Shown: positions 1 through 64,000 of the stretch, piece by piece
How the letters are laid out: every line of letters begins with the position of its first letter
How positions within the stretch are numbered: position 1 is the first letter of the stretch
From: Candidatus Aminicenantes bacterium JdFR-78
GTDB taxonomy: Bacteria; Acidobacteriota; Aminicenantia; JdFR-78
Reading direction: 5' to 3'
Assembly: GCA_002010665.1 (NCBI GenBank)
Contig: MTON01000022.1
Span: forward strand, 59,966 to 123,965
DNA: 64,000 bases
Notes under the pieces: model-generated
What the model was told of the DNA's origin: nothing
Databases searched by the model: none
What the model saw: only the letters and a program-made list of their open reading frames with translations
Translations under genes and position numbers: made by a program

Positions 1-80
1 CAGCAGCCCATATTATAGAAATATATATACTTTTTCTCACCGTATCCATTTTTCACCTCCACTTCATACGATTTTACTTC

Positions 81-866
81 TTAAATACGCGATTTTGTAG
101 TTTTTTGGAAATGCTTTTTTATAATTTTAATAGTAGGAGTAATAATCAATAGCTTGATCATCTTTCTTAATATAGCATTTCGTTTGATTATTTCTGCAAT
201 AAAAGGTGATATTTTGTAATAGTTTCTAATTAAGCATCTACCAATCGCTTTTTTAGACAAATGAAAGTCTCGAAATTGTTTTAAGAGTAAGACTTCAGGA
301 GCATACGAAGAACCATATACAGCGGTGGCAATAAAACACATTCCTCCTTTTTTCTCCTTTAATTTCTCAAGTTTTTTAGCAGCATCCATCCCAATAGGGT
401 CGTCTACACCCAATAGGTTAACTGCCTGTTCAAAATTTTCAATTGCCTTCTCCTTCTCTCCCCATACTTGATACAGTCCTCCTAAATAGTATCTCACAAA
501 TCCTTGAATCTCTTTATTTGAAGTAAGTCTTAGCGCTTCTTCATAGCAAGCAATAGCCTCTTTTTTATGGTGAGCAATTCTAGTTATAGGGAATGTTTTG
601 AGTTCGAGATAAATAGCATAAATTCTTCCTTTTACAGCGTTGAGAAAAGCCAATAACTCAGGATCGGAACCAATCTTCTTCTCAATAATCTTACAGTCCC
701 TCAGCATGTCCTCCGCATCTGCTTGGATTCTTCCACCTTCCTCAGATGATATAATTCCTTTTGTAATATCATCGGGACGAAGTGCAAACCATTTTATTTC
801 ATCGAGTTGCTTAGTTATATCCTCTAACATACTTTTTGCTATTTTAATGTTTTGCTCTTCCTTCAT
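81..866 (-). CDS. TPR-repeat protein with C-terminal CFIATAVYGS...LKQFRDF motif and Lys/Ile-rich hydrophobic tail
   Basis: 261-aa ORF; TPR-like helical repeats (AIACYEEALRL, YYLGGLYQVWGEKEKAIENFEQAV); C-terminal block GGMCFIATAVYGSSYAPEVLLLKQFRDFHL followed by a basic/hydrophobic tail resembling a C-terminal sorting-type motif. Confidence 0.6.
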   Translation of the reverse strand: MKEEQNIKIAKSMLEDITKQLDEIKWFALRPDDITKGIISSEEGGRIQADAEDMLRDCKIIEKKIGSDPELLAFLNAVKGRIYAIYLELKTFPITRIAHHKKEAIACYEEALRLTSNKEIQGFVRYYLGGLYQVWGEKEKAIENFEQAVNLLGVDDPIGMDAAKKLEKLKEKKGGMCFIATAVYGSSYAPEVLLLKQFRDFHLSKKAIGRCLIRNYYKISPFIAEIIKRNAILRKMIKLLIITPTIKIIKKHFQKTTKSRI

Positions 867-1004
867 ATTTCATCCCACCTTTTAATTAAATTTTTATTAT
901 AAAACCCTTATATATCCAGTTCCTTTACAATTTTTTCATCTACCTATGTCATTACATTTTAAACATTTCACTTTATTGACAATTCATATTCTTAATTAAA
1001 GATT

Positions 1005-1694
1005 TTAGTAACTCCTTCTCCCAAAATGAACTGCAAAAATTGTACAAAGTGTATCTGCTAATTCTGTAAGAACCTGTTTCTCATTTCCAATTATCGTATG
1101 TTGTCCCAACCATATTTTTCTTCCATCTTTTCCTCTGTAGCAAGCTAATTTAATGCCCAATTTATTTTCTGTAACAAAATCCCAATATCCTCCTTTCCTC
1201 AGAAAATATTCCTTCCACACTTTCCTTTTATAAGAGCCAGCTGCTGTAATTTCGCCAAATAAAACAACATCCACTTTTAAAATTCTTTTTAACTTCATTA
1301 AAAAACTTTTGTTAGCCACTCCTGTATTAAGATAATCCCCCAAAAAAACATTGAAATCATCAGATAATCCAGCAGAATCAATTTTTGCTTTTACATCCTG
1401 AGGAGAGATTATTGAATATTCAGGATGCTTTTCTCTGAATTTTTCGAGTAATTTATTATAAAGTGTCCATGAAATGTTTTCATCGAATTGGACAGCATTA
1501 CTGAATGGTAATAAAGCAATAATCCTTATTTTTGTTGTAGAAAATGCAGGATCGACCCATGCTTTTTGAATGGGAATTTGTTCGGGTAAAACTTTGGGTT
1601 TTGTTTCTTCAGGCAACGGAGGTAAACATGATAATACAAAAAATGTAGTAAAAATAATAATATAGCCATAAATTAAATGTTTTTTAATTATCAT
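1005..1694 (-). CDS. predicted lipoprotein, unknown function
   Basis: 229-aa ORF; N-terminal signal peptide ending in lipobox-like FFVLSC; no catalytic motifs recognised. Confidence 0.5.
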   Translation of the reverse strand: MIIKKHLIYGYIIIFTTFFVLSCLPPLPEETKPKVLPEQIPIQKAWVDPAFSTTKIRIIALLPFSNAVQFDENISWTLYNKLLEKFREKHPEYSIISPQDVKAKIDSAGLSDDFNVFLGDYLNTGVANKSFLMKLKRILKVDVVLFGEITAAGSYKRKVWKEYFLRKGGYWDFVTENKLGIKLACYRGKDGRKIWLGQHTIIGNEKQVLTELADTLCTIFAVHFGRRSY

Positions 1695-1737
1695 TTTTTC
1701 CTCCCCTTAGTGACTGAATTAATTATCTTGATTCACT

Positions 1738-2676
1738 TTAAAATCTGTAAATTACAGAGCCTATAACAATAAACATACTATCTTCCACCATATGGTACAT
1801 TGCAACTACTTCTAAGTTTCTATATGCAATTCCTCCACCAATTCTTGGACCTATTCTAAGTTCAGACCCTGTCTCTTTCCACCACCATACCGTGATCTCT
1901 AATATATCAAGATAAAGTCCTAATCCTCCTTGAGCAAATACAGTAATTGGCTTAATATTAAAATTAAACCTACAGTCACCTGCTCCTATTATTCGTGTCC
2001 ACGAAATATCTGCGTATCCAGCTTCTCTAAAGAAGATATGAGCTTCTAAACTTCCTAAAAGTTCCACATCAAACATGGGCTGACGAACAATTGTGTATCC
2101 ATTGCCTACACTTAATCCCAGTCCGAGTCTGAAAAGTTCTGCCCAGTCGCCTGATGGAAAAGAAAGCCCTAAGCCAGCTCTAAAAGATAATTTTCTCATA
2201 GGCTCTTTTTTGGGAATATAAGTTTTTTGAGGTTCATATTTTTCTCCCATTTCTTTAATTTTTGTTGGCTTTTTAACAGGTTCTTGTATTGGAGGAGTTA
2301 CCTCAGACGGTTTTTCCTCTTTAATCTGTGGAACTTTTGGAATTTCTTCTACTACTTCCACTACGCTCTCATGGATATATCCAGAGACAACAAATCCATA
2401 TTCATCAGGGGGTAAATTAACTCTATACCATTCGCCGAATTTTCCTTCTGATTCTAAAATTGCACCAAGAGGAACTTTTGAAATAATCTGACTGTTTAAT
2501 GAAGGCTTTAATCTAACATTAGCTTTATCCACTATTACTCGAACTTTTAAATTCCCCGCCTGAATTATTCCCCAAAAAAATAATAAAAAAACAAGCAATA
2601 AAGTGACGGAAATTGTTATCTGATTTGAATTTTTCTGTTTCATTTTTCCTCCCTCAATTTCACACTTACCCTCCAT
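1738..2676 (-). CDS. SH3b-domain protein with C-terminal outer-membrane beta-barrel-like region
   Basis: 312-aa ORF; N-terminal hydrophobic signal/anchor, SH3b-like segment (GEWYRVNLPPDEYGFVVSGYIHESV), Pro/Lys/Glu-rich linker, amphipathic beta-strand C-region ending VIYRF (aromatic C-terminus typical of OMPs). Confidence 0.5.
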   Translation of the reverse strand: MEGKCEIEGGKMKQKNSNQITISVTLLLVFLLFFWGIIQAGNLKVRVIVDKANVRLKPSLNSQIISKVPLGAILESEGKFGEWYRVNLPPDEYGFVVSGYIHESVVEVVEEIPKVPQIKEEKPSEVTPPIQEPVKKPTKIKEMGEKYEPQKTYIPKKEPMRKLSFRAGLGLSFPSGDWAELFRLGLGLSVGNGYTIVRQPMFDVELLGSLEAHIFFREAGYADISWTRIIGAGDCRFNFNIKPITVFAQGGLGLYLDILEITVWWWKETGSELRIGPRIGGGIAYRNLEVVAMYHMVEDSMFIVIGSVIYRF

Positions 2677-2775
2677 ATTAATGGACTTAAAAAAACTAAA
2701 TTTTTTCCCACTCTGGAAAAATTTTTTTTAAAAATTTTTAATTAATCGGAGTATAAAAAAGAAACTACTTAAAAG

Positions 2776-2925
2776 TTACCTCTCATCTGTAATTATTCCT
2801 CCTTTTTTAGTATAAAATTCGGCCATTGTTGACTCATATTCTTCTTCACCGGGTCTAGGAACAATTTTTTTCAATTCTTTTGTGTAGCCAGTCTGGATGT
2901 TTTTTAAAATAAACCTATCACTCAT
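2776..2925 (-). CDS. small ORF (49 aa) translationally coupled to upstream lipoprotein gene
   Basis: Not in the ORF track (<60 aa). Its ATG overlaps the TGA of the 2922-3302 gene as ATGA. Translation: MSDRFILKNIQTGYTKELKKIVPRPGEEEYESTMAEFYTKKGGIITDER. Confidence 0.3.
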   Translation of the reverse strand: MSDRFILKNIQTGYTKELKKIVPRPGEEEYESTMAEFYTKKGGIITDER

Positions 2926-3302
2926 AGATTGAGGAATACCCGCACTTGATTATTCGGCATTTTAATCACCTTCCTCCATCTCCTTGGATCCACAACATAA
3001 ATCCAGTTAGGCTTGTATTTCCTCCGCATATTAGTAGGAAGTTGTCTGATTATTCCTTTGAATTTCAATTCATTTATTTTAATTAAACTTATATGCCAAG
3101 TAGCCCCACCTTTTACCTGAAGAGATCCATATCGAGGATCACTATCTCTTACGTTGTTTATCTCTGTCCTTGTGTATGTCAATTCGTAATCATATAATTC
3201 AATTGTATCTGGCTCCTCTGGTCCAGTAACTCTGTTTTTACAATTCACCAAACCCCAGGCTACAACTAAAATTACCAAAGAGCAAAAAATAATTTTTCTC
3301 AT
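2922..3302 (-). CDS. small secreted lipoprotein, unknown function
   Basis: 126-aa ORF; signal peptide with lipobox-like WGLVNC. Confidence 0.5.
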   Translation of the reverse strand: MRKIIFCSLVILVVAWGLVNCKNRVTGPEEPDTIELYDYELTYTRTEINNVRDSDPRYGSLQVKGGATWHISLIKINELKFKGIIRQLPTNMRRKYKPNWIYVVDPRRWRKVIKMPNNQVRVFLNL

Positions 3303-3575
3303 TTTTTCACTTAATTAAATCTATAGATCAATGTGAATAAATTTTCTATTTGAATAAAAATTTAGAATTTTAATATTGCTTTTCACTATAGTAGACTCAA
3401 AAATAGTAAATTTTTTTCCTCTTTCGGTAATAAGATATATTTAACAAAGAAATCCAAAAATAAATTTGGAACTTATTTTACAAAATTAAATTTTCTGAGA
3501 TAATTATGGGTTGAAATGAATTTAAAATTTATCTATATTGATATTAAGCAGAAATTAATCTTAATCGATTTCTAA

Positions 3576-4121
3576 ATGGATCTAAAAAAATTTATTAAAA
3601 CTAAACAATTCGTTGAAGAAATTTCAAATTCTATAAAAGTTATACTTTTGAAGACCTTTCCTGAAATAACTCGAGAGGAAAAGGAAGATATAGCCCAAGA
3701 AGTTAAATTAAAAATTTGGAAAATGATTTCGAGTGGGAAAAAAATTAAGAATTTAAAGTCTTATTTATGGAAGGTTGTTTATACAACTGCTCTAGACATT
3801 ATAAAAGAGAGGGAAAATAAAGTGTCTCTGGAAAAGCTAATTGTAAATAACAAGTCAAATCCACTATCTCAATTTGAGATTATCACCTCTAAGTCAACCC
3901 TCAATAAAAAGGAATTAAAACTGATTATGCAAAAGGCAATAAATTCTCTTCCACAAAATAGAAGAGTAGTAATAAAACTTCACTTGGCAGGAATGAGTTT
4001 TGAAGAAATGGCTGAATTTTTAAAATGGAGTGAGAATAAAGTAAGACATTTGTATTATAGAGGGTTGAAAGATTTAAAGGAAAAATTGAAAGAATATGGA
4101 ATAACTAATTATGAATTTTGA
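3576..4121 (+). CDS. ECF-type RNA polymerase sigma-70 factor
   Basis: 181 aa; sigma-70 region 4 HTH (RRVVIKLHLAGMSFEEMAEFLKWSENKVRHLYYRGLKDLKEKL); followed 22 nt later by an anti-sigma gene. Confidence 0.75.
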   Translation: MDLKKFIKTKQFVEEISNSIKVILLKTFPEITREEKEDIAQEVKLKIWKMISSGKKIKNLKSYLWKVVYTTALDIIKERENKVSLEKLIVNNKSNPLSQFEIITSKSTLNKKELKLIMQKAINSLPQNRRVVIKLHLAGMSFEEMAEFLKWSENKVRHLYYRGLKDLKEKLKEYGITNYEF

Positions 4122-4142
4122 GTTTTTAATTTTTAATTTCGA

Positions 4143-4853
4143 ATGAAGGAGTTGATAATGGGATTATTTAATAGAAATTTAGAAAATAAGTGTCTTGATA
4201 AGGATGTTTTTATCAAAACATTCTTAGATGAAATCAGTGTGGATGAGAAAGAAAAATTGATTGACCATGTCTTAACCTGTGAAAAATGCAGACATAAATT
4301 TAAAATTATGAAAGAGTTAATGAATGAACTTGCTAAAATACGAGGTGATTTAGAAAATATAGAACTTTCCCAAAATGAGATCAAACAATTTAGAAAATTA
4401 GCCAAGGAGAGGATAGGAGAAATTCAAAAAAGGGAGAGAAGAACTATTCTCAATTTTATGCCAATTAAAAATGCTTTAATTTTTACTGGTCTGATAATAA
4501 TGATTTTAGGTACATATCTTTTGGTTTCACGATTTCATCAAAAGGAAGTTTATAGGGAAGCAGGAACAAAGCAGTTAGAATTACTTGAGCCTATAGGAAG
4601 AATATCAAAATCTCCTGTGGCTTTTATATGGACCTATTTGGAAGAAGCAGAAGGAGGACATTACAAATTCAAGTTGATTGATGACGAACTAAATACAATA
4701 TGGGAAACAGGAACAAAAACTAATAGATTGACTCTCCCTGAAAATGTTAGGAAAAAATTAAAGAAAGGTAGAATTTACATCTGGAAAGTAGAAGCTTATA
4801 GTGATGATGGGCGAAAAATAGATTCAAAATCCAACTATTTTGAGATAAAGTAA
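4143..4853 (+). CDS. ZAS-type (HxxxCxxC) single-pass anti-sigma factor
   Basis: 236 aa; N-terminal HVLTCEKC zinc motif; one TM helix (LIFTGLIIMILGTYLLV); extracytoplasmic C-domain ending RIYIWKVEA...; gene position immediately after the ECF sigma. Confidence 0.65.
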   Translation: MKELIMGLFNRNLENKCLDKDVFIKTFLDEISVDEKEKLIDHVLTCEKCRHKFKIMKELMNELAKIRGDLENIELSQNEIKQFRKLAKERIGEIQKRERRTILNFMPIKNALIFTGLIIMILGTYLLVSRFHQKEVYREAGTKQLELLEPIGRISKSPVAFIWTYLEEAEGGHYKFKLIDDELNTIWETGTKTNRLTLPENVRKKLKKGRIYIWKVEAYSDDGRKIDSKSNYFEIK

Positions 4854-4865
4854 ATTAAAATAATG

Positions 4866-7454
4866 TTAAAAATGGAATAATTTTTCTAAAAAAGAGGGCT
4901 TTGATATTTTGATTGAAGAATTATAATCGCCGATTAGAATAAAGGGTGCCCAATAATAAGGGTGCTTATATCTTGAATTTAGCATTTTTAATTTAGTTTG
5001 TCTTAAAGCCTGTGTCTTTGTTTTACCTTGAGCTAAATATTGATAGAAATATTTCATAAATTTTACAGTTGATTTATCATTAACATTCCATAAGCTTGAT
5101 ATAACTGATTTTGCTCCTGCACAAAGGAAAGCACGAGACATTCCAATTATTCCTTCGCCCTTTTCTAATTTTCCTTTAGCTGTCTGACAAGCGGAAAGAA
5201 CAACCAAATCTGCATTTAATCTTAAATTATAAATTTCTCTGACCTGAAGAAGCCCATCTTCACCAAATTCTTTTTCTTTAGAAAATACTAAGGCTGACCT
5301 CCACCAGTTTTCATTATCCAGCAAACCATGTGTAGCAATATGGATTATTTTAAAATCATTTAATTTTAATTTTTTTATATTTGTTTCTGTAGCGTTTTCT
5401 TTTAAGAATAATTTTTGAAGGTCTTTCTTGAAAAATCGTGAAATTGATTTGATCTCTTTATAAGCAAAAGAAAGCGGAAAAAATTTAAATTTTTTAATGT
5501 AATACTGTTTGTAATATAAGCTTAAATCACCAGTAATAAGTTGAGTATTCTTTGAGAGTAAAGGTGAACCCATTGCTAATAACTCTTTTTCTCTCTTCTT
5601 ATCAAATTTTCTCTCTAAAAGGCGAGTTAAAGAAGAAGCTGAATAGGCGTAGGATATTTCATATTCTTCAATCAAAAATTTTGAGTTTTGATTTTTGAAT
5701 TTTGATGGAATAAAGGTTTCAAAAGGCAAGTAATATAAATTTTTATCTGGAATAATGATTATTTTTTGTATTTTATTTAAATAATTTTCAAAAGGCTCAA
5801 TAAGCAATTTATATAATTTTCTTCCGCCCTTTATTCCTTTGAATTCTTTTGTTTCTTTAACAATTAAAAAATTAATATAATTATTAATCATTTCAATAAG
5901 GGAAAAAGGTTCAATTAAACGTGCCATATATACATTCTTTTTGGTTAATAAAAGAGCAAATGAGTAATTTTCACCTATAAGGTATTCGAGAAGTGCTGTA
6001 TTATTGCCCAGTAATTTTTTTTGAATTTGTTCTAATTTAAAAGGTTTAGAAGGCAAAAGATCGCGGAATAATAAATTTTTTCTTTTTATTTTAATTATTA
6101 AACTTTTATATTTTTCTTCTTTTTGTCTGAGTTCTTTTAAAAGCCTCTTTCTTTGCTCAGAGGGAAGTTCTCTTTGCAGTTTATTTATAATTAGAGAAAT
6201 TTCCTGAGAAATTTTATCTCTGAGTTTTTGATATTTATAATTTAAATTTTTCTTAATTACTATCTCTGCTTCTTGTAAGCTATCAAGAAATGCTCTTGCT
6301 TTTGTCCTTTCTACTAAATAAAAAGCTTTTTTAATGTAATTTTTCTTAGAATTTTTCTTATAAAGTTTAAATAGCAAATTTATTGCTAATTCATAAATTT
6401 GCAATTTATCTTTTAAAAATCCAGATTTATATTCCGCTAAAGGCAATTTTTTTCGGATTTTTTCAATTATTTCTATCGCTCTATTACAAAAATCAAGAGC
6501 TTCTAAAAATTTTCCCATATTTTTATAGATTAATGCTAATCCATAATATGAATGTAAAATAATTTCCTTAGAATTTGTTTTTTTCCCAATAATAAGAGCT
6601 ATTTTATAAAATCCTTCTGCCTTTGAATAATTCTTTAATTTAAAATAGATGTCTCCTACAATATTAAAAGTTAATCCTTCAACTGCACTATTGCGTTTTG
6701 AATTATTTTGATTATTTATTTTTGATATCATCAAAGGGTCAATTTGATTGTCATATACCAAAGAGTCAAGTATAAAAACATCAGGACTTAAATTAATTTC
6801 ATTTGTCCTTGGAGGTAACTGTGGTGTAGAGCTTTTTATAATTATTTTTTTACAATTCCATATTTTTGTTTTTCTAACATTGAAGTAAAAATGATTTGAC
6901 CCAGAAAAAGCAGTTGAACAATTTGTTATTAAAGATTCCTCAATTTCCAATCCAAAGGCATCATTTGTACTAAAAGCGCTTGAACAATTGTCAATAATAA
7001 CATTATATAAATAACCCCGTCCGATATTTTTAAAAGCATCATTTATTGAGATTGCAGCTCTTTGCATATTTAAAATAGCTAAGTCATGAGCAATCCATTT
7101 AACATCCGGACTGAATCTTTGAAGTATTCCTATCCCAGCATTTTTTAAAATAAATCCTTGGATTTCTGCTTCAGCTTTGACTATGAATATAGCACTCCGT
7201 TGATCTCCAGAACCGTCTAACACTGCACCATACAAATTTTTAGATCTTAAAATAATTTTTTTATTAATTATTATATTTCTTTCAAAATAAAACCCGTCAT
7301 CTACTTCTATTATGTCTCCATGTTGGGAAACTTTTATAGCCCCTTTTATGGTCGGATAATTATGGGGTACATTTATGATGGTAGAGTAAAGGAATGAAAC
7401 CGAAATTATCATTATAACAATTATTATAATTATTGAGATTAATAAACCCTTCAC
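4866..7454 (-). CDS. membrane-anchored beta-helix / TPR / CHAT-domain (caspase-like) protein
   Basis: 862 aa (GTG start); N-terminal TM anchor; parallel beta-helix-like repeats (KGAIKVSQHGDIIEVDDGFYFERNIIINKKIILRS); central TPR-like repeats; C-terminal CHAT domain with His/Cys dyad context (HIATHGLLD ... LVVLSACQTAKG). Confidence 0.75.
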   Translation of the reverse strand: MKGLLISIIIIIVIMIISVSFLYSTIINVPHNYPTIKGAIKVSQHGDIIEVDDGFYFERNIIINKKIILRSKNLYGAVLDGSGDQRSAIFIVKAEAEIQGFILKNAGIGILQRFSPDVKWIAHDLAILNMQRAAISINDAFKNIGRGYLYNVIIDNCSSAFSTNDAFGLEIEESLITNCSTAFSGSNHFYFNVRKTKIWNCKKIIIKSSTPQLPPRTNEINLSPDVFILDSLVYDNQIDPLMISKINNQNNSKRNSAVEGLTFNIVGDIYFKLKNYSKAEGFYKIALIIGKKTNSKEIILHSYYGLALIYKNMGKFLEALDFCNRAIEIIEKIRKKLPLAEYKSGFLKDKLQIYELAINLLFKLYKKNSKKNYIKKAFYLVERTKARAFLDSLQEAEIVIKKNLNYKYQKLRDKISQEISLIINKLQRELPSEQRKRLLKELRQKEEKYKSLIIKIKRKNLLFRDLLPSKPFKLEQIQKKLLGNNTALLEYLIGENYSFALLLTKKNVYMARLIEPFSLIEMINNYINFLIVKETKEFKGIKGGRKLYKLLIEPFENYLNKIQKIIIIPDKNLYYLPFETFIPSKFKNQNSKFLIEEYEISYAYSASSLTRLLERKFDKKREKELLAMGSPLLSKNTQLITGDLSLYYKQYYIKKFKFFPLSFAYKEIKSISRFFKKDLQKLFLKENATETNIKKLKLNDFKIIHIATHGLLDNENWWRSALVFSKEKEFGEDGLLQVREIYNLRLNADLVVLSACQTAKGKLEKGEGIIGMSRAFLCAGAKSVISSLWNVNDKSTVKFMKYFYQYLAQGKTKTQALRQTKLKMLNSRYKHPYYWAPFILIGDYNSSIKISKPSFLEKLFHF

Positions 7455-7586
7455 CTTTCTCTTATTATTTATTTGATTTCTTTTACTGTGTCAAGCATTT
7501 TAGTTCTATTATTTAATTCGATATAAAAGTAAATTTTTCTTGACATTTAAGGTTAAATTGATTATTGGTAACAGGGAGGAGGAAAA

Positions 7587-8861
7587 ATGATGAGAAAAAT
7601 TGGGAAAAAAATTCTTTATTTATTAATTGGGTTATGTGCTTTAACTTCATTAAATTTTGGTTCAGGTTTTTTAATTTATGAATTTGGAACTGCAGCCACA
7701 GCTCAAGCGGGTGCTTTTGTTGCACGCGCCTATGATCCATCCGCTATTTTCTATAATCCTGCTGGTCTTGGCTGGCTCACAGGAACTCAGGTATCGTTTG
7801 GAACCACTTTAATCCTGCCCTCAAATTCTGTAACTCTTCCATACTATCCTGATCCAACCTGGCAAAGTGTTGATGGAGAAAAACAAGTTTTTTATCCTTC
7901 TCATGTTTATCTCACGCACCAATTAAACGACAAAATAGTATTTGGAATAGGCGTACATTCTCCCTATGGACTTGGAACAAAATGGCCAAAGGATTTTCCA
8001 TTGAGATTTATCGCCTATTATACAAATATGAAAAGCTTCTTCATTAATCCAACTATTGCATATAAGGTGAATGAGAAATTCTCAATTGGATTTGGTTTGA
8101 GTTACATTTATTCTGATATAACAATTAGAAGAAAAAGTATAGCAGACTTATCAATGTATGGAGGACCTTCTTCATTTGAGTTTGGAATTGAATTAAAAGG
8201 GAAAGAAACATCAGCCTTTGGTGTTAATTTTGGAATTCTCTATAAGGAAGAAAAATGGTCAGTGGGTCTTGCTTATAGAAGTAGAGCAACCCTTGGATTT
8301 GAAGGAAATATAAATTATGAACTTCCTTATCAATTACCACCTCCTCTAAATTTAGCATTCACTGAAATGGAAGGTTCTGCTGATATGCCTCTGCCGGACA
8401 TAATCACTGGTGGAGTAGCTTTCAAACCAACTGACGGATTAGAAGTTGAAGTTGATGTTCAATACACTATCTGGTCTGTTTACGATAAACTCGAGATTTA
8501 CGGAGATGGAGAAAAACTCGATGAAGTAGAAGAGAACTGGAAAGATTCAATCATTTTCAGAGTTGGTGCAGAATATATGCTCAATGAGAAGGTTGCTTTA
8601 AGATTCGGCTATCTGTATGACCAGACTCCCCAACCAGTTGAAACAATGGACCCCATGCTCCCTGATGCAGATCGTCATGGCTTTACAGCAGGAATCGGAT
8701 ATAAAATGAATAACTTGATAATAGATTTTGCCTACTATTATGAGCTCTTTAAAGATAGAGAGTGCCCGAATAGAAACATATACTTCCCATTCAATTGGGC
8801 CACAGGGACCTATTCTACTTCTGCACATTTGATTGGAATTACCTTTACTTATAAATTTTAA
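7587..8861 (+). CDS. outer-membrane transport protein, FadL/OmpP1/TodX family
   Basis: 424 aa; signal peptide; family N-terminal signature YEFGTAATAQAGAFVARAYDPSAIFYNPAGL; C-terminal ...TFTYKF. Confidence 0.75.
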   Translation: MMRKIGKKILYLLIGLCALTSLNFGSGFLIYEFGTAATAQAGAFVARAYDPSAIFYNPAGLGWLTGTQVSFGTTLILPSNSVTLPYYPDPTWQSVDGEKQVFYPSHVYLTHQLNDKIVFGIGVHSPYGLGTKWPKDFPLRFIAYYTNMKSFFINPTIAYKVNEKFSIGFGLSYIYSDITIRRKSIADLSMYGGPSSFEFGIELKGKETSAFGVNFGILYKEEKWSVGLAYRSRATLGFEGNINYELPYQLPPPLNLAFTEMEGSADMPLPDIITGGVAFKPTDGLEVEVDVQYTIWSVYDKLEIYGDGEKLDEVEENWKDSIIFRVGAEYMLNEKVALRFGYLYDQTPQPVETMDPMLPDADRHGFTAGIGYKMNNLIIDFAYYYELFKDRECPNRNIYFPFNWATGTYSTSAHLIGITFTYKF

Positions 8862-8906
8862 ACTAATCTTAAAAAATTTATTGATTTGAACTTAAAAACA
8901 TAAAAA

Positions 8907-9491
8907 TTGATATTTTTGTATGAGAAGTTTATTGATCCCCTTTTAAGTGATATAAGAAAGAAAATCTATGAGATAATAGATAAGTCATCCACAGTAATTG
9001 ATATTGGTTTTGGAACAGGTGCTCTTGCATTTGAATTAGCGGATAAATGCAAAAAAGTAGTAGGTATTGAAACTTCAGAAAAATTAGTAAAACACGCTTC
9101 TTCTCTAAAGGAAAAGAAAGGAATCAATAATGTAGAATTTTTTCTTTCAAATCAAACTAAAAGTAAATTACCAGTAAAAAAATTTGATTATAGTGTATCA
9201 TCCATGGTCCTTCATACAATTTGTGAAGAAGAAAGAATCCCTTTTTTAAATAGGATTAAATCTTTTGCCATAAAAATAATTCTTGTAGATTATGAAATCC
9301 CTCTTCCTAAAAATTCAACCAGTATTACAATAAAAACGATAGAATTTATTGCAGGAAGGAGACATTTTTTAAATTTTAAATCCTTTATTAAAAATGGGGG
9401 CTTATATCCTCTTATTGAAGAAACTGGCTTAAAAATTGAAGAAAAATATTTTTTTATGAATGGAGCTATAGTGCTATTAAAGATTGGCTAA
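8907..9491 (+). CDS. class I SAM-dependent methyltransferase
   Basis: 194 aa; motif I VIDIGFGTGALAFELA; acidic motif II VVGIETSE. Confidence 0.65.
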   Translation: MIFLYEKFIDPLLSDIRKKIYEIIDKSSTVIDIGFGTGALAFELADKCKKVVGIETSEKLVKHASSLKEKKGINNVEFFLSNQTKSKLPVKKFDYSVSSMVLHTICEEERIPFLNRIKSFAIKIILVDYEIPLPKNSTSITIKTIEFIAGRRHFLNFKSFIKNGGLYPLIEETGLKIEEKYFFMNGAIVLLKIG

Positions 9492-11236
9492 TCATTCCCT
9501 TTTAAATTTTCTATTAATTTCCTTACTTCTTTTTCCTTTTCCTTTCCATATTCAAGATATTTCTCCAAATATTTTATTGCTTTCTCCTTGTCCCCGAGTC
9601 CCATATAGAGTTTCCCCAATCTATAATAACAATAAGCTTCAGTTGGTGCTATTTTAAGTGCTTTATGATAATACTTAATTGCTTTTTCAATTTCTCCTGT
9701 TTGAGAATAAAGGTCTCCGAGTGAAATATAAGCCATCAAAGAAGGTCCCTTTTTCACAACAATAACATCTATCCTAAGACCTGACTTTGAACCTTTAACT
9801 GCTGTCTTTTCTCTTTCTTTTTTGTCATATTTTATAGCTTTTTTAAATTCCTCTTCTGCTTTCTTAAAATCCCGCATGTTAAAATATACACATCCTAAAT
9901 TGTAATGTCCAATTGCATCTTCTGGGTCAATTTCGATCACCTTTTTAAAAGCCAAAAGAGCTTGCTCAAGATCTCCTTTTCTGAAATAAATATTTCCAAG
10001 AAGATCATATGCTCTTAAAAAATCATTTCCCCTTTTCAGAGCCAATTCAAAATTCCATTCCTGACTTGAAAGCACGCCTTTAACAGCCATCAGAGCATAT
10101 TTTTCTGCTTCTGAATAATTCTTGATATTGAAATACATTAATGCAAGATTATAATTCATCTCGAGAGAATATGGATCTATTTCCACAGCCTTCTTGAGTT
10201 TTATAATTGCTTCCAATACCCTTCCTCTTCCCAACAGGTCAATTGCGACATTATTTATATTCTGGAGTACATATTTTTTATCATTTTTTAATTGATAATA
10301 ATATTCGATAACAGGATTATCTACGAAATTTTTAATAGGATTTAATTTCTCAGGACAATTTTCTGGTTTAGGATTCTCACAGCATTGAATATAAAATTTT
10401 ATTTTTTCATTTTCTGATGAAATGTCAAGAGCCTCTTTAAAATAAGCTTTTGCAATTTCAAAGTTTTTAAGATTATAATTTATAAAACCTAGATTCAAAA
10501 GAGCATCATAAAAATTTAATTTCATTTTTAGCGCTTCTTCCAAGAACTGGATGGAAGGATAAATCTCTTCATTTTTATAACTTCTTAGAGCCTCCATAAA
10601 AAGAAACTGAGGGTGAACCCCGTGAAATTGTACTGCCTCTTTTAAAGTCCTTTTATACTCTGACAAATTGTTCTGTGAAAGATAAATGTCAAGAAGCTGA
10701 GTATAACTGGAAACTGGATTATATCCAATACAAAGTGCTTTTTTAAAATATTTTTCTGCATCTTCAAAATTTTTTCTTTTTTTAAAACAAAATCCCAAAA
10801 TAAAGAATCTAAGACCTGAATTTAAACTTTTATTTTCTGACTTTATCTCAATATTATATTCTCTAAGACATTGAAATATCTTATCTTTTCTTTTTCCTTT
10901 GTATAGAATAAAAAATAAAAGGTCCATTGCATCTTCATTTTTTGGAAACATGAACAATTCCTCTTCAAGATAATCAATTGATTTCTCATACATAGATGGT
11001 AATTTAGTCTGTTCCCAGAGCTTAAAATAGCTATATGCAATATCCTTTCTTATATCTTGCTGATAAGGATTTTCCTTTAAACCTTTAAGATAGTAATCAA
11101 TTGCTGGTCTGTACTCTCGCATATCAAGAAAGAGATTAGCTTTCTCAAGCGCGGTACTTTCTCCTGTTTGAGAATAAACAACAAATATTAACAAAAAGGT
11201 AAGAAAAAATATATATAAAAATTTTTTAAAAATCAT
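9488..11236 (-). CDS. secreted TPR-repeat protein (distal gene of GT2-FtsX-RND operon)
   Basis: 582 aa; signal peptide; many 34-residue TPR units (AIDYYLKGLKENPYQ, AKAYFKEALDISSEN, ALLAFKKVIEIDPED, AIKYYHKALKIAPTE); its start overlaps the RND gene stop by 4 nt. Confidence 0.7.
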   Translation of the reverse strand: MIFKKFLYIFFLTFLLIFVVYSQTGESTALEKANLFLDMREYRPAIDYYLKGLKENPYQQDIRKDIAYSYFKLWEQTKLPSMYEKSIDYLEEELFMFPKNEDAMDLLFFILYKGKRKDKIFQCLREYNIEIKSENKSLNSGLRFFILGFCFKKRKNFEDAEKYFKKALCIGYNPVSSYTQLLDIYLSQNNLSEYKRTLKEAVQFHGVHPQFLFMEALRSYKNEEIYPSIQFLEEALKMKLNFYDALLNLGFINYNLKNFEIAKAYFKEALDISSENEKIKFYIQCCENPKPENCPEKLNPIKNFVDNPVIEYYYQLKNDKKYVLQNINNVAIDLLGRGRVLEAIIKLKKAVEIDPYSLEMNYNLALMYFNIKNYSEAEKYALMAVKGVLSSQEWNFELALKRGNDFLRAYDLLGNIYFRKGDLEQALLAFKKVIEIDPEDAIGHYNLGCVYFNMRDFKKAEEEFKKAIKYDKKEREKTAVKGSKSGLRIDVIVVKKGPSLMAYISLGDLYSQTGEIEKAIKYYHKALKIAPTEAYCYYRLGKLYMGLGDKEKAIKYLEKYLEYGKEKEKEVRKLIENLKGND

Positions 11237-14200
11237 TTCTTTCTTTTTTCCACCAACTCATAGAAAAGTGGAATTAAAATAAGGGTTAGGAATGTAGCCA
11301 GGAGCAAACCTCCAATTACTGATATAGCCAAGGGTTTTTGTAATTCTGAACCTGGCCCAAGTCCTATTGCCATTGGCAATAACCCAAAAGCAGTTGTAAC
11401 TGTAGTCATAAGAATTGGTCTTAATCTTACCCGACTTGCTTCTTTTACAGCTTCCCTTAAAGACAGTCCTTTCCTTCTCAACTGATTGGTATAGTCAATT
11501 TTTACAATAGCGTCATTAACAACAATGCCAGCGAGAACAACCATCCCAATAATTGAAATCACATTTATAGTTTGCCGTGTTAGAATAAGTGCCCATATAG
11601 AACCAGTGAGTCCCATTGGAAGTGTGAACATTATCAGAAAAGGATGAATTAAAGATTCAAATTGAGCAGCCATAATCATATAGACAAGAAACGCTGCCAG
11701 TATAAATGCGAAAATTAAACTTCTAAAAGACTTTTGGATTTCTTCTTGTTCACCCCCAAATGAGATACTATAATTTGGAGGTAATGAGATTTCATTTATC
11801 TTGTTTTTAATTTCAGGTATTACTTCACTTATTTTCTTTCCCAATAAATTTGCTGTTATTGATATTATTCTTTGCTGATTCTCCCTTCTAATCTCCTCAG
11901 GTCCACGAACTACTTCATAAGAGATTAAATCCCGAAGGGGAATTAAAGAATTATTAAAGACGAAATTTTTCCCGAGTATCTCATCAATCTCATCAATTGA
12001 ATTTTTCTCCATTCTAACAAGAATATCGTATTTTCTTTCAAATTCTTTAAATTTAGTAGCTATCTTTCCTCTTATGGAATTTACAATAAAATTTCCCACT
12101 TCTCCTGGCGATATTCCATATTTTTCTATTGAATTTCTCTTCAATTTTATAAGAAATTGAGGCTTCCCCTGTTTATAAGAAGTACTTATATCTGCTAATC
12201 CCTCAATATTTTCCAATTTCTCAACCAATTGATTCGCAATGGAATTCAGTTTATCCAAATCATCTCCTTTTATTATAAGGCTTAACTCTTTACCACCTAT
12301 CGCAAGCATTTCAGATAGGGTAGTTTGTTGCTGTACAATTGAAAAGTCAATTTCAGGAAACCTGCTAAGTTTTGTCCTCAATTCTTTTATTACCCTTTGA
12401 ACATCCGAATGGCTTAAAAGCCTACAAAGAATTTTTGCTGAATTTACAGAAACTCTTGGATCATAAGCCTGCATTCCAGTTACAATTCCTATTTGAGAAA
12501 AAATTGTTTCCACAGAGCTATCACTTTTCAACCACTTCTCAATAATTGAAACAATTTCTTCTGTCTGTTCCAGGGAAAAATCTACTGGCGTGGTCAAATT
12601 TATCTCAAATGTATTGGTTTTTGGTTTTGGTATTAATTCTCTCCCTATTTGAGTCCCAGCTAAGAAAGTTATGACAAGAAAAAGAAGAGAACCTGTGAGT
12701 ACTTTACCTTTATTATTGAGACTCCAATCAAGAAATCTATGATAAAAAACTGAAAATCCAGAGTAAATTTTATTAAACGTATTAAAGACGAATCTTATTA
12801 TTGGTCTAATGGGCACCATTAAATAGTGGAGAATTAATAGAATGAACTGAGTTAAATATGAAATTAAAAAGTCTATAACAAAATAAATCCCTTTAAATAT
12901 CCATCTCATAAGCCAAAGCAAACCATAATACGGGAATAGTAAAGGTTTCTTCGCTTTCCTGATTTCTTTTTTTTCAACTCTTTCTTCTTTTATTTCAAAT
13001 TTAAATTCTCTTGAAGCTAACATTGGAAGAAGCGTAAGAGAAACAAACAGGGAACACAACAGAGAAAATGTTACTGTAAGAGCTTGATCTTTAAATAATT
13101 GGCCAGCAACTCCATGCACATAAATTACTGGAAGAAATACAGAAATAGTAGTTAAAGTAGAAGCTGTAACAGCCATTCCAACTTCTTTTGTGCCAATATA
13201 TGCTGCCTCTATTAAATTTCCTTTTTCTTTCTGGTGCCTAAATATGCTTTCAGACACAACAATTGAACTATCCACAAGCATTCCAACACCCAGAGCAAGC
13301 CCTCCAAGGGACATAATATTCAGTGATATATTGCTGAAATATAGAATATTAAAGGTTGCAATAATAGAAATTGGAATCGAAATAGCAATGATTACTGGAG
13401 TTCTTAAATCTTGGAGGAAAAGAAATAAAACAAAAAATGCAAGTATTGCACCGATTATAATTGAATTTAAAACTGAATTTATTGAATTTTCAATGAATTC
13501 TGCCTGTTCCATTATAACTTCCAGATTTATTTGTGGATTTTCTTCTCTTATTTGTTTAAGAACTTCTCTTGTTTTCTTTGTTACTTTAACCGTATTTGTA
13601 CCTGATTCTTTATAGACGAGCAAACCTATACTCTCTTTCCCATTCAGCCTTGTTAACCCTAATCTTTCTTTTATTGAATCTTTGATAAAAGCTATATCTT
13701 TTAATCTTATTACTCCACCTGGCACTGTTTTAAGAGGAATGTTACCTATCTCGTCTATTGACTCAAACTCTCCAACAACTCTTATTGCATATTTAAATCT
13801 TCCTTTCCTAATTGTTCCTCCTTGTAAATTTCTATTAAAGGAGTCTATTTTTCGTGCAATTTCATCTATGGATAGCTGATAGAGAGAAAGAAGTTCTGGT
13901 TTAATTTCTACCTGAATTTCTCGCTCGACTCCTCCAGCAATTTCAACAGATGCAATTCCTTCAATTTGTTCAAGTCGGGGTTTTATAAGTTCCTCTGCAA
14001 ATTCTTTTAATTCTACAAGACTTCTTTCCCCAGATAAGGCTAATATCATAATTGGTTTGCTTTGAGGGTCAAGAAGAATAATTGTTGGTCTTCCAGCATC
14101 TTCTGGTAAAGAGTATCTTGCATTATCAAGTTTCTCTCTTGTATGGAGAATAGCAAAATCCATATCAGTTCCCCAGTCAAATTCAAGAGTCATAAAGGAA

Positions 14201-14463
14201 ACACCCTCTTTTGAAATGGATTCTACTTTTCTTAAACCAGGAATTGTACTCACCACTGCCTCAAGAGGAGAGGTAATTAATGTCTCAATTTCCTCTGGTG
14301 CTACACCTGGATACTCTGTAATTACTGATATTTTTGGATAACTTATATCTGGGAGTAAATCAACACTCAATTCTCGAAGGGAAACAAACCCGAGAAGAAC
14401 AATTGCTAAAAAGAACATAAAAGTCGTTACAGGACGATTAATTGTTAATTTTGTTATTTTCAT
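11233..14463 (-). CDS. RND superfamily transporter, AcrB/HAE1-like
   Basis: 1076 aa; 12-TM RND architecture with two large periplasmic loops; AcrB-like motifs (LGGLALGVGMLVDSSIVVSESIF; GIVVNDAIVKIDY); extended central loop. Confidence 0.85.
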   Translation of the reverse strand: MKITKLTINRPVTTFMFFLAIVLLGFVSLRELSVDLLPDISYPKISVITEYPGVAPEEIETLITSPLEAVVSTIPGLRKVESISKEGVSFMTLEFDWGTDMDFAILHTREKLDNARYSLPEDAGRPTIILLDPQSKPIMILALSGERSLVELKEFAEELIKPRLEQIEGIASVEIAGGVEREIQVEIKPELLSLYQLSIDEIARKIDSFNRNLQGGTIRKGRFKYAIRVVGEFESIDEIGNIPLKTVPGGVIRLKDIAFIKDSIKERLGLTRLNGKESIGLLVYKESGTNTVKVTKKTREVLKQIREENPQINLEVIMEQAEFIENSINSVLNSIIIGAILAFFVLFLFLQDLRTPVIIAISIPISIIATFNILYFSNISLNIMSLGGLALGVGMLVDSSIVVSESIFRHQKEKGNLIEAAYIGTKEVGMAVTASTLTTISVFLPVIYVHGVAGQLFKDQALTVTFSLLCSLFVSLTLLPMLASREFKFEIKEERVEKKEIRKAKKPLLFPYYGLLWLMRWIFKGIYFVIDFLISYLTQFILLILHYLMVPIRPIIRFVFNTFNKIYSGFSVFYHRFLDWSLNNKGKVLTGSLLFLVITFLAGTQIGRELIPKPKTNTFEINLTTPVDFSLEQTEEIVSIIEKWLKSDSSVETIFSQIGIVTGMQAYDPRVSVNSAKILCRLLSHSDVQRVIKELRTKLSRFPEIDFSIVQQQTTLSEMLAIGGKELSLIIKGDDLDKLNSIANQLVEKLENIEGLADISTSYKQGKPQFLIKLKRNSIEKYGISPGEVGNFIVNSIRGKIATKFKEFERKYDILVRMEKNSIDEIDEILGKNFVFNNSLIPLRDLISYEVVRGPEEIRRENQQRIISITANLLGKKISEVIPEIKNKINEISLPPNYSISFGGEQEEIQKSFRSLIFAFILAAFLVYMIMAAQFESLIHPFLIMFTLPMGLTGSIWALILTRQTINVISIIGMVVLAGIVVNDAIVKIDYTNQLRRKGLSLREAVKEASRVRLRPILMTTVTTAFGLLPMAIGLGPGSELQKPLAISVIGGLLLATFLTLILIPLFYELVEKRKK

Positions 14464-14464
14464 T

Positions 14465-15562
14465 TTATTGCCAAATAACTTTATATCTTTTTATTACAGG
14501 AAAACCCTCTTCATCCTCTTCGATCGTATATAATTTTTCCTTTTTCCACACCCTTGGTATTATTTTTAAAGGAATTTTTGCAATATATCTGCCCTTGGGA
14601 TCAAAAATATCATAGTAATAACCTTCTCCATCTTCTGTCTTTTCCCATGTTCTTACAAAAATTCGTCCTTCATCATCAACACTGAATATTTGAAAAGCAG
14701 AGTGATATTTTGAAAAAGCAAACTTAATTCCACGAGGAGCTCTTCTCATTACTTCTTTTTTCTCCTCTTCAGTGATTTCAACTGGTTCATATTCTTTTAC
14801 TATTTTTTTAACTAAATTTCCTGAAGGGTCGAAAATCTTTATCTCATAATCTTCTGGATAAGAATAATAAATATAGTCATTTTCTGTTAAGATCCATTGA
14901 TTAAAGGGCATGAAAGGATTAAATGCTTCAGGAGATGGAAAGGGACTTTGTGCAAATTTTTTTATAAGATTAAAATTTGAATCAAGTTTCTTCAATTCAT
15001 ACCTTGGGTTTTTAGGATCTGAAACTCCCTCAGTTACAATAAAATTACCTTTGGAATCGATTTTACATCTCAATGCCCATATTTTCCCAGGCGAAATTGA
15101 TTTTATAAATTCTCCATTTAAATTGAAAAACGATATTCTCCTATTCCCTATGTCAATGACAACCAGTTTATTCTGTGGGATTATCTGAATAGAGAATATA
15201 AAATAAAATTCTCCGGGTCCTTTGCCCTTTTTCCCTATGGTTTTAATATAGTTGCCATTTTTATCAAAAATCTTTATATGCCCCTCTCTTGCATCTGCAG
15301 CATAAATTCTTTCCATATCATCAATAGCAATATCTATTATTCGAGAAAAAATATATTCATCTTTATCCTTATCACCTATCGTCAGCTCCTCTTTAAGGGT
15401 CAATTTATTAGGTACTCCTTCTATATGAGCCGGCTCTTTGGGATTAAATATGACCTCCACCCCATCAATATTCTTTACAATTATTTTTTCTTGTTTTTTA
15501 CAGAAAAAACTAAAAAATAAAATTAGAGATAGTAAAAATAAAAAAAACTTTTTCATTACCAT
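14465..15562 (-). CDS. lipoprotein with NHL/6-bladed beta-propeller-like repeats
   Basis: 365 aa; signal plus lipobox (FFSFFC); repeated strand-turn units (GEFYFIFSIQII, RISFFNLNGEFIKSI, YEIKIFDPSGNLV, YYYDIFDPKGRYI); sits where an RND adaptor gene would normally be, but has no adaptor features. Confidence 0.55.
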   Translation of the reverse strand: MVMKKFFLFLLSLILFFSFFCKKQEKIIVKNIDGVEVIFNPKEPAHIEGVPNKLTLKEELTIGDKDKDEYIFSRIIDIAIDDMERIYAADAREGHIKIFDKNGNYIKTIGKKGKGPGEFYFIFSIQIIPQNKLVVIDIGNRRISFFNLNGEFIKSISPGKIWALRCKIDSKGNFIVTEGVSDPKNPRYELKKLDSNFNLIKKFAQSPFPSPEAFNPFMPFNQWILTENDYIYYSYPEDYEIKIFDPSGNLVKKIVKEYEPVEITEEEKKEVMRRAPRGIKFAFSKYHSAFQIFSVDDEGRIFVRTWEKTEDGEGYYYDIFDPKGRYIAKIPLKIIPRVWKKEKLYTIEEDEEGFPVIKRYKVIWQ

Positions 15563-15620
15563 ACCCCCTTTTTATTTTATTACATATAGCCCCCCTCTTT
15601 CAATATTTTATTTAAAAATA

Positions 15621-16865
15621 TTATTCGTATCTTAAAGCAACAATTGGATCTAATTTTGCTGCTTTCCTTGCAGGAAACACTCCAAAAAACAATCCCACAG
15701 AAATTGAAACAAAGAATCCGAGTGCAACTGACCATAATGTTATTGATGCTGGTAATGGAGTCAATGCTTTAACCAGTAGGGCAATCATAAAACCAAAAAA
15801 TATTCCTATAAGCCCTCCTGTACCAGTTAAGAATATTGCTTCAATTAAAAACTGGGTTAATATATCTGAATTCCGAGCTCCAATTGCTTTTCTTATTCCA
15901 ATTTCTCTTGTCCTTTCCTTTACAGATACAAGCATAATATTCATGACTCCAATTCCACCCACTAAAAGACCGATTGAGGAAATTACTATCATAACCAAGT
16001 AGGCTGCTCCAGTAATCTGATTATATAAATCAAGGATTGTATCCTGCGTGTAGATTTCAAAGTCGTTTTCTTCTCCAACAGGCACTTTTCTTCTTTTTCT
16101 CAAAACATTTGTTATTTCCTCAATGGCTTCAAACATCAATTCATGCTCCACTGGAATTGCAAGAATCTCAATATTCTCCTTTTTATAAGGAAAATGCTTC
16201 ATGAGGGTTGTTATTGGGATTGCAACAAAATTATCCCTACTTTGTCCAAATATCTCCCCTCTTTTACTCGCCACTCCAACAACCTTAAATTTCCTATTTC
16301 CTATCCTGATTTCTTTACCTATTGGGCTTGAATGGGGGAAAAGTATTTCTGCGGTTTCATAACCTAAAAGACAAACCTGTGCCTTATGAGTAACCTCAGC
16401 TCTAGTGAAGAACCTCCCCTCCTTAGGAAGATAAACTGAAACAACTTCAGGCCATCTTTCATTTATTCCTATAACTAAGGTGTCTTTGCTTTTAATATTT
16501 CTGTATTTAACAACTGGGTTTTGCCATATATTAACTATTAAATCAACTGCCACTGCTTTTACTGAAGGACATTCCTTTTCAATTGCAAGAGCATCTTCAT
16601 AGGTCAAATCCTTTCTCTTTCTTTCCTCTTCACTTCGTCTGCCAACTTGAATAGGCTTATATTTACTTACTATGATCAAGTCAGACCCAGCGGATTCAAG
16701 CTCCCGTAAAAAACTTTTATTTAAACCCTGTATTATGGAAACCATACCTATAACAGTTAAAACTCCGATAGTTATTCCGAGCACTGTAAGAAAGGAACGA
16801 AGCTTATGACTCCTCAAGGACTCAAAAGCCATATTTACGACTTCTCTGATAATACCCCATCTCAT
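15621..16865 (-). CDS. ABC-transporter permease, MacB/LolCE-like (FtsX domain)
   Basis: 414 aa; N-terminal TM (LRSFLTVLGITIGVLTVIGMVSI), large periplasmic domain, C-terminal 3-TM FtsX domain (ERTREIGIRKAIGARNSDILTQFLIEAIFLTGTGG ... ARKAAKLDPIVALRYE). Confidence 0.8.
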   Translation of the reverse strand: MRWGIIREVVNMAFESLRSHKLRSFLTVLGITIGVLTVIGMVSIIQGLNKSFLRELESAGSDLIIVSKYKPIQVGRRSEEERKRKDLTYEDALAIEKECPSVKAVAVDLIVNIWQNPVVKYRNIKSKDTLVIGINERWPEVVSVYLPKEGRFFTRAEVTHKAQVCLLGYETAEILFPHSSPIGKEIRIGNRKFKVVGVASKRGEIFGQSRDNFVAIPITTLMKHFPYKKENIEILAIPVEHELMFEAIEEITNVLRKRRKVPVGEENDFEIYTQDTILDLYNQITGAAYLVMIVISSIGLLVGGIGVMNIMLVSVKERTREIGIRKAIGARNSDILTQFLIEAIFLTGTGGLIGIFFGFMIALLVKALTPLPASITLWSVALGFFVSISVGLFFGVFPARKAAKLDPIVALRYE

Positions 16866-16954
16866 TTTATCCTACCTCTCTCAATTTTAAACTTCCCACA
16901 TTTCACCTTCACCCTTCACATTTTATATTTCACATTTCACTAATTACCAATTCA

Positions 16955-18187
16955 TCATTGTTCAGCTCTCAAAGCCACACTTGGGTCCAACTTTGCTGCC
17001 TTATTAGCTGGATAAAGACCGAAAAATAAACCTACTGATGTTGACACAAGAATTGCAATTATTATTGCTATTGGATCAAGAGTTGATGGTAAGGAAGTGG
17101 TAGCAGAAACTATTTTGGCAATAATAAATCCTATTAAAATACCTATAATTCCTCCTGTTCCTGAGATTATTGAAGATTCAATTAAAAATTGTAATAAAAT
17201 ATCCTTTCTTCTTGCACCAACAGACATTCTTATACCAATTTCCTTAGTCCTTTCTGTAACAGAAACTAGCATAATATTCATTATTACTATTCCACCAACT
17301 AAAAGAGCTATTGACGAAATGGCAATCATTGCGAAATAAATGCTTGAAGTTGCATTTTTATAAAATTGAATAAATGTCTCTGAAGTACGAAAGGAAAAGT
17401 CATCTGGCTCATTAAATTTTAGATGCCTTCGTGCACGAAGAACAGTTCTTACCTCCTCTTGCGCTTCTCTCATTTTCTCTAAGGATGTGGTATGAACATT
17501 TATTGAAATACTTCTTTTCCTTCCATAAATCTTCTGAAAGGTGGTAATTGGAATGCGCACAAAATTATCTTGACTGAATCCTAATATTTTTCCGCGCTCC
17601 TTCGCAACTCCAATAATTAAAAAATACTTATTTCCAATTTTTAATCTTTTTCCTATAGGATCTATATAATGAAATAACTCTTTTCTAATATCAGCTCCAA
17701 TAATACATACAAATCGGGAGCGGTCGACATCCTCCTTCAATATATGCCTTCCGCTTTCAAGTTCAATAACCGAGCCTATAAGGTGGTCTAAATGAGTAAC
17801 TCCCCTTATCTCAACATTCTTCAAAAACTGACTTTTAAATTTAACATTTCTAGTTGTACTGACCGATGCTCCTACTAATTCACAACTTTTACAATATTTT
17901 CTTATTGCTTCCACATCTTCGAGCGTTAAATTTTTCCTTTTCATCTGTTCAATGTAATCCTTGTAGGAACTAAACATTGAAAATTTAGTAATGCTGAAAT
18001 CACTTGCTCCATAAAATGACATTTTTTCATAGACATATTTATCAAGACCCTGGATCACTGAAACCACAGTTATTATTGTCATAACACCAATAATAACTCC
18101 TAAAAGGGTAAGGAAAGTCCTCAGCTTATTAGACCAGATAGAATCAAAAGCAACTGAAATCGCCTCTACTATGTTAATTCTTCCCAT
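16955..18187 (-). CDS. ABC-transporter permease, MacB/LolCE-like (FtsX domain), paralogue of 15621-16865
   Basis: 410 aa; same architecture (LRTFLTLLGVIIGVMTIITVVSVI ... ERTKEIGIRMSVGARRKDILLQFLIES ... ANKAAKLDPSVALRAEQ). Confidence 0.8.
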   Translation of the reverse strand: MGRINIVEAISVAFDSIWSNKLRTFLTLLGVIIGVMTIITVVSVIQGLDKYVYEKMSFYGASDFSITKFSMFSSYKDYIEQMKRKNLTLEDVEAIRKYCKSCELVGASVSTTRNVKFKSQFLKNVEIRGVTHLDHLIGSVIELESGRHILKEDVDRSRFVCIIGADIRKELFHYIDPIGKRLKIGNKYFLIIGVAKERGKILGFSQDNFVRIPITTFQKIYGRKRSISINVHTTSLEKMREAQEEVRTVLRARRHLKFNEPDDFSFRTSETFIQFYKNATSSIYFAMIAISSIALLVGGIVIMNIMLVSVTERTKEIGIRMSVGARRKDILLQFLIESSIISGTGGIIGILIGFIIAKIVSATTSLPSTLDPIAIIIAILVSTSVGLFFGLYPANKAAKLDPSVALRAEQ

Positions 18188-18240
18188 CTCAATAGATAAT
18201 ATTACGAAAGATAATTAAAAAAGTTTTATAGGGAAGATTA

Positions 18241-19734
18241 CTAATCGCTCGTTGCAACTTTTTTTGGAATTAATCTTAAAAATTTTCTATTCTGGTAAAA
18301 GGAGAAGAATGCCATATAAAGATATCCTATTTGAAAAAGTAATAGAAAGGGTAGAGTCAAATAAATTCCTTCCTTAATTGAAACAGCAACTGTAATTGTG
18401 AAATATATTCCAAGTAGAAGCTCGATATATGCTAAATAACTTCTTTTGCCGAAATATTTTTTCAGTTTCCAGTTTCTTTTTGTATCCTTAATCCCAAATT
18501 TTGGGGTTCTTTCAAAATCAGATTTTTTATCCAATAAAGCTTCAATCACAGCCTTTGCATTATTTACCGCAAGCCCTATACCAAGTGCCATAAGAAAGGG
18601 TAAATATTTAAGCCTTGAAGGCCAGTCCAAATAGATCTCCTTTTGTGAATAGATGTAGAAGGCGCCCACAGATCCGGTAGCTAACAGGATAAGGGGAAAA
18701 TCAATTAATACCATTTCATATAGGCCTAAATTTTTTCTTAATATTACAGTTGGAAAAATTGATATTGAAAGAGGTATCATAAGAAGATAAGCGAAATTAT
18801 CACACAAATGAAAGAAGGCTTCCATTTTAACAGAAAAAGGCAAGGATGCTTTGAAAATTTTTCCTAAAAGCTTTTTTGCTGTTTGTATTGAACCCTTTGC
18901 CCAGCGATGTTGTTGACATTTAAAGGCATTTATTTCAACTGGAAGTTCAGCAGGAACAACTATGTTTGGGAGGTAAATGAATTTCCATCCTTTCATCTGA
19001 GCTCTGTAACTTATATCCAGATCTTCAGTTAAAGTATCATGTTGCCATCCTCCTGCAGAATATATGGTATCTTTTCTCCATATTCCTGCTGTGCCATTAA
19101 AATTGAAAAATTTACCAGACCGATTTCTAGCAGTATGCTCAATAACAAAATGTCCATCAAGGAGAATTGACTGAACTTGAGTAAGAAGGGAGAAGTTTCT
19201 ATTTATATGTCCCCATCTTGCTTGAACCATTCCCACTTTTGGGTCTGTAAAATAATGAATTGTCTCAAGCAAAAAATCAGGATTTGGGATAAAATCTGCA
19301 TCAAAGACTGCAATGAATTCACCTGATGCTTTTTTCAATCCTTCCTCTAAAGCACCGGCTTTGAAACCCCTTCTATTGTCTCGATGATAATAATGAATAT
19401 TTATCCCTTTAGATCTATAAAATTTCACTCTCTCCTGAGCAATTTTCTGAGTAGCATCTGTTGAATCATCGAGAACCTGAATTTCAAGCAAATCTCTAGG
19501 GTATTTTAATTTACAAACTGAATCAATTAATCTTCTTACAACAAACATCTCATTATAAATTGGGAGCTGGACAGTTACTTTTGGAAGCTTTTTAAATTTT
19601 GATAAAGGTTTTGGAATTCTGTCTTTTGTTTTCAAATAAATATATAAAAGGATGTATCGATGAAGCCCAAAAATTGCAAGTATTGATAACACAAGGAAGT
19701 ATGTAGATAATGCAACTATTGCCCACCAGCTCAT
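18241..19734 (-). CDS. membrane-embedded processive family-2 glycosyltransferase (cellulose-synthase-like fold)
   Basis: 497 aa; N-terminal TM; GT2 motifs VTVQLPIYNE, DDSTD, VFDADF, QxxRW (CQQHRWAKGS); 4-5 C-terminal TM helices. Confidence 0.8.
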   Translation of the reverse strand: MSWWAIVALSTYFLVLSILAIFGLHRYILLYIYLKTKDRIPKPLSKFKKLPKVTVQLPIYNEMFVVRRLIDSVCKLKYPRDLLEIQVLDDSTDATQKIAQERVKFYRSKGINIHYYHRDNRRGFKAGALEEGLKKASGEFIAVFDADFIPNPDFLLETIHYFTDPKVGMVQARWGHINRNFSLLTQVQSILLDGHFVIEHTARNRSGKFFNFNGTAGIWRKDTIYSAGGWQHDTLTEDLDISYRAQMKGWKFIYLPNIVVPAELPVEINAFKCQQHRWAKGSIQTAKKLLGKIFKASLPFSVKMEAFFHLCDNFAYLLMIPLSISIFPTVILRKNLGLYEMVLIDFPLILLATGSVGAFYIYSQKEIYLDWPSRLKYLPFLMALGIGLAVNNAKAVIEALLDKKSDFERTPKFGIKDTKRNWKLKKYFGKRSYLAYIELLLGIYFTITVAVSIKEGIYLTLPFLLLFQIGYLYMAFFSFYQNRKFLRLIPKKVATSD

Positions 19735-19949
19735 TTTTTCCTACCTGTTTTGATTATAATATTTTAAAAATCTTTATTTGTCAACGAAAATCAAACTTTT
19801 TTGAAGAAGAAAAACAGTGAAATGTGGCAGGATATACGAATGATTGCATTTTTTTCAGATTATAAATGAATAGTATGGTTCCTGCCACATGAGAAATATA
19901 AATTAAAACTAAAGAATTTGCAAGATTTTTTCTTTTCATTTATTTTCTA

Positions 19950-19978
19950 TTGACAAATTAATTTTTTAATATTATAAT
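19950..19978 (+). promoter_or_regulatory. sigma-70 promoter with perfect TTGACA-N17-TATAAT upstream of the MarR-family gene
   Basis: TTGACA at 19950-19955, 17-nt spacer, TATAAT at 19973-19978, about 30 nt before the ATG at 20009. Confidence 0.55.
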
Positions 19979-20008
19979 TAGGATTCCTAACTAATTGGGG
20001 AAACAGGA

Positions 20009-20629
20009 ATGATGAGTAAAGAAAAGATTAAGAGAGATTTGGATGAAAAAATCGCCTTTAGCTTAGAGAGAATTTCACAGATTTTTAAAATTCTAATATG
20101 GGAGAAAGCAAAGAAAATTAATTTAAGTCCAATACAGATTCAATTTCTCCTCTATTTAAATAATCATGAATCTCTTCAATGTACAGTAACTAACTTGGCT
20201 CGGGAGTTTGCACTCACTCGAGCAACAGTCAGCGATGCTGTAAAATCTTTAATTAATAAGGGTTTGGTCTTAAAGAAAAGGTCAGCAAAGGATGGGCGCA
20301 TTTATACTCTAAAATTGAGCAAGAAAGGGGAAAAAGCTGTCAATGAATTAACAAACTGGTTGAATCCTGTTAAAGAACAACTTGGAAAATTTCCAGAAGA
20401 AGTAAAAGATAGAGTTTTATTTTTTTTGATGAAATTTATAGCTTCTTTCCAGAAAATCGGCGTTATAAACACCGCGAGAATGTGTATAGTATGCATTTAT
20501 TTTAAAGAGAATGCTTTTCCAGGAAGCGATAAGCCACATTACTGTCTTTTAACAAATCAACCCCTTGCTCTCTCTGATTTAAAAATTGATTGTGAAAACA
20601 ATAGACCAAAAATAATGGATAAAAAATAA
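20009..20629 (+). CDS. MarR-family transcriptional regulator with Cys-rich C-terminal extension
   Basis: 206 aa; winged-helix core (LSPIQIQFLLYLNNHE...LAREFALTRATVSDAVKSLINKGLVLKKRSAKDGRIYTLKLSKKG); C-terminal CIVCIY...HYCLL...DCEN cysteines. Confidence 0.7.
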   Translation: MMSKEKIKRDLDEKIAFSLERISQIFKILIWEKAKKINLSPIQIQFLLYLNNHESLQCTVTNLAREFALTRATVSDAVKSLINKGLVLKKRSAKDGRIYTLKLSKKGEKAVNELTNWLNPVKEQLGKFPEEVKDRVLFFLMKFIASFQKIGVINTARMCIVCIYFKENAFPGSDKPHYCLLTNQPLALSDLKIDCENNRPKIMDKK

Positions 20630-20635
20630 ATAATA

Positions 20636-21856
20636 ATGGAGGAAAAAATGAACAAGTTATTCACAAAGAAGGAAGCTTTAAAGGAGTTAATCAAAAGACT
20701 CCATAAAGGAGAAGACCCAAGAAAGATTAAACAGGAATTTAAAGAACTTTTAAAACAGACCGCACCTAATGAAATTGCAAAAGTTGAAGAAGAACTAATA
20801 AAGGAAGGGATGCCAAAAGAAGAAATTCACAAACTCTGTGATGTGCATTTAGCTCTTTTTCAAGAGTCTCTGGGCCAAGAAGAACATATTGCGCCAGAGG
20901 GACACCCTATACATATTCTTATGGAAGAACATAAAATGTTACTTAAATTTTCAGATGAATTGAAAAAAATAATTAATGAGATGAGAGCTTTTAAGGATTT
21001 AAACTCTGCTGGTGAAAAAAGAGAACACTTAATCCATATCATTGAACACTTAAAAAGTTCCGAGAGCCATTATGAAAGAGAGGAAAATGTTCTCTTCCCA
21101 TATCTTGAGAAACATGGAGTCACTCAACCTCCTGCAATTATGTGGATGGAACATAATAAAATAAGAGAAATCAAGAAAGGAATTTACAAGCTTGTTGATG
21201 AATACAAAAAGTTAGTATTCGAAGATTTTGTAAAGAGGTTAGAGGAAAGCGCAATGTCTCTTGCTGAAATATTTTCAAACCATTTTCTTAAAGAAAACAA
21301 AATTCTTTTCCCTACTGCTCTGAATGTAATAAAAGAGGATGAGTGGATAGAAATAAGAAAGGAATTTGATGAACTTGGTTATTGCTGTTTCACTCCTGAA
21401 GTGAAAACATGGGGTCCTGAAATAAAAGCCGGAGAAATTACATCAGAGGAGAAAGAAAATTTAATTAAGTTTGAAACAGGTTCCTTATCTCGTGAAGAAA
21501 TAGAGGGAATTTTTAATACCCTTCCAATTGACATTACCTTTGTGGATAAGGAAGATACAGTGCGATATTTCAGTCAATCTAAGGAAAGAATTTTCACAAG
21601 AACCAAAGCAGTAATAGGTCGAAAAGTTCAGCAATGTCATCCTCAAAAGAGTATTCATATAGTAAATCAGATACTTGAAGATTTCAAAAAAGGAAAAAGA
21701 GAAGTAGCAGAATTCTGGATAAATTTTCAGGGACGACTTATTTACATTCGCTATTTTCCTGTTCGAAATGAAAAAGGAGAATATCTTGGCTGTCTTGAAG
21801 TCACCCAGGATATCTCAGACATAAAAAAGATTGAAGGCGAAAAAAGATTACTTTAA
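20636..21856 (+). CDS. DUF438 / hemerythrin-like HHE cation-binding / PAS sensor protein
   Basis: 406 aa; N-terminal DUF438-like segment (EALKELIKRLHKGEDP...EIHKLCDVHLALF); hemerythrin-type His/Glu motifs (HILMEEHKML, HYEREENVLFPYLEKHG, MWMEHNKIREI); C-terminal PAS-like fold; begins 7 nt after the MarR gene. Confidence 0.75.
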   Translation: MEEKMNKLFTKKEALKELIKRLHKGEDPRKIKQEFKELLKQTAPNEIAKVEEELIKEGMPKEEIHKLCDVHLALFQESLGQEEHIAPEGHPIHILMEEHKMLLKFSDELKKIINEMRAFKDLNSAGEKREHLIHIIEHLKSSESHYEREENVLFPYLEKHGVTQPPAIMWMEHNKIREIKKGIYKLVDEYKKLVFEDFVKRLEESAMSLAEIFSNHFLKENKILFPTALNVIKEDEWIEIRKEFDELGYCCFTPEVKTWGPEIKAGEITSEEKENLIKFETGSLSREEIEGIFNTLPIDITFVDKEDTVRYFSQSKERIFTRTKAVIGRKVQQCHPQKSIHIVNQILEDFKKGKREVAEFWINFQGRLIYIRYFPVRNEKGEYLGCLEVTQDISDIKKIEGEKRLL

Positions 21857-22444
21857 AAAATTAAAATCAAAAGAACTACTTTTTTTAATCCAATAAATTC
21901 GCTTAATTATTATTGGAATAGCTAAAAATAAAGGTAAAAAACTTATCCATAGATTTTTTCCTGTAAGAAGCATAATTATAATATAAATACTTCCTCCAAA
22001 GAAAACAGCTAATTCCATTGCTATAAGAGAGTTTAGAATTAATCCTATAATTAGTGAAATAAGCAAATAAATGGGGTAAAACATAAATAGAATTCCAATA
22101 GAAGTAGCTAAACCAGTACCTCCTTTAAAACCTAAAAAAATTGACCAATTATGCCCACAAATACAAAGAATTGCTCCCAAAATAAAGAAAATATTATTTA
22201 CTTCATTTAATCCTAAATTTAATCCTATTGCACGAGCTAAAAGTACTATGGAGACTCCTTTAGCAAAATCCATTATTCCAACCAAAATTCCCCATTTCCA
22301 TCCAAGAATATCTCCTACATTTCCTGCTCCAGCATTTCCTGAGCCTAAAGTAAATATACTTTTTTTCATTTTCCAATAAACAATGAAAAAGGAAAATGAA
22401 ATAGAACCTATTAGATAAGATATAAATGGGAATAAATAAACCAT
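21848..22444 (-). CDS. plsY: glycerol-3-phosphate acyltransferase PlsY
   Basis: PlsY signature GSGNAGAGNVGDILGWKWG and YLIGSIS near the N-terminus. The track ORF extends to 22486 from a GTG; the family-consistent start is the internal ATG (MVYLFPFISYLIGSIS) at 22444. Confidence 0.8.
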   Translation of the reverse strand: MVYLFPFISYLIGSISFSFFIVYWKMKKSIFTLGSGNAGAGNVGDILGWKWGILVGIMDFAKGVSIVLLARAIGLNLGLNEVNNIFFILGAILCICGHNWSIFLGFKGGTGLATSIGILFMFYPIYLLISLIIGLILNSLIAMELAVFFGGSIYIIIMLLTGKNLWISFLPLFLAIPIIIKRIYWIKKSSSFDFNFLK

Positions 22445-22482
22445 TTTATTAAAAAAAGATTTCCGAGGCCGGGAGGACAAAT

Positions 22483-22629
22483 TCACTCTTTTTTAAAAGC
22501 TGACCAGAACCCCAAAATGCCAATAATTACCCCCACAATAATAAAGTGAATTGGGCTCATCCAAATCTTTGCAATTCCATTAATAATTAGCCACAATCCG
22601 AGAATACCAATTATTATGCCCTTCCACAT
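22483..22629 (-). CDS. small two-helix membrane protein (48 aa)
   Basis: Not in the ORF track. Strong SD AAAGAAAGGAGGTGAGAAAAT before the ATG at 22629. Translation: MWKGIIIGILGLWLIINGIAKIWMSPIHFIIVGVIIGILGFWSAFKKE. Stop TGA at 22483-22485. Confidence 0.5.
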   Translation of the reverse strand: MWKGIIIGILGLWLIINGIAKIWMSPIHFIIVGVIIGILGFWSAFKKE

Positions 22630-22706
22630 ATTTTCTCACCTCCTTTCTTTTAAAAATTAATTTAAGGATTTTCCTCTTTTTACTCCCGGCCTCCTTAGAA
22701 TTTAGA

Positions 22707-22721
22707 GCAAGAAATGTGCCA
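22707..22721 (-). promoter_or_regulatory. sigma-54 (-24/-12) promoter TGGCAC-atttc-TTGC
   Basis: Minus strand reads TGGCACATTTCTTGCT, with GG and GC 12 nt apart as in the consensus TGGCACG-N4-TTGC. The predicted start (about 22695) coincides with the inverted-repeat arm GGAGGCCGGGAG. Confidence 0.55.
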
Positions 22722-22826
22722 GAATAGAAGGATTTTTGCCTTTATTTGTATGTAATTGATTGTAAATAAATTATAAATAATTAGGGAGTTTTTATTTAAT
22801 AGAATCTGTTTTTATTAGTTGAAAAG

Positions 22827-22845
22827 TGCTAATAAAATATTAGCA
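22827..22845. promoter_or_regulatory. 8-3-8 palindrome TGCTAATA-aaa-TATTAGCA plus an extra TTATTAG half-site; candidate enhancer-binding-protein site
   Basis: Perfect dyad about 110 bp upstream of the 22707-22721 sigma-54 promoter. A related half-site TTATTAG at 22813-22819 forms a second dyad with CTAATAA at 22829-22835. Confidence 0.35.
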
Positions 22846-22853
22846 GTTTAAAA

Positions 22854-24260
22854 TCAATTTTTATAATCTTCAGGAAAAATTTTGTTTCTTTTAAGAAGAG
22901 CTTGAAACTGCCTTCTATTCATTCCTATCTCTCGAGCTGCTCTTGATATATTTCCTTTATGTTTACTTAATAAGCTTATAGCAAATTTCCTTTCTACTTC
23001 TGAAGCTGCTCTTTGGCGTGCTATTTTTTTTGCTTTATTAAGTTCCTCTTTTGAGAAAGGAAATTTTACTTGTTCCTCAACAGCACTTAAAATTTCAGAT
23101 GGAATATCTCTTATAGTCAAGTTTCCATCAGGAGAAAGAATGAGCATACGCTTAATACAATTTTCAAGTTCGCGAACATTTCCTGGCCAATGATAGAGAG
23201 AAAAAACACTCAATATCTCTGGAGATACATTTATATTTGCATATCTCGTTAAACTTTTATATTTCTCAATGAAATGATTAACGAGTAAGGGAATATCTTC
23301 TAATCTTTCCCTTAATGGAGGAATTTTGATATTTAAAACGTTCAGTCTATAATACAAATCCATTCTAAAATTCCCTTTTTCTACCTCTTCTTTTAAATTT
23401 CGATTAGATGTGCATATTAATCTTATATTTAAATTTATAGGATTTACTCCTCCAATTCTCGTTATTTCATACTGCTCAATTGCTCTGAGAATCTTGGATT
23501 GAAGATTAAGAGGCATTTCAGCTATCTCATCTAAAAGGAGGGTGCCATTTTCAGCAATTTCGAATTTTCCTTTTTTAGTATAAATTGCTCCTGTAAAGGC
23601 GCCTCGTTCATGACCAAATAGTTCGCTTTCAAGCAGTTCTTTAGGAATGGCAGCACAATTAATAGCAACAAAAGGTCCATTAGCTCGAGGACTGTTTTTA
23701 TGAATGCCTCTTGCAATTAATTCTTTCCCTGTTCCACTTTCTCCCTCAATTAATACTGGCTCATTAGTTTGAGAAATTTGAGCACAAAGTCGAATAATTC
23801 TTTCCATCTCAGGGTTAGCAGTAATAATTTGTTCAAAACCATAATGTTTATCGAGTTCTTTTTTAAGCCTTATATTTTCCTTAATTAAGTTATGATAAGT
23901 CAAGCCTCTTTCAATTATTAATTCAACCTCTTTTATTTTAATTGGTTTTAGTAAATAATCATAAGCCCCTTTTTTCATTGCTTCCACAGCTGATTCAATT
24001 GTTCCATAAGCTGTCATAATAATTATTGGTATATTAGGATTAATTGCTTTTATTTCTTCTAATAAACTTATACCATTTATTCCTGGCAATCTTAAGTCAG
24101 TTAAAACAAGATCTATTTCAAAAGACTTTATAATATTTAGAGCTTCTTTACCATTTGTGGATATTATTATTTCATATCTATCCTTCAAATTAATTTCCAA
24201 AAGTTTACAAAGTTTAATTTCATCATCCACAATAAGAATTTTTTGTTTATTAGTGTTCAT
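22854..24260 (-). CDS. sigma-54-dependent response regulator (NtrC family)
   Basis: 468 aa; receiver domain (ILIVDDE...DLVLTDLRLPG); AAA+ sigma-54 activator core (GESGTGKE, GAFTGA, RELEN); C-terminal Fis-type HTH. Confidence 0.9.
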   Translation of the reverse strand: MNTNKQKILIVDDEIKLCKLLEINLKDRYEIIISTNGKEALNIIKSFEIDLVLTDLRLPGINGISLLEEIKAINPNIPIIIMTAYGTIESAVEAMKKGAYDYLLKPIKIKEVELIIERGLTYHNLIKENIRLKKELDKHYGFEQIITANPEMERIIRLCAQISQTNEPVLIEGESGTGKELIARGIHKNSPRANGPFVAINCAAIPKELLESELFGHERGAFTGAIYTKKGKFEIAENGTLLLDEIAEMPLNLQSKILRAIEQYEITRIGGVNPINLNIRLICTSNRNLKEEVEKGNFRMDLYYRLNVLNIKIPPLRERLEDIPLLVNHFIEKYKSLTRYANINVSPEILSVFSLYHWPGNVRELENCIKRMLILSPDGNLTIRDIPSEILSAVEEQVKFPFSKEELNKAKKIARQRAASEVERKFAISLLSKHKGNISRAAREIGMNRRQFQALLKRNKIFPEDYKN

Positions 24261-26373
24261 GTTTTATTGGAAGATAAATTCTAAATACAGTTCCTTTTCC
24301 TTCAATACTATCAAATGATAGCATGCCACCCAAGTTTTGTGCAATCCTACTTGCCACTGATAAACCCAAACCAGTTCCTTTTTCTTTAGTAGTAAAAAAC
24401 GGATTAAAAATTTTCTCTTTTATCTCGGGTGAGATTCCACATCCAGTATCCCTTATTTCAATAACTATCTTATTTTTTTCTGAAACACGCGAAACAATTT
24501 TCATCTCACCACCATCAGGCATTGCCTCAATAGCATTTAACATCAAATTAATTAAAAGTTGTTCTAATTGATGTTGATCTGAATTTATAGAAGAAATTTT
24601 AGGGTCGCAATCTACTACAATTTTAATTTTTTGCTTAGAAGCTCTATCATGTATGAGAGCAACACATTTATCAATTATATTTTTAATGTTACATAAAGAA
24701 AAATGTGGTTTAGAAGGTCTTGCAAAACTTAGGAAATTATTAATGAATTTATTCAATCTATTAACTTCCTCAAGAATGAATTTTGAAATTTCTTTTCTTG
24801 TTTTACTATTTATATGATTTTTTTGAAGTGTCTCGGCTGAAGCTGAAATAATGCCAAGTGGATTTCTTATTTCATGAGCTATTCCTGCTGAAAGTTCTCC
24901 TAAGGCAATTAGTTTTTGAGAACGAGCCATTATCCTTTCTGCTTCTTTTAATTCTTCAGCCATGACCGCTCTTGAAAGAGCAGCAGAAACATGCTTTGAA
25001 AATAAAAATAAAAGATCTAATTCTTTTTGACTCCAACCCTTCTTAGACAATTTATTACCTAATAGAATTATACCTTCAACTTGGTCTTTATGTAACAAAG
25101 GAAGAATTAAGGAAATCTCTTCCTTGAATAACAATTGAACGATTTGCGATTTTTCGTAAAAAGATTTTAAAAATTCTATTTCAATTGGCAACCTATATTT
25201 TTTGATAAAATTCATTATTTGATCCGAGTTTGAAATTTTAAACTCGGAATAAAAATTAAAAGAACTCACAATTTCATATTTTTTATTTTTTTTATTCAAA
25301 AGAAAAATAGCTACCTTTTTTACATTCAATTGTTTTTTTAGAAAGCTTACAATTTCTGTGGTAATCTCATTTAAGTTTATATTATCAACTAGAAATTCAT
25401 AAAATTCTTCTATTTTTCTTTTCAAACTGTATCTTCCTCTGTAAAAAATCCTATCCACTCCGTACTCCGTGGCTTTCACGAGAGGTCTAGAAAGGATTAC
25501 AATTAATATAATCAAAAGACTTTCTACAATAATTGAACCTTCATGGGTTTTCTTTCCTATCATCTCACCTAAATTCTTTATTAATAAGACATAGATAGCC
25601 ATAACTATTCCAGATAAAATAAAATATGATATTCCCCCTCTAATTATGAAGTAAATATCAAGAAGATGTAATCTTAAAACCGCGATAGCGAAGAAAAGAC
25701 TTATTAATATGGAATATGTACTAAAAAGATAAAGTAATGGAAGACCTAATTTAAGAAAATGATTTGTCAAATCTATTCCAAGTCCAAAAAGTACCATTAA
25801 GGTAATACCTGTAATGAGATATTTTATCTGGGTTTTCTCGCGTGCTGTATTGATTCGTTTTAATGAAGATATAAGATTGCTTATTCCGATTAAAGAAAAT
25901 ATTAAGATAAATGATGACAATGCAATATAAGAAATATAGAAAGATAAAGGTTGATCAGCTACTACATGATGATAATAATAAATATTTCCGAATTCTTTAA
26001 TTTTTTCGAGCCTTATCTCCATAGAGGAGAAAACAAAAGTTAAAAAGAGTGTTGGTAACAAGTAGAAAAGTACAACTCTTTTTTTACTGTTAAAAAAGTT
26101 CGAAATTTTTCTTGGAAATATTGCAGAAAAATGCAGAAAAAAAACTGAGCTGAAGAAAAAGCCAGCTAATCCAATTTTTGCTCCTATATCAGCAAGATAG
26201 TGTGTTTTACTATTGATCATTATAAAATCTCCAATATCCCATACAGCAAATGAAAAAATATAAAGAAATAAAAGGATATTCTCTGTTTTTTTAAAATTGT
26301 GTGATAGAACAATAAAAGCAATACTTAAATTTATGGTGAAAGCTATAATTGAAGGTATAGAATAATAATTCAT
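24250..26373 (-). CDS. sensor histidine kinase with multi-TM N-terminal sensor region
   Basis: 707 aa; about 8 predicted TM helices in the first 290 aa; HisKA (LSAGIAHEIRNPLG) and HATPase_c (NLMLNAIEAM...IEIRDTGCGI...GTGLGLSV) motifs; stop overlaps the response-regulator start. Confidence 0.85.
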   Translation of the reverse strand: MNYYSIPSIIAFTINLSIAFIVLSHNFKKTENILLFLYIFSFAVWDIGDFIMINSKTHYLADIGAKIGLAGFFFSSVFFLHFSAIFPRKISNFFNSKKRVVLFYLLPTLFLTFVFSSMEIRLEKIKEFGNIYYYHHVVADQPLSFYISYIALSSFILIFSLIGISNLISSLKRINTAREKTQIKYLITGITLMVLFGLGIDLTNHFLKLGLPLLYLFSTYSILISLFFAIAVLRLHLLDIYFIIRGGISYFILSGIVMAIYVLLIKNLGEMIGKKTHEGSIIVESLLIILIVILSRPLVKATEYGVDRIFYRGRYSLKRKIEEFYEFLVDNINLNEITTEIVSFLKKQLNVKKVAIFLLNKKNKKYEIVSSFNFYSEFKISNSDQIMNFIKKYRLPIEIEFLKSFYEKSQIVQLLFKEEISLILPLLHKDQVEGIILLGNKLSKKGWSQKELDLLFLFSKHVSAALSRAVMAEELKEAERIMARSQKLIALGELSAGIAHEIRNPLGIISASAETLQKNHINSKTRKEISKFILEEVNRLNKFINNFLSFARPSKPHFSLCNIKNIIDKCVALIHDRASKQKIKIVVDCDPKISSINSDQHQLEQLLINLMLNAIEAMPDGGEMKIVSRVSEKNKIVIEIRDTGCGISPEIKEKIFNPFFTTKEKGTGLGLSVASRIAQNLGGMLSFDSIEGKGTVFRIYLPIKHEH

Positions 26374-26708
26374 TTTAATTATACGATTTTAAAGTGGTTT
26401 ATCCCTCCTACAGAAATTGATAATTTGAAATATAAACATTTTTATTGATCTTATAACCCTATTTTCTTTTATATCAGATTATCGAAATATTTTTTGCTAT
26501 AATGACGAATCACTTATACCTTTTTCTTTTACATTGAGAGGTATAACATAGCTAAAATATTAATGTCAAATATCAAAGATTTTTTGAAAGTTTTTTCCTA
26601 TATTGTTACCTTTTTACCCATTTTTATAAAATTTTTTCTAATTATTTAAATTTTCCATAATTTAATCTATTGACAGATAAATAAATTCTAAAAACTTTGT
26701 AAAAAAAA

Positions 26709-26724
26709 TGGCATAAATTTTGCA
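26709..26724 (+). promoter_or_regulatory. sigma-54 (-24/-12) promoter TGGCAT-aaatt-TTGCA
   Basis: GG at 26710-26711 and GC at 26722-26723 (12-nt offset); predicted start about 26735 at AGGAGG, 11 nt before the ATG of the DUF4382-like gene. Confidence 0.55.
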
Positions 26725-26745
26725 TATAAAGATTAGGAGGCAACA

Positions 26746-27267
26746 ATGAAAAAAATAGTATTTCTTACTTCAATATTAGTCATTTTAATCACCTTAACTA
26801 TTATTTATTGTTCCTTGTCTAAGTCCAGACAAATAGGGAATTTGCAGATTTATTTGAAAGATACACCAGTTGAGAATGCGGATAGTATTTATGTCACAAT
26901 AAACCAAGTAAGAGTTCAAAAGACTGGTGGAGGTTTTATCACAGTTTCACAAAGCATCCGAACCTATGATTTATTAAAATTGAGTCAAAAACAAGAACTT
27001 CTATTAGATACTAATTTAGAAGAAGGCATGTATACCCAAATTCGTCTTTCCATTAGCTCAGGTGAAATTATAATCCAAGGAAAATCCTACCAGATGATTG
27101 TTCCTAGTGAAGAGATAAAAATTCCGGTAGTTTTTGAGATCGAAGAGAAAGAAAAGACTAAAATAGTATTAGATTTTGAAGTTGAAAACTCGATTTTAGT
27201 TACAGGCACAGGAGAGAATAAAGTTTATATCCTTAGACCTGTGATAAGAGTAGAAAGCGTAAGTTAA
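26746..27267 (+). CDS. DUF4382-like lipoprotein
   Basis: 173 aa; signal plus Cys lipobox (IIYCS); family-like segments (LQIYLKDTPVENADSIYVTINQVRV, RTYDLLKL, VLDFEVENS). Confidence 0.55.
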   Translation: MKKIVFLTSILVILITLTIIYCSLSKSRQIGNLQIYLKDTPVENADSIYVTINQVRVQKTGGGFITVSQSIRTYDLLKLSQKQELLLDTNLEEGMYTQIRLSISSGEIIIQGKSYQMIVPSEEIKIPVVFEIEEKEKTKIVLDFEVENSILVTGTGENKVYILRPVIRVESVS

Positions 27268-27274
27268 AAAAATT

Positions 27275-27748
27275 CTAAAAACTTCTTTTATATTTTTTTA
27301 GCTCTGCTTCCATTTCTCTGCGACGGTCCCTCTCCCTGAGAGCTTCTCTTTTCTGATAAACCTTTTTCCCTTTTGCAAGAGCAAGCTCTACCTTTACAAG
27401 ACCTTTTTTATTAAAATACATTCTCACTGGAATCAATGTGAGGCCCTTTTCTTTTACCCTTCCCATAAGTTTTTTAATTTCCTGTTTATGGAGGAGCAAC
27501 TTCCTGGGTCTCTTTGGCTCGTGATTTAGATATGTAGCTGCGCTATAAGGTGCAATATGACAATTTATCAAAAAAACCTCTCCATCCTTTATTTCAGCAT
27601 AACTTTCTTTCAAGCTCACCTTCCCCTCTCTTATTGACTTTACCTCGCTTCCGAGTAAAGAGATTCCTGCCTCAAGGGTTTCAATAATTTCATAATTAAA
27701 AAAGGCTTTTTTATTTGTCGCTATGATTCTCTCAGCTTGTACCGTCAT
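27275..27748 (-). CDS. smpB: SsrA-binding protein SmpB
   Basis: 157 aa; conserved SmpB core (IATNKKAFFNYEI...GLTLIPVRMYFNKKGLVKVELALAKGKK) and basic C-terminal tail. Confidence 0.9.
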   Translation of the reverse strand: MTVQAERIIATNKKAFFNYEIIETLEAGISLLGSEVKSIREGKVSLKESYAEIKDGEVFLINCHIAPYSAATYLNHEPKRPRKLLLHKQEIKKLMGRVKEKGLTLIPVRMYFNKKGLVKVELALAKGKKVYQKREALRERDRRREMEAELKKYKRSF

Positions 27749-29000
27749 TTTGTTCCTTTAATTTGACCTTCACTAATTTAATCTGCGTGCCTTTCATTTT
27801 ATAAACGGATATCTTTATTCCATTATATAATATTTCTTCATTTTCCTTTGGAATTTTTCTTATTTGCGAAAGGATAAATCCCGCAATTGTTGTATAATCA
27901 CCTCTTTCTGGAATATTTATTTTTAATCTTCTATTTACTTCTTTCACAGGTGTATGGCCCTGAATGAGATAAACATTTTTATCTATTTCACGAACGAGTT
28001 CTTCCTCCCTAATATCATATTCGTCTCTTATTTCTCCAACAATTTCCTCAAGAATATCTTCAAGAGTTATAATCCCCTTCATACTTCCATATTCATCAAC
28101 TACAATAGCAAGATGCATATTGTTCTCCTGCATCTGACGGAGAATATTCTCAAGCCTTGCAGATTCTGGAACGAATAGGGGTTTTCTTAAAATCTCATGA
28201 ATATTGAATTTGTTTTTTCTCACAAGATAGGGAATGATATCTTTTGCATGGATAATACCTTTGACTTCATCCAATCTATCCTGATAAACAGGAAATCTTG
28301 AATACTCAGAGGACAAGATTGTCTTAACGATTTTTTTAAAAGATGATTTTATTTCTATTGCAACGACATTGGTACGAGGAATCATAACTTCTTTTGCAGA
28401 TAAATCCCTTATCTCTAAAATGCTTTTTAGCATCTTTTTTTGATGCAATGGCAAATCACTTCTCTCCATTCTGCTTGTAAGAATAATTCTTATTTCATCT
28501 TCGCTCAATGGAGGGGGAAAAGCCGCCTTCTCCTGCCCGAATATTTTCAAAATGAGATTTGAAATCATTGTTAGGCCTTTAACAAAAGGATACAATAAAA
28601 AAATAAAAATTTTTAATGGATATATATAGAAAAAAGAAAGCTTCTTCGGTTGTTGAGCAGCATATATTTTTGGTGTTATTTCAGAAAAAAGCAATATCAT
28701 AAAAGTTGTTGTAAGAGTGGCATATAGAACAGCTTCATCATTTTTTAATAGGGTCACAAACAGGAAGGTTGCTATAGAAGCTGCAGCAGCATTGACAAAT
28801 GTATTCCCTACCAAAATTGTCGCAAGCAATCTATCAGGTGGAGAGAGAAGACCTTGAATTGCTTTTGCTTTTTTATTCCCTTTTCTTATCAAGTAATCCA
28901 GATGATAACGATCAAGAGCAACAAATGCAGTTTCTGAAGAGGAAAAAAAAGCACTCAATATAAGACACACGAAAAATGCAATTATGGATAAAAGTAGCAT
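27732..29000 (-). CDS. HlyC/CorC (CNNM) family transporter: DUF21 TM domain + CBS pair + CorC_HlyC domain
   Basis: 422 aa; 4-TM N-terminal domain, tandem CBS region, C-terminal transporter-associated domain. Confidence 0.85.
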   Translation of the reverse strand: MLLLSIIAFFVCLILSAFFSSSETAFVALDRYHLDYLIRKGNKKAKAIQGLLSPPDRLLATILVGNTFVNAAAASIATFLFVTLLKNDEAVLYATLTTTFMILLFSEITPKIYAAQQPKKLSFFYIYPLKIFIFLLYPFVKGLTMISNLILKIFGQEKAAFPPPLSEDEIRIILTSRMERSDLPLHQKKMLKSILEIRDLSAKEVMIPRTNVVAIEIKSSFKKIVKTILSSEYSRFPVYQDRLDEVKGIIHAKDIIPYLVRKNKFNIHEILRKPLFVPESARLENILRQMQENNMHLAIVVDEYGSMKGIITLEDILEEIVGEIRDEYDIREEELVREIDKNVYLIQGHTPVKEVNRRLKINIPERGDYTTIAGFILSQIRKIPKENEEILYNGIKISVYKMKGTQIKLVKVKLKEQNDGTS

Positions 29001-29012
29001 CTTGTCTATTAA

Positions 29013-29582
29013 TTAAAATTCCGAAGGGGGCTTAAAGTCTTTAAAACATTCTTCTAAAATTTCGTCAATTTTCTTCTCAATTTCAGAACATGGAATGTTT
29101 TTCACTTCAGAAATTTCCCATGCTATAAGGCTTCTTGCTCTTTCCATCATTTTCTTCTCTCTAAATGAAAGAGGTTTTATCAGACTCAAGTAAAACAAGT
29201 TTTTCAAAACAGTAATTGTGTCATAAATTGAACCTGAGCGCATTTTTTCAAGATGTTCCTTATATCTTCCTTTCCAGTTCTTAATAAGTTCAGTATCTCC
29301 GTTTCTTAGAAAGTTAAAAACTTCTTCCACTTCATCCTCCATAATGGGTCTCCTTATACCCATCTCATCTGCATTTTCAGCAGGCACAAGAACAATTGTA
29401 TTGTTAGCTATTATTCTTACATGGTAAAAAATTGTCTTTTCCCCCAATATTGTTTTTTCCTCTATTTTTTCTATAACTGCTAATCCATGACTTGGATAAA
29501 TGATTTTTTCCCCGACCTTAAAGTCCAAAGTCATCTTTAATCTCATAATACAAGAAAAAATTTGATATGTCAATTTAATCAA
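29013..29582 (-). CDS. CarD/CdnL-family RNA-polymerase-interacting regulator
   Basis: 189 aa; N-terminal RNAP-interacting Tudor-like segment FKVGEKIIYPSHGLAVIEKIEEKTILGEKTIFYHVRI. Confidence 0.7.
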   Translation of the reverse strand: MIKLTYQIFSCIMRLKMTLDFKVGEKIIYPSHGLAVIEKIEEKTILGEKTIFYHVRIIANNTIVLVPAENADEMGIRRPIMEDEVEEVFNFLRNGDTELIKNWKGRYKEHLEKMRSGSIYDTITVLKNLFYLSLIKPLSFREKKMMERARSLIAWEISEVKNIPCSEIEKKIDEILEECFKDFKPPSEF

Positions 29583-29607
29583 GAAGAATAAAAAAGTTCT
29601 GATTTAA

Positions 29608-30141
29608 TTAGAAATAATATCTAATACCAATACCTACTGTGATGCCGAATTCTGTGGCTGGAATTAAATCCAGAAGAGGACCTAATTCAAAAAAAACATC
29701 CAATGGCACCTTTTCAAATATATAACTTACACCAATAGGAATTCGAATTCCCAACCTGCTTTTCTTATCCATTTTAATTCTACATCCTATTCCGTAATAA
29801 AATGGGAGCTTGCCTTTATTCTTTTTAAATAAATTGAAATTATGAAATAGATAATCAATATGTAAATGGAAGGAACCTTCTTTCATAAAAGACCATGCAA
29901 TTCCACCATCAATTGCAGTTGTGCTTCCTATCCATTTCTTAAAATTTATACCAGTGGGTTCACCAAAAATGATACCTGCACCAAAATCCAGTTCTTCTGC
30001 AGAAGCAGGATTTAGGATAATCAAGAAAATTAAAATAAGAAAGCAGAATCCCATAAAAAAGATTTTTCCAAAAAAATGTAAATACTCTCTTTTTTTAAAC
30101 ATTTTCGTTAGAATTATAAAGTAAAAACAATTGAAAAGCAA
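29608..30141 (-). CDS. small outer-membrane beta-barrel-like protein
   Basis: Internal Met followed by signal peptide (MGFCFLILIFLIILNPASA); alternating amphipathic strands; C-terminal GIRYYF; true start probably internal at about 30054. Confidence 0.45.
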   Translation of the reverse strand: MLFNCFYFIILTKMFKKREYLHFFGKIFFMGFCFLILIFLIILNPASAEELDFGAGIIFGEPTGINFKKWIGSTTAIDGGIAWSFMKEGSFHLHIDYLFHNFNLFKKNKGKLPFYYGIGCRIKMDKKSRLGIRIPIGVSYIFEKVPLDVFFELGPLLDLIPATEFGITVGIGIRYYF

Positions 30142-30155
30142 AATATATTATTGTT

Positions 30156-31409
30156 TTAAATATATTTTCTTGGATCTGTTATTTTACCATTTAGAGCAGA
30201 AGCAGCCACTGTAGCTGGGGAGGCTAAATAAATCTCTGCTTCCCTGCTCCCCATTCTTCCTTTAAAATTACGATTAGCAGTGCTCAGTGCTACCTCTCCT
30301 GGTGCTAAAACACCCTCATGAGCACCAAGACACGGACCACACCCAGGATTTAAGATCATACATCCTGCATCAATTAATGTTTCAATAATGCCTCTTTTTG
30401 TAGCCTCAAGCAGAACTTCTCTTGATGCAGGAAACACTAAGGCTCTCACTTCAGGATGAATTTTCTTCCCTTTTAATATTTTTGCTACAATTTCTAAGTC
30501 TTCAAGTCTTCCATTAGTGCAGGTTCCAATTAATGCCTGATTGAATTCCTTTCCTTCGAGTTCCTGAACTGATCGGACATTATCAACATTGTGGGGACAT
30601 GCTATCTGTGGATCTAAATTTGTAACATTAAATTCAACAATATTTTCATAGCAAGCATCGGGATCAGACTTGATTATTTCAAATGACTGTTTTGTTCTTT
30701 TCTCAAGCCAGGTTAAAGTCTTATCATCAGGCTCAAAGTAACCAATTTTTGCACCCATTTCAGCTGACATATTAGCAACCACCATTCTTGAAGAAACAGA
30801 AAATTCCTTTGCCACTTCCCCTGTAAATTCTACTGCCTTATAATTTGCTCCATCTGCTCCAAGAGTTCCAATAATGTGCAGAATAATATCCTTAGCATAA
30901 ACTCCCTTTGGAATTTTACCCTTTATAACAACTTTTATTGTCTCCGGTACTCTTAGCCAGATTTCATCAGTTGCCCAGATAACTGCTGCTTCGGAACGAC
31001 CAATACCTGCTGAAAAGGCTCCAAAAGCTCCATAAGTAGTTGTATGTGAATCACTTCCAAGTATAAGCTTACCCGGTAATGCGAATCCCTTTTCAGGCAA
31101 GACCTGATGACATATTCCATGATTTATATCATAAAAATTCGGGATTCCCTGCTCTTTAACAAATTCCCTTATTATTTTATGATTCAATGCATATTGTTCT
31201 GTGGATGGAGGCACTACATGGTCCAGAATGATTATAATTTTTTCCGGTGATTTTACTTTTTTTACCCCAAGTTTTTTAAACTCTCGAGAAATTGCAGCAG
31301 AATTATCATGCGACATTACAAGATCCGGACAAACTGTAACAATTTCTCCAGCTGAAACCTCTCTTCCTGCTTTTAAACTCAATATTATCTCCGCAAATGT
31401 CTTCCCCAT
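30156..31409 (-). CDS. aconitase-family dehydratase large subunit, LeuC/HACN (archaeal) type
   Basis: 417 aa; MGKTFAEIILS...; Fe-S and substrate motifs LGSDSHTTT, IGTCTNGR, NPGCGPCLGAHEG. Confidence 0.85.
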   Translation of the reverse strand: MGKTFAEIILSLKAGREVSAGEIVTVCPDLVMSHDNSAAISREFKKLGVKKVKSPEKIIIILDHVVPPSTEQYALNHKIIREFVKEQGIPNFYDINHGICHQVLPEKGFALPGKLILGSDSHTTTYGAFGAFSAGIGRSEAAVIWATDEIWLRVPETIKVVIKGKIPKGVYAKDIILHIIGTLGADGANYKAVEFTGEVAKEFSVSSRMVVANMSAEMGAKIGYFEPDDKTLTWLEKRTKQSFEIIKSDPDACYENIVEFNVTNLDPQIACPHNVDNVRSVQELEGKEFNQALIGTCTNGRLEDLEIVAKILKGKKIHPEVRALVFPASREVLLEATKRGIIETLIDAGCMILNPGCGPCLGAHEGVLAPGEVALSTANRNFKGRMGSREAEIYLASPATVAASALNGKITDPRKYI

Positions 31410-31538
31410 TTTAAGCCTCCATTACTCTCTTTATATAAGCTAAAAACTTACAACTAAAATTTAAAATTATTTTTTCATTAATACTCAAAATATAATTTGA
31501 TATCTTTGAAATTTTTTTACATTTTACCATTTACTAGT

Positions 31539-32069
31539 TCACTTAAATGGCTCGAAATTTACGAAATCAGCATGATGCACGATGATTGCTTCTACTGTTC
31601 TTTTTACTATTTCCCCCTCTTTAGAATGAGCTGCTATTATATGAACTATTTCCTCAGGAATACCAAATTTATAGGCGAGAGCAGCTCCAGATACTGGATG
31701 CCTTATTATCTTCCCCATTTTACTTTTAATAAATTTTTCTCCTTCCTTTTTAAATTCGTATAATTTTCCCACATCATGAAGGAGTGCACCTGCTATTAAA
31801 TAATCCTGATTTATATGAATTTTTTCTTTATACACATCTATCATTGCATCAGCAATCCTCAAACAAGTAAGAGTTACTGCTCTCGTATGGTTTATTATGT
31901 TTGCAGGAGGATCATCTATTAAAAGAGTAAATGGCATTTCTAGTAAATCTTCTATTTTCCAGTTATTTTCCCTTAAGGCATATTCCCATACCTTAAGAGT
32001 CTTTTCCAATAAATCTTTATCCTGAATCAAATTAAACTCTGGTATTAATTCCATTAATTCCTTTCTCAT
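31539..32069 (-). CDS. HD-domain phosphohydrolase
   Basis: 176 aa; metal-binding H...HD...D pattern (INHTRAV, LLHDVGK, HHADF). Confidence 0.7.
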   Translation of the reverse strand: MRKELMELIPEFNLIQDKDLLEKTLKVWEYALRENNWKIEDLLEMPFTLLIDDPPANIINHTRAVTLTCLRIADAMIDVYKEKIHINQDYLIAGALLHDVGKLYEFKKEGEKFIKSKMGKIIRHPVSGAALAYKFGIPEEIVHIIAAHSKEGEIVKRTVEAIIVHHADFVNFEPFK

Positions 32070-32079
32070 TTTTTACTCC

Positions 32080-32856
32080 TTATAATTTTCTCTCCTCAGG
32101 CCCATCATATTCGTGATCAGTTGGATGTATTTTTCTCATGGGCTTCATTCTCGTTTTTTCCTCATAGATATGAGCTATTAATCCTGGAACTCTTGCCATT
32201 ATGAAAAAGGAATTCCCCAGTTCCTTAGGTATTCCAAGCTCACACAAGAGGGCTGCTATTGCTCCATCAACATTAATTGGTAAAGTCTTTCCTAGCACTT
32301 TTTCAAGGCCTTTCTCAAAGGCTTTTGCAATACTAACATATTTGCCTGAAAACCCGAGTTCTTTAGCTAGAGAAAATAACTTTTGAGTCCTAGGATCCTT
32401 TGTATGAATTCGATGTCCGAATCCGGATATTCTCTCACCTTTTTCTTTCTTTTCTTTTATAATCTCCGATACAACCTCTTCCTCTGAAAGTCCTTTCTCT
32501 CCCATTCTCTTCAAGGCATCCTCAAAAACTCCCATTGCCTCTTCTATTGCCCCACCATGATATTTGGAAATAGCAAGAATTCCTGCAGAAACCGCACTAT
32601 TTAAATCTGCACCAGTTGACACAACTGTTCGAGCAGTGAGAACAGATGGTGGTGTTGCGCCATGGTCAATTGATGAAACTAATATAGCGTCAATTAACTT
32701 CCCAACCTTTTCTGAAGGAAGTTCTCCCTTTAAAGCGAGATAAATTGCCTGAGAAAATGTAATTCTTCCCATTAATTCATGAAGGGGATAGCCTCTCAGA
32801 AAAATTTTATTAGGTTCTATTTTAGTAATTGCTGTTTTCCAGTGAAGTTCGGACAT
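32080..32856 (-). CDS. ccl: citryl-CoA lyase-like protein (homologue of citrate-synthase / ATP-citrate-lyase C-terminal half)
   Basis: 258 aa; aligns to the C-terminal half of citrate synthase including the catalytic signature GFGHRIHTKDPR and FFIMARVPGLIAHIYEE; follows SucC-like and SucD-like genes in the same order as in fused ATP-citrate lyase. Confidence 0.7.
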   Translation of the reverse strand: MSELHWKTAITKIEPNKIFLRGYPLHELMGRITFSQAIYLALKGELPSEKVGKLIDAILVSSIDHGATPPSVLTARTVVSTGADLNSAVSAGILAISKYHGGAIEEAMGVFEDALKRMGEKGLSEEEVVSEIIKEKKEKGERISGFGHRIHTKDPRTQKLFSLAKELGFSGKYVSIAKAFEKGLEKVLGKTLPINVDGAIAALLCELGIPKELGNSFFIMARVPGLIAHIYEEKTRMKPMRKIHPTDHEYDGPEERKL

Positions 32857-32894
32857 TTTACCTCCTTACCGATTTTTATTTTTTATTATTTCTT

Positions 32895-33797
32895 TTATTT
32901 TAAATTCTGGGAGATTTCAAAGGCTTTTTCCGGTATATCCATAAATGAATCTACTACATGAACTCCTGCTTCTCTCAATCTTTTTACTTTACTTTCATAT
33001 GAGCCCCTTAAACCTTCAATTATTGCACCAGCATGGGAGAATCTGGTGCCTGATTTTGCAGCTTTTCCCCCTATAAAAGCTACTATTGGCTTTGTTACCT
33101 CTCCTTTTTCAATCAATTCAGCGACCCTTTCCTCTTGGGTTGTTCCTATTTCACCAAACATTGCAATTAATTTTGTCTGTTCATCTTCTTCGAAAAGTTT
33201 TATAACTTCTGGAAGAGATAATCCAATTACTGGATCACCTCCAACATGAATAATTGTGCTCTGACCCAATCCCTTTTGGGTCAAATAGTAAGATATTGCA
33301 GAAGTAATACCTCCACTTCTTGAACAAACGCCAACAAAACCCGGCCTAAACCACTGGCGGGCTGTCTCAGCTCTTCCTCCAATCATTCCTAAAATAGCCT
33401 TTCCAGGGGCCAGAAGACCGAGTGTATTTGGCCCAACAAACTTTGCATTTGTTTGACGTGCATATTCTACTATTTCAAGAACATCATAAATCGGGACTCT
33501 ATCAGGAATTAAAACGAGAAGTTTCACTCCTGCCTCTAAAGCCTCAAGAGCAGCATCCTTAACAAGAGGAGCAGGAACAAAAATTACGCTTGCATCAAAT
33601 GGTCCTTTCTCCTCCCATGCCTCCTCAACAGTATCAAAGACTGGCACTCCGAGAACCTCCTCCCCACCTCTTCCAGGTGTTACTCCTGCAACAATATTCG
33701 TTCCGTAATCCTTCATTAATTTTGTTCGTGTTCTTCCCTCTCTACCCGTAATTCCTTGAACCAAAACCCTTGTTTTTTCATTTACTAATATTCCCAT
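32895..33797 (-). CDS. ccsB: succinyl-CoA-synthetase alpha-like subunit (CoA-binding + CoA-ligase); candidate citryl-CoA synthetase small subunit
   Basis: 300 aa; SucD-like motifs VQGITGREG, VCSRSGGIT, GGDPVIG, phospho-His context TRFSHAGAII. Confidence 0.7.
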   Translation of the reverse strand: MGILVNEKTRVLVQGITGREGRTRTKLMKDYGTNIVAGVTPGRGGEEVLGVPVFDTVEEAWEEKGPFDASVIFVPAPLVKDAALEALEAGVKLLVLIPDRVPIYDVLEIVEYARQTNAKFVGPNTLGLLAPGKAILGMIGGRAETARQWFRPGFVGVCSRSGGITSAISYYLTQKGLGQSTIIHVGGDPVIGLSLPEVIKLFEEDEQTKLIAMFGEIGTTQEERVAELIEKGEVTKPIVAFIGGKAAKSGTRFSHAGAIIEGLRGSYESKVKRLREAGVHVVDSFMDIPEKAFEISQNLK

Positions 33798-33798
33798 T

Positions 33799-35358
33799 TT
33801 ACTCTCTTCCCTTTATAAGATTTTCCCTGTATTCCTTCAGTCCGAGAATCGGCAGATAGATATATATTGCTTTCTGTTCATGAAATTGACAGAATATTTC
33901 ACAGGCCAAACATTCAGTGCACCGACCTTTCCTCACCTCCTCTGCATCCATTGATAGAACTGGTTTTCCGTCATCTAATTTCAGAACACCATAAATACAT
34001 TCTTCAACACATCCTTTAGTTTTACACTTTCCGCATCTCTCATGCTCAATAAATACTTTCCCAGTCAATGTTTCAAATGAATATGCATTTTCAGGTTCTT
34101 TAAATTCTTCAATTGGATTAATCTTGTGAATGACTCTTTCTCCCTCCTCAACCAATTTTCTTAACCGTTCAGCACAAAAATCAGGAGAATCATCCCTTCC
34201 ATATCCTTCAACTTTCCCTGGAATATTTTTTAAATAAGTATTTAAGATCTCGATTGCTTTTTCCTCGTAATTTCCTCCGAGTCTGATTACTGCAGGAATT
34301 GAGAGCTTTTCCTCTATAAAAGCTTTAACAAACCCGCGTGCAGAGTGGAACTGTTCCTGAGAAGCAACCCCTGAACCAGATGCAAAATAACCAATTATAT
34401 TTGGTTGAGAGAGAATTATTTTTGCTGCTCGATAGACTTTGGAGGCTGGTGGATTTCCGCTAGTATCACAATAATTTGCTAATCTGAAACCTTTATTTAA
34501 AACAGCATCCATTGACATCATTGAACCTCCACCTCCTGCCCCATGAAAGCCTATATAATTACCTTCTGGGTCAGGGCTTTCAGTCATTTGAAAGAAATAA
34601 AACGTCCCTCTGTAATCCTTTTCTTCCACTTGATACGCAATTTTTTCAAGTTCAGTTGCAGGACGATCAAATTCTCTTGCTATTTCGATACCAAGTTCTG
34701 GATGACGGAATACTGCATAATCATCTACGACCAAATGACAATCTGCTGCAAATATCTCGCCATCTGAAGTTAAAACTAAAGGATTAACTTCAATAGAGCG
34801 TGCATCATATTCAACTGCTAATTCATAGAGCTTCACTAAAAAGCTCGAAAGTTTTAATAATAGTTTTCCCTTTATCCCTGTTTTTCTTATTAGATTTCTT
34901 GCCTCATATGTTTTAAATCCCTTTAATAAATTGATATAATGCTTGGAAATTCTGGAAGGATGTTCTCTGGCAATTTCTTCGATTCCACTTCCACCTACTG
35001 AGCTAAAAATTACCAAAGGGGATTTCCTAGAATCATCAATAACCAGACCAGCGAAGAACTCTCTTTCAATATCGAGCTTCTCCTCCACTAGAATCTTCTC
35101 AACTTTAAAATTTTTAACCTCCATCCCAAATAGTTCTTTGGACAATTCTCGAGCTTCTTCTGGCTTTTCAGCAAATTTAATTCCTCCTAAGGTTGCCCTA
35201 CCTGTTGTCCATACCTGAATTTTTAACACAACAGGTTTAGCTATCTCTTTTGCAATCTGATAAACTTCATCAGGACTTGATGCAACTCTTCCGTGAGGAA
35301 CTTTAATTCCCTTACTTCTCAGTAATTCCTTACTCTGGTATTCATATAGCCTTGCCAC
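33799..35358 (-). CDS. ccsA: succinyl-CoA-synthetase beta-like ATP-grasp subunit fused to C-terminal 2x Cys4 ferredoxin-like domain; candidate citryl-CoA synthetase large subunit
   Basis: 519 aa; N-terminal roughly 400 aa SucC-like (MARLYEYQSKELLRSKGIKVPHG...EVNPLVLTSDGEIFAADCHLVVDDYAVFRHPEL...GAGGGGSMMSMDAV); C-terminal roughly 100 aa with CGKCKTKGCVEEC and CTECLACEIFC cysteine clusters. Confidence 0.7.
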   Translation of the reverse strand: MARLYEYQSKELLRSKGIKVPHGRVASSPDEVYQIAKEIAKPVVLKIQVWTTGRATLGGIKFAEKPEEARELSKELFGMEVKNFKVEKILVEEKLDIEREFFAGLVIDDSRKSPLVIFSSVGGSGIEEIAREHPSRISKHYINLLKGFKTYEARNLIRKTGIKGKLLLKLSSFLVKLYELAVEYDARSIEVNPLVLTSDGEIFAADCHLVVDDYAVFRHPELGIEIAREFDRPATELEKIAYQVEEKDYRGTFYFFQMTESPDPEGNYIGFHGAGGGGSMMSMDAVLNKGFRLANYCDTSGNPPASKVYRAAKIILSQPNIIGYFASGSGVASQEQFHSARGFVKAFIEEKLSIPAVIRLGGNYEEKAIEILNTYLKNIPGKVEGYGRDDSPDFCAERLRKLVEEGERVIHKINPIEEFKEPENAYSFETLTGKVFIEHERCGKCKTKGCVEECIYGVLKLDDGKPVLSMDAEEVRKGRCTECLACEIFCQFHEQKAIYIYLPILGLKEYRENLIKGRE

Positions 35359-35501
35359 TTTTCCCTCCCCTAAAATATTAGGAAATAATTATTATAATTG
35401 TCAATAAAAAAAACCCAATAAAATTTTTAAAAAATCCGACATATATATATAGAGGGGAAAAATGGGAAGGTATGTGAGAAGGTAAAAGGCGGGGGTGAGT
35501 A

Positions 35502-35552
35502 GGGCAGGCCCTCTTCCTACCTTTATTCCCTCTCCAGATCCAGGGCCTGCCC
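35502..35552 (-). terminator. GC-rich 11-bp inverted repeat (GGGCAGGCCCT / AGGGCCTGCCC); candidate terminator or structured RNA element
   Basis: Only strongly GC-rich palindromic element in this AT-rich interval; 12 nt downstream of the last gene of the ECF operon and upstream of the ccsA-like gene; 30-nt spacer between arms. Confidence 0.35.
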
Positions 35553-35563
35553 GATTTTTAAAA

Positions 35564-35944
35564 CTATTCAACCCAAATTTTCACTGTTTCATTTTCTTCA
35601 TTTATTTCAATCAAACAGAGAGGACCTAATTTTTTTAATTCATAAAAAAACTTCTTTAATTCTATCTTACAATTATCCTCCATTCGAAACTTAGCTTCAG
35701 GACAGGAATTCACAATCAATTCCATGAGTGAAATTGGAATAGTGATTCTAACCTTCGGCTTCTGAGTTCTGGTATCAACTACTAAAATTTTGAACCATTT
35801 TACTTCTTCTCTCTTTATTTTCTCCTTTCCAATAGCCTTTTTAATAATCTTGTAATCTTCCTTTGAAGGGGAATTTAAAACCGAGGACAAACTAACACTA
35901 TAAACAAGACCAAGAATTAAAATAAAAAGAGATAATTTTTTCAT
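35564..35944 (-). CDS. secreted protein carrying the shared ~65-aa IW(I/V/L)E C-terminal domain
   Basis: 126 aa; signal peptide; C-terminus KVRITIPISLMELIVNS...LGPLCLIEINEENETVKIWVE aligns to the C-termini of the 35941-36795 and 38166-38588 products. Confidence 0.5.
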   Translation of the reverse strand: MKKLSLFILILGLVYSVSLSSVLNSPSKEDYKIIKKAIGKEKIKREEVKWFKILVVDTRTQKPKVRITIPISLMELIVNSCPEAKFRMEDNCKIELKKFFYELKKLGPLCLIEINEENETVKIWVE

Positions 35945-36795
35945 GGTAAATCCTCCTTTTTTATTTTCTCAATCCAGATTTTAATAATTTCTTTTTCGTC
36001 CTCTATTTCAATTGAAAGTCCAGAAGATAAATCTTTAAGAATTTTATCTATATCATAGCCCTTTTCTCTAATAATTTCCTTCTGTTTGTCAGAAAGAGCT
36101 TTAAATGCTAAATCAGCCAAGGAGAAAGGAATATTTATCGATACTACTGGCTTACTCTTCCCTTTTTCATAAACTCTAATTTTTAATATTTCTTTCTTAT
36201 ATTCTTCTTTCTCCTGAATTTCTTTTAGTAAATACGGGTCTATTCGTAGAAGAGCTATTTTTGCCCTGTCTTTCAATTCCTCATTCCTCTCTTTTGAGAT
36301 AATTTCCTTAAGAATTGGAACACCTTTTTTTGCTATTTTTTTATCCTTGAAATAACTGAACTTAAAGGCAGTATAATATCGAACTAATTTATTTGGACTT
36401 TTTAAATAACCTTCTAATTTTTTAAAATATCCCGTGTAACCTTCATGATACAAATCAAACATTATATCAATTATTGATATCTCAGCTTCTTCTTTTAAAT
36501 TTTTATTTTTATTTACTTTTATAAATTCTTCATATGTGCTTAGAGCCTCTTTCCTCTTCCCGAGTTCCTCAAGACATTTCCCTTTATAAAAGAGAGCAAT
36601 TGAATAATACCTGCTGTTTCTGTAATTCCTTAATAATTCATTTAATTTTTTAAGAGCTTTTTCCCACTCTTCATCGAACATCAAAATCTTGGCTTGATTT
36701 AGCAATTCCTTATCTTTTGATTGGGATAAGGAAGAGAAGCCGAGTATAAAGTTAACCATAAAGAGAATTAATGTGAAAATTATTATTTTCCTCAT
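35941..36795 (-). CDS. secreted TPR protein with the shared IW(I/V/L)E C-terminal domain
   Basis: 284 aa; signal peptide; TPR-like helices; C-terminus VVSINIPFSLADLAFKALS...GLSIEIEDEKEIIKIWIE. Confidence 0.55.
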   Translation of the reverse strand: MRKIIIFTLILFMVNFILGFSSLSQSKDKELLNQAKILMFDEEWEKALKKLNELLRNYRNSRYYSIALFYKGKCLEELGKRKEALSTYEEFIKVNKNKNLKEEAEISIIDIMFDLYHEGYTGYFKKLEGYLKSPNKLVRYYTAFKFSYFKDKKIAKKGVPILKEIISKERNEELKDRAKIALLRIDPYLLKEIQEKEEYKKEILKIRVYEKGKSKPVVSINIPFSLADLAFKALSDKQKEIIREKGYDIDKILKDLSSGLSIEIEDEKEIIKIWIEKIKKEDLP

Positions 36796-36806
36796 TTTCC
36801 CCTCAT

Positions 36807-37580
36807 TTAACTTAATTCTTTTTCAATTAGTCTGATTCTAAATAGTAATTGTTCTTTTTCTATAATTTGTTGAATTTTCTTAATATTTTCAAAATCAGGT
36901 TGTTCTTTCAACTGAATAACATCATAAAATAGAAATTCTATTTGATTGCAAATTCTCCTCGCCTTCATTAAACTCAAACTATCCAGTTTTTCATCGAAAT
37001 ATTTTTTTTGAATCAAAAGGTCTTTTGCCCTTTTTGAGGTAAGATCAATTGTCCATGGATCAACTTCCTCTGGTGAGGTGAATTTCATTAAATCCGTAAG
37101 CAATAACTGACTTTGTTTTAAATATTCAACTGTTTCTTTCCTTGCGACAGAATATTCCATATTTTCAAAAGAGGATGACGAAACAAAAAATTCATTCTTT
37201 GCAAAATGTTTTTTCGACCAGGGTTGAAATAGAATTAATATTGTTATTCCTATTATGATAATTAAGGATATAACTGCAGTTAAAATCGGATTTAATTTCA
37301 TGATTTTAAGGTGATACACCCTTTTCTCACGGATAATCTCTCTCTCAATTCTTCTCATAATCATTGAAGGAATATTTTCCCAGTTAATTGTATTTATTGT
37401 TTCATTAATTTCCCTTTTATTATCTTCCAGATTTTCAAATAAAATTTTTAAATTTTTAAATTCTTTGAAACAGTCCTCACATTCTTTCAAGTGATTTTTT
37501 ACAAAATTAATTTTCTTATACGACAATTCTTCAAGATAAAATGAAATCAATAATTTTCTAATTTTTCTGCATTTTCTCAT
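36807..37580 (-). CDS. ZAS-type anti-sigma factor, single-pass membrane
   Basis: 257 aa; HLKECEDC (HxxxCxxC) near N-terminus; TM helix (ILTAVISLIIIIGITILILF); overlaps the ECF sigma gene by 23 nt. Confidence 0.65.
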   Translation of the reverse strand: MRKCRKIRKLLISFYLEELSYKKINFVKNHLKECEDCFKEFKNLKILFENLEDNKREINETINTINWENIPSMIMRRIEREIIREKRVYHLKIMKLNPILTAVISLIIIIGITILILFQPWSKKHFAKNEFFVSSSSFENMEYSVARKETVEYLKQSQLLLTDLMKFTSPEEVDPWTIDLTSKRAKDLLIQKKYFDEKLDSLSLMKARRICNQIEFLFYDVIQLKEQPDFENIKKIQQIIEKEQLLFRIRLIEKELS

Positions 37581-38157
37581 TTTTATTTCCCCTTATAAAT
37601 CTATTAACTATGCTCTGTAAACTTTTAATAGCTCTATGATTCAGGGATTTTGCTGTGCCAATAGAGATTTTCATAATTTTGGAAATTTCATTGTATTTAA
37701 GTCCTTCATAATACTTCATAATAAAAACCATCTTTTGTTTGTAAGGTAAGTACTGAATGGATTTTTTAAGAATTTCTTTAAAATCAGAAGCAGAACTCTG
37801 TCTTTCATCCAGTGTATGAACCGTATGATTTTCCTTTAATTTATTTATCAACTTATTAGTTCTATGTAATTTCCGATAATGATCGATACACAAATTAGAT
37901 GCTATCTTATAAATCCAGTTTTGAAAGTTTCTTCCTTCTGTAAAATATTTTATTTTCTGATAAACTCTTAAAAATGTTTCCTGAACTATCTCCATAGCCT
38001 CTTCCTCATCCTGAAAATAACAATAGGCGAGTCTAAATATCTTTTTCTGATAAAGTTTGATGAGAAAATTAAATGCTTCTTTATCCCCGCATTTAATTCT
38101 TCTGATAATTTCTTTCTCTGGTTCATTTTTCTTTTTTATTTCCTTTCCTGACTGCAT
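37558..38157 (-). CDS. ECF-type RNA polymerase sigma-70 factor
   Basis: 199 aa; region 2 (IFRLAYCYFQDEEEAMEIVQETFLRVYQKIKYF...WIYKIASNLCIDHYRK) and region 4 (KMVFIMKYYEGLKYNEISKIMKISIGTAKSLNHRAIKSLQ). Confidence 0.8.
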   Translation of the reverse strand: MQSGKEIKKKNEPEKEIIRRIKCGDKEAFNFLIKLYQKKIFRLAYCYFQDEEEAMEIVQETFLRVYQKIKYFTEGRNFQNWIYKIASNLCIDHYRKLHRTNKLINKLKENHTVHTLDERQSSASDFKEILKKSIQYLPYKQKMVFIMKYYEGLKYNEISKIMKISIGTAKSLNHRAIKSLQSIVNRFIRGNKNEKMQKN

Positions 38158-38165
38158 TAATTGAC

Positions 38166-38588
38166 TTACTCAAGCCAGATTAAAATGCTAGTATTTTCTT
38201 CGAGATCTTCAACTTCTAACAATAAACCTGGGCCAAGCTCTGATAAATTGGTGAACTTACTCCAGTCAATATCGAAATAAGAAGAAGTAGAATTTTCAAT
38301 CTCATATTTTGCATGTTTCAAACCCATTTTCAGGATAAGCTCTACAAGCCACATTGGTGCTGAAATTCTTATTAGATCCCTGGACTCTCCATCATAGACT
38401 AATAAGTTCAGTTTATGAGCTATATGCTTTCTCTCAGGATACTTTTCATGTATTTTCTGAATTTCATTTTTCGCCTTTTCAATTACTCTTGAAGGATATT
38501 TAACATTTTCCTGAATTTGAAGAACAAAACATCCATTTAAAATAAAAAGACTTAAAATAACAATCAGTATAAAAATTTTTTTAGTCAT
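38166..38588 (-). CDS. lipoprotein with the shared IW(I/V/L)E C-terminal domain (first gene of ECF operon)
   Basis: 140 aa; lipobox LNGC; C-terminus LIRISAPMWLVELILK...LGPGLLLEVEDLEENTSILIWLE. Confidence 0.55.
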   Translation of the reverse strand: MTKKIFILIVILSLFILNGCFVLQIQENVKYPSRVIEKAKNEIQKIHEKYPERKHIAHKLNLLVYDGESRDLIRISAPMWLVELILKMGLKHAKYEIENSTSSYFDIDWSKFTNLSELGPGLLLEVEDLEENTSILIWLE

Positions 38589-38624
38589 TCTTTCTCTCCA
38601 ATATTCATATTTTCTTCACTATTA

Positions 38625-38652
38625 TTTACGAAATGAAAAACGAAAAGGTTCA
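38625..38652 (-). promoter_or_regulatory. ECF-sigma-type promoter TGAACC-N16-CGTAAA
   Basis: Minus strand GTGAACC-ttttcgtttttcattt-CGTAAAT, about 35 nt upstream of the operon start; resembles ECF -35 (G)GAAC / -10 CGT(A) promoters, consistent with autoregulation. Confidence 0.4.
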
Positions 38653-38765
38653 CCTGAAACTAAAAGCTAAGAATTAAAAACGAAAAATTAATAGATTCTA
38701 AACCGGGAAAATAGTTTTTAATTTTAAATTGTAATTTTTAATTTTTCGCTTTTAGCTTTTAATTT

Positions 38766-40955
38766 TTAGAATCTCCACCAATAGGAAAATTTCACGAAAA
38801 AGTATCTGCTTGAACGGTGATAAACCCCCATTTCATCACCAACTTGTGTGTCATCAATCCCAATATAGAAAACCGTTCCTGGTCGATATTCATAACTGAA
38901 TAGGAAACTATTATATATTTTCCTGTCATAGCTATTGTAATCTGTAATTAACCTAATTGAAAGGGTCTTACTTATCTGATAATTTATTCTTTGTGTAAAA
39001 AGATTAACCTTATATACCCTTTCTCCCCCTTTCCGTTTATAAAATCGTGTGCTATCAAACTTATAAAAAATTCTTAAATTCGTTAAAGGTCTTAATTCTG
39101 CCTGTATTTCATTACCGACTTTATAGCCAAGATATGGAGGATTTCCCCAATAATATATGCCATCTCCCATAGAGAATTCCACTCTTCCATTAAGCCATTT
39201 AAACGGTTCAATAGAAAAATTGAATCTGAATTCTTTCTTATGAAAATCAATTCCCCTATATTTTTCAAATGCTTTTGAAAACACAAACCACAGGTGAGAT
39301 TGTCTCCATCCATTGAGAAACCCAAAAAAGCTTATTACCTCATCTGTAAGAGTATTTTTGAAATCATAAATTCTTCTATATGAAATTGAAGGAGTTATTG
39401 AGATTAAATATTCCTTTTCAGGCAAAAAAGTATATCCAAATCTTGTGTTGAAACTTTTGATATCCTTTCTTCTAATAAATCCACTTGATGCTTCAAATTC
39501 AGGATGAATGGATGTCCATTCAATATTAAACCTTATGTGTCTAGAAGATTGATTCAAACTTATATTGAAAGCAGGAGCTAATGCTGTTTTAGTCTCTCCT
39601 ACTTTGCTCTGAGACCCTAAAAATTGAAACGAAAGCCTGTAATATTTATGAAATTTAAAATGTCCATCAATCCCAAATACACGATTATAATTTTTATTCA
39701 GATAACCTGATGGGCCCATTTCTTTATCTGTTAGAGAAAAACCTATATAAGACTCTGAAAATATATCCTGCCGTAGTCTCAATATATTGATTAATGCCTT
39801 CTCAGAACCGCCTGTTCTATCCTTTTCCATATAAGGAATATCAATTCTAGTTGGATTCTCATCATAAGAGCTCATAAATCCAATTGTTGTTTTTCCTAGT
39901 TTCCCTGTCAATTTAATACCCCACAGAGGATCAATAATCTTTCTAGTATAAACAATATTTATGGGAGTGGAAAAATAATCACTTCCTTCTAAAAAGAAAG
40001 GTCTTTTCTCAGGATAATAAATAGCATATCTCTGATTCACCTCATTTTGTGGTATGTCAGATTCTACCTGGCTAAAATCAGGATTTATAGTTAAATCAGC
40101 GGTCAAATTCGAGGTAATACCGTATTTCAAATTTGTCCCAAATTCAGGGTTAATTTTGCCTCCATCTGATTGTAAAGCAGTAATGACAGGCATTAATTCA
40201 AAATTTCTCCCTTTTTCTATTTCCCCATCAATTATTATTATTCCTGATTGTATCAAAAAACCATTTACATCTCTTGAACGAGGATACCAATATATTTCCT
40301 CATTCTTCCTTCTTATTGTTCTGTTAATCTGTAAGCCCCATTTCTGAACTGGCGAATTCGGGAATCTCAAACTCTTGAAAGGGACAGCAATTTCAATTAC
40401 ATATCCATCTTTATTGATTTTTCCATCAGACAGAAAATAAGTGTCCCAGTTAAAATCTATTTTTTCCCAGCCTCCTCGTCTTCTTCCTCTTCCGCTTTCC
40501 GTAAATATCCCGTCACTCTGTATTCCCTTGGGATTTATTCTAAATACAAATGCCCTTTTTTTATCATTAAAAGTGTCCAGGTAAATCGTGATAAAATCAT
40601 CACCTCTGGCTTTATCCCTTTTTGTAAGAGAAGCTCTAATCTTATTAGGTTCAGAATCATAACAGTAAAAAGCAAAATAAAGAAATTTGCTATCATACCC
40701 AATATAAGCAACAGTTTTCTCACTCGGTTCTGCACCTTCCTTTGGCTCATATTGAGTGAAATTCTCGAGTTTGACAGCCTCCTCCCATATTGGATTCTCC
40801 AGCACTCCATCTATTTTTGGTTTATGAGAAAGTCTGGGAATTTTAATTGTGTAAATATCTTTTGAATTTAGTTGAGAAAAACACAATTGTGGAATCAAAA
40901 AAATTAAAAAAACAAAAATCAAAGAGAACTTCTTGAGTCTCAACACCTCTACCAT
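38766..40955 (-). CDS. DUF5916-like large secreted/outer-membrane protein with N-terminal CBM9-like domain
   Basis: 729 aa; signal peptide; N-terminal carbohydrate-binding-family-9-like segment (DGVLENPIWEEAVKLENFTQYEPKEGAEPSEKTVAYIGYDSKFLYFAFYC); long beta-rich C-region ending FSYWWRF. Confidence 0.6.
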   Translation of the reverse strand: MVEVLRLKKFSLIFVFLIFLIPQLCFSQLNSKDIYTIKIPRLSHKPKIDGVLENPIWEEAVKLENFTQYEPKEGAEPSEKTVAYIGYDSKFLYFAFYCYDSEPNKIRASLTKRDKARGDDFITIYLDTFNDKKRAFVFRINPKGIQSDGIFTESGRGRRRGGWEKIDFNWDTYFLSDGKINKDGYVIEIAVPFKSLRFPNSPVQKWGLQINRTIRRKNEEIYWYPRSRDVNGFLIQSGIIIIDGEIEKGRNFELMPVITALQSDGGKINPEFGTNLKYGITSNLTADLTINPDFSQVESDIPQNEVNQRYAIYYPEKRPFFLEGSDYFSTPINIVYTRKIIDPLWGIKLTGKLGKTTIGFMSSYDENPTRIDIPYMEKDRTGGSEKALINILRLRQDIFSESYIGFSLTDKEMGPSGYLNKNYNRVFGIDGHFKFHKYYRLSFQFLGSQSKVGETKTALAPAFNISLNQSSRHIRFNIEWTSIHPEFEASSGFIRRKDIKSFNTRFGYTFLPEKEYLISITPSISYRRIYDFKNTLTDEVISFFGFLNGWRQSHLWFVFSKAFEKYRGIDFHKKEFRFNFSIEPFKWLNGRVEFSMGDGIYYWGNPPYLGYKVGNEIQAELRPLTNLRIFYKFDSTRFYKRKGGERVYKVNLFTQRINYQISKTLSIRLITDYNSYDRKIYNSFLFSYEYRPGTVFYIGIDDTQVGDEMGVYHRSSRYFFVKFSYWWRF

Positions 40956-41098
40956 TTGGTTATATATTTAAAAACTGAGTCTTTCCCAATTCCGTTGCAT
41001 TCCTCAAAGAAAAAATCCTTAGAATAAAATTATAAAATACACTACTACCTTTAACAAATGTTTTTTTCATTTTCAATTAGTAGCGAGGAAGGCGTTCA

Positions 41099-41115
41099 GT
41101 CAAATTATCGCAGAC
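41099..41115. repeat. 3' arm of perfect 17-bp inverted repeat GTCAAATTATCGCAGAC flanking the RRM gene
   Basis: Exact reverse complement of 41447-41463; lies 14 nt past the stop codon of the minus-strand RRM gene. Confidence 0.8.
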
Positions 41116-41129
41116 CTTCTATTAACTAT

Positions 41130-41390
41130 TCAGAATCTTTTGAATTTTCTCTTATCTTTTCTCTGGGGTCTTGCCTTATCTACTATAATTTTTCTTCCGT
41201 CGAGTTCGTATCCATTTAAACCACTTATCGCTTCTTGTGCTGATTCACTAGTTTTCATTTCAACAAAACCAAATCCTCTTCCTTCAATAATCTTAACTGA
41301 GCTTACTTCGCCAAACTTTTCGAATACTTCTCTTAATTGTTCTTCCCTTGTCCGGTAATTTAAGTTACCCACATAAAGCTTGTTTGTCAT
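41130..41390 (-). CDS. RRM-type RNA-binding protein
   Basis: 86 aa; RNP2 LYVGNL and RNP1 RGFGFVEM motifs; basic C-tail; strong SD AAGGAGGA. Confidence 0.85.
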   Translation of the reverse strand: MTNKLYVGNLNYRTREEQLREVFEKFGEVSSVKIIEGRGFGFVEMKTSESAQEAISGLNGYELDGRKIIVDKARPQRKDKRKFKRF

Positions 41391-41446
41391 TACGGAATCC
41401 TCCTTATCAAATTATCGAACGCCTTACCCCTCGAATCCCTCGGAGA

Positions 41447-41463
41447 GTCTGCGATAATTTGAC
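41447..41463. repeat. 5' arm of the 17-bp inverted repeat (GTCTGCGATAATTTGAC on plus strand) at the predicted transcription start of the RRM gene
   Basis: Preceded on the minus strand by TTGCAA-N17-AATAAT (41498-41470), placing the start at the first base of the arm; a second copy of the core (CAAATTATCG plus GAACGCC, 41408-41424) lies between arm and SD. Confidence 0.75.
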
Positions 41464-41624
41464 AACCCTATTATTCCATAAAAGATACTTTTTTGCAAAT
41501 AAAATATTTTTCAGACTATGAATTACGAAGTTATTGGCTGAGTTATAATTTTTAATTTGATAAATTCTATAAAAATGTTATATTAAATCTCGTCTATTTT
41601 TAGATAGATTGGGAGAAAGTCAAA

Positions 41625-42071
41625 ATGGAAAACTTTAAAAATGCGAAAATTGTATGCTCCATAATACTTTTTACAGAATTCTTTTATGGGATAATTATTA
41701 TTATCCTTAATAAATTTTCAATCATTCAGTTAAAGCCTTCTCAGATTTTAATCAAATCCTTATATTTTATATCTGCTTTAATTATTATCTCTCTTTTTAT
41801 TTTGAAAAAGTTTATATTTTATTCAAAATCAATGTTAAAACTCTCAAATGATGAATTACGGAGGAAAATGTCGGGCATATTTATACTTCTATGCGCTATT
41901 TCAGAGATTATTTCAATTCTCGGATTGATTCTATATTTTATAACCGGTGTTTTTCAAGCCTCCATTCTGCTTGTAGGAGTTTCGATCCTCTCCACTCTTC
42001 TTGTGTTTCCCTTTGATGCAATAGTTTCAAATTACATTGAAGAAATAAGAAGAAGACGAGAATTTGATTAA
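41625..42071 (+). CDS. small integral membrane protein (about 4 TM), unknown function
   Basis: 148 aa; hydrophobic segments; no known motifs. Confidence 0.4.
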   Translation: MENFKNAKIVCSIILFTEFFYGIIIIILNKFSIIQLKPSQILIKSLYFISALIIISLFILKKFIFYSKSMLKLSNDELRRKMSGIFILLCAISEIISILGLILYFITGVFQASILLVGVSILSTLLVFPFDAIVSNYIEEIRRRREFD

Positions 42072-42081
42072 TAGAAGAAGA

Positions 42082-42603
42082 TTATTTTTTTGCGTACTTA
42101 AATAAATTCCCTGCTTTATAAATTTCGTATTGAACTTTGCTCACTGGATTTGCCTGAAACTTCATTTTCTTTGTAAGATTCTCAATCTCTCCTGTCAGAA
42201 GATCTACTTCTACTTTATCTCCATTTTCAAAACAACTCAGTTTTTCATCAAGCTCTGGGAATGTCAAAATAGCGAGACCTGAATTAATTGCATTTCTTTT
42301 GTAAATAGCTCCGAAGGACTGTGCAATTATTAATGAAATCCCCAATGAAATAAAACAATCTACTGCCTGCTGGCGGGAGGACCCTGCACCAAAGTTCTTA
42401 CCTGCTAAAATAATGTCTCCTTTTTTAGCTTTTTTAGAAAAATCCTCCCATCCTTTTAAATTTCCAAGTGCATATTTTCCCATTTCATTTATATCAGTTA
42501 TGTGCAAGTAAGCATTATGATAAATCTGATCTGTATCTATATCATTTATTAATTTTCCCTTTTCATCTATTAAAATCCAGATTCTTCCTTTTATCTTTTC
42601 CAT
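42082..42603 (-). CDS. aconitase-family small subunit, divergent LeuD-like
   Basis: 173 aa; swivel-domain motifs DTDQIYH and AGKNFGAGSSRQQAV; directly downstream of the divergent LeuC-like gene. Confidence 0.75.
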   Translation of the reverse strand: MEKIKGRIWILIDEKGKLINDIDTDQIYHNAYLHITDINEMGKYALGNLKGWEDFSKKAKKGDIILAGKNFGAGSSRQQAVDCFISLGISLIIAQSFGAIYKRNAINSGLAILTFPELDEKLSCFENGDKVEVDLLTGEIENLTKKMKFQANPVSKVQYEIYKAGNLFKYAKK

Positions 42604-42611
42604 TTTTATTC

Positions 42612-43859
42612 CTAAATTTTATTCGGATTTATTATCTCTCCTGCAATACATGATGAGGCTACAACTGCTGGACTCGCCAAATAAGTCATTCCCTTCCCCT
42701 GTTTTCCAGCAAAATTTCTGTTTCCAGTGCTTATCTGAACCTCTCCTCTTCCTGTAAGACCAGCATGCCCTTCTGCACATCCTCCACAGCCCGGATTTAA
42801 AATTATCGCACCTGCTTTAAATAAAATTTCAATTATCCCCTTTTCCAACAATTTTTTGTAAACTCTTTTTGTTGCAGGAACAATGACTAGCCTGACCCCT
42901 TGCCTTATTTTCTTTCCTTGGAGGATTTTTGATGCTAATTCTATATCCTCTACTCGTCCATTCGTGCACGAACCAATAAATCCAGAATCAATTTTTATAT
43001 TTCTTAAATCAGAGACGTCTTTAACATTAGACGGAGAAAAAGGAACAGCCACGTGAGGAGTCAAGCCCTCTATATCAATTTCAATTATTTCACTATAATT
43101 AGCGTCCTGATCAGCCTTTACTGGTTCAATATCTTTTCCAATAAAATCCTTTAACTCTGAAAGTCTTTTCTGATTAAAGGAAGTAAATCCAATTATGCCT
43201 CCCATCTCTGTTACCATGCTGCAAAGGGTGATTCTTTCAGCAATGGATAAGTTTTCTATGGCTTCTCCATAAAATTCAATTGCCTTACCAAGAGCTTTTT
43301 CAGTGCCAAGATTTTTTAATATGAATAATGTTAAGTCTTTCGCAGTTGCAGGATAGTTAAATTTACCATTAATAATCACTTTTAATGTTTCTGGAACTTC
43401 AAACCATGTCTTTCCAGTTCTAAAGGCGAAGGTAATATCAACATCGCCCATTCCCTGTCCAAAACAACCAACTGCACCTAAAATATTTAAATGGCTGTCT
43501 GTCCCAACAACTGTGGTATTTGGAAGAGCTAAACCCTCCTCCATTAGAACATGGGAACCAATGCCCATATCAACATCAAAGATTTTAATACCGTGTTTCT
43601 TAGCAAATTCTCTGCAAATTTGTTGGTTGTCAGCATATTTAAGTGTTTTTGCAGGTGCAACCAAGTCAAAGGTGAAAAAAGTTTTTTCAGGATCTGCAAC
43701 CCGTTGATCACCATACTCTCTTTCGTAATTCTTTACCACATTTGCTCCACCAAAATCCCGGGCTGAACGAATATCAAGATCCATCCAGACAATTTTTCCA
43801 GGACTTACTTCTTCATTCGTGTGTAATTGAATTATTTTTTCGATTATTGTCTTTCCCAT
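42612..43859 (-). CDS. aconitase-family large subunit, divergent LeuC-like
   Basis: 415 aa; VGTDSHLNI, IGSCTNGRVEDI, NPGCGGCAEGHAG; N-terminal region differs from the canonical LeuC at 30156-31409. Confidence 0.8.
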   Translation of the reverse strand: MGKTIIEKIIQLHTNEEVSPGKIVWMDLDIRSARDFGGANVVKNYEREYGDQRVADPEKTFFTFDLVAPAKTLKYADNQQICREFAKKHGIKIFDVDMGIGSHVLMEEGLALPNTTVVGTDSHLNILGAVGCFGQGMGDVDITFAFRTGKTWFEVPETLKVIINGKFNYPATAKDLTLFILKNLGTEKALGKAIEFYGEAIENLSIAERITLCSMVTEMGGIIGFTSFNQKRLSELKDFIGKDIEPVKADQDANYSEIIEIDIEGLTPHVAVPFSPSNVKDVSDLRNIKIDSGFIGSCTNGRVEDIELASKILQGKKIRQGVRLVIVPATKRVYKKLLEKGIIEILFKAGAIILNPGCGGCAEGHAGLTGRGEVQISTGNRNFAGKQGKGMTYLASPAVVASSCIAGEIINPNKI

Positions 43860-43865
43860 TTTTTC

Positions 43866-44993
43866 TTAAAGTTTATCAGCAACTGCTTTTGCAACATCTA
43901 GAGTTGAAGCATTACCTCCCATATCATAGGTGCGAACTTTTCCCTCCTTAATTACTTCAGCAATTGCATTCTCCAGTCTCTGAGCTTTTTCATTTTCGCC
44001 GAGCCAGTCGAGCATCATCTTTGTTGCCAAAAGCATTGCAATTGGATTCACCTTATATTGACCAGCATATTTTGGTGCAGAGCCATGGGTTGGTTCAAAA
44101 ACAGCATAATTATCACCTATATTACCTGCACATGCAAAACCCAGACCACCCACTAACTGTGCTGCTAAATCAGAAATAATATCACCAAAAAGATTCTCAG
44201 CTACAAGCACATCATAGTCCTCTGGATTTTTTACAAGCCACATTGCCATGGCATCTACATTTGCCTCCCATAATTCCACATCTGGATATTCCTTTGCAAT
44301 TTCTCTTGCAACTTTTAGCATCAAACCTCCTGTTTCTCTTAAAACATTTGGCTTTTCAACAACTGTTACTGACTTTCTTTTGTATTTTCTTGCATATTCA
44401 AAAGCTTGTCTTACAATTCTCTCACAACCTTTTTTTGTCATAATCCTTGTTGAAATTGCTATTTCATCAGCTGGAACATCCTTAAATTTTTCCATCTTTG
44501 GATGAATTAGTAGAGCCTCTCTCACCTTATCAGGAAGAGGATGAAACTCAACACCAGCATACATTCCTTCTGTATTTTCTCTGAATATCACCAAATCTAT
44601 TCCATCTCTGTAATTAAGGGGATTTCCTGAATAGGCTTTACAAGGTCTTAAATTTGTATAAAGATCAAATTCCTGACGAAGTCTCACGATTGGGCTGAAA
44701 TAGGTATAGCCTTTTCCACGCAATGAAGGATCAAGCTCCTTCTCAGCATCTTCCTTTGGCTTCGAAGTTATAGCTCCAAATAAGCAGACATCGGTTTCTC
44801 TCAATAACTCAAGAGTTCTATCCGGGAGAGGATTTCCCTCTGTACACCAGTATTTCCATCCGATCTCTCCTTCAAAGTATTCAGCGTCAAGTTCGATTTT
44901 TTCAAGAACAATTTTCGCCGCATCCATAACATCATTTCCTATTCCATCTCCCGGTAAAAGGGCTATTTTATATTTAGCCATTAATCCCTCCAA
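43866..44993 (-). CDS. isocitrate / isopropylmalate dehydrogenase family (beta-decarboxylating dehydrogenase)
   Basis: 375 aa; KIALLPGDGIGNDV; LRQEFDLYTNLRP; NLFGDIISDLAAQLVGGLG; substrate-loop region resembles IDH/homoisocitrate DH as much as LeuB. Confidence 0.85.
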   Translation of the reverse strand: MEGLMAKYKIALLPGDGIGNDVMDAAKIVLEKIELDAEYFEGEIGWKYWCTEGNPLPDRTLELLRETDVCLFGAITSKPKEDAEKELDPSLRGKGYTYFSPIVRLRQEFDLYTNLRPCKAYSGNPLNYRDGIDLVIFRENTEGMYAGVEFHPLPDKVREALLIHPKMEKFKDVPADEIAISTRIMTKKGCERIVRQAFEYARKYKRKSVTVVEKPNVLRETGGLMLKVAREIAKEYPDVELWEANVDAMAMWLVKNPEDYDVLVAENLFGDIISDLAAQLVGGLGFACAGNIGDNYAVFEPTHGSAPKYAGQYKVNPIAMLLATKMMLDWLGENEKAQRLENAIAEVIKEGKVRTYDMGGNASTLDVAKAVADKL

Positions 44994-45030
44994 TTTATGA
45001 AATTTGAAATTTGAATAATGTGTTTAATTT

Positions 45031-45525
45031 CTATTTTCCAGCTTCTAATTTCTTCTTAGTATAGGCTATCAGTCCTCCTTCTTTTAGAATCTGAACAACT
45101 GATTCCGGAAGTGGAGGAAAATTAAATGTTCTCTTTTCTGTGATTATTTTCCCTTCATTAAAATCTATTTCGATTTCCTCTCCATTTTGTATAGCATCAA
45201 CTGCCTGTGCACATTGAATAACTGGTAAACCCTGGTTTATCGCATTTCTAAAAAATATTCGTGCAAATGATTTAGCAATAATTGCTCCGACTCCTGCGTA
45301 TTTCAAACAAGTTGCTGCCTGTTCACGTGAACTCCCGCAACCAAAATTTTTTCCAGCTACTATAATATCTCCCTTCTTCACATTTTTAGAAAAATCAGGG
45401 TCAAGGTCTTCGAGAGCATGCTTTGCCATTTCTTCTGGATCTGTTATGGAATAAGTGTATTTACCAGGGAAAATTACATCCGTGTTGATATTATCACCAT
45501 ATTTCCAGACCTTACCCCTAATCAT
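45031..45525 (-). CDS. 3-isopropylmalate-dehydratase-type small subunit (canonical archaeal-type LeuD)
   Basis: 164 aa; [17 protein letters not shown]; [14 protein letters not shown]. Confidence 0.8.
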
Positions 45526-45632
45526 GGCAAATTGATTTTACCAATTTCTCGTTTATGAATCAATATTCAAAAATTGTAGAAAAAACCGCATCTATATGAT
45601 AACAGTTACTAGATTTTTAAAGAAAAATTTAT

Positions 45633-46673
45633 TTATTCTTTCTTCTTGTAAGCTGGATTAACCTGAAATTCCTCGTCTCCAATTTTGGCAGTAGAAAATT
45701 CAATCAATTCAGTATAATAACTGAATGCAGGAGTATTTTCCTTCTCGCTCTTTGATTTCTTTTTAACGGCTTTTTTAAGAAATCCTCCAAACTTTTTCTT
45801 TATATTTGGAGTTTCCGTGGTTTCACTTTCTCCCTCTGGTTTTTGGCGTGTTATATAATACTTCCCATCAATTATGACTGGATAACCTTCTATTTTTTTC
45901 ATTTCCTTAACAAATTGAGAAGACTCCTGTTGTTTAGGTTTACCATTTTCTTTATTCATATTACTGAATAAAGCAATCCAGGTGGTACCAAGGATTTCCT
46001 GCTGAAGATTGTCAACATCAATTCCTATTGCTTTCATATATTCTCTTGAGAAATTGATTTCATCTTCTCGAGCTTGTCTTATCTCATCAGTAATTGGAGT
46101 TGTCCATACTTCAGTATAAAGCCTATCAGTGCCCTTTTCTCCTGTGCGAATGTTTTCCCATTTGGTAAACCAGTTTATAGTATATTTTTTACATGGAAAT
46201 TTATTTATTTCTTTTGTTTCTCCAGTACCATTTACTTTAAACTCGCTTCGAATAATTTTTATATTACTTTCTTCTTTCTTCTCTTGTTCTTCCTGGTAGG
46301 ATGTCTCACCAGTTTTTTCAACCTCTTCTCTTTCTTCAAATAATTTTTCAATGGGAACTACTCGATATTCCTTTTTCTTGTGATCCAATTTGTAAATAAC
46401 CATTGATTGCAAATTAATAATTTCCCCTTTTTCTCCAGATTTTAGAAATAATTTTCCTGTTAATCCTCCAATTAAACCTTTACCTTTAAATTCAGTGCTT
46501 GAATCTACCCGTTTCATCTTTCCATTTATGATCTCGCTTTTAACCACTGTATATTTTCCAAATTTTTTAAAATTGATTTCTGACCTTGTTTTCTTTACCA
46601 TTCCGGAAAAAACTAAAGTCACAGCAATCATAATAGTGAAGATGACCAAGAAACTTTTGACTATCTTTTTCAT
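45633..46673 (-). CDS. membrane-anchored/secreted Lys/Glu-rich protein, unknown function
   Basis: Track ORF extends to 46778. An internal ATG at 46673 is preceded by a perfect AGGAGG SD and starts a signal-anchor (MKKIVKSFLVIFTIMIAVTLVFSG); no recognisable domains. Confidence 0.45.
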   Translation of the reverse strand: MKKIVKSFLVIFTIMIAVTLVFSGMVKKTRSEINFKKFGKYTVVKSEIINGKMKRVDSSTEFKGKGLIGGLTGKLFLKSGEKGEIINLQSMVIYKLDHKKKEYRVVPIEKLFEEREEVEKTGETSYQEEQEKKEESNIKIIRSEFKVNGTGETKEINKFPCKKYTINWFTKWENIRTGEKGTDRLYTEVWTTPITDEIRQAREDEINFSREYMKAIGIDVDNLQQEILGTTWIALFSNMNKENGKPKQQESSQFVKEMKKIEGYPVIIDGKYYITRQKPEGESETTETPNIKKKFGGFLKKAVKKKSKSEKENTPAFSYYTELIEFSTAKIGDEEFQVNPAYKKKE

Positions 46674-46830
46674 AAAAATAAACCTCCTCTTTATATTCTC
46701 TACTATTTTTATAGTTTTTGTAGAGTAGGAATTCAAAGTATAACCCTTTATTCTATTAATGTCAAACATAAATTCCATATAATTTGAATTTTCTAAGACT
46801 ATTTTAATCCTAAAGAGCGGAATTTATTGA

Positions 46831-47757
46831 TTATAATTCAATAAATTTTGACAGGCTAACTCTAAATTCATATTTTATTCTACCAGGTGGACCAAATCTG
46901 TTCTTAGCAATTACTAAATCTATTCTTTCAGATTCCTGAACAAGAATTAACTCTCCTGAATTTTCATCGAATTCAAATTCGGGAATAATAAATCTTTTTT
47001 CCTTTTCTTTCGCCTTTCTTTCCTCTTCAGTCTCCAAGATGAAAATTGAATCAACACTGTATTCAATTTCAGGACACCCCAGAATACTTTCAAAAATGTT
47101 GTTACCACCTATTACCTTATGGCTTATAAGAAGAACTGTTGCATTCAAATCTTCTTGAATTCTTCTAAAATGGGTAACAAGATAGTTGATTTTTTCACTT
47201 TGACTAGAAAAATTTTTTTCATTTAGAGGAAAAACCTGCAAATAGTCAATTATAATAAAAATTCTTTCTGTTCCAGTTTTATCCTTCAATTTTTTACCAA
47301 TTCCCTCTATTGCTTTTAAATCAAAGAAAACTGTCTCCCGGTCAGCTATTATTATGTATTTACCAAACTCTTTGAGTTCTTCTATTGCCTGCTTATATTT
47401 CTTTTCATCTATTAATCTTATATCCATTAATTTTAAGTCATGATTTGAAATTCCACTCAATCGAGAAAGAAGTTTCAAATATAATTCCCTCCTATTCATT
47501 TCCAAGGAACAATATAATAAAGAAATTTTATTAAGCTTAACTGCTTCATATCCAATCTGAAGTGCAAAACTAGTTTTTCCCTTTCCAGGCAAACCACTTA
47601 ACACAACAAGACCATCTATTCCTTTTGTTGCTCTATCAAATTTAGGAAAACCTGTTTTCAGACCAATTAATTCCTTTTGCTTTCCCTTTTCAAGAAAGGA
47701 TATATAACTATCAAATTCCTCGGATAGAGTTTTTAAATCCATGTCCTGTTTTTTCAT
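46831..47757 (-). CDS. DnaB C-terminal-domain-only RecA-fold ATPase (no N-terminal helicase domain)
   Basis: 308 aa; Walker A GLPGKGKTSFALQ; DnaB-like motifs LYCSLEM, IIIDYLQV, IAKNRFGPPG; begins directly with the RecA core. Confidence 0.7.
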   Translation of the reverse strand: MKKQDMDLKTLSEEFDSYISFLEKGKQKELIGLKTGFPKFDRATKGIDGLVVLSGLPGKGKTSFALQIGYEAVKLNKISLLYCSLEMNRRELYLKLLSRLSGISNHDLKLMDIRLIDEKKYKQAIEELKEFGKYIIIADRETVFFDLKAIEGIGKKLKDKTGTERIFIIIDYLQVFPLNEKNFSSQSEKINYLVTHFRRIQEDLNATVLLISHKVIGGNNIFESILGCPEIEYSVDSIFILETEEERKAKEKEKRFIIPEFEFDENSGELILVQESERIDLVIAKNRFGPPGRIKYEFRVSLSKFIEL

Positions 47758-47827
47758 AACAAACTCCTTGTTTTATTTTTAATGACTCCCTTACTATAAA
47801 ATTTTTTCTCTTTTGTATCAATAAAAA

Positions 47828-48823
47828 TTAATAAAGCAAACATCTGATTTTTCGTTTGTCAGGCAACTCTACCAGCTCAGGCTTATTAAATTTGCAATCC
47901 TTTTTTCTTTTTGGACATTTTGAATAAAAAGAGCAGCACTTTTCTCCATTTTCCAGATTATCCAAAGTTTCAATAAAAGATTTTGTTTTCTTCATCCTTG
48001 AAGATTCTATAAGTAGAATTGTATAAGGATGCAGAGGACTGTTATAAATTTCTTCGGTCTTCCCGTATTCTACGAATTGACCCGCATACATTACAGCAAC
48101 TTCGTCGCTCAGATGTTTAACAACTGCTAAGTCATGGGATATAAATAGATAAGTTAGATTAAATTTTTGTTGAAGTTCTAATAATAAATTTAAAATCTGC
48201 GCCTGGATGGATACATCAAGAGACGATACAGGCTCATCTGCTACTATAAATTCTGGAGAAGTTGCAAGTGCTCTACAGATAGCTATTCTTTGTCTCTGAC
48301 CCCCACTAAACTCATGAGGATATTTTCTTTTCAGGGAGGGGTCTATCCCAACAAGATTTAACAGTTCATCCACACTCTCCTTTCTTTTTTTCTTGTTTCC
48401 CATCCTGTGAATTTTCAGAGGCTCTTCAACAATCTCTTCAATTTTAAAACGCGGATTCAATGAACTATAAGGATCCTGGAAGATTATTTGCATTTTTTTT
48501 CTTAAATTTCGTAATCTTGTCGAGGATATGTTTACCAAATCCTCTCCTTCAAAATATATCTTCCCTTCCGTAGGTTTGATCAATCTCAATATTAGCCTGC
48601 CCAACGTTGTTTTCCCTGAACCAGATTCACCTACCAGACCAAGAGTCTTTCCCTTTTCAATTTTAAAATCAACGCCATTCACAGCCTTTAGAACTCCTTT
48701 CTGAAGGATTAAGCCAGTCTTGAGATAGAAATATTTTTTTAAATTTTCAACAGTAATAAAACCCTGATTTTTTTTGTCCATAACTCTCTCAGAAATAATA
48801 AAAGAAAGAAATTTATTCGTCAA
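47828..48823 (-). CDS. ABC transporter ATP-binding protein, oligopeptide/dipeptide OppF/DppF type with Cys-rich C-terminal extension
   Basis: Walker A GESGSGKTT; FQDPYSSLNPR; signature FSGGQRQR; Walker B FIVADEP; C-terminal CCSFYSKCPKRKKDC cluster; likely start at internal Met (MDKKNQ, 48781). Confidence 0.8.
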   Translation of the reverse strand: MTNKFLSFIISERVMDKKNQGFITVENLKKYFYLKTGLILQKGVLKAVNGVDFKIEKGKTLGLVGESGSGKTTLGRLILRLIKPTEGKIYFEGEDLVNISSTRLRNLRKKMQIIFQDPYSSLNPRFKIEEIVEEPLKIHRMGNKKKRKESVDELLNLVGIDPSLKRKYPHEFSGGQRQRIAICRALATSPEFIVADEPVSSLDVSIQAQILNLLLELQQKFNLTYLFISHDLAVVKHLSDEVAVMYAGQFVEYGKTEEIYNSPLHPYTILLIESSRMKKTKSFIETLDNLENGEKCCSFYSKCPKRKKDCKFNKPELVELPDKRKIRCLLY

Positions 48824-48865
48824 TTTTAATTATATAAGTTGATTTCCTTAAAGGAGAACAAATTA

Positions 48866-49732
48866 TTATACAAAATATCTATAAAATTCTATTTCAGAGG
48901 CAAAAAAGATTAATCTTACCCACAATCTTCCAAAAATATAAATTTGCTGAAAAATAAAAATCAGGAATATGAAAAACATAGTATTTTTAGGCATTATATG
49001 TGCAGTTTCAAGATAAATAATAGTAATTATCAGGAACAATAAACATATCAGCAAATATAGTGCCCAAACCTTAAAAAATCTTCTCCTAAGGAAATTCAAA
49101 GTGAATAAAGTCTCTCTTAATACTTTTTTACTATTTGAAATAACGAGTCTGATTTTAGCATAATCAAAAAACATATTAATTATTGTGAAAAGTAAGAGGA
49201 AAATTATAATTTTTAAATTGCTTACAATGATTAAGGGCCATTCAGTGACTGCTCTTTTTGTAAAAATTTCCAAAATAGAACCAATAATTTTGTAAATCAA
49301 GCCTACGAAAATTATATATACAATTATTGAAATCAAAAATAATTTAAAAAATCTCCAGAAAAATTGCCCACAATCCGAGAAAAAGTTTTTCAAATTTACT
49401 TTTTCGAAATTGACGCTTAGTCTTCCAATAATTCCACCATTGAGGAAAATATAAAGTAACAGATAAATAAGAGCAGGAAAAATCACCCATCCAATTAGAG
49501 CCAGTGAGATATGTCGGAATTTATATATAAAATCACCGAGCCAGAATAAATCAAATCCCTGTGCCATTCTTTCTCCCATTAGAGATTTAGAAATATCCAT
49601 ATTAATCAGAAAGTAGATTGGAACAACTAGCATAAATGAATAAAGAAAATTAATAACCCATAAATAAATGATTATTTTGTAATTGTTATTTGCTGTTAAA
49701 ATTCCATTTATAAATACTTTGAAAATTCTCAT
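48866..49732 (-). CDS. polytopic membrane protein, unknown function
   Basis: 288 aa; about 7 hydrophobic helices; no Opp-permease EAA motif, so it is not the cognate permease of the adjacent ATPase. Confidence 0.45.
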   Translation of the reverse strand: MRIFKVFINGILTANNNYKIIIYLWVINFLYSFMLVVPIYFLINMDISKSLMGERMAQGFDLFWLGDFIYKFRHISLALIGWVIFPALIYLLLYIFLNGGIIGRLSVNFEKVNLKNFFSDCGQFFWRFFKLFLISIIVYIIFVGLIYKIIGSILEIFTKRAVTEWPLIIVSNLKIIIFLLLFTIINMFFDYAKIRLVISNSKKVLRETLFTLNFLRRRFFKVWALYLLICLLFLIITIIYLETAHIMPKNTMFFIFLIFIFQQIYIFGRLWVRLIFFASEIEFYRYFV

Positions 49733-49743
49733 TATTTACCCCC

Positions 49744-51828
49744 TTAACTGAAAATACTCACGTACTGGAGAAAATTCTGAATCCAGAATAAAACTTTATT
49801 TGACCACCTCAAAGCCCCTTTTCTACTTGGTTTGAGTTTTAGGCTATTATTAGTTATATTCGAATCAATCAGAAAAATGTTTTCTGGATCAATTACTGCA
49901 TACTTTGCTTTTGTTTTTTTAATAAATCTGAATTCATTCCATCGGGATTTTCCATCCCAATATTTTATTTCTTCTGTACCATCTTCAAAAACTACTTTTA
50001 CCTTTAATTTCACATCCCCGCCAAGTTTCGCCTCTCCAAATCGCTTTACTTTAACTATTGTAAGATATCTTGGTTCCTTTATCTTTTTATCAATCTCTTT
50101 TGCCATTTTGCTCGTAATTTCCTCTTTTTTGCCATTTTTGTCAAAAACACCACGAGCTGTCTTAATTTTCTTTGAAATTAAAGAGGAAACTCCATAATCA
50201 AACTCATTTGCTTTAAAGAATAATTCATTAAAAAACCATCTCATATCCCTTCCTGATACTTCATTTACAACACTAATAAAATCCTGTGTATTTGGATGTT
50301 TAAACCTGTATTTCATATGGAAGGTTCTAAGAACTTTAAGCATTATATCTTCACCAAGTAATCTTTCAAGTGTGTGAAGACATGTAGAGGCTCGCTGATA
50401 TACATTCAGACCATAGCTTGCGCTATTATAGAATTTCCAGGATTTTTTAACTATTGGATCAAACTTTACAATCTGAATCCCCAATATTCTGTCAAGCTGG
50501 AAATCATAGTATTTTACACTATCAATATAACGGGTATAAGGTATTCCTCCAATTCTAATAAAAAAGGATGAAGGTCCATAAGCCTTTGCCAATATTTTCC
50601 CTGTTGAATAGGTATTAATCCCTTCATCAAGCCATGCTTCCTCAAATTCATTGTTTGCACACATTCCATACCAGTATCCATGTCCAAATTCATGAACAAT
50701 CACTCCTTCAGGACTAAGAACTTTCTTACTTTGAAAAATTCTTGTGCCAGCTGTAAACAATGTAGGATATTCCATTCCCCCGCATCTGCTCCTGAAAGGA
50801 GGATCAACCATTGTTATAGTCTCATATGGATATGGACCATACCATAACCCATGATATTTTATTGCTATTCTGAGTGCCTTAAAATGTCTTTCTATCTGAT
50901 TTTTATGCTCCGGATTTATCAAAAGTATCATTTTTACATCCTTTAATTTAATATCTTCAAGTGGTAGATTCAAAATTTTTGCTACTTCTCTATATTCTTC
51001 TTTACTTACTTCCTTATCTGCAATAAAAAGTCTTTCGATTTTAATGTAATCTGGGTCAGCAGTCCATGCAAAATCGTGGATATGATTTTGCCAATATATA
51101 TATGTAACTGTTCCTTTTTCCTTATTTTCTTTTAAAGATATCAATTTTCCCGATGCTCCAACCACAAATTCCTGGGGAACAGTAATATGCACCTTAAATT
51201 CTGCAAAATCCGCGTAAAATTCGCTTGTTAAATGGTATTGATGACAGTTCCAGCCTTTCCCTTCTTCATACACTCCTGGTTTTGGAAACCATTGGGCAAT
51301 AAAATATGCATTGTGATAGTAACCTGCTCTTAAAACTGTCCGAGGAATTTTAGCTTCAAAGATAATTTCAAAGTTTATCCATTCTCCTGGTTTCAGGGGC
51401 TTTGGAAGAATAACCTTTATAACTGTCTGATCGTCTATTCTTTTTGGCTCATCAGGAGAAACGAATTGAATAGTTGGCGTGAGATCTGCCCCGTCAACTA
51501 TTCTTATATTTCTAACATCAATCCATCCCCATTCTCCATCTTTAACTTTTATTCTATAAAATTGCTCTTCTCTCGACTCCTCCAATACCGCGCTTTTTTC
51601 ATTCTTAAAAGCATTCCAATACAAATGAAACCAGAAATCAGAAATCTCATCTTCTGTATCATTCAACCAGCTAATAATTTCCCTTCCATAAAGCATTCTA
51701 TTTTGATGGTCAAGTTCCACCCATATTTCATATTTCACTTTATCTATTAATTTCTTATCCTGGGAGTACAGGATTAATGGATGCATTAGAAAGATGGAAA
51801 TTAAAATATGAATTATTTTTATTCTCAT
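49744..51828 (-). CDS. M1-family zinc metallopeptidase (aminopeptidase N-like), secreted
   Basis: 694 aa; signal peptide; GGMEYP exopeptidase motif; HEFGHGYW...E (WLDEG) zinc site. Confidence 0.8.
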   Translation of the reverse strand: MRIKIIHILISIFLMHPLILYSQDKKLIDKVKYEIWVELDHQNRMLYGREIISWLNDTEDEISDFWFHLYWNAFKNEKSAVLEESREEQFYRIKVKDGEWGWIDVRNIRIVDGADLTPTIQFVSPDEPKRIDDQTVIKVILPKPLKPGEWINFEIIFEAKIPRTVLRAGYYHNAYFIAQWFPKPGVYEEGKGWNCHQYHLTSEFYADFAEFKVHITVPQEFVVGASGKLISLKENKEKGTVTYIYWQNHIHDFAWTADPDYIKIERLFIADKEVSKEEYREVAKILNLPLEDIKLKDVKMILLINPEHKNQIERHFKALRIAIKYHGLWYGPYPYETITMVDPPFRSRCGGMEYPTLFTAGTRIFQSKKVLSPEGVIVHEFGHGYWYGMCANNEFEEAWLDEGINTYSTGKILAKAYGPSSFFIRIGGIPYTRYIDSVKYYDFQLDRILGIQIVKFDPIVKKSWKFYNSASYGLNVYQRASTCLHTLERLLGEDIMLKVLRTFHMKYRFKHPNTQDFISVVNEVSGRDMRWFFNELFFKANEFDYGVSSLISKKIKTARGVFDKNGKKEEITSKMAKEIDKKIKEPRYLTIVKVKRFGEAKLGGDVKLKVKVVFEDGTEEIKYWDGKSRWNEFRFIKKTKAKYAVIDPENIFLIDSNITNNSLKLKPSRKGALRWSNKVLFWIQNFLQYVSIFS

Positions 51829-52003
51829 TTAAACCCCCTTCAGATAAAAAACATTTTTTTTCTTCTATTTACATTTACTTTTAAGGCTTTTATCATGAAA
51901 TAAAATCATTGTCAATCAGAATACTGCAATCAAAATTGGACATGTGACCATAAATTGAAACATCTGATAATTTTAAAACCTGCAAAAATAATAAATGAAA
52001 AGT

Positions 52004-52019
52004 TGGCATGATTTTTGCT
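52004..52019 (+). promoter_or_regulatory. sigma-54 (-24/-12) promoter TGGCAT-gattt-TTGCT
   Basis: GG at 52005-52006 and GC at 52017-52018 (12-nt offset); predicted start about 52030 at AAGGAGG, 16 nt before the ATG at 52046. Confidence 0.5.
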
Positions 52020-52045
52020 ACACTATGAAAAGGAGGTGAAAAGAA

Positions 52046-52798
52046 ATGAAAAAGTTCATAATTATGATGGTTGTTTTAACTCTATTATGTCCCTTATTTG
52101 TTTTTTCCCATTCAATAAAAGTGAAATTTGGAATGTTTTTCCCAAACGCGAGCAGTGATTTGTGGGAAGTGGAATTTGAAAATATGACTTTTTCAAAAGA
52201 AGATTTCACTGATGGTGTTATAGGCTTTGAATACGAATACGAGATAAATCCATTTTTGAGTTTTCTCCTTGGTGTAACTCCTTATACCAAAAATAAGGTT
52301 GGCGATTATAAAGACTGGGAAGGAGAATATATTCCTGGCTATGGAGATTTTGCCTATCCAAAGGGAGTGATTAGTGGATATCCCATTTCTCATATGTTTG
52401 GAGTGAGTATTACTCCTTTACAATTTTCTTTTAAATTCAATCCATTGGGTAGAAGATCTCCTATAAAGCCTTATTTTGGTGGAGGAATAGGAATATATTT
52501 TTGGAGATGCAAACTTGAGGGACAGACTCCTCTCTTTGACGAAGAACACGAATGGTATGATACTGATTATAATGTTTATATTTATGAGATATGGGAGTCG
52601 TATATTCGAGACGAGAATAATGTTAGTTTTGGGTGGCATGTTATGGCTGGTATAATGTTTCCCCTTGGACATAGAACATCAGTATTCGGTGAATTTAAAT
52701 ATAATAAAGCCCAAGGTGAATTAGATGAATTTATAGGTTTTGAACCTCTTGATTTAAGTGGTTATCAAATCAGCCTTGGTTTTGCTTATAGATTTTAA
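52046..52798 (+). CDS. outer-membrane beta-barrel protein
   Basis: 250 aa; signal peptide (LTLLCPLFVFS); amphipathic beta-strands; C-terminal GFAYRF. Confidence 0.6.
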   Translation: MKKFIIMMVVLTLLCPLFVFSHSIKVKFGMFFPNASSDLWEVEFENMTFSKEDFTDGVIGFEYEYEINPFLSFLLGVTPYTKNKVGDYKDWEGEYIPGYGDFAYPKGVISGYPISHMFGVSITPLQFSFKFNPLGRRSPIKPYFGGGIGIYFWRCKLEGQTPLFDEEHEWYDTDYNVYIYEIWESYIRDENNVSFGWHVMAGIMFPLGHRTSVFGEFKYNKAQGELDEFIGFEPLDLSGYQISLGFAYRF

Positions 52799-52799
52799 T

Positions 52800-54335
52800 T
52801 CATCTAAAATTAACCTTTTCCTGATTGGCAATATCCATTACAGAAAGAAATACAAGTTGAGCAAGGTCTTCAAGGATTTCAGGAGTGATTGTTTCTGGAG
52901 AATCTTTAGTAATGTGGTAATAGGAGCGTGCTCCAAAAACACTGAAGGACAGAGTCGGAATTCCTTTCCACATGAATCGAGCAGCATCGAGGCGGGGTCT
53001 AGTAATGTTAGCAAAATACGGGGCTTTTATAATTCTATGAATATATTTTTCATTATTCTTTTTAAAGAAGCTCCAAAGAGAAGGAAAATTCTTTCCTGCA
53101 AGAGCTCTTATTTTATCTCCACATCCTACTCCATCCAAATTAATAAAACATAAGGTTTTTTCTAGAGGAAAAACAGGATGTTCTAAATAAAATTTTGAGC
53201 CAAATACTCCTTGTTCCTCTGCTCCAAAACATATAAATACTATGGTTCTCTTTGGTTTTATAGCACATTTAGCTATTGCCTCTGCTACTCCAAGAACAAC
53301 CGCGACACCTGACGCATTATCATTAGCTCCTGGCATTATTTCAGGACATCGGCCACAATGATCAAGATGAGCTCCTATTATAATAAATTCATTTTTTAAT
53401 TCAGGGTCTGTACCTTCTATATAACCAATAACATTGTATCCTATTCCATCAGGATGATGCTCTGTTATATTTTTTATTGTGAAAATTTTTCCAGTCGAAA
53501 AGGACTGGGGTCTTCTTGTCTCCCTAATTTTCTTAATAATTCCTTCATGAGTCCTTCCTGTTCCAGCAAATAAATCTTTTATGACTTCTTTACCAATATG
53601 AGTGTATATAAATCCCTTTATAAATGCATTATTTGGATTTGCAATAGGACCATAATTATAAAGCATTCCCACAGCGCCATGCTCATATGCATTTTTTAAT
53701 TTATATTGATGAAAGGAATATGGTCTCCATTTTTTAAATTCCTCTGGCTCCTTGTCAGGTGAAATTGGAACTTCTCTTTCCATTAAAACAATTTTGCCTT
53801 TCACATCCACATTCTTGTAATCATCGTAATTCAGCTCAGGTGCAGTGATCCCATAGCCTACATATACAACCTCAGCAGTTACTTCCCCTGAATCTGAAGT
53901 GGAACCAGGAATAAAATCTTTTTCATACTGATAAAACTTCTTAATTACTGAGTTTTTATATGGTATGTGAAGATAAGCCTGACAACCTTTAAAAACTAAA
54001 GTATATGGATTAGGAAATGACTGTAAATAACTACCATTATCACCCCCTGGTTTTAATCCCCACTCCCTGAAGCATTTAGCAACCCATTCCGCAACTTTCT
54101 TATATTCTTCTGTTCCACTGAGACGGCCTCCATATTTTGGTGAGGTTAATTCAACCACATATTGAAAAAGAGTATGGCTGGAAATTGAGTGAGAAGTTTG
54201 AACTAAAATTTTTTCCTGAGATAGAGTATCCTTTTGAGCAATAGTATATGAAGATATTATTAAAAAAAGTCCCATTAAAAGATAGATTTTAAAATTTCTT
54301 TTCATTTCTTCCTCCTCCCATCTGATTTTATTCAT
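52800..54335 (-). CDS. M28-family zinc peptidase (aminopeptidase) with signal peptide
   Basis: 511 aa; M28 metal-ligand context IIGAHLDHCG, NDNASGVAVVLGVAEA, GAEEQG. Confidence 0.8.
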   Translation of the reverse strand: MNKIRWEEEEMKRNFKIYLLMGLFLIISSYTIAQKDTLSQEKILVQTSHSISSHTLFQYVVELTSPKYGGRLSGTEEYKKVAEWVAKCFREWGLKPGGDNGSYLQSFPNPYTLVFKGCQAYLHIPYKNSVIKKFYQYEKDFIPGSTSDSGEVTAEVVYVGYGITAPELNYDDYKNVDVKGKIVLMEREVPISPDKEPEEFKKWRPYSFHQYKLKNAYEHGAVGMLYNYGPIANPNNAFIKGFIYTHIGKEVIKDLFAGTGRTHEGIIKKIRETRRPQSFSTGKIFTIKNITEHHPDGIGYNVIGYIEGTDPELKNEFIIIGAHLDHCGRCPEIMPGANDNASGVAVVLGVAEAIAKCAIKPKRTIVFICFGAEEQGVFGSKFYLEHPVFPLEKTLCFINLDGVGCGDKIRALAGKNFPSLWSFFKKNNEKYIHRIIKAPYFANITRPRLDAARFMWKGIPTLSFSVFGARSYYHITKDSPETITPEILEDLAQLVFLSVMDIANQEKVNFR

Positions 54336-54405
54336 ATAGTTCTAAAATGTCAAAGCGGTAATGTTTTTTGACTCCAATTTTTTAGTCTGTTATTTTAATT
54401 AACAA

Positions 54406-55158
54406 ATGAATTTTTACATCGGAACAAGCGGTTATAATTATAAACACTGGATGGACGGAGTCTTTTACCCTCCTGGAATTAAGAAAGACGAACTTTTATC
54501 ATATTATCAAAAATATTTTAATTCTGTTGAATTAAATGTAACCTTCTACAGACTTCCCTCTCAAAAAGTTTTTGAATCATGGTACAGAAAGTCAAACAAG
54601 GACTTTGGCTTTGTTTTAAAAGGCTCAAGATTTATTACACATGTAAAAAGACTCAAAGAAATCGAAGAACCCCTTAAACTCTTCTCTCAAAGATGTAGCT
54701 CTCTAAAAGAGAAACTGCTCTGCATTCTATGGCAATTACCACCTTCCTTTAGAAAAGATTTAACGAGACTTTCTAATTTCATTAATTATATAAAAATGAA
54801 TGAAATTTTTAAATCTATAGATCACAGCATCGAGTTCAGACATAAAAGCTGGTTTGAAAAAGATGTGCTTAAAATTTTAAAAGAGAATAATATAAATCTA
54901 TGCATAGCTCATTCATTAAGATGGCCAATGTGTGAAGCAATAACCTCTGATTTTTTATATTTAAGATTTCATGGAGGAGAAATCCTATATGGAACAGAAT
55001 ATTCAGTGGATGAGTTAAAAGAATGGGCAGAAAAAATAAAGAATTGGATAGAAAATTATGAAATGAAAAAAGTCTATATCTTTTTCAATAATGATGCTTA
55101 TGGATTTGCAATAAAAAATGCCTTGCAAATTAAGGAATTATTAGGATTAAATCAATAG
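54406..55158 (+). CDS. DUF72 family protein
   Basis: 250 aa; characteristic IGTSGYNYKHW, FYRLP, LWQLPPSF, LRFHG segments. Confidence 0.75.
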   Translation: MNFYIGTSGYNYKHWMDGVFYPPGIKKDELLSYYQKYFNSVELNVTFYRLPSQKVFESWYRKSNKDFGFVLKGSRFITHVKRLKEIEEPLKLFSQRCSSLKEKLLCILWQLPPSFRKDLTRLSNFINYIKMNEIFKSIDHSIEFRHKSWFEKDVLKILKENNINLCIAHSLRWPMCEAITSDFLYLRFHGGEILYGTEYSVDELKEWAEKIKNWIENYEMKKVYIFFNNDAYGFAIKNALQIKELLGLNQ

Positions 55159-55455
55159 CTTGCTCATTGATGATTTTCACAGAATCTGTGGAAAACCCTG
55201 TGGAAATCTTGATGAAAATTCTCGTAAGTTTTAATAAAATTTGAATTTATGGAATTTTGAACACAAATCTGTGCAATTTAAGTGATTGATAATAAACAAA
55301 TTAAAAAATTATTTTTTCTTAAATTTTTTAAATTATAATCTTAATTAATTGATATATCAAAAATTATTCTGGAAAAAATGTTTATTTATATGAGAAATTT
55401 TTCTATTGACTTCAATTTTTTATTTTAATATTATAACTCCAAAAAGGAGGAAATA

Positions 55456-55968
55456 ATGAGAAGGCTTTTCAGTATCCTGATTATCTTTGTTTTGGTCTTA
55501 TATGCATTCAGCATTCCTCAATATGAAGAAATTTTAAAGCTGAAAGAGAAAATAATTGATTTGCAAAATAAAGGCAAGCTAGGGATTAAGGATCTGACTT
55601 TATGTTCCAAGATTATTTCTTTCGGCGCTTATGTTCCATTACAGGAGCCGAAAATAAAAAGAGGCGGGATCTTACTGGTTTATTATGAACCAGTAAATGT
55701 CTTCACAAATCGCAAAAAAGGAACTTATGAAATTTGGTATACTCAAGATATGATTCTTCTTAATTCCAAGAGGAAAGTTCTATTTAAAAAAGAAGATGCT
55801 CTGAACTTTCATTATACTTTCACCTCTCCCGTAATGGATTTATACGCAACAAATAGTTTGGAATTAGGAAATCTTCCTCCAGGCAAATACATTTATAAAA
55901 TTGTATTAAAAGATAGACTAAAGGATGAAGTAGTTGTCAAAGAAATTCCATTTGAAATAATAGACTGA
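55456..55968 (+). CDS. secreted protein, unknown function
   Basis: 170 aa; signal peptide; strong SD AAGGAGG; stop overlaps the next ATG (TGATG). Confidence 0.5.
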   Translation: MRRLFSILIIFVLVLYAFSIPQYEEILKLKEKIIDLQNKGKLGIKDLTLCSKIISFGAYVPLQEPKIKRGGILLVYYEPVNVFTNRKKGTYEIWYTQDMILLNSKRKVLFKKEDALNFHYTFTSPVMDLYATNSLELGNLPPGKYIYKIVLKDRLKDEVVVKEIPFEIID

Positions 55969-56180
55969 TGTCTCCTATTGAAATAAAATTACCTGAAAAT
56001 TGTGAGAATTTTGCCAAAACAAACAAATGCCATAGATGGTTAAAGGAGAGTTTTAGAAAAAATAAATTATCAAAGGAAGAATTATACCTCCTTTCCTCAG
56101 AGGAACAGAGAAAAGCAATCCAGATCTGCGCAAAATGTCCCTTTTATAAAAAAGTGGAAAGGGATATGTTCGAATTTTAA
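55968..56180 (+). CDS. small 4-Cys zinc-ribbon-like protein
   Basis: 70 aa; CENFAKTNKC ... CAKC; translationally coupled to the upstream gene and followed 2 nt later by the ADH gene. Confidence 0.4.
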   Translation: MSPIEIKLPENCENFAKTNKCHRWLKESFRKNKLSKEELYLLSSEEQRKAIQICAKCPFYKKVERDMFEF

Positions 56181-56181
56181 A

Positions 56182-57183
56182 ATGAAAGCAGCCATTTTAT
56201 ATAATCAGCAACCAATTGAAAATAATCCTTTAAAAATTGAAGAAATTGAAATTCCTCAAATAAATGAAAATGAAATTTTAATTAAAGTTAATGCATGTGG
56301 AATTTGTCATACAGATTTGCATATTATAGAAGGAGAACTTCCTCCTGTTAAAATGCCAGTAATTCCAGGTCATCAAATTGTGGGGATTGTTGAGAAAATA
56401 GGTGGCAAAGTTACTAAATTCAAAGTGGGAGATAAAGTGGGTGTGCCTTGGCTTCACTCTACATGCGGTAAATGCGAGTTTTGCAAACGGGGGAAAGAAA
56501 ATTTATGCAATAATGCAAAGTTTACCGGATATCATGTGAATGGAGGATTTGCTGAATATAGTAAAGTCTCGGAAGATTTCGCCTATCGCTTACCAGAAAA
56601 TTTATCTAACTTAAATATCGCACCTTTGCTGTGTGGAGGTGTTATTGGTTATAGAGCATTGAAGCTTTCAGAAATAAAGCCTGGCGAAAGATTAGGACTT
56701 TATGGCTTTGGAGCTTCTGCGCATATTGTGATTCAGATAGCCCTCTACTGGAATTGTGAGGTTTATGTTTTTACTCGCAGTGAAGCTCATAGGACTCTTG
56801 CTTCTAAACTGGGTGCAGTATGGACTGGAAGAGCTGAAGATAATCCTCCAAAAAAAATGCACACCTCAATTATCTTTGCACCTGCAGGTTATCTTGTCAG
56901 AGAAGCTTTGAGAGTTCTGGAAAAAGGAGGAACAATTGCACTGGCTGGAATATACATGACTCCAATACCAGAAATTGATTACTCTCTAATCTATCATGAA
57001 AGAAAAATAACAAGTGTCGCAAACAGCACAAGAGAAGATGTTATAGAACTTTTGAAGCTGGCAAAGGAAATTCCCCTTAAAACAGAAATTCAAATTTTTT
57101 CTTTGGAAGAAGTAAATAAAGCTCTTCAACTTTTAAAAAGAAGTGAAATAAAAGGAGGGGCAGGAGTTTTAAAAATTCATTAG
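56182..57183 (+). CDS. zinc-dependent alcohol dehydrogenase (MDR family)
   Basis: 333 aa; catalytic zinc GICHTDLH; structural zinc CGKCEFCKRGKENLC; Rossmann GFGASAHIV. Confidence 0.85.
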   Translation: MKAAILYNQQPIENNPLKIEEIEIPQINENEILIKVNACGICHTDLHIIEGELPPVKMPVIPGHQIVGIVEKIGGKVTKFKVGDKVGVPWLHSTCGKCEFCKRGKENLCNNAKFTGYHVNGGFAEYSKVSEDFAYRLPENLSNLNIAPLLCGGVIGYRALKLSEIKPGERLGLYGFGASAHIVIQIALYWNCEVYVFTRSEAHRTLASKLGAVWTGRAEDNPPKKMHTSIIFAPAGYLVREALRVLEKGGTIALAGIYMTPIPEIDYSLIYHERKITSVANSTREDVIELLKLAKEIPLKTEIQIFSLEEVNKALQLLKRSEIKGGAGVLKIH

Positions 57184-57190
57184 GGAGAAA

Positions 57191-57553
57191 ATGAAAACAA
57201 ATAAAAAAAACGAAATATGCGAACCCCATACTCTTAATAGAGAAAAAATTGAAGAAGTAAAAAAATTAATGATTTCTGATGAAAAAGTAAAAGCTTTAGC
57301 AGAGACCTTCAAGACACTTTCTGACCCAACAAGAACAAAAATTATTTATGCTCTTTTTCTGAGTGAATTATGCGTCTGCGATTTAGCTAATGTTATTAAT
57401 TTATCCGTTTCAGCAGTTTCCCATCATCTCAGAGTCTTGAGAAATCTGAAATTGGTGAAATTTCGAAAAGAAGGTCGTGTAGTTTATTATTCGCTTGATG
57501 ATGAACATATCTCAAATCTATTTCACGAAGGACTCGAACATATTCTGGAATAA
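57191..57553 (+). CDS. ArsR/SmtB-family metalloregulator
   Basis: 120 aa; alpha3 metal site ELCVCDLA; wHTH; classic ArsR length. Confidence 0.8.
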   Translation: MKTNKKNEICEPHTLNREKIEEVKKLMISDEKVKALAETFKTLSDPTRTKIIYALFLSELCVCDLANVINLSVSAVSHHLRVLRNLKLVKFRKEGRVVYYSLDDEHISNLFHEGLEHILE

Positions 57554-57556
57554 AGA

Positions 57557-58651
57557 TTAGGAATTTTTTATTAATTTGTAAAATCCTAATGTAAAGAGGG
57601 GAATTATGTATATAAAGAAGAATCCCCAACTAATACCTCCATAACCTTTAGCAATCAATTTAATAAGTCCAAAAGTGGAAATACCCAGCCCTCCTGATAA
57701 AAGTATTAAAGCAATGAGTGGCCTGAGCCATTGAGGTAAAATTTTGCCTTTTGAGAGGAGGGAGGACTGAATTCTTTCATTAACAGCATGAATGAATCCT
57801 GTGCCTGTTTCAATTAAGGTCCCAAAGAGAACGATTTGGAAAACTATTAAAAGAAAAGGAGAGCCTATTTTTTGAAGAACATATACTGCAGGAATTTCAA
57901 CTGGCAAAATTTCAGGATAGAAGCCAACCACACTTATGAAAAATAGAAGACCTGGAAATATTCCTATCAATCCACCCAGAAAACCTGCTATAATTGCCTC
58001 TTTTCTCTTTTCTATGTGATTCAAGCAAAAAAGAACTGCTGGAATAATTCCCATATTGTAAAGAGCATATTTGAACCCACCTAAAGCCCATTTCGAATTA
58101 ATAATTGCCTGGGAAAAATTCCTCTGAATTACTGGCCCGAATTTTATAAGAGCAGTAATTAAAAAAACTCCATAAACTGTATATAGAACTATTGACCAAC
58201 CTGAGAGAAATTTCTCAATTAAACTGCTACCTTTAAATGTTAAAAAGCCAATTGCACCTAACATTATTGAAACTCCAGCCATATAAGGCAAGCCAAAGTT
58301 ATCTCTTAATAAAACTCCGGCTGCAGAACCTATTACAGCTAAAACAATAAATAGAAGAATAAAATAAATAATTTCAAATAAAAACCAAAAGGATCCAAGC
58401 AATTTTAAAAAGAAAGTTCGATAATCATAGGCTTTAAAAAACCGAGAAAACTCGAAAGTGAGAGCTAATATGAGCGACCACATAACAGTTGTAATTAAAA
58501 GCATTCCAAGAAGTCCTCCAAGGGGACCGTAATTTAAAAAGAACTCAACCAATTCTCTACCTGTGCCATAACCTCCTGCAATAACCACTGACTGAAAGAC
58601 AAATCCGGGCAATAAATATTTTTTAAAAAAGGTAGAATTAAAAAAATGCAT
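57557..58651 (-). CDS. polytopic membrane protein (about 11 TM), possible YkvI-like transporter
   Basis: 364 aa; conserved-looking GGYGTGRELVEFF near the N-terminus; start codon shares a base with the upstream aminotransferase stop. Confidence 0.45.
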   Translation of the reverse strand: MHFFNSTFFKKYLLPGFVFQSVVIAGGYGTGRELVEFFLNYGPLGGLLGMLLITTVMWSLILALTFEFSRFFKAYDYRTFFLKLLGSFWFLFEIIYFILLFIVLAVIGSAAGVLLRDNFGLPYMAGVSIMLGAIGFLTFKGSSLIEKFLSGWSIVLYTVYGVFLITALIKFGPVIQRNFSQAIINSKWALGGFKYALYNMGIIPAVLFCLNHIEKRKEAIIAGFLGGLIGIFPGLLFFISVVGFYPEILPVEIPAVYVLQKIGSPFLLIVFQIVLFGTLIETGTGFIHAVNERIQSSLLSKGKILPQWLRPLIALILLSGGLGISTFGLIKLIAKGYGGISWGFFFIYIIPLFTLGFYKLIKNS

Positions 58652-60039
58652 TATTTTATATTACTCCATTTTTTTGCTATTTTCTCCACTGCATCTAAGG
58701 AAGACTGGATCTCTTCTTCTGTATGAGCAAATGAAATTGCTCCGAAACCATGGAAAATATTAATACCTTCATTTAACATAGCTAATTTGAAAATTTTCTC
58801 TCTTAACTCCACATCGCAGATTTCAGGATTCCAGACCTGCTCAGGAGCGGTAATCTTCTCAATTTCCTCATTTAAAAAATGAACACCAACGCATGAGCTG
58901 TGTTTAACTATTGAATTTCCATACCCGGTGCATTTAACATTTATTCCATAATTTTTGAATATCCCCTCGATTTCTACTCTTACTTTTTCTCCAAGTTTTC
59001 CAATTTTTGGATAAATCTTGTTCTCATTTTCGATTAGATATTTTAAATATGTAAAACCAGCAAGCATTGAAGCAGGGTGTGCAGAAAAAGTCCCTCCTGA
59101 AAATTTGACCTTTTCCTCTGGTTTCCCACCTGGACTGCATAATTCGAGAATATCCTCTCTCCCAGCTACAGCACTAACTGGCATGCCTCCTCCTACAGCT
59201 TTTCCTAAAACACACAGATCTGGTTTGATTCCATATAGAGTGTAAACCGCTCCTGCGTGAAAACGGAAGCCTGAAACAACTTCGTCAAATATGAGAAGGG
59301 ACCCATATTCTTTGGTTAATTTTCTTGCTTTCTTAAGATATTCTTTATTTGCAAAAATAAACCCCCCGGCTCCAATGAAAGGTTCAATAATAAAACAAGC
59401 AATTTGCTCGCCATATTTTTTAAATTTTTCTTCAAGGTCTTCCACGTCATTAAATCGGGTTATTATTATTTGAGATTCCATATGGGAAGGAAGACCAGCA
59501 GATTCAATTTTATTTAATGTTCTCTCATAAGTTGTGATTCCCTTTAAAACATATGGCTGAGCCCCATGCCATCCTCCAAAAACTTTAAGTACGAGCTCTC
59601 TTTTTGTATAAGCCTTTGCTAACATAATTGCATACATGGTGGATAAAGTTCCACTTGTAGTAAATCGAATTTTTTCTAATTTAATTCGTTTAAGAATTAA
59701 TTTTGCAAGTTCCTTTTGATAAATACTTGGAAAACCCGTCTGCAAACCCTGACCTTTATTAAAAAAATCTATAAGTGTTTTTATTACTATGTCTGGATTA
59801 TGACCAAGAATATTTGCAAAATGTCCCTGCCAGAAGTCAATATAAACATTTCCATCAATATCAATTACCTTTGAACCCTTACATTCAGCATCGTAAAAGG
59901 GAAAAGGCTCAAAAAGTCTGAGGTTATGACTTCCTCCCCTGATTAAGTATTTGGAGGCTTCTTTAAAAAGTGTCTCTGAATTTTTATGATTTTTCCTGTA
60001 ATTTTTTATTAATTCATCCATTATCGCTTTTTTATCCAT
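58651..60039 (-). CDS. class III PLP-dependent aminotransferase, glutamate-1-semialdehyde aminomutase-like
   Basis: 462 aa; LIFDEVVSGFRF; PLP-Lys context LCVLGKAVGGGMPVSA. Confidence 0.8.
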   Translation of the reverse strand: MDKKAIMDELIKNYRKNHKNSETLFKEASKYLIRGGSHNLRLFEPFPFYDAECKGSKVIDIDGNVYIDFWQGHFANILGHNPDIVIKTLIDFFNKGQGLQTGFPSIYQKELAKLILKRIKLEKIRFTTSGTLSTMYAIMLAKAYTKRELVLKVFGGWHGAQPYVLKGITTYERTLNKIESAGLPSHMESQIIITRFNDVEDLEEKFKKYGEQIACFIIEPFIGAGGFIFANKEYLKKARKLTKEYGSLLIFDEVVSGFRFHAGAVYTLYGIKPDLCVLGKAVGGGMPVSAVAGREDILELCSPGGKPEEKVKFSGGTFSAHPASMLAGFTYLKYLIENENKIYPKIGKLGEKVRVEIEGIFKNYGINVKCTGYGNSIVKHSSCVGVHFLNEEIEKITAPEQVWNPEICDVELREKIFKLAMLNEGINIFHGFGAISFAHTEEEIQSSLDAVEKIAKKWSNIK

Positions 60040-60193
60040 TATTACGCCTCCTCAAAAAAAATTACATCACCTAATGCATATTTCGTCTAAACTTATAACA
60101 AATTGAAAAATTAGTGTCAAAAATACTAAGCTTGAAAAGAATCATGATTTTGGATATATAATAATAACTGAAACTCTTTAGAAGGTGAGATAA

Positions 60194-61246
60194 ATGAAAC
60201 TCGTGAGTGAGATTTTTAAATTTATCATTGAAAATGTTTATCTAAAATTCCTGCTCACTTTATTGATATCTCTTGTTGTTGCCTATTTAACTAAAATTAC
60301 ATTTAAAAAAATCTTATTACCTATTACAAAAAAGACTAAAACAGTAATTGATGATTTAATTGTAAAAAGTTCTGCATCAATAATTTTCTGGGTTATTCTT
60401 ATTCTTGGGGTTAAAATTGGAATTGAATATTTTAAATTTGGAACAGGAATTTATAATAGCATTGTAAGTACTCTGCTTGTTCTGGCTATAAGCATATTAA
60501 TTTTTAAAATTATCAATAATCTCTCCCAGCAATGGCTAAGAGAATGGGCATTTAAAACTAAATCAACTGCAGACGATAGATTAATTCCTTTGATTGAAAA
60601 AATTTTAAAAGCCCTTGTTATCATATTAGCTATTATTTTTATATTTGATGCGTGGAATATAAACATAGGGCCTATTCTTGCAACTGCAGGAATAGCAGGC
60701 GTGGCACTTGCTCTTGCTGTAAAGGAGTCTTTAGCAAATATTATTGGAGGTGTCCAACTCGTTTTGGATAAAACTTTTAAAGTCGGGGATAAAGTTCAAT
60801 TGGAGTCAGGGGAAGTAGGGGTAATTCTTGATATAGGTTTGAGAACAACTAAATTAAAAACCTATGATAATGAAGTTATATACATACCAAATTCATACTT
60901 AGCTAATTCCAAAATAAAAAATTACAGTCAGCCAGATCTGTCTCAGAGAGTGAATGTTGAATTTGGTGTTGAATATGGTTCAGATCCAGAAAAAGTGAAG
61001 AAAGTTGTAGTTGACGCTATAAAAAAGATTAATACAGTTCTTGAAGATCCTCCACCTGAAGTTATATTCACCAATTTATCCGATTTCTCACTCGATTTTA
61101 TCGCACGCGCTTGGGTGAAAAACTACAATGATGCTTTCTCTACTTCTTTAAAAATGCGGGAAGCAATTTATGATGCTCTGAATAAGGCGAATATTGGAAT
61201 TCCCTTTCCTACCAGAACAATATACGTGAAACAAAGCAAAGAGTGA
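60194..61246 (+). CDS. mechanosensitive channel, MscS family
   Basis: 350 aa; 3 N-terminal TM helices; MscS beta-domain VGDKVQLESGEVGVILDIGLRTTKLKTYDNEVIYIPNS. Confidence 0.85.
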   Translation: MKLVSEIFKFIIENVYLKFLLTLLISLVVAYLTKITFKKILLPITKKTKTVIDDLIVKSSASIIFWVILILGVKIGIEYFKFGTGIYNSIVSTLLVLAISILIFKIINNLSQQWLREWAFKTKSTADDRLIPLIEKILKALVIILAIIFIFDAWNINIGPILATAGIAGVALALAVKESLANIIGGVQLVLDKTFKVGDKVQLESGEVGVILDIGLRTTKLKTYDNEVIYIPNSYLANSKIKNYSQPDLSQRVNVEFGVEYGSDPEKVKKVVVDAIKKINTVLEDPPPEVIFTNLSDFSLDFIARAWVKNYNDAFSTSLKMREAIYDALNKANIGIPFPTRTIYVKQSKE

Positions 61247-61251
61247 AATTA

Positions 61252-62445
61252 TCAGGCTGTCAAGAGGGTGAGATTTCTCCTCCCTGTTTCAAAATTCAAT
61301 TTGAGTTGCTCAGGAATAGAATAAGACTTTCCATTTATCAAAATAAAAGGCAAAGCTCTTTTCACAATTACTCCAACGTTTTTTAAGTCCTCAATAGAAT
61401 GAAATCTGAATTTCTTTCTTTCAACTATAATTTTCTTAGCAGTCTTTGGCCCAATCCCAGGAACTTTAATCAATTCTTCATAGTCAGCTTTATTAATTTC
61501 AATGGGAAATCGCTCTGGTGAATTAATTGCCCAATTCATTTTCGGATCTACCTCGAGCGACAAATTACCATTTTTATCAAAAACAAATTGTTTAAGAGAA
61601 AATCCATAATATCGAATCAAAAAATCAGCCTGATAAAGTCTGTGTTCACGAAGAAGATTGGTTGGAGGATGCCCCTCCAAAGGAGTTTTTGGGACTGGCT
61701 GAAAAGCAGAAAAATAAACCCTCCATAAATTAAAATTTCGATATAACCAATCCGTAGTATTCAAGATTTCATAATCCGTATCTCCACTTGCACCCACCAC
61801 AAATTGAGTTGTTTGAGTCTTCCTTTCAGGATTTTTCTTTATTAAAGCGTGTATCCATTTTATCTTTTGAATTAAATCATTCTCAAAATCTTTCTCAGGT
61901 GCTATCCTTTTCAGTTTCTTTTTATTAGGTGCTTCAAGATTAATAGAAACCCTGTTTGCCAGTTCAACAGCTTTCTCAACATACTCATACTTTACTCCTG
62001 GGAGAATTTTTAAATGTATATAGCCATGATAACGGTATTTTTTCCTAATTATTTCAACAGTTTTCAACATTTCTTCCATGGTTCTGTTTGGGTCATTTCC
62101 CATTCCAGAACTTAAAAACAATCCATGCACCATTCTTCTATTTGCTAAATTAATAAAGAATTTGCTCAATTCTTCAGGCAAAAAATTAGTTAAGACTCTA
62201 TTATCTAATACAGGATTGATACAATAGAAGCAGTTCTTCTCACAATAATTTTTTAAAAGGACTTTAAGTATAAGAATTTTTGAACCATTTGGTAAAGCTA
62301 CAGGATAAATCCATTTATAATACGGATTTCTCGGATCTCTAATTCTGCCTTTACCAAAACATGAAGAGAGACAGATATCGTATTTTGCAGCATCTCCCAG
62401 TATTTTTACTTTCTCAAGGATATCAATACCCTTTTTAATGAGCAT
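61252..62445 (-). CDS. radical-SAM protein with C-terminal helix-hairpin-helix (putative DNA modification/repair radical SAM family)
   Basis: 397 aa; CEKNCFYC (CxxxCxxC) cluster motif; C-terminal HhH KVPGIGPKTAKKI. Confidence 0.6.
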   Translation of the reverse strand: MLIKKGIDILEKVKILGDAAKYDICLSSCFGKGRIRDPRNPYYKWIYPVALPNGSKILILKVLLKNYCEKNCFYCINPVLDNRVLTNFLPEELSKFFINLANRRMVHGLFLSSGMGNDPNRTMEEMLKTVEIIRKKYRYHGYIHLKILPGVKYEYVEKAVELANRVSINLEAPNKKKLKRIAPEKDFENDLIQKIKWIHALIKKNPERKTQTTQFVVGASGDTDYEILNTTDWLYRNFNLWRVYFSAFQPVPKTPLEGHPPTNLLREHRLYQADFLIRYYGFSLKQFVFDKNGNLSLEVDPKMNWAINSPERFPIEINKADYEELIKVPGIGPKTAKKIIVERKKFRFHSIEDLKNVGVIVKRALPFILINGKSYSIPEQLKLNFETGRRNLTLLTA

Positions 62446-62447
62446 GA

Positions 62448-63920
62448 TTAGAACAACTTTAGATTAAGTTGATTCTCGTGTGCTATTTTCCTTTCCTTTT
62501 CTATCCTCTCAAGCATCTCTGGAGTCACATCTCCAGTTGGATATTTTCCGTCAAAACAGGCGCCACAGAAATGAGTGAGCTCAGGATTTCCCATTTGAAC
62601 AGCTTTTTTTAGGGATTCAAGCGTTTGATAAATTACTTTATCTGCACCAATTTTACGAGCAATTTCTTCAAAGGTGGCATTACGGGCTACAAATTCAGTT
62701 TTAGTTTGCATATCTATACCATATACACAGGGATATTTTAAAGGAGGAGAATAGGCTGCAAAGTAAACTTTTTTTGCCCCGCACTGGCGAGCAAGTTCGA
62801 TTATTTTCCTCGATGTATTTCCCCTTACTATGCTGTCATCAACAATTAGTACATTTTTTCCCTTAAATTCAGAAGCAATAGGATTAAGTTTTTGCCTTAC
62901 TGAACTCTTTCTTGCCTCATCCACTGGCATAATAAAAGTTCTTCCAATATATCTATTCTTTACCAGCGCCTCCCTGTATTTTAAATTCAGTTCTCGAGCA
63001 AGCTCAATAGCTGCATCTCGAGCTGAATCAGGAACAGGCACTACGACATCAATATCAATATTTGCTTTTTTCACTTCTTTTGCAAGAAATCTTCCCAGTA
63101 TCACCCTTGTCTTGTAAACATTTACTTTATCTATGAAGGAATCTGGGCGGGCAAAATAAACCCACTCGAAAAGACACGGAGTATGCGTGGCATTGGTTAA
63201 TTTTTTTGAATGAACCTTTTTCTGATGGTCAACATAAATCACTTCACCTGGTTTAACATCTCTTATTTCATCAAAATTAAGGATATTCAAACTTACTGAT
63301 TCAGAGGCAAAAGCATAGGAAACACTTAACCCCTCCTTCCTTATTCCGAAAACAAGGGGCTTAATTCCATGAGGATCCCTGAATCCAAAAAGACCCTGAT
63401 TGGCTAAATAGCCGATTACAGAATAACTTCCCTTTACCTTTTTAAAAACACCCTCAACTGCTCGAAAAATGTGCTCTGGTTTAAGAGTTGTTGTTTCCTG
63501 CTCTGCAAGCTCTTCAGCAAAAACATTTAATATAGCTTCAGCATCATTATCAGAGTTTAAAAGTCTATGATATTTTCTGAAAAGTTCCTCTTTTAACTCT
63601 TTATAATTTATAACATTTCCATTGTGAGCCATTATTATTCCAAAGGGTGAATTCACCATAAAAGGCTGAGCATCTTCTCCTCCACCACTTCCTACTGTTG
63701 GATAACGAACGTGTCCAATTCCTATATTTCCTCTAAGACGAAGGATATTCTCATAACTAAAAATATCCCTTACCAGACCATTGCCCTTTTTAATATGAAA
63801 TTTTCCATCAAAGGTTATAATACCTGCAGAATCCTGTCCTCTGTGCTGAATTGACAAAAGTCCATTATATATTTCCTGAACAACATCAGAATTTCCGAAG
63901 ATTCCAATTACACCACACAT
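62448..63920 (-). CDS. purF: amidophosphoribosyltransferase PurF
   Basis: 490 aa; N-terminal nucleophile MCGVIGIFG; PRPP-binding LIVDDSIVRGNT; C-terminal Fe-S cysteines. Confidence 0.9.
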   Translation of the reverse strand: MCGVIGIFGNSDVVQEIYNGLLSIQHRGQDSAGIITFDGKFHIKKGNGLVRDIFSYENILRLRGNIGIGHVRYPTVGSGGGEDAQPFMVNSPFGIIMAHNGNVINYKELKEELFRKYHRLLNSDNDAEAILNVFAEELAEQETTTLKPEHIFRAVEGVFKKVKGSYSVIGYLANQGLFGFRDPHGIKPLVFGIRKEGLSVSYAFASESVSLNILNFDEIRDVKPGEVIYVDHQKKVHSKKLTNATHTPCLFEWVYFARPDSFIDKVNVYKTRVILGRFLAKEVKKANIDIDVVVPVPDSARDAAIELARELNLKYREALVKNRYIGRTFIMPVDEARKSSVRQKLNPIASEFKGKNVLIVDDSIVRGNTSRKIIELARQCGAKKVYFAAYSPPLKYPCVYGIDMQTKTEFVARNATFEEIARKIGADKVIYQTLESLKKAVQMGNPELTHFCGACFDGKYPTGDVTPEMLERIEKERKIAHENQLNLKLF

Positions 63921-64000
63921 TTTATTTGTTCACACTTTTATTAAAATACATTTTCAGGATTAGGTCAACTTAATATACTTGAATACCCTTTCCTAATGTT

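What the first reader, a model, noticed from the sequence alone, without database searches (positions are those of the whole stretch)
3576..7454. ZAS ECF sigma/anti-sigma pair convergent with a membrane-anchored beta-helix/TPR/CHAT protease
Seen in sequence: ECF sigma (3576-4121) and a HxxxCxxC anti-sigma (4143-4853) end 12 bp from the stop of an 862-aa protein on the opposite strand. That protein has an N-terminal TM anchor, pectin-lyase-like beta-helix repeats, TPR repeats and a C-terminal CHAT domain (HIATHG ... LSACQTAKG His/Cys context). Established knowledge: CHAT domains are caspase-like proteases used in CBASS, type III CRISPR (Csx29) and other signalling cascades. Topology would place the CHAT domain on the same side of the membrane as the anti-sigma C-domain. 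Inference: the CHAT protease may act as a regulated protease for this anti-sigma, or be an effector of the ECF regulon. A divergent FadL-family OMP gene shares its upstream region.
Basis: partly seen in the sequence, partly recalled or inferred. Interest (0 to 1): 0.5.

Follow-up and report, generated by a model that had tools for sequence, protein, structure and literature searches.

The report
Sigma/anti-sigma pair with exported CHAT protease
An Aminicenantes bacterium encodes a stress-type sigma factor, its zinc-binding membrane anti-sigma factor and an exported caspase-like (CHAT) protease as one strictly conserved gene trio, which looks like a split, probably trans-acting version of the single-protein DdvA anti-sigma/CHAT sensor known from Myxococcus.

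Summary
They are an ECF sigma (3576-4121), a CHCC-zinc anti-sigma with one TM helix and a periplasmic FN3-like domain (4143-4853), and, 12 bp away on the other strand, an 862-aa exported protein (4866-7454). That protein has a polysaccharide-lyase-type beta-helix, a TPR-like solenoid and a CHAT domain whose His/Cys dyad is invariant.

The linkage is not chance. All 16 testable beta-helix-CHAT orthologues have the same convergent anti-sigma and sigma. All 4 anti-sigma homologues picked without regard to context have a convergent TPR-CHAT. A larger sister subfamily swaps the beta-helix for extra TPRs. No other neighbour is conserved with the trio, including FadL.

The closest knowns are DdvA/DdvS (anti-sigma fused to a periplasmic TPR-CHAT) and Csx29/Csx30/CASP-sigma.

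The best model (about 0.45) is that the CHAT protein is a trans-acting sensor and site-1 protease. It would cut the anti-sigma in its flexible juxtamembrane linker, where a single Arg (R138) is conserved. Cleavage is inferred, not shown.

"Membrane-anchored" is doubtful, because orthologues carry ordinary signal peptides. The "effector of the regulon" reading gets no promoter support in this subfamily, but some support in the sister one.

Verdict: new variant of a known kind, moderate interest.

The parts
3511..3539 (+). sigma-70-like promoter candidate (TTGAAA-N17-TATATT) upstream of the sigma gene
   Evidence: Listed by the consensus scan. The same TTGAAA/TTGACA-N17-TATATT-like element sits upstream of sigma in orthologous loci L085, L001, L006, L004, L007 and L088. 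Function is inferred.
3576..4121 (+). ECF (group 4) sigma factor, 181 aa
   Evidence: TIGR02937 at 66.2 bits (cut-off 42.9), Sigma70_r4_2 at 1.3e-10, Sigma70_r2 weak. Nearest solved relatives are RpoE and SigW.
4143..4853 (+). single-pass anti-sigma factor, 236 aa (NCBI calls it from M6, 231 aa)
   Evidence: The family alignment and AF2 model (pLDDT 84.9) show an N-terminal helical zinc-binding domain, a TM helix, a flexible linker and a C-terminal beta-sandwich. There is no Pfam family. All database relatives are named 'hypothetical'.
4191..4289 (+). CHCC zinc-site residues C17, H42, C46, C49 (ZAS motif H-x3-C-x2-C)
   Evidence: Invariant in A2 and A3; among the 168 representatives C17 is present in 165 and H42/C46/C49 in all 168. 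The best PDB sequence hit of the family profile is the DdvA N-terminal ZAS domain 8rlz_A (E=0.048, weak), then RsiW.
4464..4541 (+). transmembrane helix of the anti-sigma (residues about 108-133)
   Evidence: AF2 helix 108-133, a hydrophobic stretch in all homologues, and basic residues on the N-terminal side.
4542..4580 (+). flexible juxtamembrane linker (residues 134-146) with conserved R138 (4554-4556), the candidate cleavage or recognition site
   Evidence: pLDDT is below 50 at residues 135-140. R138 is present in 137 of 168 representatives, while flanking positions 130-144 are variable. Cleavage is inferred.
4581..4850 (+). periplasmic FN3/Ig-like beta-sandwich of the anti-sigma (residues 147-236)
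   Evidence: pLDDT >90. Foldseek hits: CopC 5icu at 3.6e-5 and FN3 domains at about 1e-3. The profile also hits tandem fn3 repeats in giant proteins. W163, P199 and W214 are invariant.
4866..7454 (-). exported beta-helix / TPR-like / CHAT protein, 862 aa, GTG start
   Evidence: ORF. AF2 pLDDT 85.5, pTM 0.86. There are about 20 full-length orthologues at 31-71% identity.
7389..7454 (-). N-terminal hydrophobic export signal (residues 1-22): signal peptide or signal anchor
   Evidence: AF2 helix 2-21. Orthologues have 12-16-residue h-regions and AXA-like sites. No dedicated predictor was available.
6834..7379 (-). right-handed parallel beta-helix domain (residues 26-207)
6012..6701 (-). TPR-like helical solenoid (residues 252-481)
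   Evidence: Pfam TPR_1/2/8/12 at residues 265-333. The region is all-helical in the model. It aligns with the TPR arm of craspase, separase and DdvA.
4920..5999 (-). CHAT caspase-like protease domain (residues 486-845); H709 at 5328-5330, C756 at 5187-5189
7466..7494 (-). weak sigma-70-like promoter candidate (TTGACA-N17-TAAATA) just upstream of the CHAT gene
   Evidence: Read from the sequence. L085 has TTGACT-N17-TAAATA at the same place. It was not listed by the consensus scan because the -10 ends in A. Function is inferred.

Best explanation
The three genes form one envelope signalling module.

The ECF sigma is held at the inner membrane by the cytoplasmic CHCC-zinc domain of the anti-sigma. 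The anti-sigma exposes an FN3-like domain in the periplasm, joined to the membrane by a short flexible linker.

The convergently encoded protein is exported to the same compartment. It acts as a separate sensor-protease. Its N-terminal head, here a polysaccharide-lyase-type beta-helix and in the sister subfamily extra TPRs, binds the cue, plausibly a glycan or envelope polymer. The TPR arm docks the FN3 domain. The activated CHAT His709/Cys756 site then cuts the anti-sigma in the juxtamembrane linker; the candidate site is after R138.

Removing the periplasmic domain would license intramembrane (site-2) proteolysis and release sigma. This is the mechanism proposed for DdvA autoproteolysis, but performed in trans.

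Shown here: domain identities, topology logic, an intact dyad, strict gene linkage, and a conserved Arg in a disordered linker.

Inferred: physical interaction, cleavage, the cleavage site, the ligand, and the involvement of a site-2 protease.
For: Linkage:
- All 16 testable distinct beta-helix-CHAT genes have a convergent anti-sigma homologue at -78 to +44 bp, followed by sigma. In L085 the gap is 664 bp because a toxin-antitoxin pair is inserted.
- Flanking genes differ between loci.
- Reciprocally, all 4 anti-sigma homologues taken from long contigs have sigma upstream and a convergent TPR-CHAT.
- 80 further TPR-CHAT genes lie within 2.5 kb of such a pair.

Catalytic competence: H705, H709 and C756 are kept in every complete CHAT ORF.

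Same compartment: signal-peptide-like N-termini occur throughout the family, and the anti-sigma model runs ZAS, TM, linker, beta-sandwich.

Candidate site: R138 is found in 137 of 168 representatives, inside an otherwise variable segment with pLDDT below 50.

Modular head: the beta-helix and the extra TPRs are swapped on a constant TPR-CHAT core that is paired with the same anti-sigma family.

Precedents:
- DdvA is a CHCC-ZAS anti-sigma with a periplasmic TPR-CHAT, proposed to self-cleave its linker before RseP acts (PMC11506125).
- DdvA is the only CHAT hit in the PDB by sequence and a top fold hit.
- Csx29 TPR-CHAT cleaves Csx30, an inhibitor of an ECF-like sigma (PMC10028731).

Promoters: in this subfamily both the sigma operon and the CHAT gene have sigma-70-like, not ECF-type, promoters. 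This fits a constitutively present sensor rather than an induced effector.
Against: - There is no experimental or structural evidence of an interaction or of cleavage. No complex model could be made.
- Convergent, not operonic, organisation means co-expression is not guaranteed.
- In the sister subfamily, 7 of 20 convergent CHAT genes carry an ECF-type promoter (GAGAA-N16-18-CGTCT) resembling the one upstream of sigma. There, CHAT is probably a regulon member. This is compatible with feedback but equally with an output role.
- The conserved Arg could be structural or a membrane-proximal 'snorkelling' residue.
- CHAT proteases characterised so far have diverse P1 preferences (PMC11506125), so Arg specificity is a guess.
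- Beta-helix proteins are often secreted beyond the outer membrane. If that happens here, the protease would not meet the anti-sigma.
- In the closest relative (L085/L086) the anti-sigma reading frame is broken while CHAT is intact.
Confidence: 0.45

Rival explanations
1. The CHAT protein is an output of the system, not its trigger. Sigma, once released by some other signal sensed by the FN3 domain, drives or boosts expression of an exported protease/glycan-binding enzyme that remodels or defends the envelope. The tight linkage reflects regulon membership.
For: In the sister subfamily, GAGAA-N16-18-CGTCT lies upstream of 7 of 20 convergent CHAT genes. It shares its -35 element and spacing with the conserved TGAGAA-N19-TCTAT promoter upstream of sigma. 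It is absent from 16 upstream CHAT paralogues and 92 orphan TPR-CHAT genes. ECF regulons commonly include neighbouring genes, and authors note that regulators and targets are hard to tell apart from context (PMC7826278).
Against: None of 14 beta-helix-type CHAT genes, including the window's, has this motif. They carry sigma-70-like promoters instead. An effector role does not explain why the partner is always this one anti-sigma family with an FN3 domain and a conserved linker Arg. Being in the regulon and acting on the anti-sigma are not mutually exclusive.
Confidence: 0.22
2. The two periplasmic proteins bind, but the anti-sigma is not the substrate. Either the FN3 domain and linker act as a securin-like pseudosubstrate that keeps the protease inactive, so that sigma reports on protease status, or the CHAT protein is a non-cleaving co-receptor whose ligand-induced movement is passed to the anti-sigma. 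The true substrates would be other envelope proteins.
Against: The full catalytic dyad is conserved in every member, which argues for real proteolysis somewhere. A conserved single Arg in a disordered linker is more typical of a processing site than of an inhibitor interface.
Confidence: 0.15
3. It is an anti-phage or anti-invader sensor like DdvA/DdvS. The beta-helix, a tailspike-like fold, or the TPR head recognises a phage component in the periplasm, and sigma switches on defence genes.
For: DdvA/DdvS controls a CBASS/CRISPR island (PMC11506125). The CHAT domain gives a partial hit to the PADLOC BovA model (1.2e-9). The beta-helix resembles phage tailspikes and depolymerases.
Against: No defence genes flank the trio in the window or in related loci. 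The neighbours are envelope and housekeeping genes and differ between loci. There are no PADLOC hits for sigma, anti-sigma or upstream genes. The BovA hit covers only the generic CHAT core. Tailspike similarity is shared with all polysaccharide lyases.
Confidence: 0.08
4. Adjacency without a functional connection: two independent systems that happen to be neighbours.
For: The genes are on opposite strands and are not co-transcribed.
Against: The arrangement is kept in 16 of 16 and 4 of 4 independent tests, across 31-71% protein identity and with changing flanks.
Confidence: 0.02

Closest known systems
DdvA/DdvS of Myxococcus xanthus (transmembrane anti-sigma with periplasmic TPR-CHAT, plus its ECF sigma; PMC11506125, PMC6061681)
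   Same: [quoted passage not shown] A periplasmic TPR-CHAT with a His-Cys dyad. A flexible linker next to the membrane, proposed as the cleavage site before site-2 proteolysis. DdvA (8rot) is the only CHAT protein in the PDB found by sequence, a Foldseek hit at 1e-9, and the best PDB hit of the anti-sigma profile, though weakly.
   Different: Here the TPR-CHAT is a separate, exported protein encoded on the opposite strand. The anti-sigma carries only a roughly 90-residue FN3-like domain. The CHAT protein has an extra beta-helix head. The sigma is not close to DdvS. No CBASS or CRISPR genes are nearby. The host phylum is different (Aminicenantes/Acidobacteriota).
Type III-E CRISPR craspase: Csx29 (TPR-CHAT) / Csx30 / CASP-sigma (PMC10028731)
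   Different: That system is cytoplasmic and RNA-activated through Cas7-11. Csx30 is not a ZAS membrane protein. The window has no cas genes, and the protein here has an export signal and a beta-helix.
Classical regulated intramembrane proteolysis of anti-sigma factors (DegS/RseA/RseP; PrsW/RsiW)
   Same: The logic of a separate periplasmic site-1 protease that senses an envelope cue and clips a single-pass anti-sigma. RsiW is the second-best PDB hit of the anti-sigma profile.
   Different: The site-1 proteases there are serine or metallo-proteases, not caspase-fold CHAT enzymes, and are usually not encoded next to the sigma operon.
ECF54 group (ECF sigmas with carboxypeptidase/subtilase/CHAT neighbours; PMC8999054, PMC7826278)
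   Same: A bioinformatic association of an ECF sigma with CHAT-domain proteins, interpreted as proteolytic control.
   Different: ECF54 is actinobacterial and is described as lacking an anti-sigma. Here a ZAS anti-sigma is always present.
Separase/securin
   Different: Separase is eukaryotic and cytoplasmic/nuclear. The motif resemblance is loose and untested.

Membership tests
ECF (group 4) sigma-70 family | Only sigma2 and sigma4 domains, about 170-200 aa; matches the ECF superfamily model above its cut-off | tested here: met
   TIGR02937 at 66.2 bits against a cut-off of 42.9; Sigma70_r4_2 at 41.2 against 25.7; r2 at 19.6, below 24.
Zinc-binding (ZAS) class I anti-sigma factors | H-x3-C-x2-C motif in an N-terminal helical anti-sigma domain | tested here: met
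   H42, C46 and C49 plus C17 are invariant. The AF2 model has helices at 20-27, 33-45 and 47-71.
Zinc-binding (ZAS) class I anti-sigma factors | Match to the curated zf-HC2 model (PF13490) above its gathering score | tested here: not met
   E=0.094, 13.3 bits against a cut-off of 22.2. The family is too divergent for the Pfam model.
Zinc-binding (ZAS) class I anti-sigma factors | Binds and inhibits the cognate sigma; binds zinc | not testable with these tools
   Inferred from operon position. The anti-sigma start is 21 bp after the sigma stop, and the two overlap in many homologous loci.
CHAT domain / clan CD caspase-like cysteine peptidases | PF12770 match and a conserved catalytic His and Cys | tested here: met
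   264 bits against a cut-off of 24. H709 and C756 are invariant.
TPR-CHAT (separase/craspase/DdvA-type) architecture | A helical TPR-like arm packed on a CHAT protease domain | tested here: met
DdvA-type anti-sigma factors | ZAS domain, TM helix and TPR-CHAT in one polypeptide | tested here: not met
   The anti-sigma is 236 aa and ends in an FN3-like domain. The TPR-CHAT is a separate gene on the other strand.
DdvA-type anti-sigma factors | Controls an adjacent CBASS/CRISPR-Cas defence island | tested here: not met
   There are no defence-model hits for the neighbours. The flanks are envelope or housekeeping genes and vary between loci. The regulon itself is unknown.
Type III-E craspase module | Association with Cas7-11/gRAMP, Csx30 and Csx31; cytoplasmic location | tested here: not met
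   None of these appear in the window neighbourhood. The protein has an N-terminal export signal.
Right-handed parallel beta-helix (pectin-lyase fold) | A three-sheet beta-solenoid fold | tested here: met
Right-handed parallel beta-helix (pectin-lyase fold) | Catalytic residues of a specific lyase or hydrolase family | not tested
   Conserved polar residues exist (D47, E58, Q112, R113, N138, H188) but were not mapped onto any enzyme active site.
Regulated intramembrane proteolysis pathway | A site-2 protease (RseP-type) in the genome, and stepwise cleavage | not tested
   The window was not searched for an RseP homologue, and the rest of the genome was not available.
ECF54 | No anti-sigma factor; Actinobacteria | tested here: not met
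   An anti-sigma is always present. The host is Candidatus Aminicenantes (source names).

The most novel reading that the evidence does not exclude
A free, exported caspase-fold (CHAT) protease acts as the dedicated site-1 protease of a membrane anti-sigma factor. Interchangeable sensor heads (glycan-type beta-helix or TPR arrays) sit on a constant TPR-CHAT core. This would define a widespread periplasmic 'caspase to ECF sigma' signalling pathway in Aminicenantes/Acidobacteriota, with at least 300 anti-sigma clusters at 50% identity. It would also provide the trans-acting system in which the unproven DdvA autoproteolysis mechanism can be reconstituted.
Probability: 0.4. Interest if true: 0.65.

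Novelty: new variant of a known kind. Interest (0 to 1): 0.5.

Why it matters
How periplasmic CHAT domains control ECF sigma factors is unresolved. For DdvA, the only studied case, cleavage has never been observed, because the signal is unknown and protease and substrate are one chain.

Here the protease and the anti-sigma are separate, small enough to express, and come in hundreds of natural variants. Substrate cleavage, the cleavage site (prediction: after R138) and the role of the sensor head can therefore be tested directly by co-expression.

The finding also assigns a likely role to a large family of 'hypothetical' Aminicenantes proteins: ZAS, TM and FN3 anti-sigmas with no Pfam model. 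It further suggests that exported caspase-like proteases are a regular input device of envelope signalling in Acidobacteriota.

Tried and rejected
1. FadL as part of the system. There is no homologue in any of about 170 related loci. Rejected.

2. Other upstream genes as conserved partners (SH3_3 protein, small lipoprotein-like ORFs). The SH3_3 protein recurs only in L001 and the small ORF only in L085. Rejected.

3. An ECF-type promoter upstream of the window's CHAT gene. None was found in 14 beta-helix-type loci. One apparent hit in L017 lies inside a coding region and is a chance match.

4. A defence-island reading. PADLOC gave only a partial generic CHAT hit to BovA.

6. A fused anti-sigma-C-domain/linker/CHAT chimera with a 16-row paired alignment was prepared for a pseudo-complex prediction. 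It was not submitted.

7. Literature. No paper in the held library describes a separate periplasmic CHAT protease paired with a ZAS anti-sigma. The supplements of the ECF classification paper are not held, so its group pages could not be checked.

8. The word-index protein search found only 6-30 anti-sigma relatives. The exhaustive profile search showed that the family is much larger.

Full report
**Observation.** Sigma occupies 3576-4121 (+), the putative anti-sigma 4143-4853 (+), and an 862-aa ORF 4866-7454 (-). The two convergent stop codons are 12 bp apart. A FadL-family gene at 7587-8861 (+) lies divergent from the 862-aa ORF.
- The sigma passes the ECF superfamily model (TIGR02937, 66.2 bits against a cut-off of 42.9).
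- The large protein has a strong CHAT domain (PF12770, 2.2e-78, residues 544-843) and TPR repeats.
- FadL is confirmed (Toluene_X, 7e-68).
- The anti-sigma matches zf-HC2 only weakly (E=0.094). It does carry H42-x3-C46-x2-C49 plus C17, and all four residues are invariant in its family.
- A source name for the identical anti-sigma protein places the window in a Candidatus Aminicenantes MAG.

**Anatomy of the CHAT protein.** An alignment of 20 full-length orthologues (31-71% identity) shows H705, H709 and C756 invariant. The same three residues are kept in every complete CHAT ORF of about 190 related loci.

The "TM anchor" is less secure. The window protein has a 20-residue hydrophobic core, but orthologues have ordinary signal peptides with AXA-like sites. 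The family is exported, and whether it stays tethered is open.

**Anatomy of the anti-sigma.** The model (pLDDT 84.9) shows five parts:
- a helical N-domain carrying the CHCC residues;
- a further helix;
- a TM helix (108-133);
- a low-confidence linker (134-146, pLDDT below 50 at 135-140);
- a well-predicted beta-sandwich (147-235).

The beta-sandwich is FN3/CopC-like. The family profile's best PDB hits are the DdvA zinc domain and RsiW, both weak.

An exhaustive profile search finds 314 clusters at E<=1e-30, almost all 220-260 aa with the same layout. It also hits giant multi-FN3 proteins through the C-domain. None of the family proteins carries a Pfam domain or a name.

In 168 representatives the linker is variable except for one Arg (R138, 137 of 168), usually followed by Gly or Arg.

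**Linkage.** Context was examined in 173 fetched loci, annotated with profiles built in the sandbox.
- All 16 testable distinct beta-helix-CHAT genes have the anti-sigma homologue convergent at -78 to +44 bp, followed by sigma. The seventeenth gene has no flank.
- In one lineage (L085/L086) a PhdYeFM/ParE pair is inserted between the CHAT gene and the anti-sigma.
- Flanking genes differ from locus to locus. FadL has no homologue in any related locus.
- The reciprocal test also holds. Four anti-sigma homologues chosen only for contig length all have sigma upstream and a convergent TPR-CHAT.
- A larger sister subfamily in Aminicenantes pairs the same sigma and anti-sigma families with TPR-CHAT proteins that have extra TPRs in place of the beta-helix. 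A second CHAT paralogue often lies upstream of sigma.
- In all, 80 such genes lie within 2.5 kb of a pair. Cyanobacterial and many other TPR-CHAT genes do not.

**Promoters.** In the sister subfamily a conserved TGAGAA-N19-TCTAT(AT) sits just upstream of sigma, once per locus. A related GAGAA-N16-18-CGTCT lies upstream of 7 of 20 convergent CHAT genes. It is absent upstream of 16 upstream paralogues, 92 orphan TPR-CHAT genes and 14 beta-helix-type CHAT genes. About 4 matches were expected by chance in the whole data set, and 36 were seen. In that subfamily the convergent CHAT gene is therefore probably sigma-dependent.

In the window's own subfamily neither motif occurs. Sigma (3511-3539) and the CHAT gene (7466-7494, minus strand) carry sigma-70-like hexamers instead, and these recur in orthologues. 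These are consensus matches supported by conservation, not proof of function.

**Mechanism.** The data show a three-gene module with both sensor-side proteins in the periplasm, an intact protease, and a conserved basic residue in a flexible juxtamembrane linker.

Two precedents exist. DdvA fuses the same kind of zinc anti-sigma domain to a periplasmic TPR-CHAT and is proposed, but not shown, to cut its own linker before RseP acts (PMC11506125). Csx29 TPR-CHAT demonstrably cleaves Csx30, an inhibitor of an ECF-like sigma (PMC10028731).

I therefore favour a trans-acting version (confidence about 0.45). The exported CHAT protein senses a cue through its exchangeable head, docks the FN3 domain, cuts the linker near R138, and thereby opens the anti-sigma to intramembrane proteolysis.

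The rivals, with my confidence in each, are:
- the CHAT protein as an output of the regulon (0.22), which the sister-subfamily promoter supports and the window subfamily's promoters do not;
- a binding-only or securin-like relationship (0.15);
- a DdvA-like phage-sensing role (0.08), for which there are no defence neighbours and only a generic PADLOC hit;
- chance adjacency (0.02).

That the three genes work together I rate at about 0.9.

**Comparison and novelty.** The locus works like DdvA/DdvS but is not a member of that family. The defining fusion is absent, the sigma is not close to DdvS and no defence island is attached. It is not a craspase module, having no cas genes and being exported. 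It is not ECF54, because an anti-sigma is present and the phylum differs (PMC8999054, PMC7826278).

I found no description of a separate exported CHAT protease paired with a ZAS anti-sigma in the held literature. The ECF classification supplements could not be read.

I rate it a new variant of a known kind, of moderate interest. Its main value is that it separates protease and substrate, which makes the CHAT-to-anti-sigma step directly testable.

Noticed in passing
window 35941-38157 (-): There is a second ECF sigma (37558-38157; Sigma70_r2 1.4e-17, r4_2 3e-13) with an overlapping ZAS anti-sigma (36807-37580; zf-HC2 3.9e-4) and a downstream TPR protein (35941-36795). The anti-sigma has a different, helical periplasmic part, and no CHAT gene is present. 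It is a useful internal contrast to the finding.
   Followed up: partly
L085 8664-9971 and L086 2882-4189 (closest relative, CHAT 71% identical): A PhdYeFM/ParE toxin-antitoxin pair is inserted between the CHAT gene and the anti-sigma. The anti-sigma is split by a frameshift just before its TM helix into a 113-aa ZAS ORF and a 109-aa ORF that starts at the linker. The same state appears in two metagenome assemblies. It could be a pseudogene, an assembly error or a real split; this is not resolved.
   Followed up: partly
sister-subfamily loci, e.g. L011 9972-10003 (-), L014 5665-5696 (-), L016 8940-8971 (+); window equivalent 3724-3757 (+): In 22 loci a GAGAA-N17-CGTCTTAT motif lies inside the sigma ORF, at a fixed 327-336 nt upstream of the anti-sigma start. 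The codon before TCT is TCG, CCG, GCG or ACG, which is four different amino acids, always ending in G. This suggests selection on the DNA itself, perhaps an internal sigma-dependent promoter for the anti-sigma. The window has only a degenerate version, TGGGAA-N17-AGTCT.
   Followed up: partly
sister-subfamily loci L009, L011, L014, L016, L018, L022, L023, L024, L028, L036, L075 and others: A conserved ECF-type promoter candidate, TGAGAA-N19-TCTAT(AT), lies 0-60 nt upstream of the sigma ORF, once per locus. A related GAGAA-N16-18-CGTCT lies upstream of 7 of 20 convergent CHAT genes.
   Followed up: yes
proteins P0135, P0170, P0187, P0207, P0234, P0249, P0259: The anti-sigma profile hits giant proteins (1,500-3,000 aa) through 8-26 tandem copies of its C-domain. 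Pfam calls these repeats fn3, Pur_ac_phosph_N or Ig_Rha78A_N. The anti-sigma C-domain is therefore a divergent FN3 module that current Pfam models miss in the anti-sigma itself.
   Followed up: partly
window 81-866 (-): A 261-aa TPR protein ends in a 'GGMCFIATAVYGSSYAPEV' motif followed by a hydrophobic tail. Pfam annotates only the TPRs.
   Followed up: no
window 1738-2676 (-) and L001 12123-12926 (+): An SH3_3-domain protein with a hydrophobic N-terminus and a long, glycine- and aromatic-rich C-terminal region lies divergent from sigma, both in the window and in the 43%-identity locus L001/L002. It is absent from the other related loci.
   Followed up: partly
window 4143 vs 4158: The database copy of the anti-sigma (P0104, NCBI/JGI) is 231 aa, consistent with a start at Met6, and homologues align from that Met (M6 is nearly invariant). 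The true start is probably 4158, not 4143.
   Followed up: partly
window 4854-4865: No intrinsic-terminator-like hairpin lies between the two convergent stop codons. In several orthologous loci the two ORFs overlap by up to 78 bp. Convergent transcripts would therefore overlap, and antisense interference is possible.
   Followed up: no
window 9488-14463 (-): A 582-aa multi-TPR protein with a hydrophobic N-terminus is followed on the same strand by a 1076-aa ORF that I judge, from its translation only, to be an RND (AcrB-type) efflux pump; no family scan was run on it. It lies about 2 kb from the CHAT gene. Neither was checked for being a conserved pair.
   Followed up: no

What the first reader, a model, noticed from the sequence alone, without database searches (positions are those of the whole stretch)
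22465..27267. Sigma-54 two-component circuit with three near-consensus -24/-12 promoters in one window
Seen in sequence: a multi-TM sensor kinase (24250-26373) and an NtrC-family sigma-54 activator (22854-24260; GAFTGA present). They are flanked on both sides by promoters fitting TGGCA(C/T)-N5-TTGC with exact 12-nt GG-to-GC spacing. One is TGGCATAAATTTTGCA (26709-26724, plus strand), 22 nt before a DUF4382-like lipoprotein gene. One is TGGCACATTTCTTGCT (22721-22707, minus strand), before a 48-aa membrane-protein gene. A third is TGGCATGATTTTTGCT at 52004-52019. In all three the predicted start falls on a GGAGG element, giving very short leaders. A perfect 8-3-8 palindrome TGCTAATA-aaa-TATTAGCA (22827-22845) with an extra half-site sits about 110 bp upstream of the minus-strand promoter, the expected enhancer position. 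Inference: an envelope-remodelling sigma-54 regulon, probably controlled by this TCS.
Basis: partly seen in the sequence, partly recalled or inferred. Interest (0 to 1): 0.62.

Follow-up and report, generated by a model that had tools for sequence, protein, structure and literature searches.

The report
Sigma-54 sensor circuit driving a mini-protein
An uncultured Aminicenantes bacterium has an ordinary-type sigma-54 two-component switch whose conserved target is the 48-residue membrane protein gene next door, carried on an mRNA whose two ends are predicted to pair, while the other two sigma-54 promoters in the window show no link to this switch.

Summary
TGGCAY-N5-TTGC occurs exactly three times in 64 kb (0.19 expected). 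All three copies are intergenic and point at a gene. The kinase (about 7 TM segments, GAF, HisKA, HATPase) and the NtrC-type activator (REC, AAA+ with GAFTGA, HTH_8) look intact.

In eight related loci (kinase 31-64% identical, plus L131 at 82% nucleotide identity) the order kinase, activator, small SPW-like gene is kept. Seven keep a -24/-12 promoter before the small gene (L093 has a poor -12), and all keep GTGC(T/G)A half-sites after the activator's stop codon (TGCTA-N9-TAGCA in the near clade). This pairing is therefore well supported, though only by inference.

The DUF4382 promoter is absent from three orthologues. The outer-membrane-protein promoter is kept in a 57% orthologue. Neither has the dyad, so nothing ties them to this system.

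New here: in the minus-strand promoter the GGAGG is not a Shine-Dalgarno. It starts an 11-nt box (GAGGCYGGGAG) at the predicted +1, and its exact complement follows the small gene's stop codon. All six near-clade sequences keep this, with one C:G to U:A covariation. I read it as a stem joining the mRNA's 5' and 3' ends.

Verdict: an unnamed member of a known kind, with a modestly novel RNA feature.

The parts
24250..26373 (-). Sensor histidine kinase: about 7 TM segments (HisKA_7TM-type N-terminus), GAF, HisKA (H500) and HATPase_c.
   Evidence: Pfam. Hydropathy. Homologues carry PF16927. Closest full-length NCBIfam model is PrsK at 169 bits, below the cut-off of 300.
22854..24260 (-). NtrC-family sigma-54 activator (bEBP): REC, AAA+ with GAFTGA, and a Fis-type HTH. 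It overlaps the kinase stop codon by 11 nt, which suggests an operon.
   Evidence: Pfam. GAFTGA. It falls below every NCBIfam equivalog cut-off, with AtoC at 465 against 714 and PrsR at 407 against 503.
22826..22846 (.). Dyad GTGCTA-N9-TAGCAG (core TGCTAATA-aaa-TATTAGCA). It is the predicted activator binding site (enhancer), 8 nt past the activator's stop codon and centred about 140 bp upstream of the predicted +1.
   Evidence: Perfect palindrome. The TGCTA and TAGCA half-sites and the 9-nt spacing are invariant in 6 of 6 near-clade sequences, while the centre varies. Distant relatives have TGCGA-N9-TCGCA or TGCGA-N30-TCGCA.
22706..22721 (-). Sigma-54 promoter P2: TGGCACATTTCTTGCT. The predicted +1 is near 22695.
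   Evidence: Exact match. Conserved in L131 and L087-L090, and present as TGGTAY-N5-TTGC in L091 and L092. It is the only such match in each of those loci.
22683..22694 (-). 5' arm of the long-range stem: GGAGGCCGGGAG, starting at about +2 of the predicted transcript.
   Evidence: Inverted repeat I6. Conserved as GAGGCYGGGAG in 6 of 6 sequences. Pairing counted.
22638..22644 (-). The real Shine-Dalgarno of the small gene: AGGAGGT, 8 nt before the ATG.
   Evidence: Invariant in 6 of 6 aligned sequences.
22483..22629 (-). 48-aa two-TM mini-protein, equal to half an SPW-repeat domain. It is the conserved target gene of the module.
   Evidence: Present after the activator gene in all 8 related loci. 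Profile comparison with the SPW protein of L093 gives 96.9% probability.
22465..22476 (-). 3' arm of the long-range stem: CCTCCCGGCCTC on the minus strand, 7 nt after the stop codon and just before plsY.
   Evidence: It forms the only GC-rich perfect inverted 10-mer pair at 100-400 nt spacing in the window, against 0.03 expected.
26709..26724 (+). Sigma-54 promoter P1: TGGCATAAATTTTGCA, 21 nt before the DUF4382 ATG. The predicted +1 is near 26735.
   Evidence: Exact match. Not conserved in 3 DUF4382 orthologues. No dyad upstream.
26746..27267 (+). DUF4382 protein with an N-terminal signal or lipoprotein-like segment.
   Evidence: Pfam, 83 bits.
52004..52019 (+). Sigma-54 promoter P3: TGGCATGATTTTTGCT, 26 nt before the OMP ATG.
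   Evidence: Exact match. Conserved as TGGCACGAATTTTGCT before the 57%-identical orthologue in L136 and L137. No dyad upstream.
52046..52798 (+). Outer-membrane beta-barrel protein (OMP_b-brl).
   Evidence: Pfam. Homologues.

Best explanation
**Model**
The region is a self-contained sigma-54 two-component module from an Aminicenantes bacterium.
1. A kinase with about 7 TM segments and a GAF domain phosphorylates an NtrC-type activator.
2. The activator binds the dyad GTGCTA-N9-TAGCAC, which lies just past its own stop codon.
3. From about 140 bp upstream, the activator drives the sigma-54 promoter at 22721-22706.
4. The transcript encodes a 48-residue, two-TM, SPW-like mini-protein.
5. In the near clade the transcript starts within 1-3 nt of an 11-nt GC-rich box. 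This box pairs with its complement directly after the stop codon. The result closes the roughly 230-nt mRNA into a panhandle.
6. The most likely role of the panhandle is to hide both RNA ends from nucleases. A contribution to 3'-end formation is also possible.

The other two -24/-12 promoters (DUF4382 and OMP) look like genuine sigma-54 promoters. I think they are served by other activators encoded outside the window.

**Shown and inferred**
- Shown by sequence: the domains, the motifs, their conservation, and the complementarity with its covariation.
- Inferred: binding of this activator to the dyad, the transcription start, and the role of the stem.
- Speculative: the mini-protein feeds back on the kinase.
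For: **Motif statistics**
- 3 exact matches against 0.19 expected.

**Module conservation**
- Kinase, activator and small gene keep their order in L087-L090 (kinase 55-64% identical), L131 (82% nucleotide identity) and L091-L093 (31-40%).
- In these loci the only TGG(C/T)AY-N5-TTGC match is the one before the small gene.

**Dyad**
- Half-sites and spacing are invariant while the centre varies. This points to conservation of sequence, not only of pairing.
- Distant relatives keep GTGCGA half-sites at N9 or N30 spacing. L092 has a separate canonical terminator between the dyad and the promoter.

**Stem**
- The 10 core pairs hold in 6 of 6 sequences, and one pair switches between C:G (3 sequences) and U:A (3 sequences).
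- RNAalifold recovers the stem as the dominant consensus feature.
- It closes the minimum-free-energy fold of each of the six transcripts.
- It is a unique GC-rich inverted pair in the window, with 0.03 expected by chance.

**Small protein**
- It relates to the SPW repeat.

**Promoters P1 and P3**
- P3 is conserved in L136.
- There is no dyad near P1 or P3.
Against: - There are no experimental data: no mapped RNA ends and no binding assay.
- rpoN is not in the window, and I could not check the rest of the genome.
- The stem rests on six sequences and a single covarying position. That position may reflect one evolutionary event, and the shuffle controls are not significant because the columns barely vary.
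- The dyad would also fold as a weak hairpin (-6 to -8.5 kcal/mol). A short U-run follows in four of the six near-clade sequences, so a terminator role cannot be excluded.
- Only one dyad is present, whereas many activators of this type use two or more sites.
- Enhancers can act over kilobases, so control of P1 by this activator is not strictly excluded.
- The stem boxes are absent from the distant relatives L091-L093.
Confidence: 0.65

Rival explanations
1. One reading: all three promoters form one envelope regulon under this two-component system.
For: Three near-consensus promoters lie in one window. All three products are envelope proteins. P1 diverges from the kinase gene. From general knowledge, NtrC-type enhancers can act over kilobases.
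Against: No dyad-like site lies upstream of P1, P3 or the conserved P3 orthologue. P1 is absent from DUF4382 orthologues at 75, 51 and 49% identity. The two-component system and these genes are never neighbours in the other 8 loci. P3 is conserved in a different gene neighbourhood.
Confidence: 0.12
2. The palindrome is only the intrinsic terminator of the kinase-activator operon, and a different activator drives the minus-strand promoter.
For: It sits 8 nt after the stop codon. It folds as an 8-bp hairpin of -6.5 kcal/mol, followed by TTTTC.
Against: The terminator scan does not call it. The stem is AT-rich and weak. The half-site sequence is conserved without compensatory drift in 6 of 6 sequences. 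L088 and L090 have no U-tail. Distant relatives place the same half-sites 30 nt apart, and L092 has its own strong terminator downstream of the dyad.
Confidence: 0.12
3. The two GC-rich boxes act at the DNA level, not as an RNA stem. They could be inverted repeats of an invertible switch or a MITE-like element, or twin binding sites for a protein.
For: Perfect 11-nt inverted repeats flank a 207-bp segment. The concordant C/T state of both copies would also arise from homogenisation by recombination.
Against: There is only one copy pair in the window. None of the called genes in the loci has a recombinase or transposase Pfam family. All 6 species are in the same orientation, and the window-species contigs retrieved from several samples (L001-L006) are 99.98-100% identical to the window. 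The enclosed gene is an orthologous, conserved ORF. The 5' box begins at the predicted +1 in every sequence, which fits an RNA-end function.
Confidence: 0.06
4. P1, the DUF4382 promoter, is a chance or non-functional match.
For: It is not conserved in three orthologues. There is no recognisable enhancer. About 0.19 chance matches are expected per window.
Against: It is intergenic, correctly oriented and 21 nt before the ATG, with the same TTGC-N12-GGAGG layout as P3. By my estimate, a chance match under those constraints is expected roughly 0.01 times per window.
Confidence: 0.2

Closest known systems
ZraS/ZraR-zraP of E. coli (NtrC-family two-component system with an adjacent sigma-54-dependent small envelope-protein gene)
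   Same: A membrane kinase is paired with a REC-AAA+-HTH activator. A dedicated sigma-54 promoter sits next to the system's genes and drives a small envelope protein. In ZraP's case that protein feeds back on the sensor (from my general knowledge).
   Different: The NCBIfam scores are far below the ZraR and ZraS cut-offs (378 against 760 and 203 against 479). The sensor has about 7 TM segments plus a GAF domain, not a periplasmic metal-binding domain. The target is a 2-TM SPW-like mini-protein, transcribed downstream on the same strand and not divergently.
PrsK/PrsR (PEP-CTERM/XrtA-associated two-component system, TIGR02916 and TIGR02915)
   Same: PrsK is the only named model that aligns along most of the kinase (residues 152-702), including the multi-TM and GAF parts. 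PrsR is among the best hits for the activator.
   Different: Both fall below the cut-offs (169 against 300 and 407 against 503). I saw no PEP-CTERM, XrtA or EPS genes in the loci examined.
PspF-pspG and psp-type sigma-54 control of small inner-membrane proteins
   Same: A sigma-54 promoter drives a very small integral membrane protein.
   Different: PspF has no REC domain and is controlled by PspA. Here the activator is a classical response regulator. The mini-protein gave no PspG match in the Pfam scans.
B. subtilis hbs mRNA 5'/3'-UTR interaction (PMC5737220)
   Same: A long-range duplex of similar length joins the 5' and 3' UTRs of a short monocistronic mRNA (14 bp in hbs, 10-14 bp here). 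In hbs it modulates RNase Y cleavage and access by RNase J1.
   Different: Here the 5' arm begins at the very 5' end of the predicted transcript. The 3' arm sits directly after the stop codon. The promoter is sigma-54 dependent. Nothing has been measured.
MgrB-PhoQ and SafA-PhoQ type small-membrane-protein feedback on sensor kinases
   Same: A two-component system induces a small membrane protein. Here the pair stays tightly linked to its kinase across kinase identities from 64% down to 31%.
   Different: This resemblance is hypothetical. No interaction has been tested, and there is no homology.

Membership tests
Sigma-54 (-24/-12) promoter | GG and GC dinucleotides 10 nt apart within TGGCAC-N5-TTGCW | tested here: met
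   Three exact TGGCAY-N5-TTGC matches against 0.19 expected.
Sigma-54 (-24/-12) promoter | Intergenic position, oriented towards a downstream gene | tested here: met
   All three exact matches meet this. The one-mismatch matches all lie inside ORFs.
Sigma-54 (-24/-12) promoter | Conservation upstream of orthologous genes | tested here: inconclusive
   P2 is conserved in 5 near relatives and 2 of the 3 distant relatives. P3 is conserved in 1 of 1 orthologue examined. P1 is absent from 3 of 3 orthologues.
Sigma-54 (-24/-12) promoter | rpoN present in the genome, and an rpoN-dependent start about 12 nt after the GC | not testable with these tools
   No RpoN box in the window. The whole genome (GCA_024179045.1) could not be retrieved, and there are no transcript data.
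NtrC-family bacterial enhancer-binding response regulator | REC domain, AAA+ sigma-54 interaction domain with GAFTGA, and a C-terminal Fis-type HTH | tested here: met
   PF00072, PF00158 (230 bits), PF25601 and PF02954. GAFTGA. Walker A (GESGTGKE) and D55 are visible in the translation.
Named equivalogs AtoC, NtrC, ZraR, PrsR, GlrR | Score above the NCBIfam curated cut-off | tested here: not met
   AtoC 465 against 714, NtrC 428 against 559, PrsR 407 against 503, ZraR 378 against 760.
PrsK (PEP-CTERM system kinase) | Score above the cut-off, plus a PEP-CTERM/XrtA gene context | tested here: not met
   169 bits against 300. No such genes among the neighbours.
HisKA_7TM sensor kinases (PF16927) | N-terminal 7-TM region matching PF16927 | tested here: inconclusive
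   The window protein gave no PF16927 hit at E of 0.01 or better. Most homologues, including P0002 and P0005, carry it. Hydropathy gives 7-8 segments.
SPW repeat (PF03779) | Match to the SPW profile | tested here: inconclusive
   The window protein has no hit at E of 10 or better. Orthologues score 16-25 bits against a cut-off of 31.5 and cover half the profile. The L093 paralogue scores 57.6 bits. hhalign of the small-protein alignment against L093 gives 96.9% probability.
Intrinsic terminator (as a reading of the palindrome) | GC-containing stem directly followed by a U-run | tested here: not met
   The scan does not report it. The stem has 2 G-C pairs per arm and -6.5 kcal/mol. The U-tail is missing in L088 and L090.
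Long-range 5'/3'-UTR duplex (hbs-like) | [quoted passage not shown] | tested here: met
   10 of 10 core pairs hold in 6 of 6 sequences, with one C:G to U:A pair.
Long-range 5'/3'-UTR duplex (hbs-like) | Effect on RNase cleavage or mRNA stability | not testable with these tools
   Needs experiments.

The most novel reading that the evidence does not exclude
Two linked readings remain open.
1. The kinase (about 7 TM segments plus GAF), the activator and the SPW mini-protein form an uncharacterised, widespread signalling cassette. It occurs in Aminicenantes and Thermodesulfobacteriota, with more than 80 full-length kinase homologues. In this reading the mini-protein is a co-evolving partner of the sensor, acting as an MgrB-like feedback element.
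2. In the Aminicenantes branch the mini-protein's sigma-54 transcript is made as a panhandle RNA whose triphosphate 5' end and 3' end are locked in one conserved GC helix. That would be a previously undescribed kind of whole-mRNA bracket controlling stability or 3'-end formation.

The repeated neighbourhood of haem-synthesis genes hints at a tetrapyrrole or redox signal sensed through the GAF domain. These genes are ahbD-like, hemE, hemH and hemY in L087 and L088, hemLBDC in L090, and NirJ/AhbD-like radical-SAM genes directly after the SPW gene in L091 and L092.
Probability: 0.3. Interest if true: 0.65.

Novelty: new member of a known kind. Interest (0 to 1): 0.42.

Why it matters
- **A testable regulatory unit for Aminicenantes (OP8).** This phylum has no cultured, genetically tractable members known to me, and its gene regulation is unstudied. 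The library held no paper that mentions both Aminicenantes and sigma-54. This locus gives a compact unit to test: sensor, activator, a predicted 21-bp operator, a -24/-12 promoter and a single tiny target gene. All of it could be rebuilt in E. coli.
- **A first physiological handle on SPW proteins.** The literature searches found no paper linking SPW-repeat proteins to sigma-54 or to this kinase type. A dedicated sensor system controlling one would be a first lead.
- **A clean case of mRNA end-to-end pairing.** If the 5'/3' stem is functional, it would be a phylogenetically supported example outside Firmicutes. That bears on how short mRNAs for membrane mini-proteins are stabilised.
- **A caution for regulon prediction.** Several sigma-54 promoters close to one activator do not make a regulon.

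Tried and rejected
1. **Genome-contig scan with the kinase alignment.** The tool picked generic kinase motifs (IAHEIRNPL, FDPFFTTK). It returned 80 unrelated kinases and no orthologous loci.
2. **Metagenome pattern scan for promoter plus 5' box.** It returned 39 loci, but 38 are GC-rich unrelated sequences without the 3' box. Only L131 belongs to the family, so the stem rests on six sequences.
3. **Rfam.** No family matched at gathering score anywhere in the window. Only noise appeared at E of 10 or better in 22300-22900.
4. **Recurrence of the palindrome or its half-site.** The 8-mer TGCTAATA occurs 4 times against 3.45 expected. The full dyad occurs once. No copy lies near P1 or P3.
5. **Shared k-mers or dyads upstream of P1, P3 and the L136 promoter.** Only A/T-rich words were shared.
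6. **Reading the GGAGG at the predicted +1 of P2 as a Shine-Dalgarno.** Rejected. No start codon follows it, orthologues read GAGGC there, and the real AGGAGGT is 50 nt further on.
7. **MITE or inverton reading of the boxes.** Considered and ranked low (see the rival explanations).
8. **Same-species contigs L001-L006.** They are 99.98-100% identical to the window and add no comparative information.
9. **L131.** It ends 30 nt short of the P1 intergenic region, so the nearest relative could not be used to test P1.

Full report
**1. The observation**

The window is AT-rich, with 28-39% GC in 2-kb windows.

The pattern TGGCAYNNNNNTTGC occurs exactly three times: 22707-22721 (-), 26709-26723 (+) and 52004-52018 (+). 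Dinucleotide shuffles give 0.19 on average, and none of 100 reaches three. With one mismatch allowed there are 7 matches against 4.6 expected. Comparing their positions with the ORF list, I place the four extra matches inside ORFs. Only the exact matches are therefore unusual.

All three exact matches are intergenic and face the next gene.

The two regulatory genes are as described.
- The ORF at 24250-26373 (-) has GAF_3, HisKA and HATPase_c domains. It has 7-8 hydrophobic segments in its first 300 residues. Its homologues carry PF16927 HisKA_7TM.
- The ORF at 22854-24260 (-) has Response_reg, Sigma54_activat (230 bits), AAA_lid_14 and HTH_8 domains. It carries the only GAFTGA in the window.

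The palindrome TGCTAATA-AAA-TATTAGCA is perfect at 22827-22845. Its centre lies 115 bp upstream of the -24 GG.

There are two corrections.
- The minus-strand 16-mer ends at 22706.
- The 'very short leader' applies only to the two plus-strand promoters. The 48-aa gene starts at 22629, about 66 nt after the predicted start, and it has its own AGGAGGT.

**2. Which organism**

The activator protein is encoded, residue for residue, on 14 public contigs. These include two NCBI MAGs (GCA_024179045.1 and GCA_024178835.1) and JGI and SRA assemblies. The stretches retrieved from them (L001-L006) are 99.98-100% identical to the window.

The names that sources give to close homologues of the kinase, the DUF4382 protein and the OMP all say Aminicenantes or Aminicenantia.

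No rpoN lies in the window, and I could not reach the rest of the genome.

**3. What is conserved with the two-component system**

I retrieved loci encoding kinase homologues at three distances:
- 55-64% identical (L087-L090);
- 31-40% identical (L091-L093; homologues at this level are labelled Thermodesulfobacteriota or Deltaproteobacteria);
- L131, at 82% nucleotide identity, from a DNA pattern scan.

In all eight loci the gene order is kinase, activator, then a small hydrophobic ORF of 46-50 aa (109 aa in L093). DUF4382 and the OMP are never neighbours.

The small proteins align well, with W2, G11, W13 and the LGFW motif invariant.
- Several score below threshold against half of the SPW repeat profile PF03779.
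- The 109-aa L093 protein is a full SPW domain at 57.6 bits.
- The alignment matches the L093 protein with 96.9% probability.

The conserved target of the module is therefore a half-SPW, two-TM mini-protein.

**4. The regulatory DNA between the activator and the small gene**

Aligning the six near-clade sequences shows five conserved islands in otherwise diverged non-coding DNA.

(a) *A dyad shortly downstream of the activator's stop codon (8 nt in the window).* It reads GTGCTA-N9-TAGCAC. The half-sites and the 9-nt spacing are invariant, but the centre varies (ATAAAATAT, ACTTTTTAG, ACGCTTTAT, ATTTTTTTT).

(b) *TGGCAY-N5-TTGC.*

(c) *GAGGCYGGGAG, 12-13 nt after TTGC.*

(d) *AGGAGGT before the ATG.*

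(e) *CTCCCRGCCT after the stop codon.*

The dyad centre lies 140-186 nt upstream of the predicted +1.

The distant relatives also have a -24/-12-like motif before the small gene:
- L091: TGGTATagaaaTTGC;
- L092: TGGTACggatcTTGC;
- L093: a weaker match, TGGCATgatatGTGA.

They also carry related half-sites:
- L092: TTGCGA-N9-TCGCAA;
- L091 and L092: TGCGA-N30-TCGCA;
- L093: GTGCGA-N9-GCGCAG.

Across these related loci the only TGG(C/T)AY-N5-TTGC matches on either strand are the ones at these positions.

The dyad keeps its sequence, not only its ability to pair. The same half-sites occur 30 nt apart in distant relatives. L092 also has a separate strong terminator between the dyad and the promoter. 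For these reasons I read the dyad as the activator's binding site and not merely as the operon terminator.

It could still double as a weak terminator. It folds at -6 to -8.5 kcal/mol, and a short U-run follows in four of the six sequences. The terminator scan does not call it.

That this activator binds here and drives P2 remains an inference from conserved linkage.

**5. The 5'/3' boxes**

In the window, GGAGGCCGGGAG (22694-22683) begins one or two nucleotides after the predicted +1. Its complement CCTCCCGGCCTC (22476-22465) starts 7 nt after the stop codon of the 48-aa gene (repeat finder I6).

This is the only GC-rich perfect inverted 10-mer pair at 100-400 nt spacing in the 64-kb window. 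Random sequences of the same first-order composition give 0.03 per window. The box occurs nowhere else in the window without a mismatch.

All six near-clade sequences have both boxes.
- The ten core pairs form in 6 of 6 sequences.
- One pair is C:G in three sequences and U:A in the other three.
- RNAalifold returns this helix as the main consensus feature of the transcript.
- It closes the minimum-free-energy fold of each transcript taken alone.

The limits are real. There are only six sequences and one covarying column, which may reflect a single evolutionary event. The shuffle controls are not significant because the columns barely vary. The boxes are absent from L091-L093.

Rfam has nothing here.

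The closest described analogue is the 14-bp 5'/3'-UTR interaction of B. subtilis hbs mRNA, which modulates RNase Y cleavage (PMC5737220). The 5' arm here includes the first nucleotides of the predicted transcript, and the 3' arm sits at its end. The most economical function is therefore protection of both RNA ends. It may also help define the 3' end before plsY, because U-runs start 6-8 nt after the stem in some sequences, though not next to it. This function is inferred and untested.

DNA-level readings (an invertible segment, a MITE, or paired protein sites) are less likely:
- there is a single copy pair in the window;
- no recombinase family is listed for any called gene in the loci;
- the orientation is the same in every assembly;
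- the enclosed gene is an orthologous, conserved ORF.

**6. The other two promoters**

*P3 (52004-52019).* It lies 26 nt before an OMP_b-brl gene. It is conserved as TGGCACGAATTTTGCT, 27 nt before the ATG of a 57%-identical orthologue in a different gene neighbourhood (L136 and L137). It is very likely a real sigma-54 promoter.

*P1 (26709-26724).* It lies 21 nt before the DUF4382 gene. It has no counterpart before orthologues at 75, 51 and 49% identity. L133, the 75% orthologue, comes from the same MAG as L136. P1's position, orientation and layout still make a chance match unlikely, so it may be specific to this lineage.

Neither promoter has a TGCTA-N9-TAGCA-like site within its upstream intergenic region, and the L136 promoter has none either. 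They share no other dyad or word beyond A/T runs. The window has only one activator, so other activators elsewhere in the genome are the likelier partners. Long-range action of this activator on P1, 3.9 kb away, cannot be strictly excluded.

**7. Comparison with known systems**

The activator falls below the curated cut-off of every named NCBIfam equivalog: AtoC 465 against 714, NtrC 428 against 559, PrsR 407 against 503, ZraR 378 against 760.

The kinase's only near-full-length named match is PrsK at 169 against 300. I found no PEP-CTERM context.

The module therefore works like ZraSR-zraP or other NtrC-type systems that have an adjacent dedicated sigma-54 target. It is not a member of any named family.

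The literature searches found no paper linking SPW proteins or HisKA_7TM kinases to sigma-54, and none on sigma-54 in Aminicenantes. The envelope bias of the three products fits the general picture of sigma-54 regulons (PMC3162934).

**8. Verdict**

The circuit is an ordinary kind of thing: a two-component sigma-54 switch. It belongs to an unnamed family that extends beyond Aminicenantes.

Its true conserved target is the neighbouring SPW-like mini-protein gene, not a three-promoter envelope regulon.

The one feature that goes beyond the ordinary is the conserved, covarying end-to-end stem of the mini-protein mRNA. It deserves an experimental test, but for now it rests on six sequences.

Noticed in passing
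L087 10084-13968; L088 5031-8262; L090 9119-13006; L091 8114-9535; L092 7979-9349: Tetrapyrrole genes recur next to the module. L087 and L088 have an AhbD-like radical-SAM gene (432-434 bits, just under the cut-off of 500) followed by hemE, hemH and hemY-like genes. L090 has hemL, hemB, hemD and hemC convergent to the module. L091 and L092 have a NirJ/AhbD-like radical-SAM/SPASM gene starting 27-34 nt after the SPW gene, so it is probably co-transcribed. The window itself has no such genes nearby. This may hint at a haem or redox signal for the GAF kinase.
   Followed up: partly
window 20009-21856: A MarR-family regulator (20009-20629) is directly followed by a DUF438-hemerythrin-PAS_10 protein (20636-21856). 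The pair is convergent with plsY and looks like an O2, NO or iron sensor pair beside the module.
   Followed up: no
window 31539-35358: The genes have the domain make-up of citryl-CoA synthetase (ATP-grasp_2 with Citrate_bind, then CoA_binding with Ligase_CoA) and a short citrate-synthase-like citryl-CoA lyase, with an aconitase next to them. This suggests a two-enzyme citrate cleavage of the reductive TCA type in an Aminicenantes genome.
   Followed up: no
L091 7916-7950: In this distant relative the sigma-54 promoter (TGGTATagaaaTTGC) ends 17 nt before the ATG of the SPW gene, and no Shine-Dalgarno is visible. The predicted transcript would be almost leaderless.
   Followed up: no
L092 7712-7738: A canonical intrinsic terminator (AAAGGCCACTTTTTGAAGTGGCCTTTTTG) sits between the dyad and the sigma-54 promoter. 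This separates the end of the operon from the enhancer in that species.
   Followed up: partly
window 12854-34260 compared with L001-L006: Contigs from at least five independent samples or assemblies (two NCBI MAGs, two JGI metagenomes, two SRA runs) are 99.98-100% identical over 14-21 kb. This looks like a near-clonal population across datasets.
   Followed up: partly
window 22442-22486: The ORF list starts plsY at a GTG at 22486, which would overlap the 3' box and the small gene's stop codon. Other assemblies call shorter versions (198 or 173 aa). The ATG at about 22444 (MVYLFPF), just after the U-run, is the more likely start. plsY may then be read through from the sigma-54 transcript or from the upstream operon.
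   Followed up: no
L095, L098, L104, L112, L117, L124-L126 (metagenome hits): An unrelated GC-rich family also has TGGCACGGAACTTGCAAGC...GGTGAGGC(C/T)GGGAG, followed by a long structured leader and a signal-peptide protein (MRKLLTVLAAIG...). It has a second -24/-12 motif about 100 nt upstream. It looks like a different sigma-54 locus whose 5' sequence happens to share the box.
   Followed up: no

What the first reader, a model, noticed from the sequence alone, without database searches (positions are those of the whole stretch)
22465..22694. Sigma-54-driven micro-transcript encoding a 48-aa membrane protein, bracketed by a 12-bp GC-rich inverted repeat
Seen in sequence: GAGGCCGGGAGG at 22465-22476 and its reverse complement CCTCCCGGCCTC at 22683-22694, about 83% G+C in a roughly 30% G+C genome. 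They flank the unannotated small ORF at 22483-22629 (strong AGGAGGTGA SD). The 5' arm coincides with the predicted sigma-54 transcription start. The 3' arm lies 7 nt after the stop codon, just before plsY. The about 230-nt mRNA can therefore close on itself end-to-end (5' GGAGGCCGGGAG with 3' CUCCCGGCCUC), a transcript-circularising or terminator-like arrangement. The same geometry recurs at the RRM gene (41099/41447).
Basis: seen in the sequence. Interest (0 to 1): 0.55.

Follow-up and report, generated by a model that had tools for sequence, protein, structure and literature searches.

The report
Conserved end-to-end helix closing a small mRNA
A short sigma-54-driven messenger RNA for a 48-residue membrane protein in an uncultured Aminicenantes bacterium has its first bases paired to a stretch just after its stop codon, and this GC-rich clamp is kept across six diverged relatives, so it is a real new example of a rare but known way of folding a bacterial mRNA shut.

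Summary
The inverted repeat is real, but it is 11 bp perfect, not 12: GAGGCCGGGAG at 22465-22475 and CTCCCGGCCTC at 22683-22693. About 0.025 such repeats are expected per window.

The locus reads on the minus strand in this order:
- histidine kinase and NtrC-type activator;
- a conserved palindrome;
- a perfect sigma-54 promoter;
- the 5' arm, starting 13 nt after the -12 GC;
- a strong Shine-Dalgarno site;
- a 48-aa two-helix ORF, a single SPW repeat;
- the 3' arm, 7 nt after the stop codon;
- plsY.

Six lineages (ORF identity down to 55%) keep the promoter and both arms, with similar spacing to the -12 GC. The arms are 95% and 88% identical, against 35-41% in the flanking non-coding DNA. The central pair is C-G, U-G or U-A. 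RNAalifold recovers the helix unprompted, and its pair probability is 0.86-0.99 in every lineage.

The T-run after the 3' arm is not conserved, and closure does not hide the SD. A stability or end-protecting clamp therefore fits better than a terminator or a hok-like translational lock.

The RRM gene shows the same geometry with a 17-bp helix. Covariation rests on one pair, and no transcript ends are mapped. I file it as a new member of the known class of bacterial 5'/3'-UTR interactions.

The parts
24250..26373 (-). Sensor histidine kinase (multi-pass membrane N-terminus, GAF, HisKA, HATPase_c), first gene of the module
   Evidence: Pfam hits. The same gene order is found in L006-L011, L017 and L023.
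22854..24260 (-). NtrC-type sigma-54 activator (receiver, AAA+ sigma-54 interaction domain, Fis-type HTH)
   Evidence: Sigma54_activat E = 1.7e-68, Response_reg, HTH_8. It is adjacent to the small ORF in the window, L017, L023 and L026.
22827..22845 (.). Conserved palindrome TGCTAA-N7-TTAGCA. Probably the activator binding site (UAS), and possibly also the terminator hairpin of the activator gene.
   Evidence: present in all six lineages, 116-159 bp upstream of the -24 GG. It is also present in L025, where the activator gene is not adjacent. Its function is inferred.
22707..22721 (-). Sigma-54 promoter TGGCAC-N5-TTGC (-24/-12)
   Evidence: the only perfect match in the window. GGCA[CT]-N5-TTGC is conserved in six lineages.
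22683..22693 (-). 5' arm of the closing helix (RNA 5'-GAGGCCGGGAG-3'). It starts 13 nt after the -12 GC, at about +1 to +3 of the transcript.
   Evidence: Pairwise identity among lineages is 95%, against 40% and 41% in the non-coding sequence either side of it.
22636..22644 (-). Shine-Dalgarno sequence AGGAGGTGA, 6 nt before the ATG
   Evidence: The GGAGGTG core is invariant in all lineages. Its predicted accessibility is essentially unchanged by closure in five of six lineages and falls in L027.
22483..22629 (-). 48-aa ORF, two predicted transmembrane helices, a single SPW-type repeat
   Evidence: Differences by codon position are 194/127/379.
22465..22475 (-). 3' arm of the closing helix (RNA 5'-CUCCCGGCCUC-3'), 7 nt after the stop codon
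   Evidence: The core CTCCC[GA]GCCT is present in every lineage, including L001-3 and L016. Pairwise identity is 88%, against 35% and 36% in the non-coding sequence either side of it.
22451..22457 (-). T7 run starting 7 nt after the 3' arm. It is not conserved in the other lineages.
   Evidence: No terminator call.
21848..22444 (-). plsY (glycerol-3-phosphate acyltransferase). Its ATG lies 20 nt after the 3' arm, with no obvious SD.
   Evidence: G3P_acyltransf, E = 4.1e-30. It follows the small ORF in every lineage.
41099..41463 (-). Second instance of the geometry. The 86-aa RRM protein gene (41130-41390) is enclosed by a 17-bp perfect helix (41447-41463 as 5' arm, 41099-41115 as 3' arm). The 5' arm starts 6 nt after a TTGCAA-17-AATAAT promoter-like site.
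   Evidence: It gives the strongest flank-to-flank duplex of 62 proxy genes.

Best explanation
The two arms are the halves of an RNA helix of 11-13 bp (about -21 to -26 kcal/mol). The helix ties the first nucleotides of a sigma-54-dependent transcript to a site 7-18 nt after the stop codon of a 48-aa SPW-type membrane protein gene, folding the roughly 230-nt mRNA into a closed loop.

Transcription is most likely switched on by the adjacent histidine kinase and NtrC-type activator, acting through the conserved palindrome upstream (inferred).

The helix most likely works as a stability clamp (inferred). It would bury the 5' end, which 5'-end-dependent RNases and pyrophosphohydrolases need to be free. 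It would also give the RNA a 3' duplex that stops 3' exonucleases, in a genome where canonical terminator hairpins are scarce. It does not hide the ribosome binding site, so the closed RNA should remain translatable.

Shown here: existence, non-chance status, conservation, one strand-consistent compensatory series, and thermodynamic dominance. Inferred: the transcript start, the 3' end, and the effect on stability.
For: - The repeat is real and improbable by chance.
- The perfect sigma-54 promoter and the 11-13 nt from the -12 GC to the 5' arm hold in six lineages.
- Both arms are islands of 95% and 88% identity in non-coding sequence that is otherwise 35-41% identical.
- The central pair is C-G (window, L004), U-G (L025) or U-A (L017, L023, L027). 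The outer pair is G-C or G-U in five of six.
- The three G-U cells pair only on the sense strand.
- RNAalifold predicts this closing helix without being given it.
- Pair probability is 0.86-0.99 at 37 and 60 C in all six lineages. The helix persists in a read-through RNA.
- SD accessibility is essentially unchanged by closure in five of six lineages; in L027 it falls from 0.54 to 0.33.
- There is no local hairpin or terminator at the 3' end. Canonical terminators are below shuffle expectation in 40 kb of the window.
- The small ORF and the RRM gene give the two strongest flank-to-flank duplexes among 62 proxy genes.
- Precedents exist: the hbs 14-bp 5'/3'-UTR pairing that limits RNase Y cleavage (PMC5737220) and the hok tac/fbi stem that stabilises the closed mRNA (PMC9841398).
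Against: - Covariation rests on one variable pair in six sequences. The shuffle control is not significant (98/500), and nine of eleven pairs never vary.
- The whole-transcript folding energy is unremarkable (z = -1.15).
- No transcript ends are mapped. The +1 position is inferred from the promoter.
- In the L001-L003 lineage the ORF, SD and 3' arm are kept, but neither the promoter nor a 5' arm is visible in the 84-104 nt available upstream.
- In the window lineage plsY starts 20 nt after the 3' arm, so the RNA may continue into plsY. The helix would then be internal at its 3' side.
- A terminating ribosome would cover a 3' arm that sits only 7-10 nt after the stop codon.
Confidence: 0.55

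Rival explanations
1. Long-range terminator or insulator. When the 3' arm emerges it pairs with the 5' arm, and together with the downstream U-rich stretch this stops or pauses RNA polymerase before plsY. Sigma-54 bursts would then yield a monocistronic small RNA and would not over-express plsY.
For: - In the window a T7 run starts 7 nt after the stem.
- L004, L016 and L017 have UUU directly after the stem.
- No other hairpin is available at this 3' end.
- The 3' arm always lies between the small ORF and plsY.
Against: - The 'loop' is 202-211 nt, far outside known intrinsic terminators.
- The U-tract is neither adjacent to the stem nor conserved: L023 and L027 have none.
- In L017, L023 and L027 plsY is a further 115-170 nt away, so proximity to plsY is not the conserved feature.
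- The RRM gene's 3' arm has no U-run after it.
Confidence: 0.15
2. Type I toxin mRNA of the hok or aapA kind. The 48-aa hydrophobic peptide is a membrane toxin. The 5'/3' fold-back keeps the full-length mRNA inert and stable until 3' processing activates it, and an unseen antisense RNA is the antitoxin.
For: The geometry is the same as hok tac/fbi: the extreme 5' end pairs with the 3' end of an mRNA for a peptide of about 50 aa (PMC9841398). The ORF is hydrophobic and has a very strong SD.
Against: - The protein is a single SPW repeat with widespread two-repeat relatives of about 100 aa. It has no toxin or defence family hit.
- It sits in conserved synteny, as a single copy in the window, under a sigma-54 promoter with a conserved upstream palindrome, next to a two-component system in most lineages. 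The patchy, mobile distribution typical of type I systems is not seen.
- The predicted SD accessibility does not depend consistently on closure.
- No antisense promoter is conserved across lineages.
Confidence: 0.1
3. DNA-level inverted repeat. The arms would be two sites for a DNA-binding protein, or the ends of an invertible or mobile segment, and not an RNA helix.
For: Nine of eleven positions are invariant, as expected for a protein recognition site. The matched change in both arms could also come from co-evolution of two sites for the same protein.
Against: - In L025 the arms differ. The difference is a U-G pair on the sense RNA but a mismatch between the DNA sites. L004 and L017 have terminal G-U pairs.
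- Every contig read has the same orientation.
- No recombinase or transposase gene lies nearby.
- There is only one copy in the window, and no target-site duplication is visible in the flanking sequence.
- The 5' arm tracks the transcription start to within 2 nt.
Confidence: 0.05
4. No function. A chance repeat kept by recent common ancestry.
For: Only six lineages are available, and several of them are close relatives.
Against: The surrounding non-coding sequence has decayed to 35-41% identity while the arms stay at 88-95%. Chance expectation is 0.025 per window.
Confidence: 0.03

Closest known systems
[quoted passage not shown]
   Same: The extreme 5' nucleotides of a short mRNA for a membrane peptide of about 50 aa pair with a 3'-terminal element, closing and stabilising the full-length RNA (PMC9841398).
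   Different: - There is no Hok homology, no mok-like leader frame identified and no conserved antisense promoter.
- The SD is not sequestered in the closed form.
- The promoter is sigma-54 dependent with a conserved upstream palindrome, and the gene sits in conserved synteny, usually beside a two-component system.
B. subtilis hbs mRNA 5'/3'-UTR interaction
   Same: [quoted passage not shown] The helix length is similar, and both have a very strong SD.
   Different: In hbs the pairing overlaps an internal RNase Y site in a long structured leader, not the very first nucleotides. The organism, RNase set and promoter type all differ. Nothing is measured here.
S. aureus icaR mRNA 3'UTR-5'UTR pairing (UCCCC anti-SD motif)
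   Same: A C-rich 3'UTR motif (here CUCCC) pairs with a G-rich 5'UTR segment of the same mRNA (review PMC7821165).
   Different: In icaR the partner is the ribosome binding site itself, which blocks translation and creates an RNase III substrate. Here the partner is a separate GGAG-containing segment about 40 nt upstream of the real SD, and the SD stays free.
5'-terminal stem-loops that stabilise bacterial mRNAs (for example the ompA leader); own knowledge
   Same: Base pairing of the first nucleotides protects against 5'-end-dependent decay.
   Different: Those are local hairpins. Here the partner strand lies about 205 nt away, beyond the stop codon.

Membership tests
Bacterial intramolecular 5'UTR-3'UTR interaction (hbs / icaR / RNAIII class) | Complementary segments in the 5' and 3' untranslated regions of one mRNA that dominate the predicted fold | tested here: met
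   11 bp perfect. It is the MFE and centroid structure. Pair probability is 0.86-0.99 in six lineages.
Bacterial intramolecular 5'UTR-3'UTR interaction (hbs / icaR / RNAIII class) | Evolutionary support for pairing (conservation plus compensatory change) | tested here: inconclusive
   The arms are conserved islands. One pair shows C-G / U-G / U-A. With six sequences and one variable pair, the shuffle control is not significant (98/500).
Bacterial intramolecular 5'UTR-3'UTR interaction (hbs / icaR / RNAIII class) | Both arms lie on the same transcript (mapped ends), and pairing has a measured effect | not testable with these tools
   This needs RACE or Term-seq, structure probing and mutagenesis.
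hok/Sok-type type I toxin-antitoxin | Toxin belongs to a known type I toxin family | tested here: not met
   There is no Pfam, NCBIfam or PADLOC toxin hit. The relatives are SPW-repeat proteins.
hok/Sok-type type I toxin-antitoxin | Antisense RNA antitoxin with its own promoter | tested here: inconclusive
   No antisense promoter-like site is shared by more than 3 of 6 lineages, and the shared one lies in conserved codons. A consensus scan cannot exclude one.
hok/Sok-type type I toxin-antitoxin | Closed full-length form sequesters the ribosome binding site | tested here: not met
   Predicted unpaired probability of GGAGG with versus without the 3' arm: 0.54/0.51, 0.51/0.57, 0.11/0.12, 0.42/0.44, 0.65/0.73, 0.33/0.54. 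This is prediction only.
Intrinsic (Rho-independent) terminator | Short-loop G+C-rich hairpin immediately followed by a U-tract | tested here: not met
   No call. The loop is 202-211 nt. The U-run is 7 nt away in the window and is not conserved.
Sigma-54-dependent promoter with enhancer-binding protein | GG at -24 and GC at -12 with consensus spacing (TGGCAC-N5-TTGC) | tested here: met
   It is the only perfect match in the window and is conserved in six lineages.
Sigma-54-dependent promoter with enhancer-binding protein | Cognate AAA+ activator and upstream activating sequence | tested here: inconclusive
   The activator gene is adjacent. A conserved palindrome lies 116-159 bp upstream. Binding was not tested, and no rpoN gene was looked for.
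SPW repeat proteins (PF03779) | Significant match to the Pfam model | tested here: inconclusive
   The ORF itself has no hit at E <= 1. Profile searches from it recover proteins that do carry PF03779, including two-repeat forms of about 100 aa.
Invertible DNA segment / MITE | Both orientations or multiple copies, a recombinase nearby, target-site duplication | tested here: not met
   There is a single copy, one orientation in all contigs, no recombinase among the neighbours and no flanking direct repeat.

The most novel reading that the evidence does not exclude
In this AT-rich Aminicenantes lineage, closing a short monocistronic mRNA by pairing its first nucleotides to a site just after the stop codon could be a general design. 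It would replace the canonical terminator hairpin as 3'-end protection and at the same time shield the 5' end. It might also place the stop codon next to the ribosome binding site, favouring re-initiation (a bacterial 'closed loop').

What supports this reading:
- Two unrelated genes in one 64-kb window show it: the sigma-54 SPW gene and a sigma-70-type RRM gene. In both, the 5' arm sits at the predicted +1.
- Both lack any local 3' hairpin.
- Canonical terminators are under-represented in the window.
Probability: 0.2. Interest if true: 0.65.

Novelty: new member of a known kind. Interest (0 to 1): 0.45.

Why it matters
Only a handful of bacterial mRNAs are known to pair their own 5' and 3' untranslated regions: hok, aapA, hbs, icaR and RNAIII. 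A 2021 review states that it is open whether this mechanism applies to other genes (PMC7821165).

This locus adds a comparatively well-supported case from an uncultured phylum. It is found in six lineages and has a G-U intermediate in a compensatory series. It is linked to a sigma-54 and two-component module, and a second case lies in the same window.

If the helix does control mRNA lifetime, it would show how a burst-type sigma-54 promoter can be coupled to a long-lived message for a small membrane protein. It would also give a simple sequence signature (promoter-proximal arm plus stop-proximal arm) for finding more such mRNAs in metagenomes. In itself it is an incremental finding, not a new principle.

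Tried and rejected
- **Rfam:** a scan of the whole window at gathering thresholds found nothing.
- **Dispersed repeat or MITE:** rejected, because there is a single copy, conserved synteny and no target duplication.
- **Canonical terminator at the 3' arm:** none found.
- **Public collection searches:** Genome contigs and metagenome contigs were searched with the protein profile and with a degenerate KIWMSPIHF pattern.
- **Direct family assignment of the 48-aa protein:** nothing significant in Pfam, NCBIfam or PADLOC. The SPW link came only through profile searches.
- **Conserved antisense promoter (type I antitoxin):** none shared by more than 3 of 6 lineages.
- **SD gating by the helix:** not supported in five of six lineages.
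- **Distant SPW mini-proteins:** P0019 (L029) has a sigma-54-like promoter but no arms. P0026 (L030-34) has no two-component neighbour. The module is therefore confined to one Aminicenantes clade.
- **Other sigma-54 promoters in the window:** 26709 and 52004 have short leaders without a 5' arm, so the arm is not a generic sigma-54 feature.
- **Source paper for the single-cell genomes:** not found.

Full report
**Observation.** On the + strand, GAGGCCGGGAG occupies 22465-22475 and its exact reverse complement CTCCCGGCCTC occupies 22683-22693. With two mismatches the complementarity runs to 17 nt. The window is 32.2% G+C and the arms are 82%. In 200 first-order Markov shuffles of the window, perfect 11-mer inverted repeats of at least 70% G+C within 20-800 nt occurred 0.025 times on average. 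The window has two, this one and a hairpin at 35502-35552. The motif has no further copies beyond chance, so it is not a dispersed element.

**Anatomy (all on the minus strand).**
- A histidine kinase (24250-26373) and an NtrC-type sigma-54 activator (22854-24260) come first.
- A palindrome TGCTAA-N7-TTAGCA lies at 22827-22845.
- The only perfect TGGCAC-N5-TTGC match in the window is at 22707-22721.
- The 5' arm starts 13 nt after the -12 GC, which is about +1 to +3.
- After a 38-nt AT-rich spacer comes AGGAGGTGA, then the ATG at 22629.
- The 48-aa ORF ends at 22483.
- Seven nucleotides later comes the 3' arm, followed after a 7-nt gap by a T7 run.
- The plsY ATG is at 22444.
- From the inferred start to the end of the 3' arm is about 231 nt.

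**The ORF is a real gene.**
- The same or related 48-49-aa proteins are called in many assemblies.
- Across six lineages, nucleotide differences fall 194/127/379 on codon positions 1/2/3.
- Profile searches reach proteins carrying the SPW repeat domain PF03779, mostly two-repeat proteins of about 100 aa.
- The ORF is therefore a single SPW repeat with two transmembrane helices. On its own it scores nothing significant in Pfam, NCBIfam or PADLOC.
- The organism is an uncultured Candidatus Aminicenantes bacterium, known from single-cell genomes such as AC-708-M15.

**Comparative evidence.** I used the small protein and plsY as anchors and recovered loci at decreasing identity.

| Locus | ORF identity to window | What is available |
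|---|---|---|
| L004/L005 | 81% | Both arms |
| L025 | 71% | Both arms |
| L017-19 | 74% | Both arms |
| L023 | 55% | Both arms |
| L026-28 | 52% | Both arms (L027 used) |
| L016 | 88% | Contig starts inside the leader, so only the 3' arm is visible |
| L001-3 | 91% | 3' arm only (see the counter-example below) |

Six lineages have sequence on both sides (alignment A4). All six share these features:
- They keep GGCA[CT]-N5-TTGC, with 11-13 nt from the -12 GC to the 5' arm and 202-211 nt between the arms.
- Pairwise identity is 95% for the 5' arm and 88% for the 3' arm. It is 40% in the spacer before the 5' arm, 41% between arm and SD, 35% between stop codon and 3' arm, and 36% after the 3' arm.
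- The central pair is C-G in the window and L004, U-G in L025, and U-A in L017, L023 and L027. The outermost pair is G-C (3), G-U (2) or G-A (1).
- The U-G and G-U cells pair only in the sense RNA, which argues for an RNA-level constraint on this strand.
- RNAalifold, given only the alignment, returns exactly this helix as the closing stem.
- In each lineage the eleven pairs have a mean ensemble probability of 0.86-0.99 at 37 and 60 C. The arm duplexes are worth -21 to -26.5 kcal/mol.
- The helix also forms in a 447-nt read-through RNA.

The limits are plain. Nine pairs never vary, only one covaries, and the shuffle control is not significant (98/500). The whole-RNA energy is not unusual (z = -1.15).

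**What the helix is not.**
- *Not a canonical terminator.* None is called. The U-run is 7 nt from the stem in the window and is absent or different elsewhere. In L017, L023 and L027 plsY is about 115-170 nt further on. Canonical terminator-like sites are below shuffle expectation over 40 kb of the window (5 and 4 found, against 9.4 and 9.9 expected). This genome seems not to depend on them.
- *Not a translational lock.* The predicted accessibility of GGAGG is essentially the same with and without the 3' arm in five of six lineages; in L027 it falls from 0.54 to 0.33.
- *Not a mobile or invertible segment.* There is one copy and one orientation everywhere, with no recombinase among the neighbours and no target duplication.
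- *Probably not a type I toxin.* A conserved antisense promoter was not found. Together with SPW homology, fixed synteny and sigma-54 control, this makes a hok-like system unlikely, although the geometry is that of hok tac/fbi (PMC9841398).

**Most likely mechanism.**
- The kinase-activator pair, acting through the conserved palindrome, fires the sigma-54 promoter. The palindrome lies 116-159 bp upstream and is kept even in L025, where the activator gene is not adjacent.
- The 5' arm stays free until the 3' arm is made, then the RNA snaps shut.
- A paired 5' terminus is a poor substrate for 5'-end-dependent decay, and a 3' duplex blocks 3' exonucleases (established knowledge for bacterial mRNA decay).
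- The hbs mRNA gives a measured precedent for a 14-bp 5'/3'-UTR pairing that limits RNase action (PMC5737220).
- The SD stays open, so the closed RNA can be translated.
- A terminating ribosome would transiently melt a 3' arm that sits only 7-10 nt after the stop codon. This could couple decay to translation, but that is speculation.
- The steps from 'helix exists and is selected' to 'it stabilises the RNA' are inference.

**A counter-example to keep in view.** L001-L003 (three samples) keep the ORF, the SD and a perfect 3' arm. However, the 84-104 nt upstream show neither the promoter nor a 5' arm and match nothing else held here. The contigs from two assemblies end within 20 nt of each other, and L003 begins with a Nextera adapter. 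Either the 5' partner lies further upstream, or this close relative has lost it recently and the 3' arm has not yet decayed.

**Second instance.**
- The 86-aa RRM gene (41130-41390, minus strand) is enclosed by a 17-bp perfect repeat at 41099-41115 and 41447-41463. This closes the RNA in the MFE and centroid folds.
- Its 5' arm begins 6 nt after a TTGCAA-17-AATAAT site with an extended -10, again at the predicted +1.
- No local terminator follows the gene.
- In a scan of upstream-versus-downstream flank duplexes for 62 proxy genes, the RRM gene (-37.3 kcal/mol) and the small ORF (-29.0) rank first and second.
- I could not fetch RRM orthologues, so that helix has no comparative support yet.

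**Comparison and verdict.** It works like the known bacterial 5'/3'-UTR interactions: hok tac/fbi, hbs and icaR (review PMC7821165). It is not a member of the hok family or of the terminator class. It is best described as a new, comparatively well-supported member of that small class, in a new phylum and under sigma-54 control. The 'terminator-like' reading is not. Interest is moderate. It would rise if closed mRNAs proved to be a genome-wide habit in this lineage.

Noticed in passing
window 41075-41500 (minus strand): The RRM-protein mRNA has a 17-bp end-to-end helix. Its 5'UTR also contains a second copy of CGATAATTTGA, which can pair locally with the 5' arm. A further 9-bp match (AAGGCGTTC / GAACGCCTT) links the 5'UTR and 3'UTR. 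These are mutually exclusive structures, so this could be a switch, for example temperature-dependent.
   Followed up: partly
window 22827-22845; L004, L017, L023, L025, L027: The palindrome TGCTAA-N7-TTAGCA has invariant arms and lies 116-159 bp upstream of the sigma-54 -24 element in all six lineages. It is followed by T-rich sequence. It is a candidate activator binding site, and possibly also the terminator of the activator gene.
   Followed up: partly
L001 1-84, L002 1-104, L003 1-86: This close relative (91% ORF identity) keeps the 3' arm, but its upstream sequence is unrelated, with no promoter or 5' arm. Contigs from two assemblies break within 20 nt of each other. L003 starts with a Nextera adapter (TCGTCGGCAGCGTCAGATGTGTATAAGAGACAG).
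   Followed up: partly
window 35502-35552: A second GC-rich 11-bp perfect inverted repeat (GGGCAGGCCCT / AGGGCCTGCCC) has a 29-nt loop. It lies between two minus-strand genes (35564-35944 and 33799-35358). It is not called as a terminator.
   Followed up: no
window 26709-26723 (+) and 52004-52018 (+): There are two more near-consensus sigma-54 promoters (TGGCATAAATTTTGC and TGGCATGATTTTTGC), each just upstream of an SD and of a gene for a protein with a signal-peptide-like N-terminus. The first is divergent from the histidine kinase gene (a DUF4382 protein in L006). Neither has a 5' arm.
   Followed up: partly
window 10000-49999: Canonical hairpin-plus-U terminator-like sites are fewer than in shuffled sequence (9 found, about 19 expected). 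This suggests the organism relies little on classical intrinsic terminators.
   Followed up: partly
window 22444-22486: plsY has no recognisable SD, and its ATG (22444) lies 20 nt after the 3' arm. The longest ORF (GTG at 22486) would overlap the small ORF, and public annotations use three different starts (198, 173 and 212 aa). How plsY is transcribed and translated here is unclear.
   Followed up: no
window 19822-19890 and 19950-19978: An 11-bp inverted repeat ATGTGGCAGGA / TCCTGCCACAT (48-nt gap) lies just upstream of a perfect TTGACA-17-TATAAT promoter. That promoter precedes the MarR-family gene at 20009. The repeat is possibly its operator.
   Followed up: no
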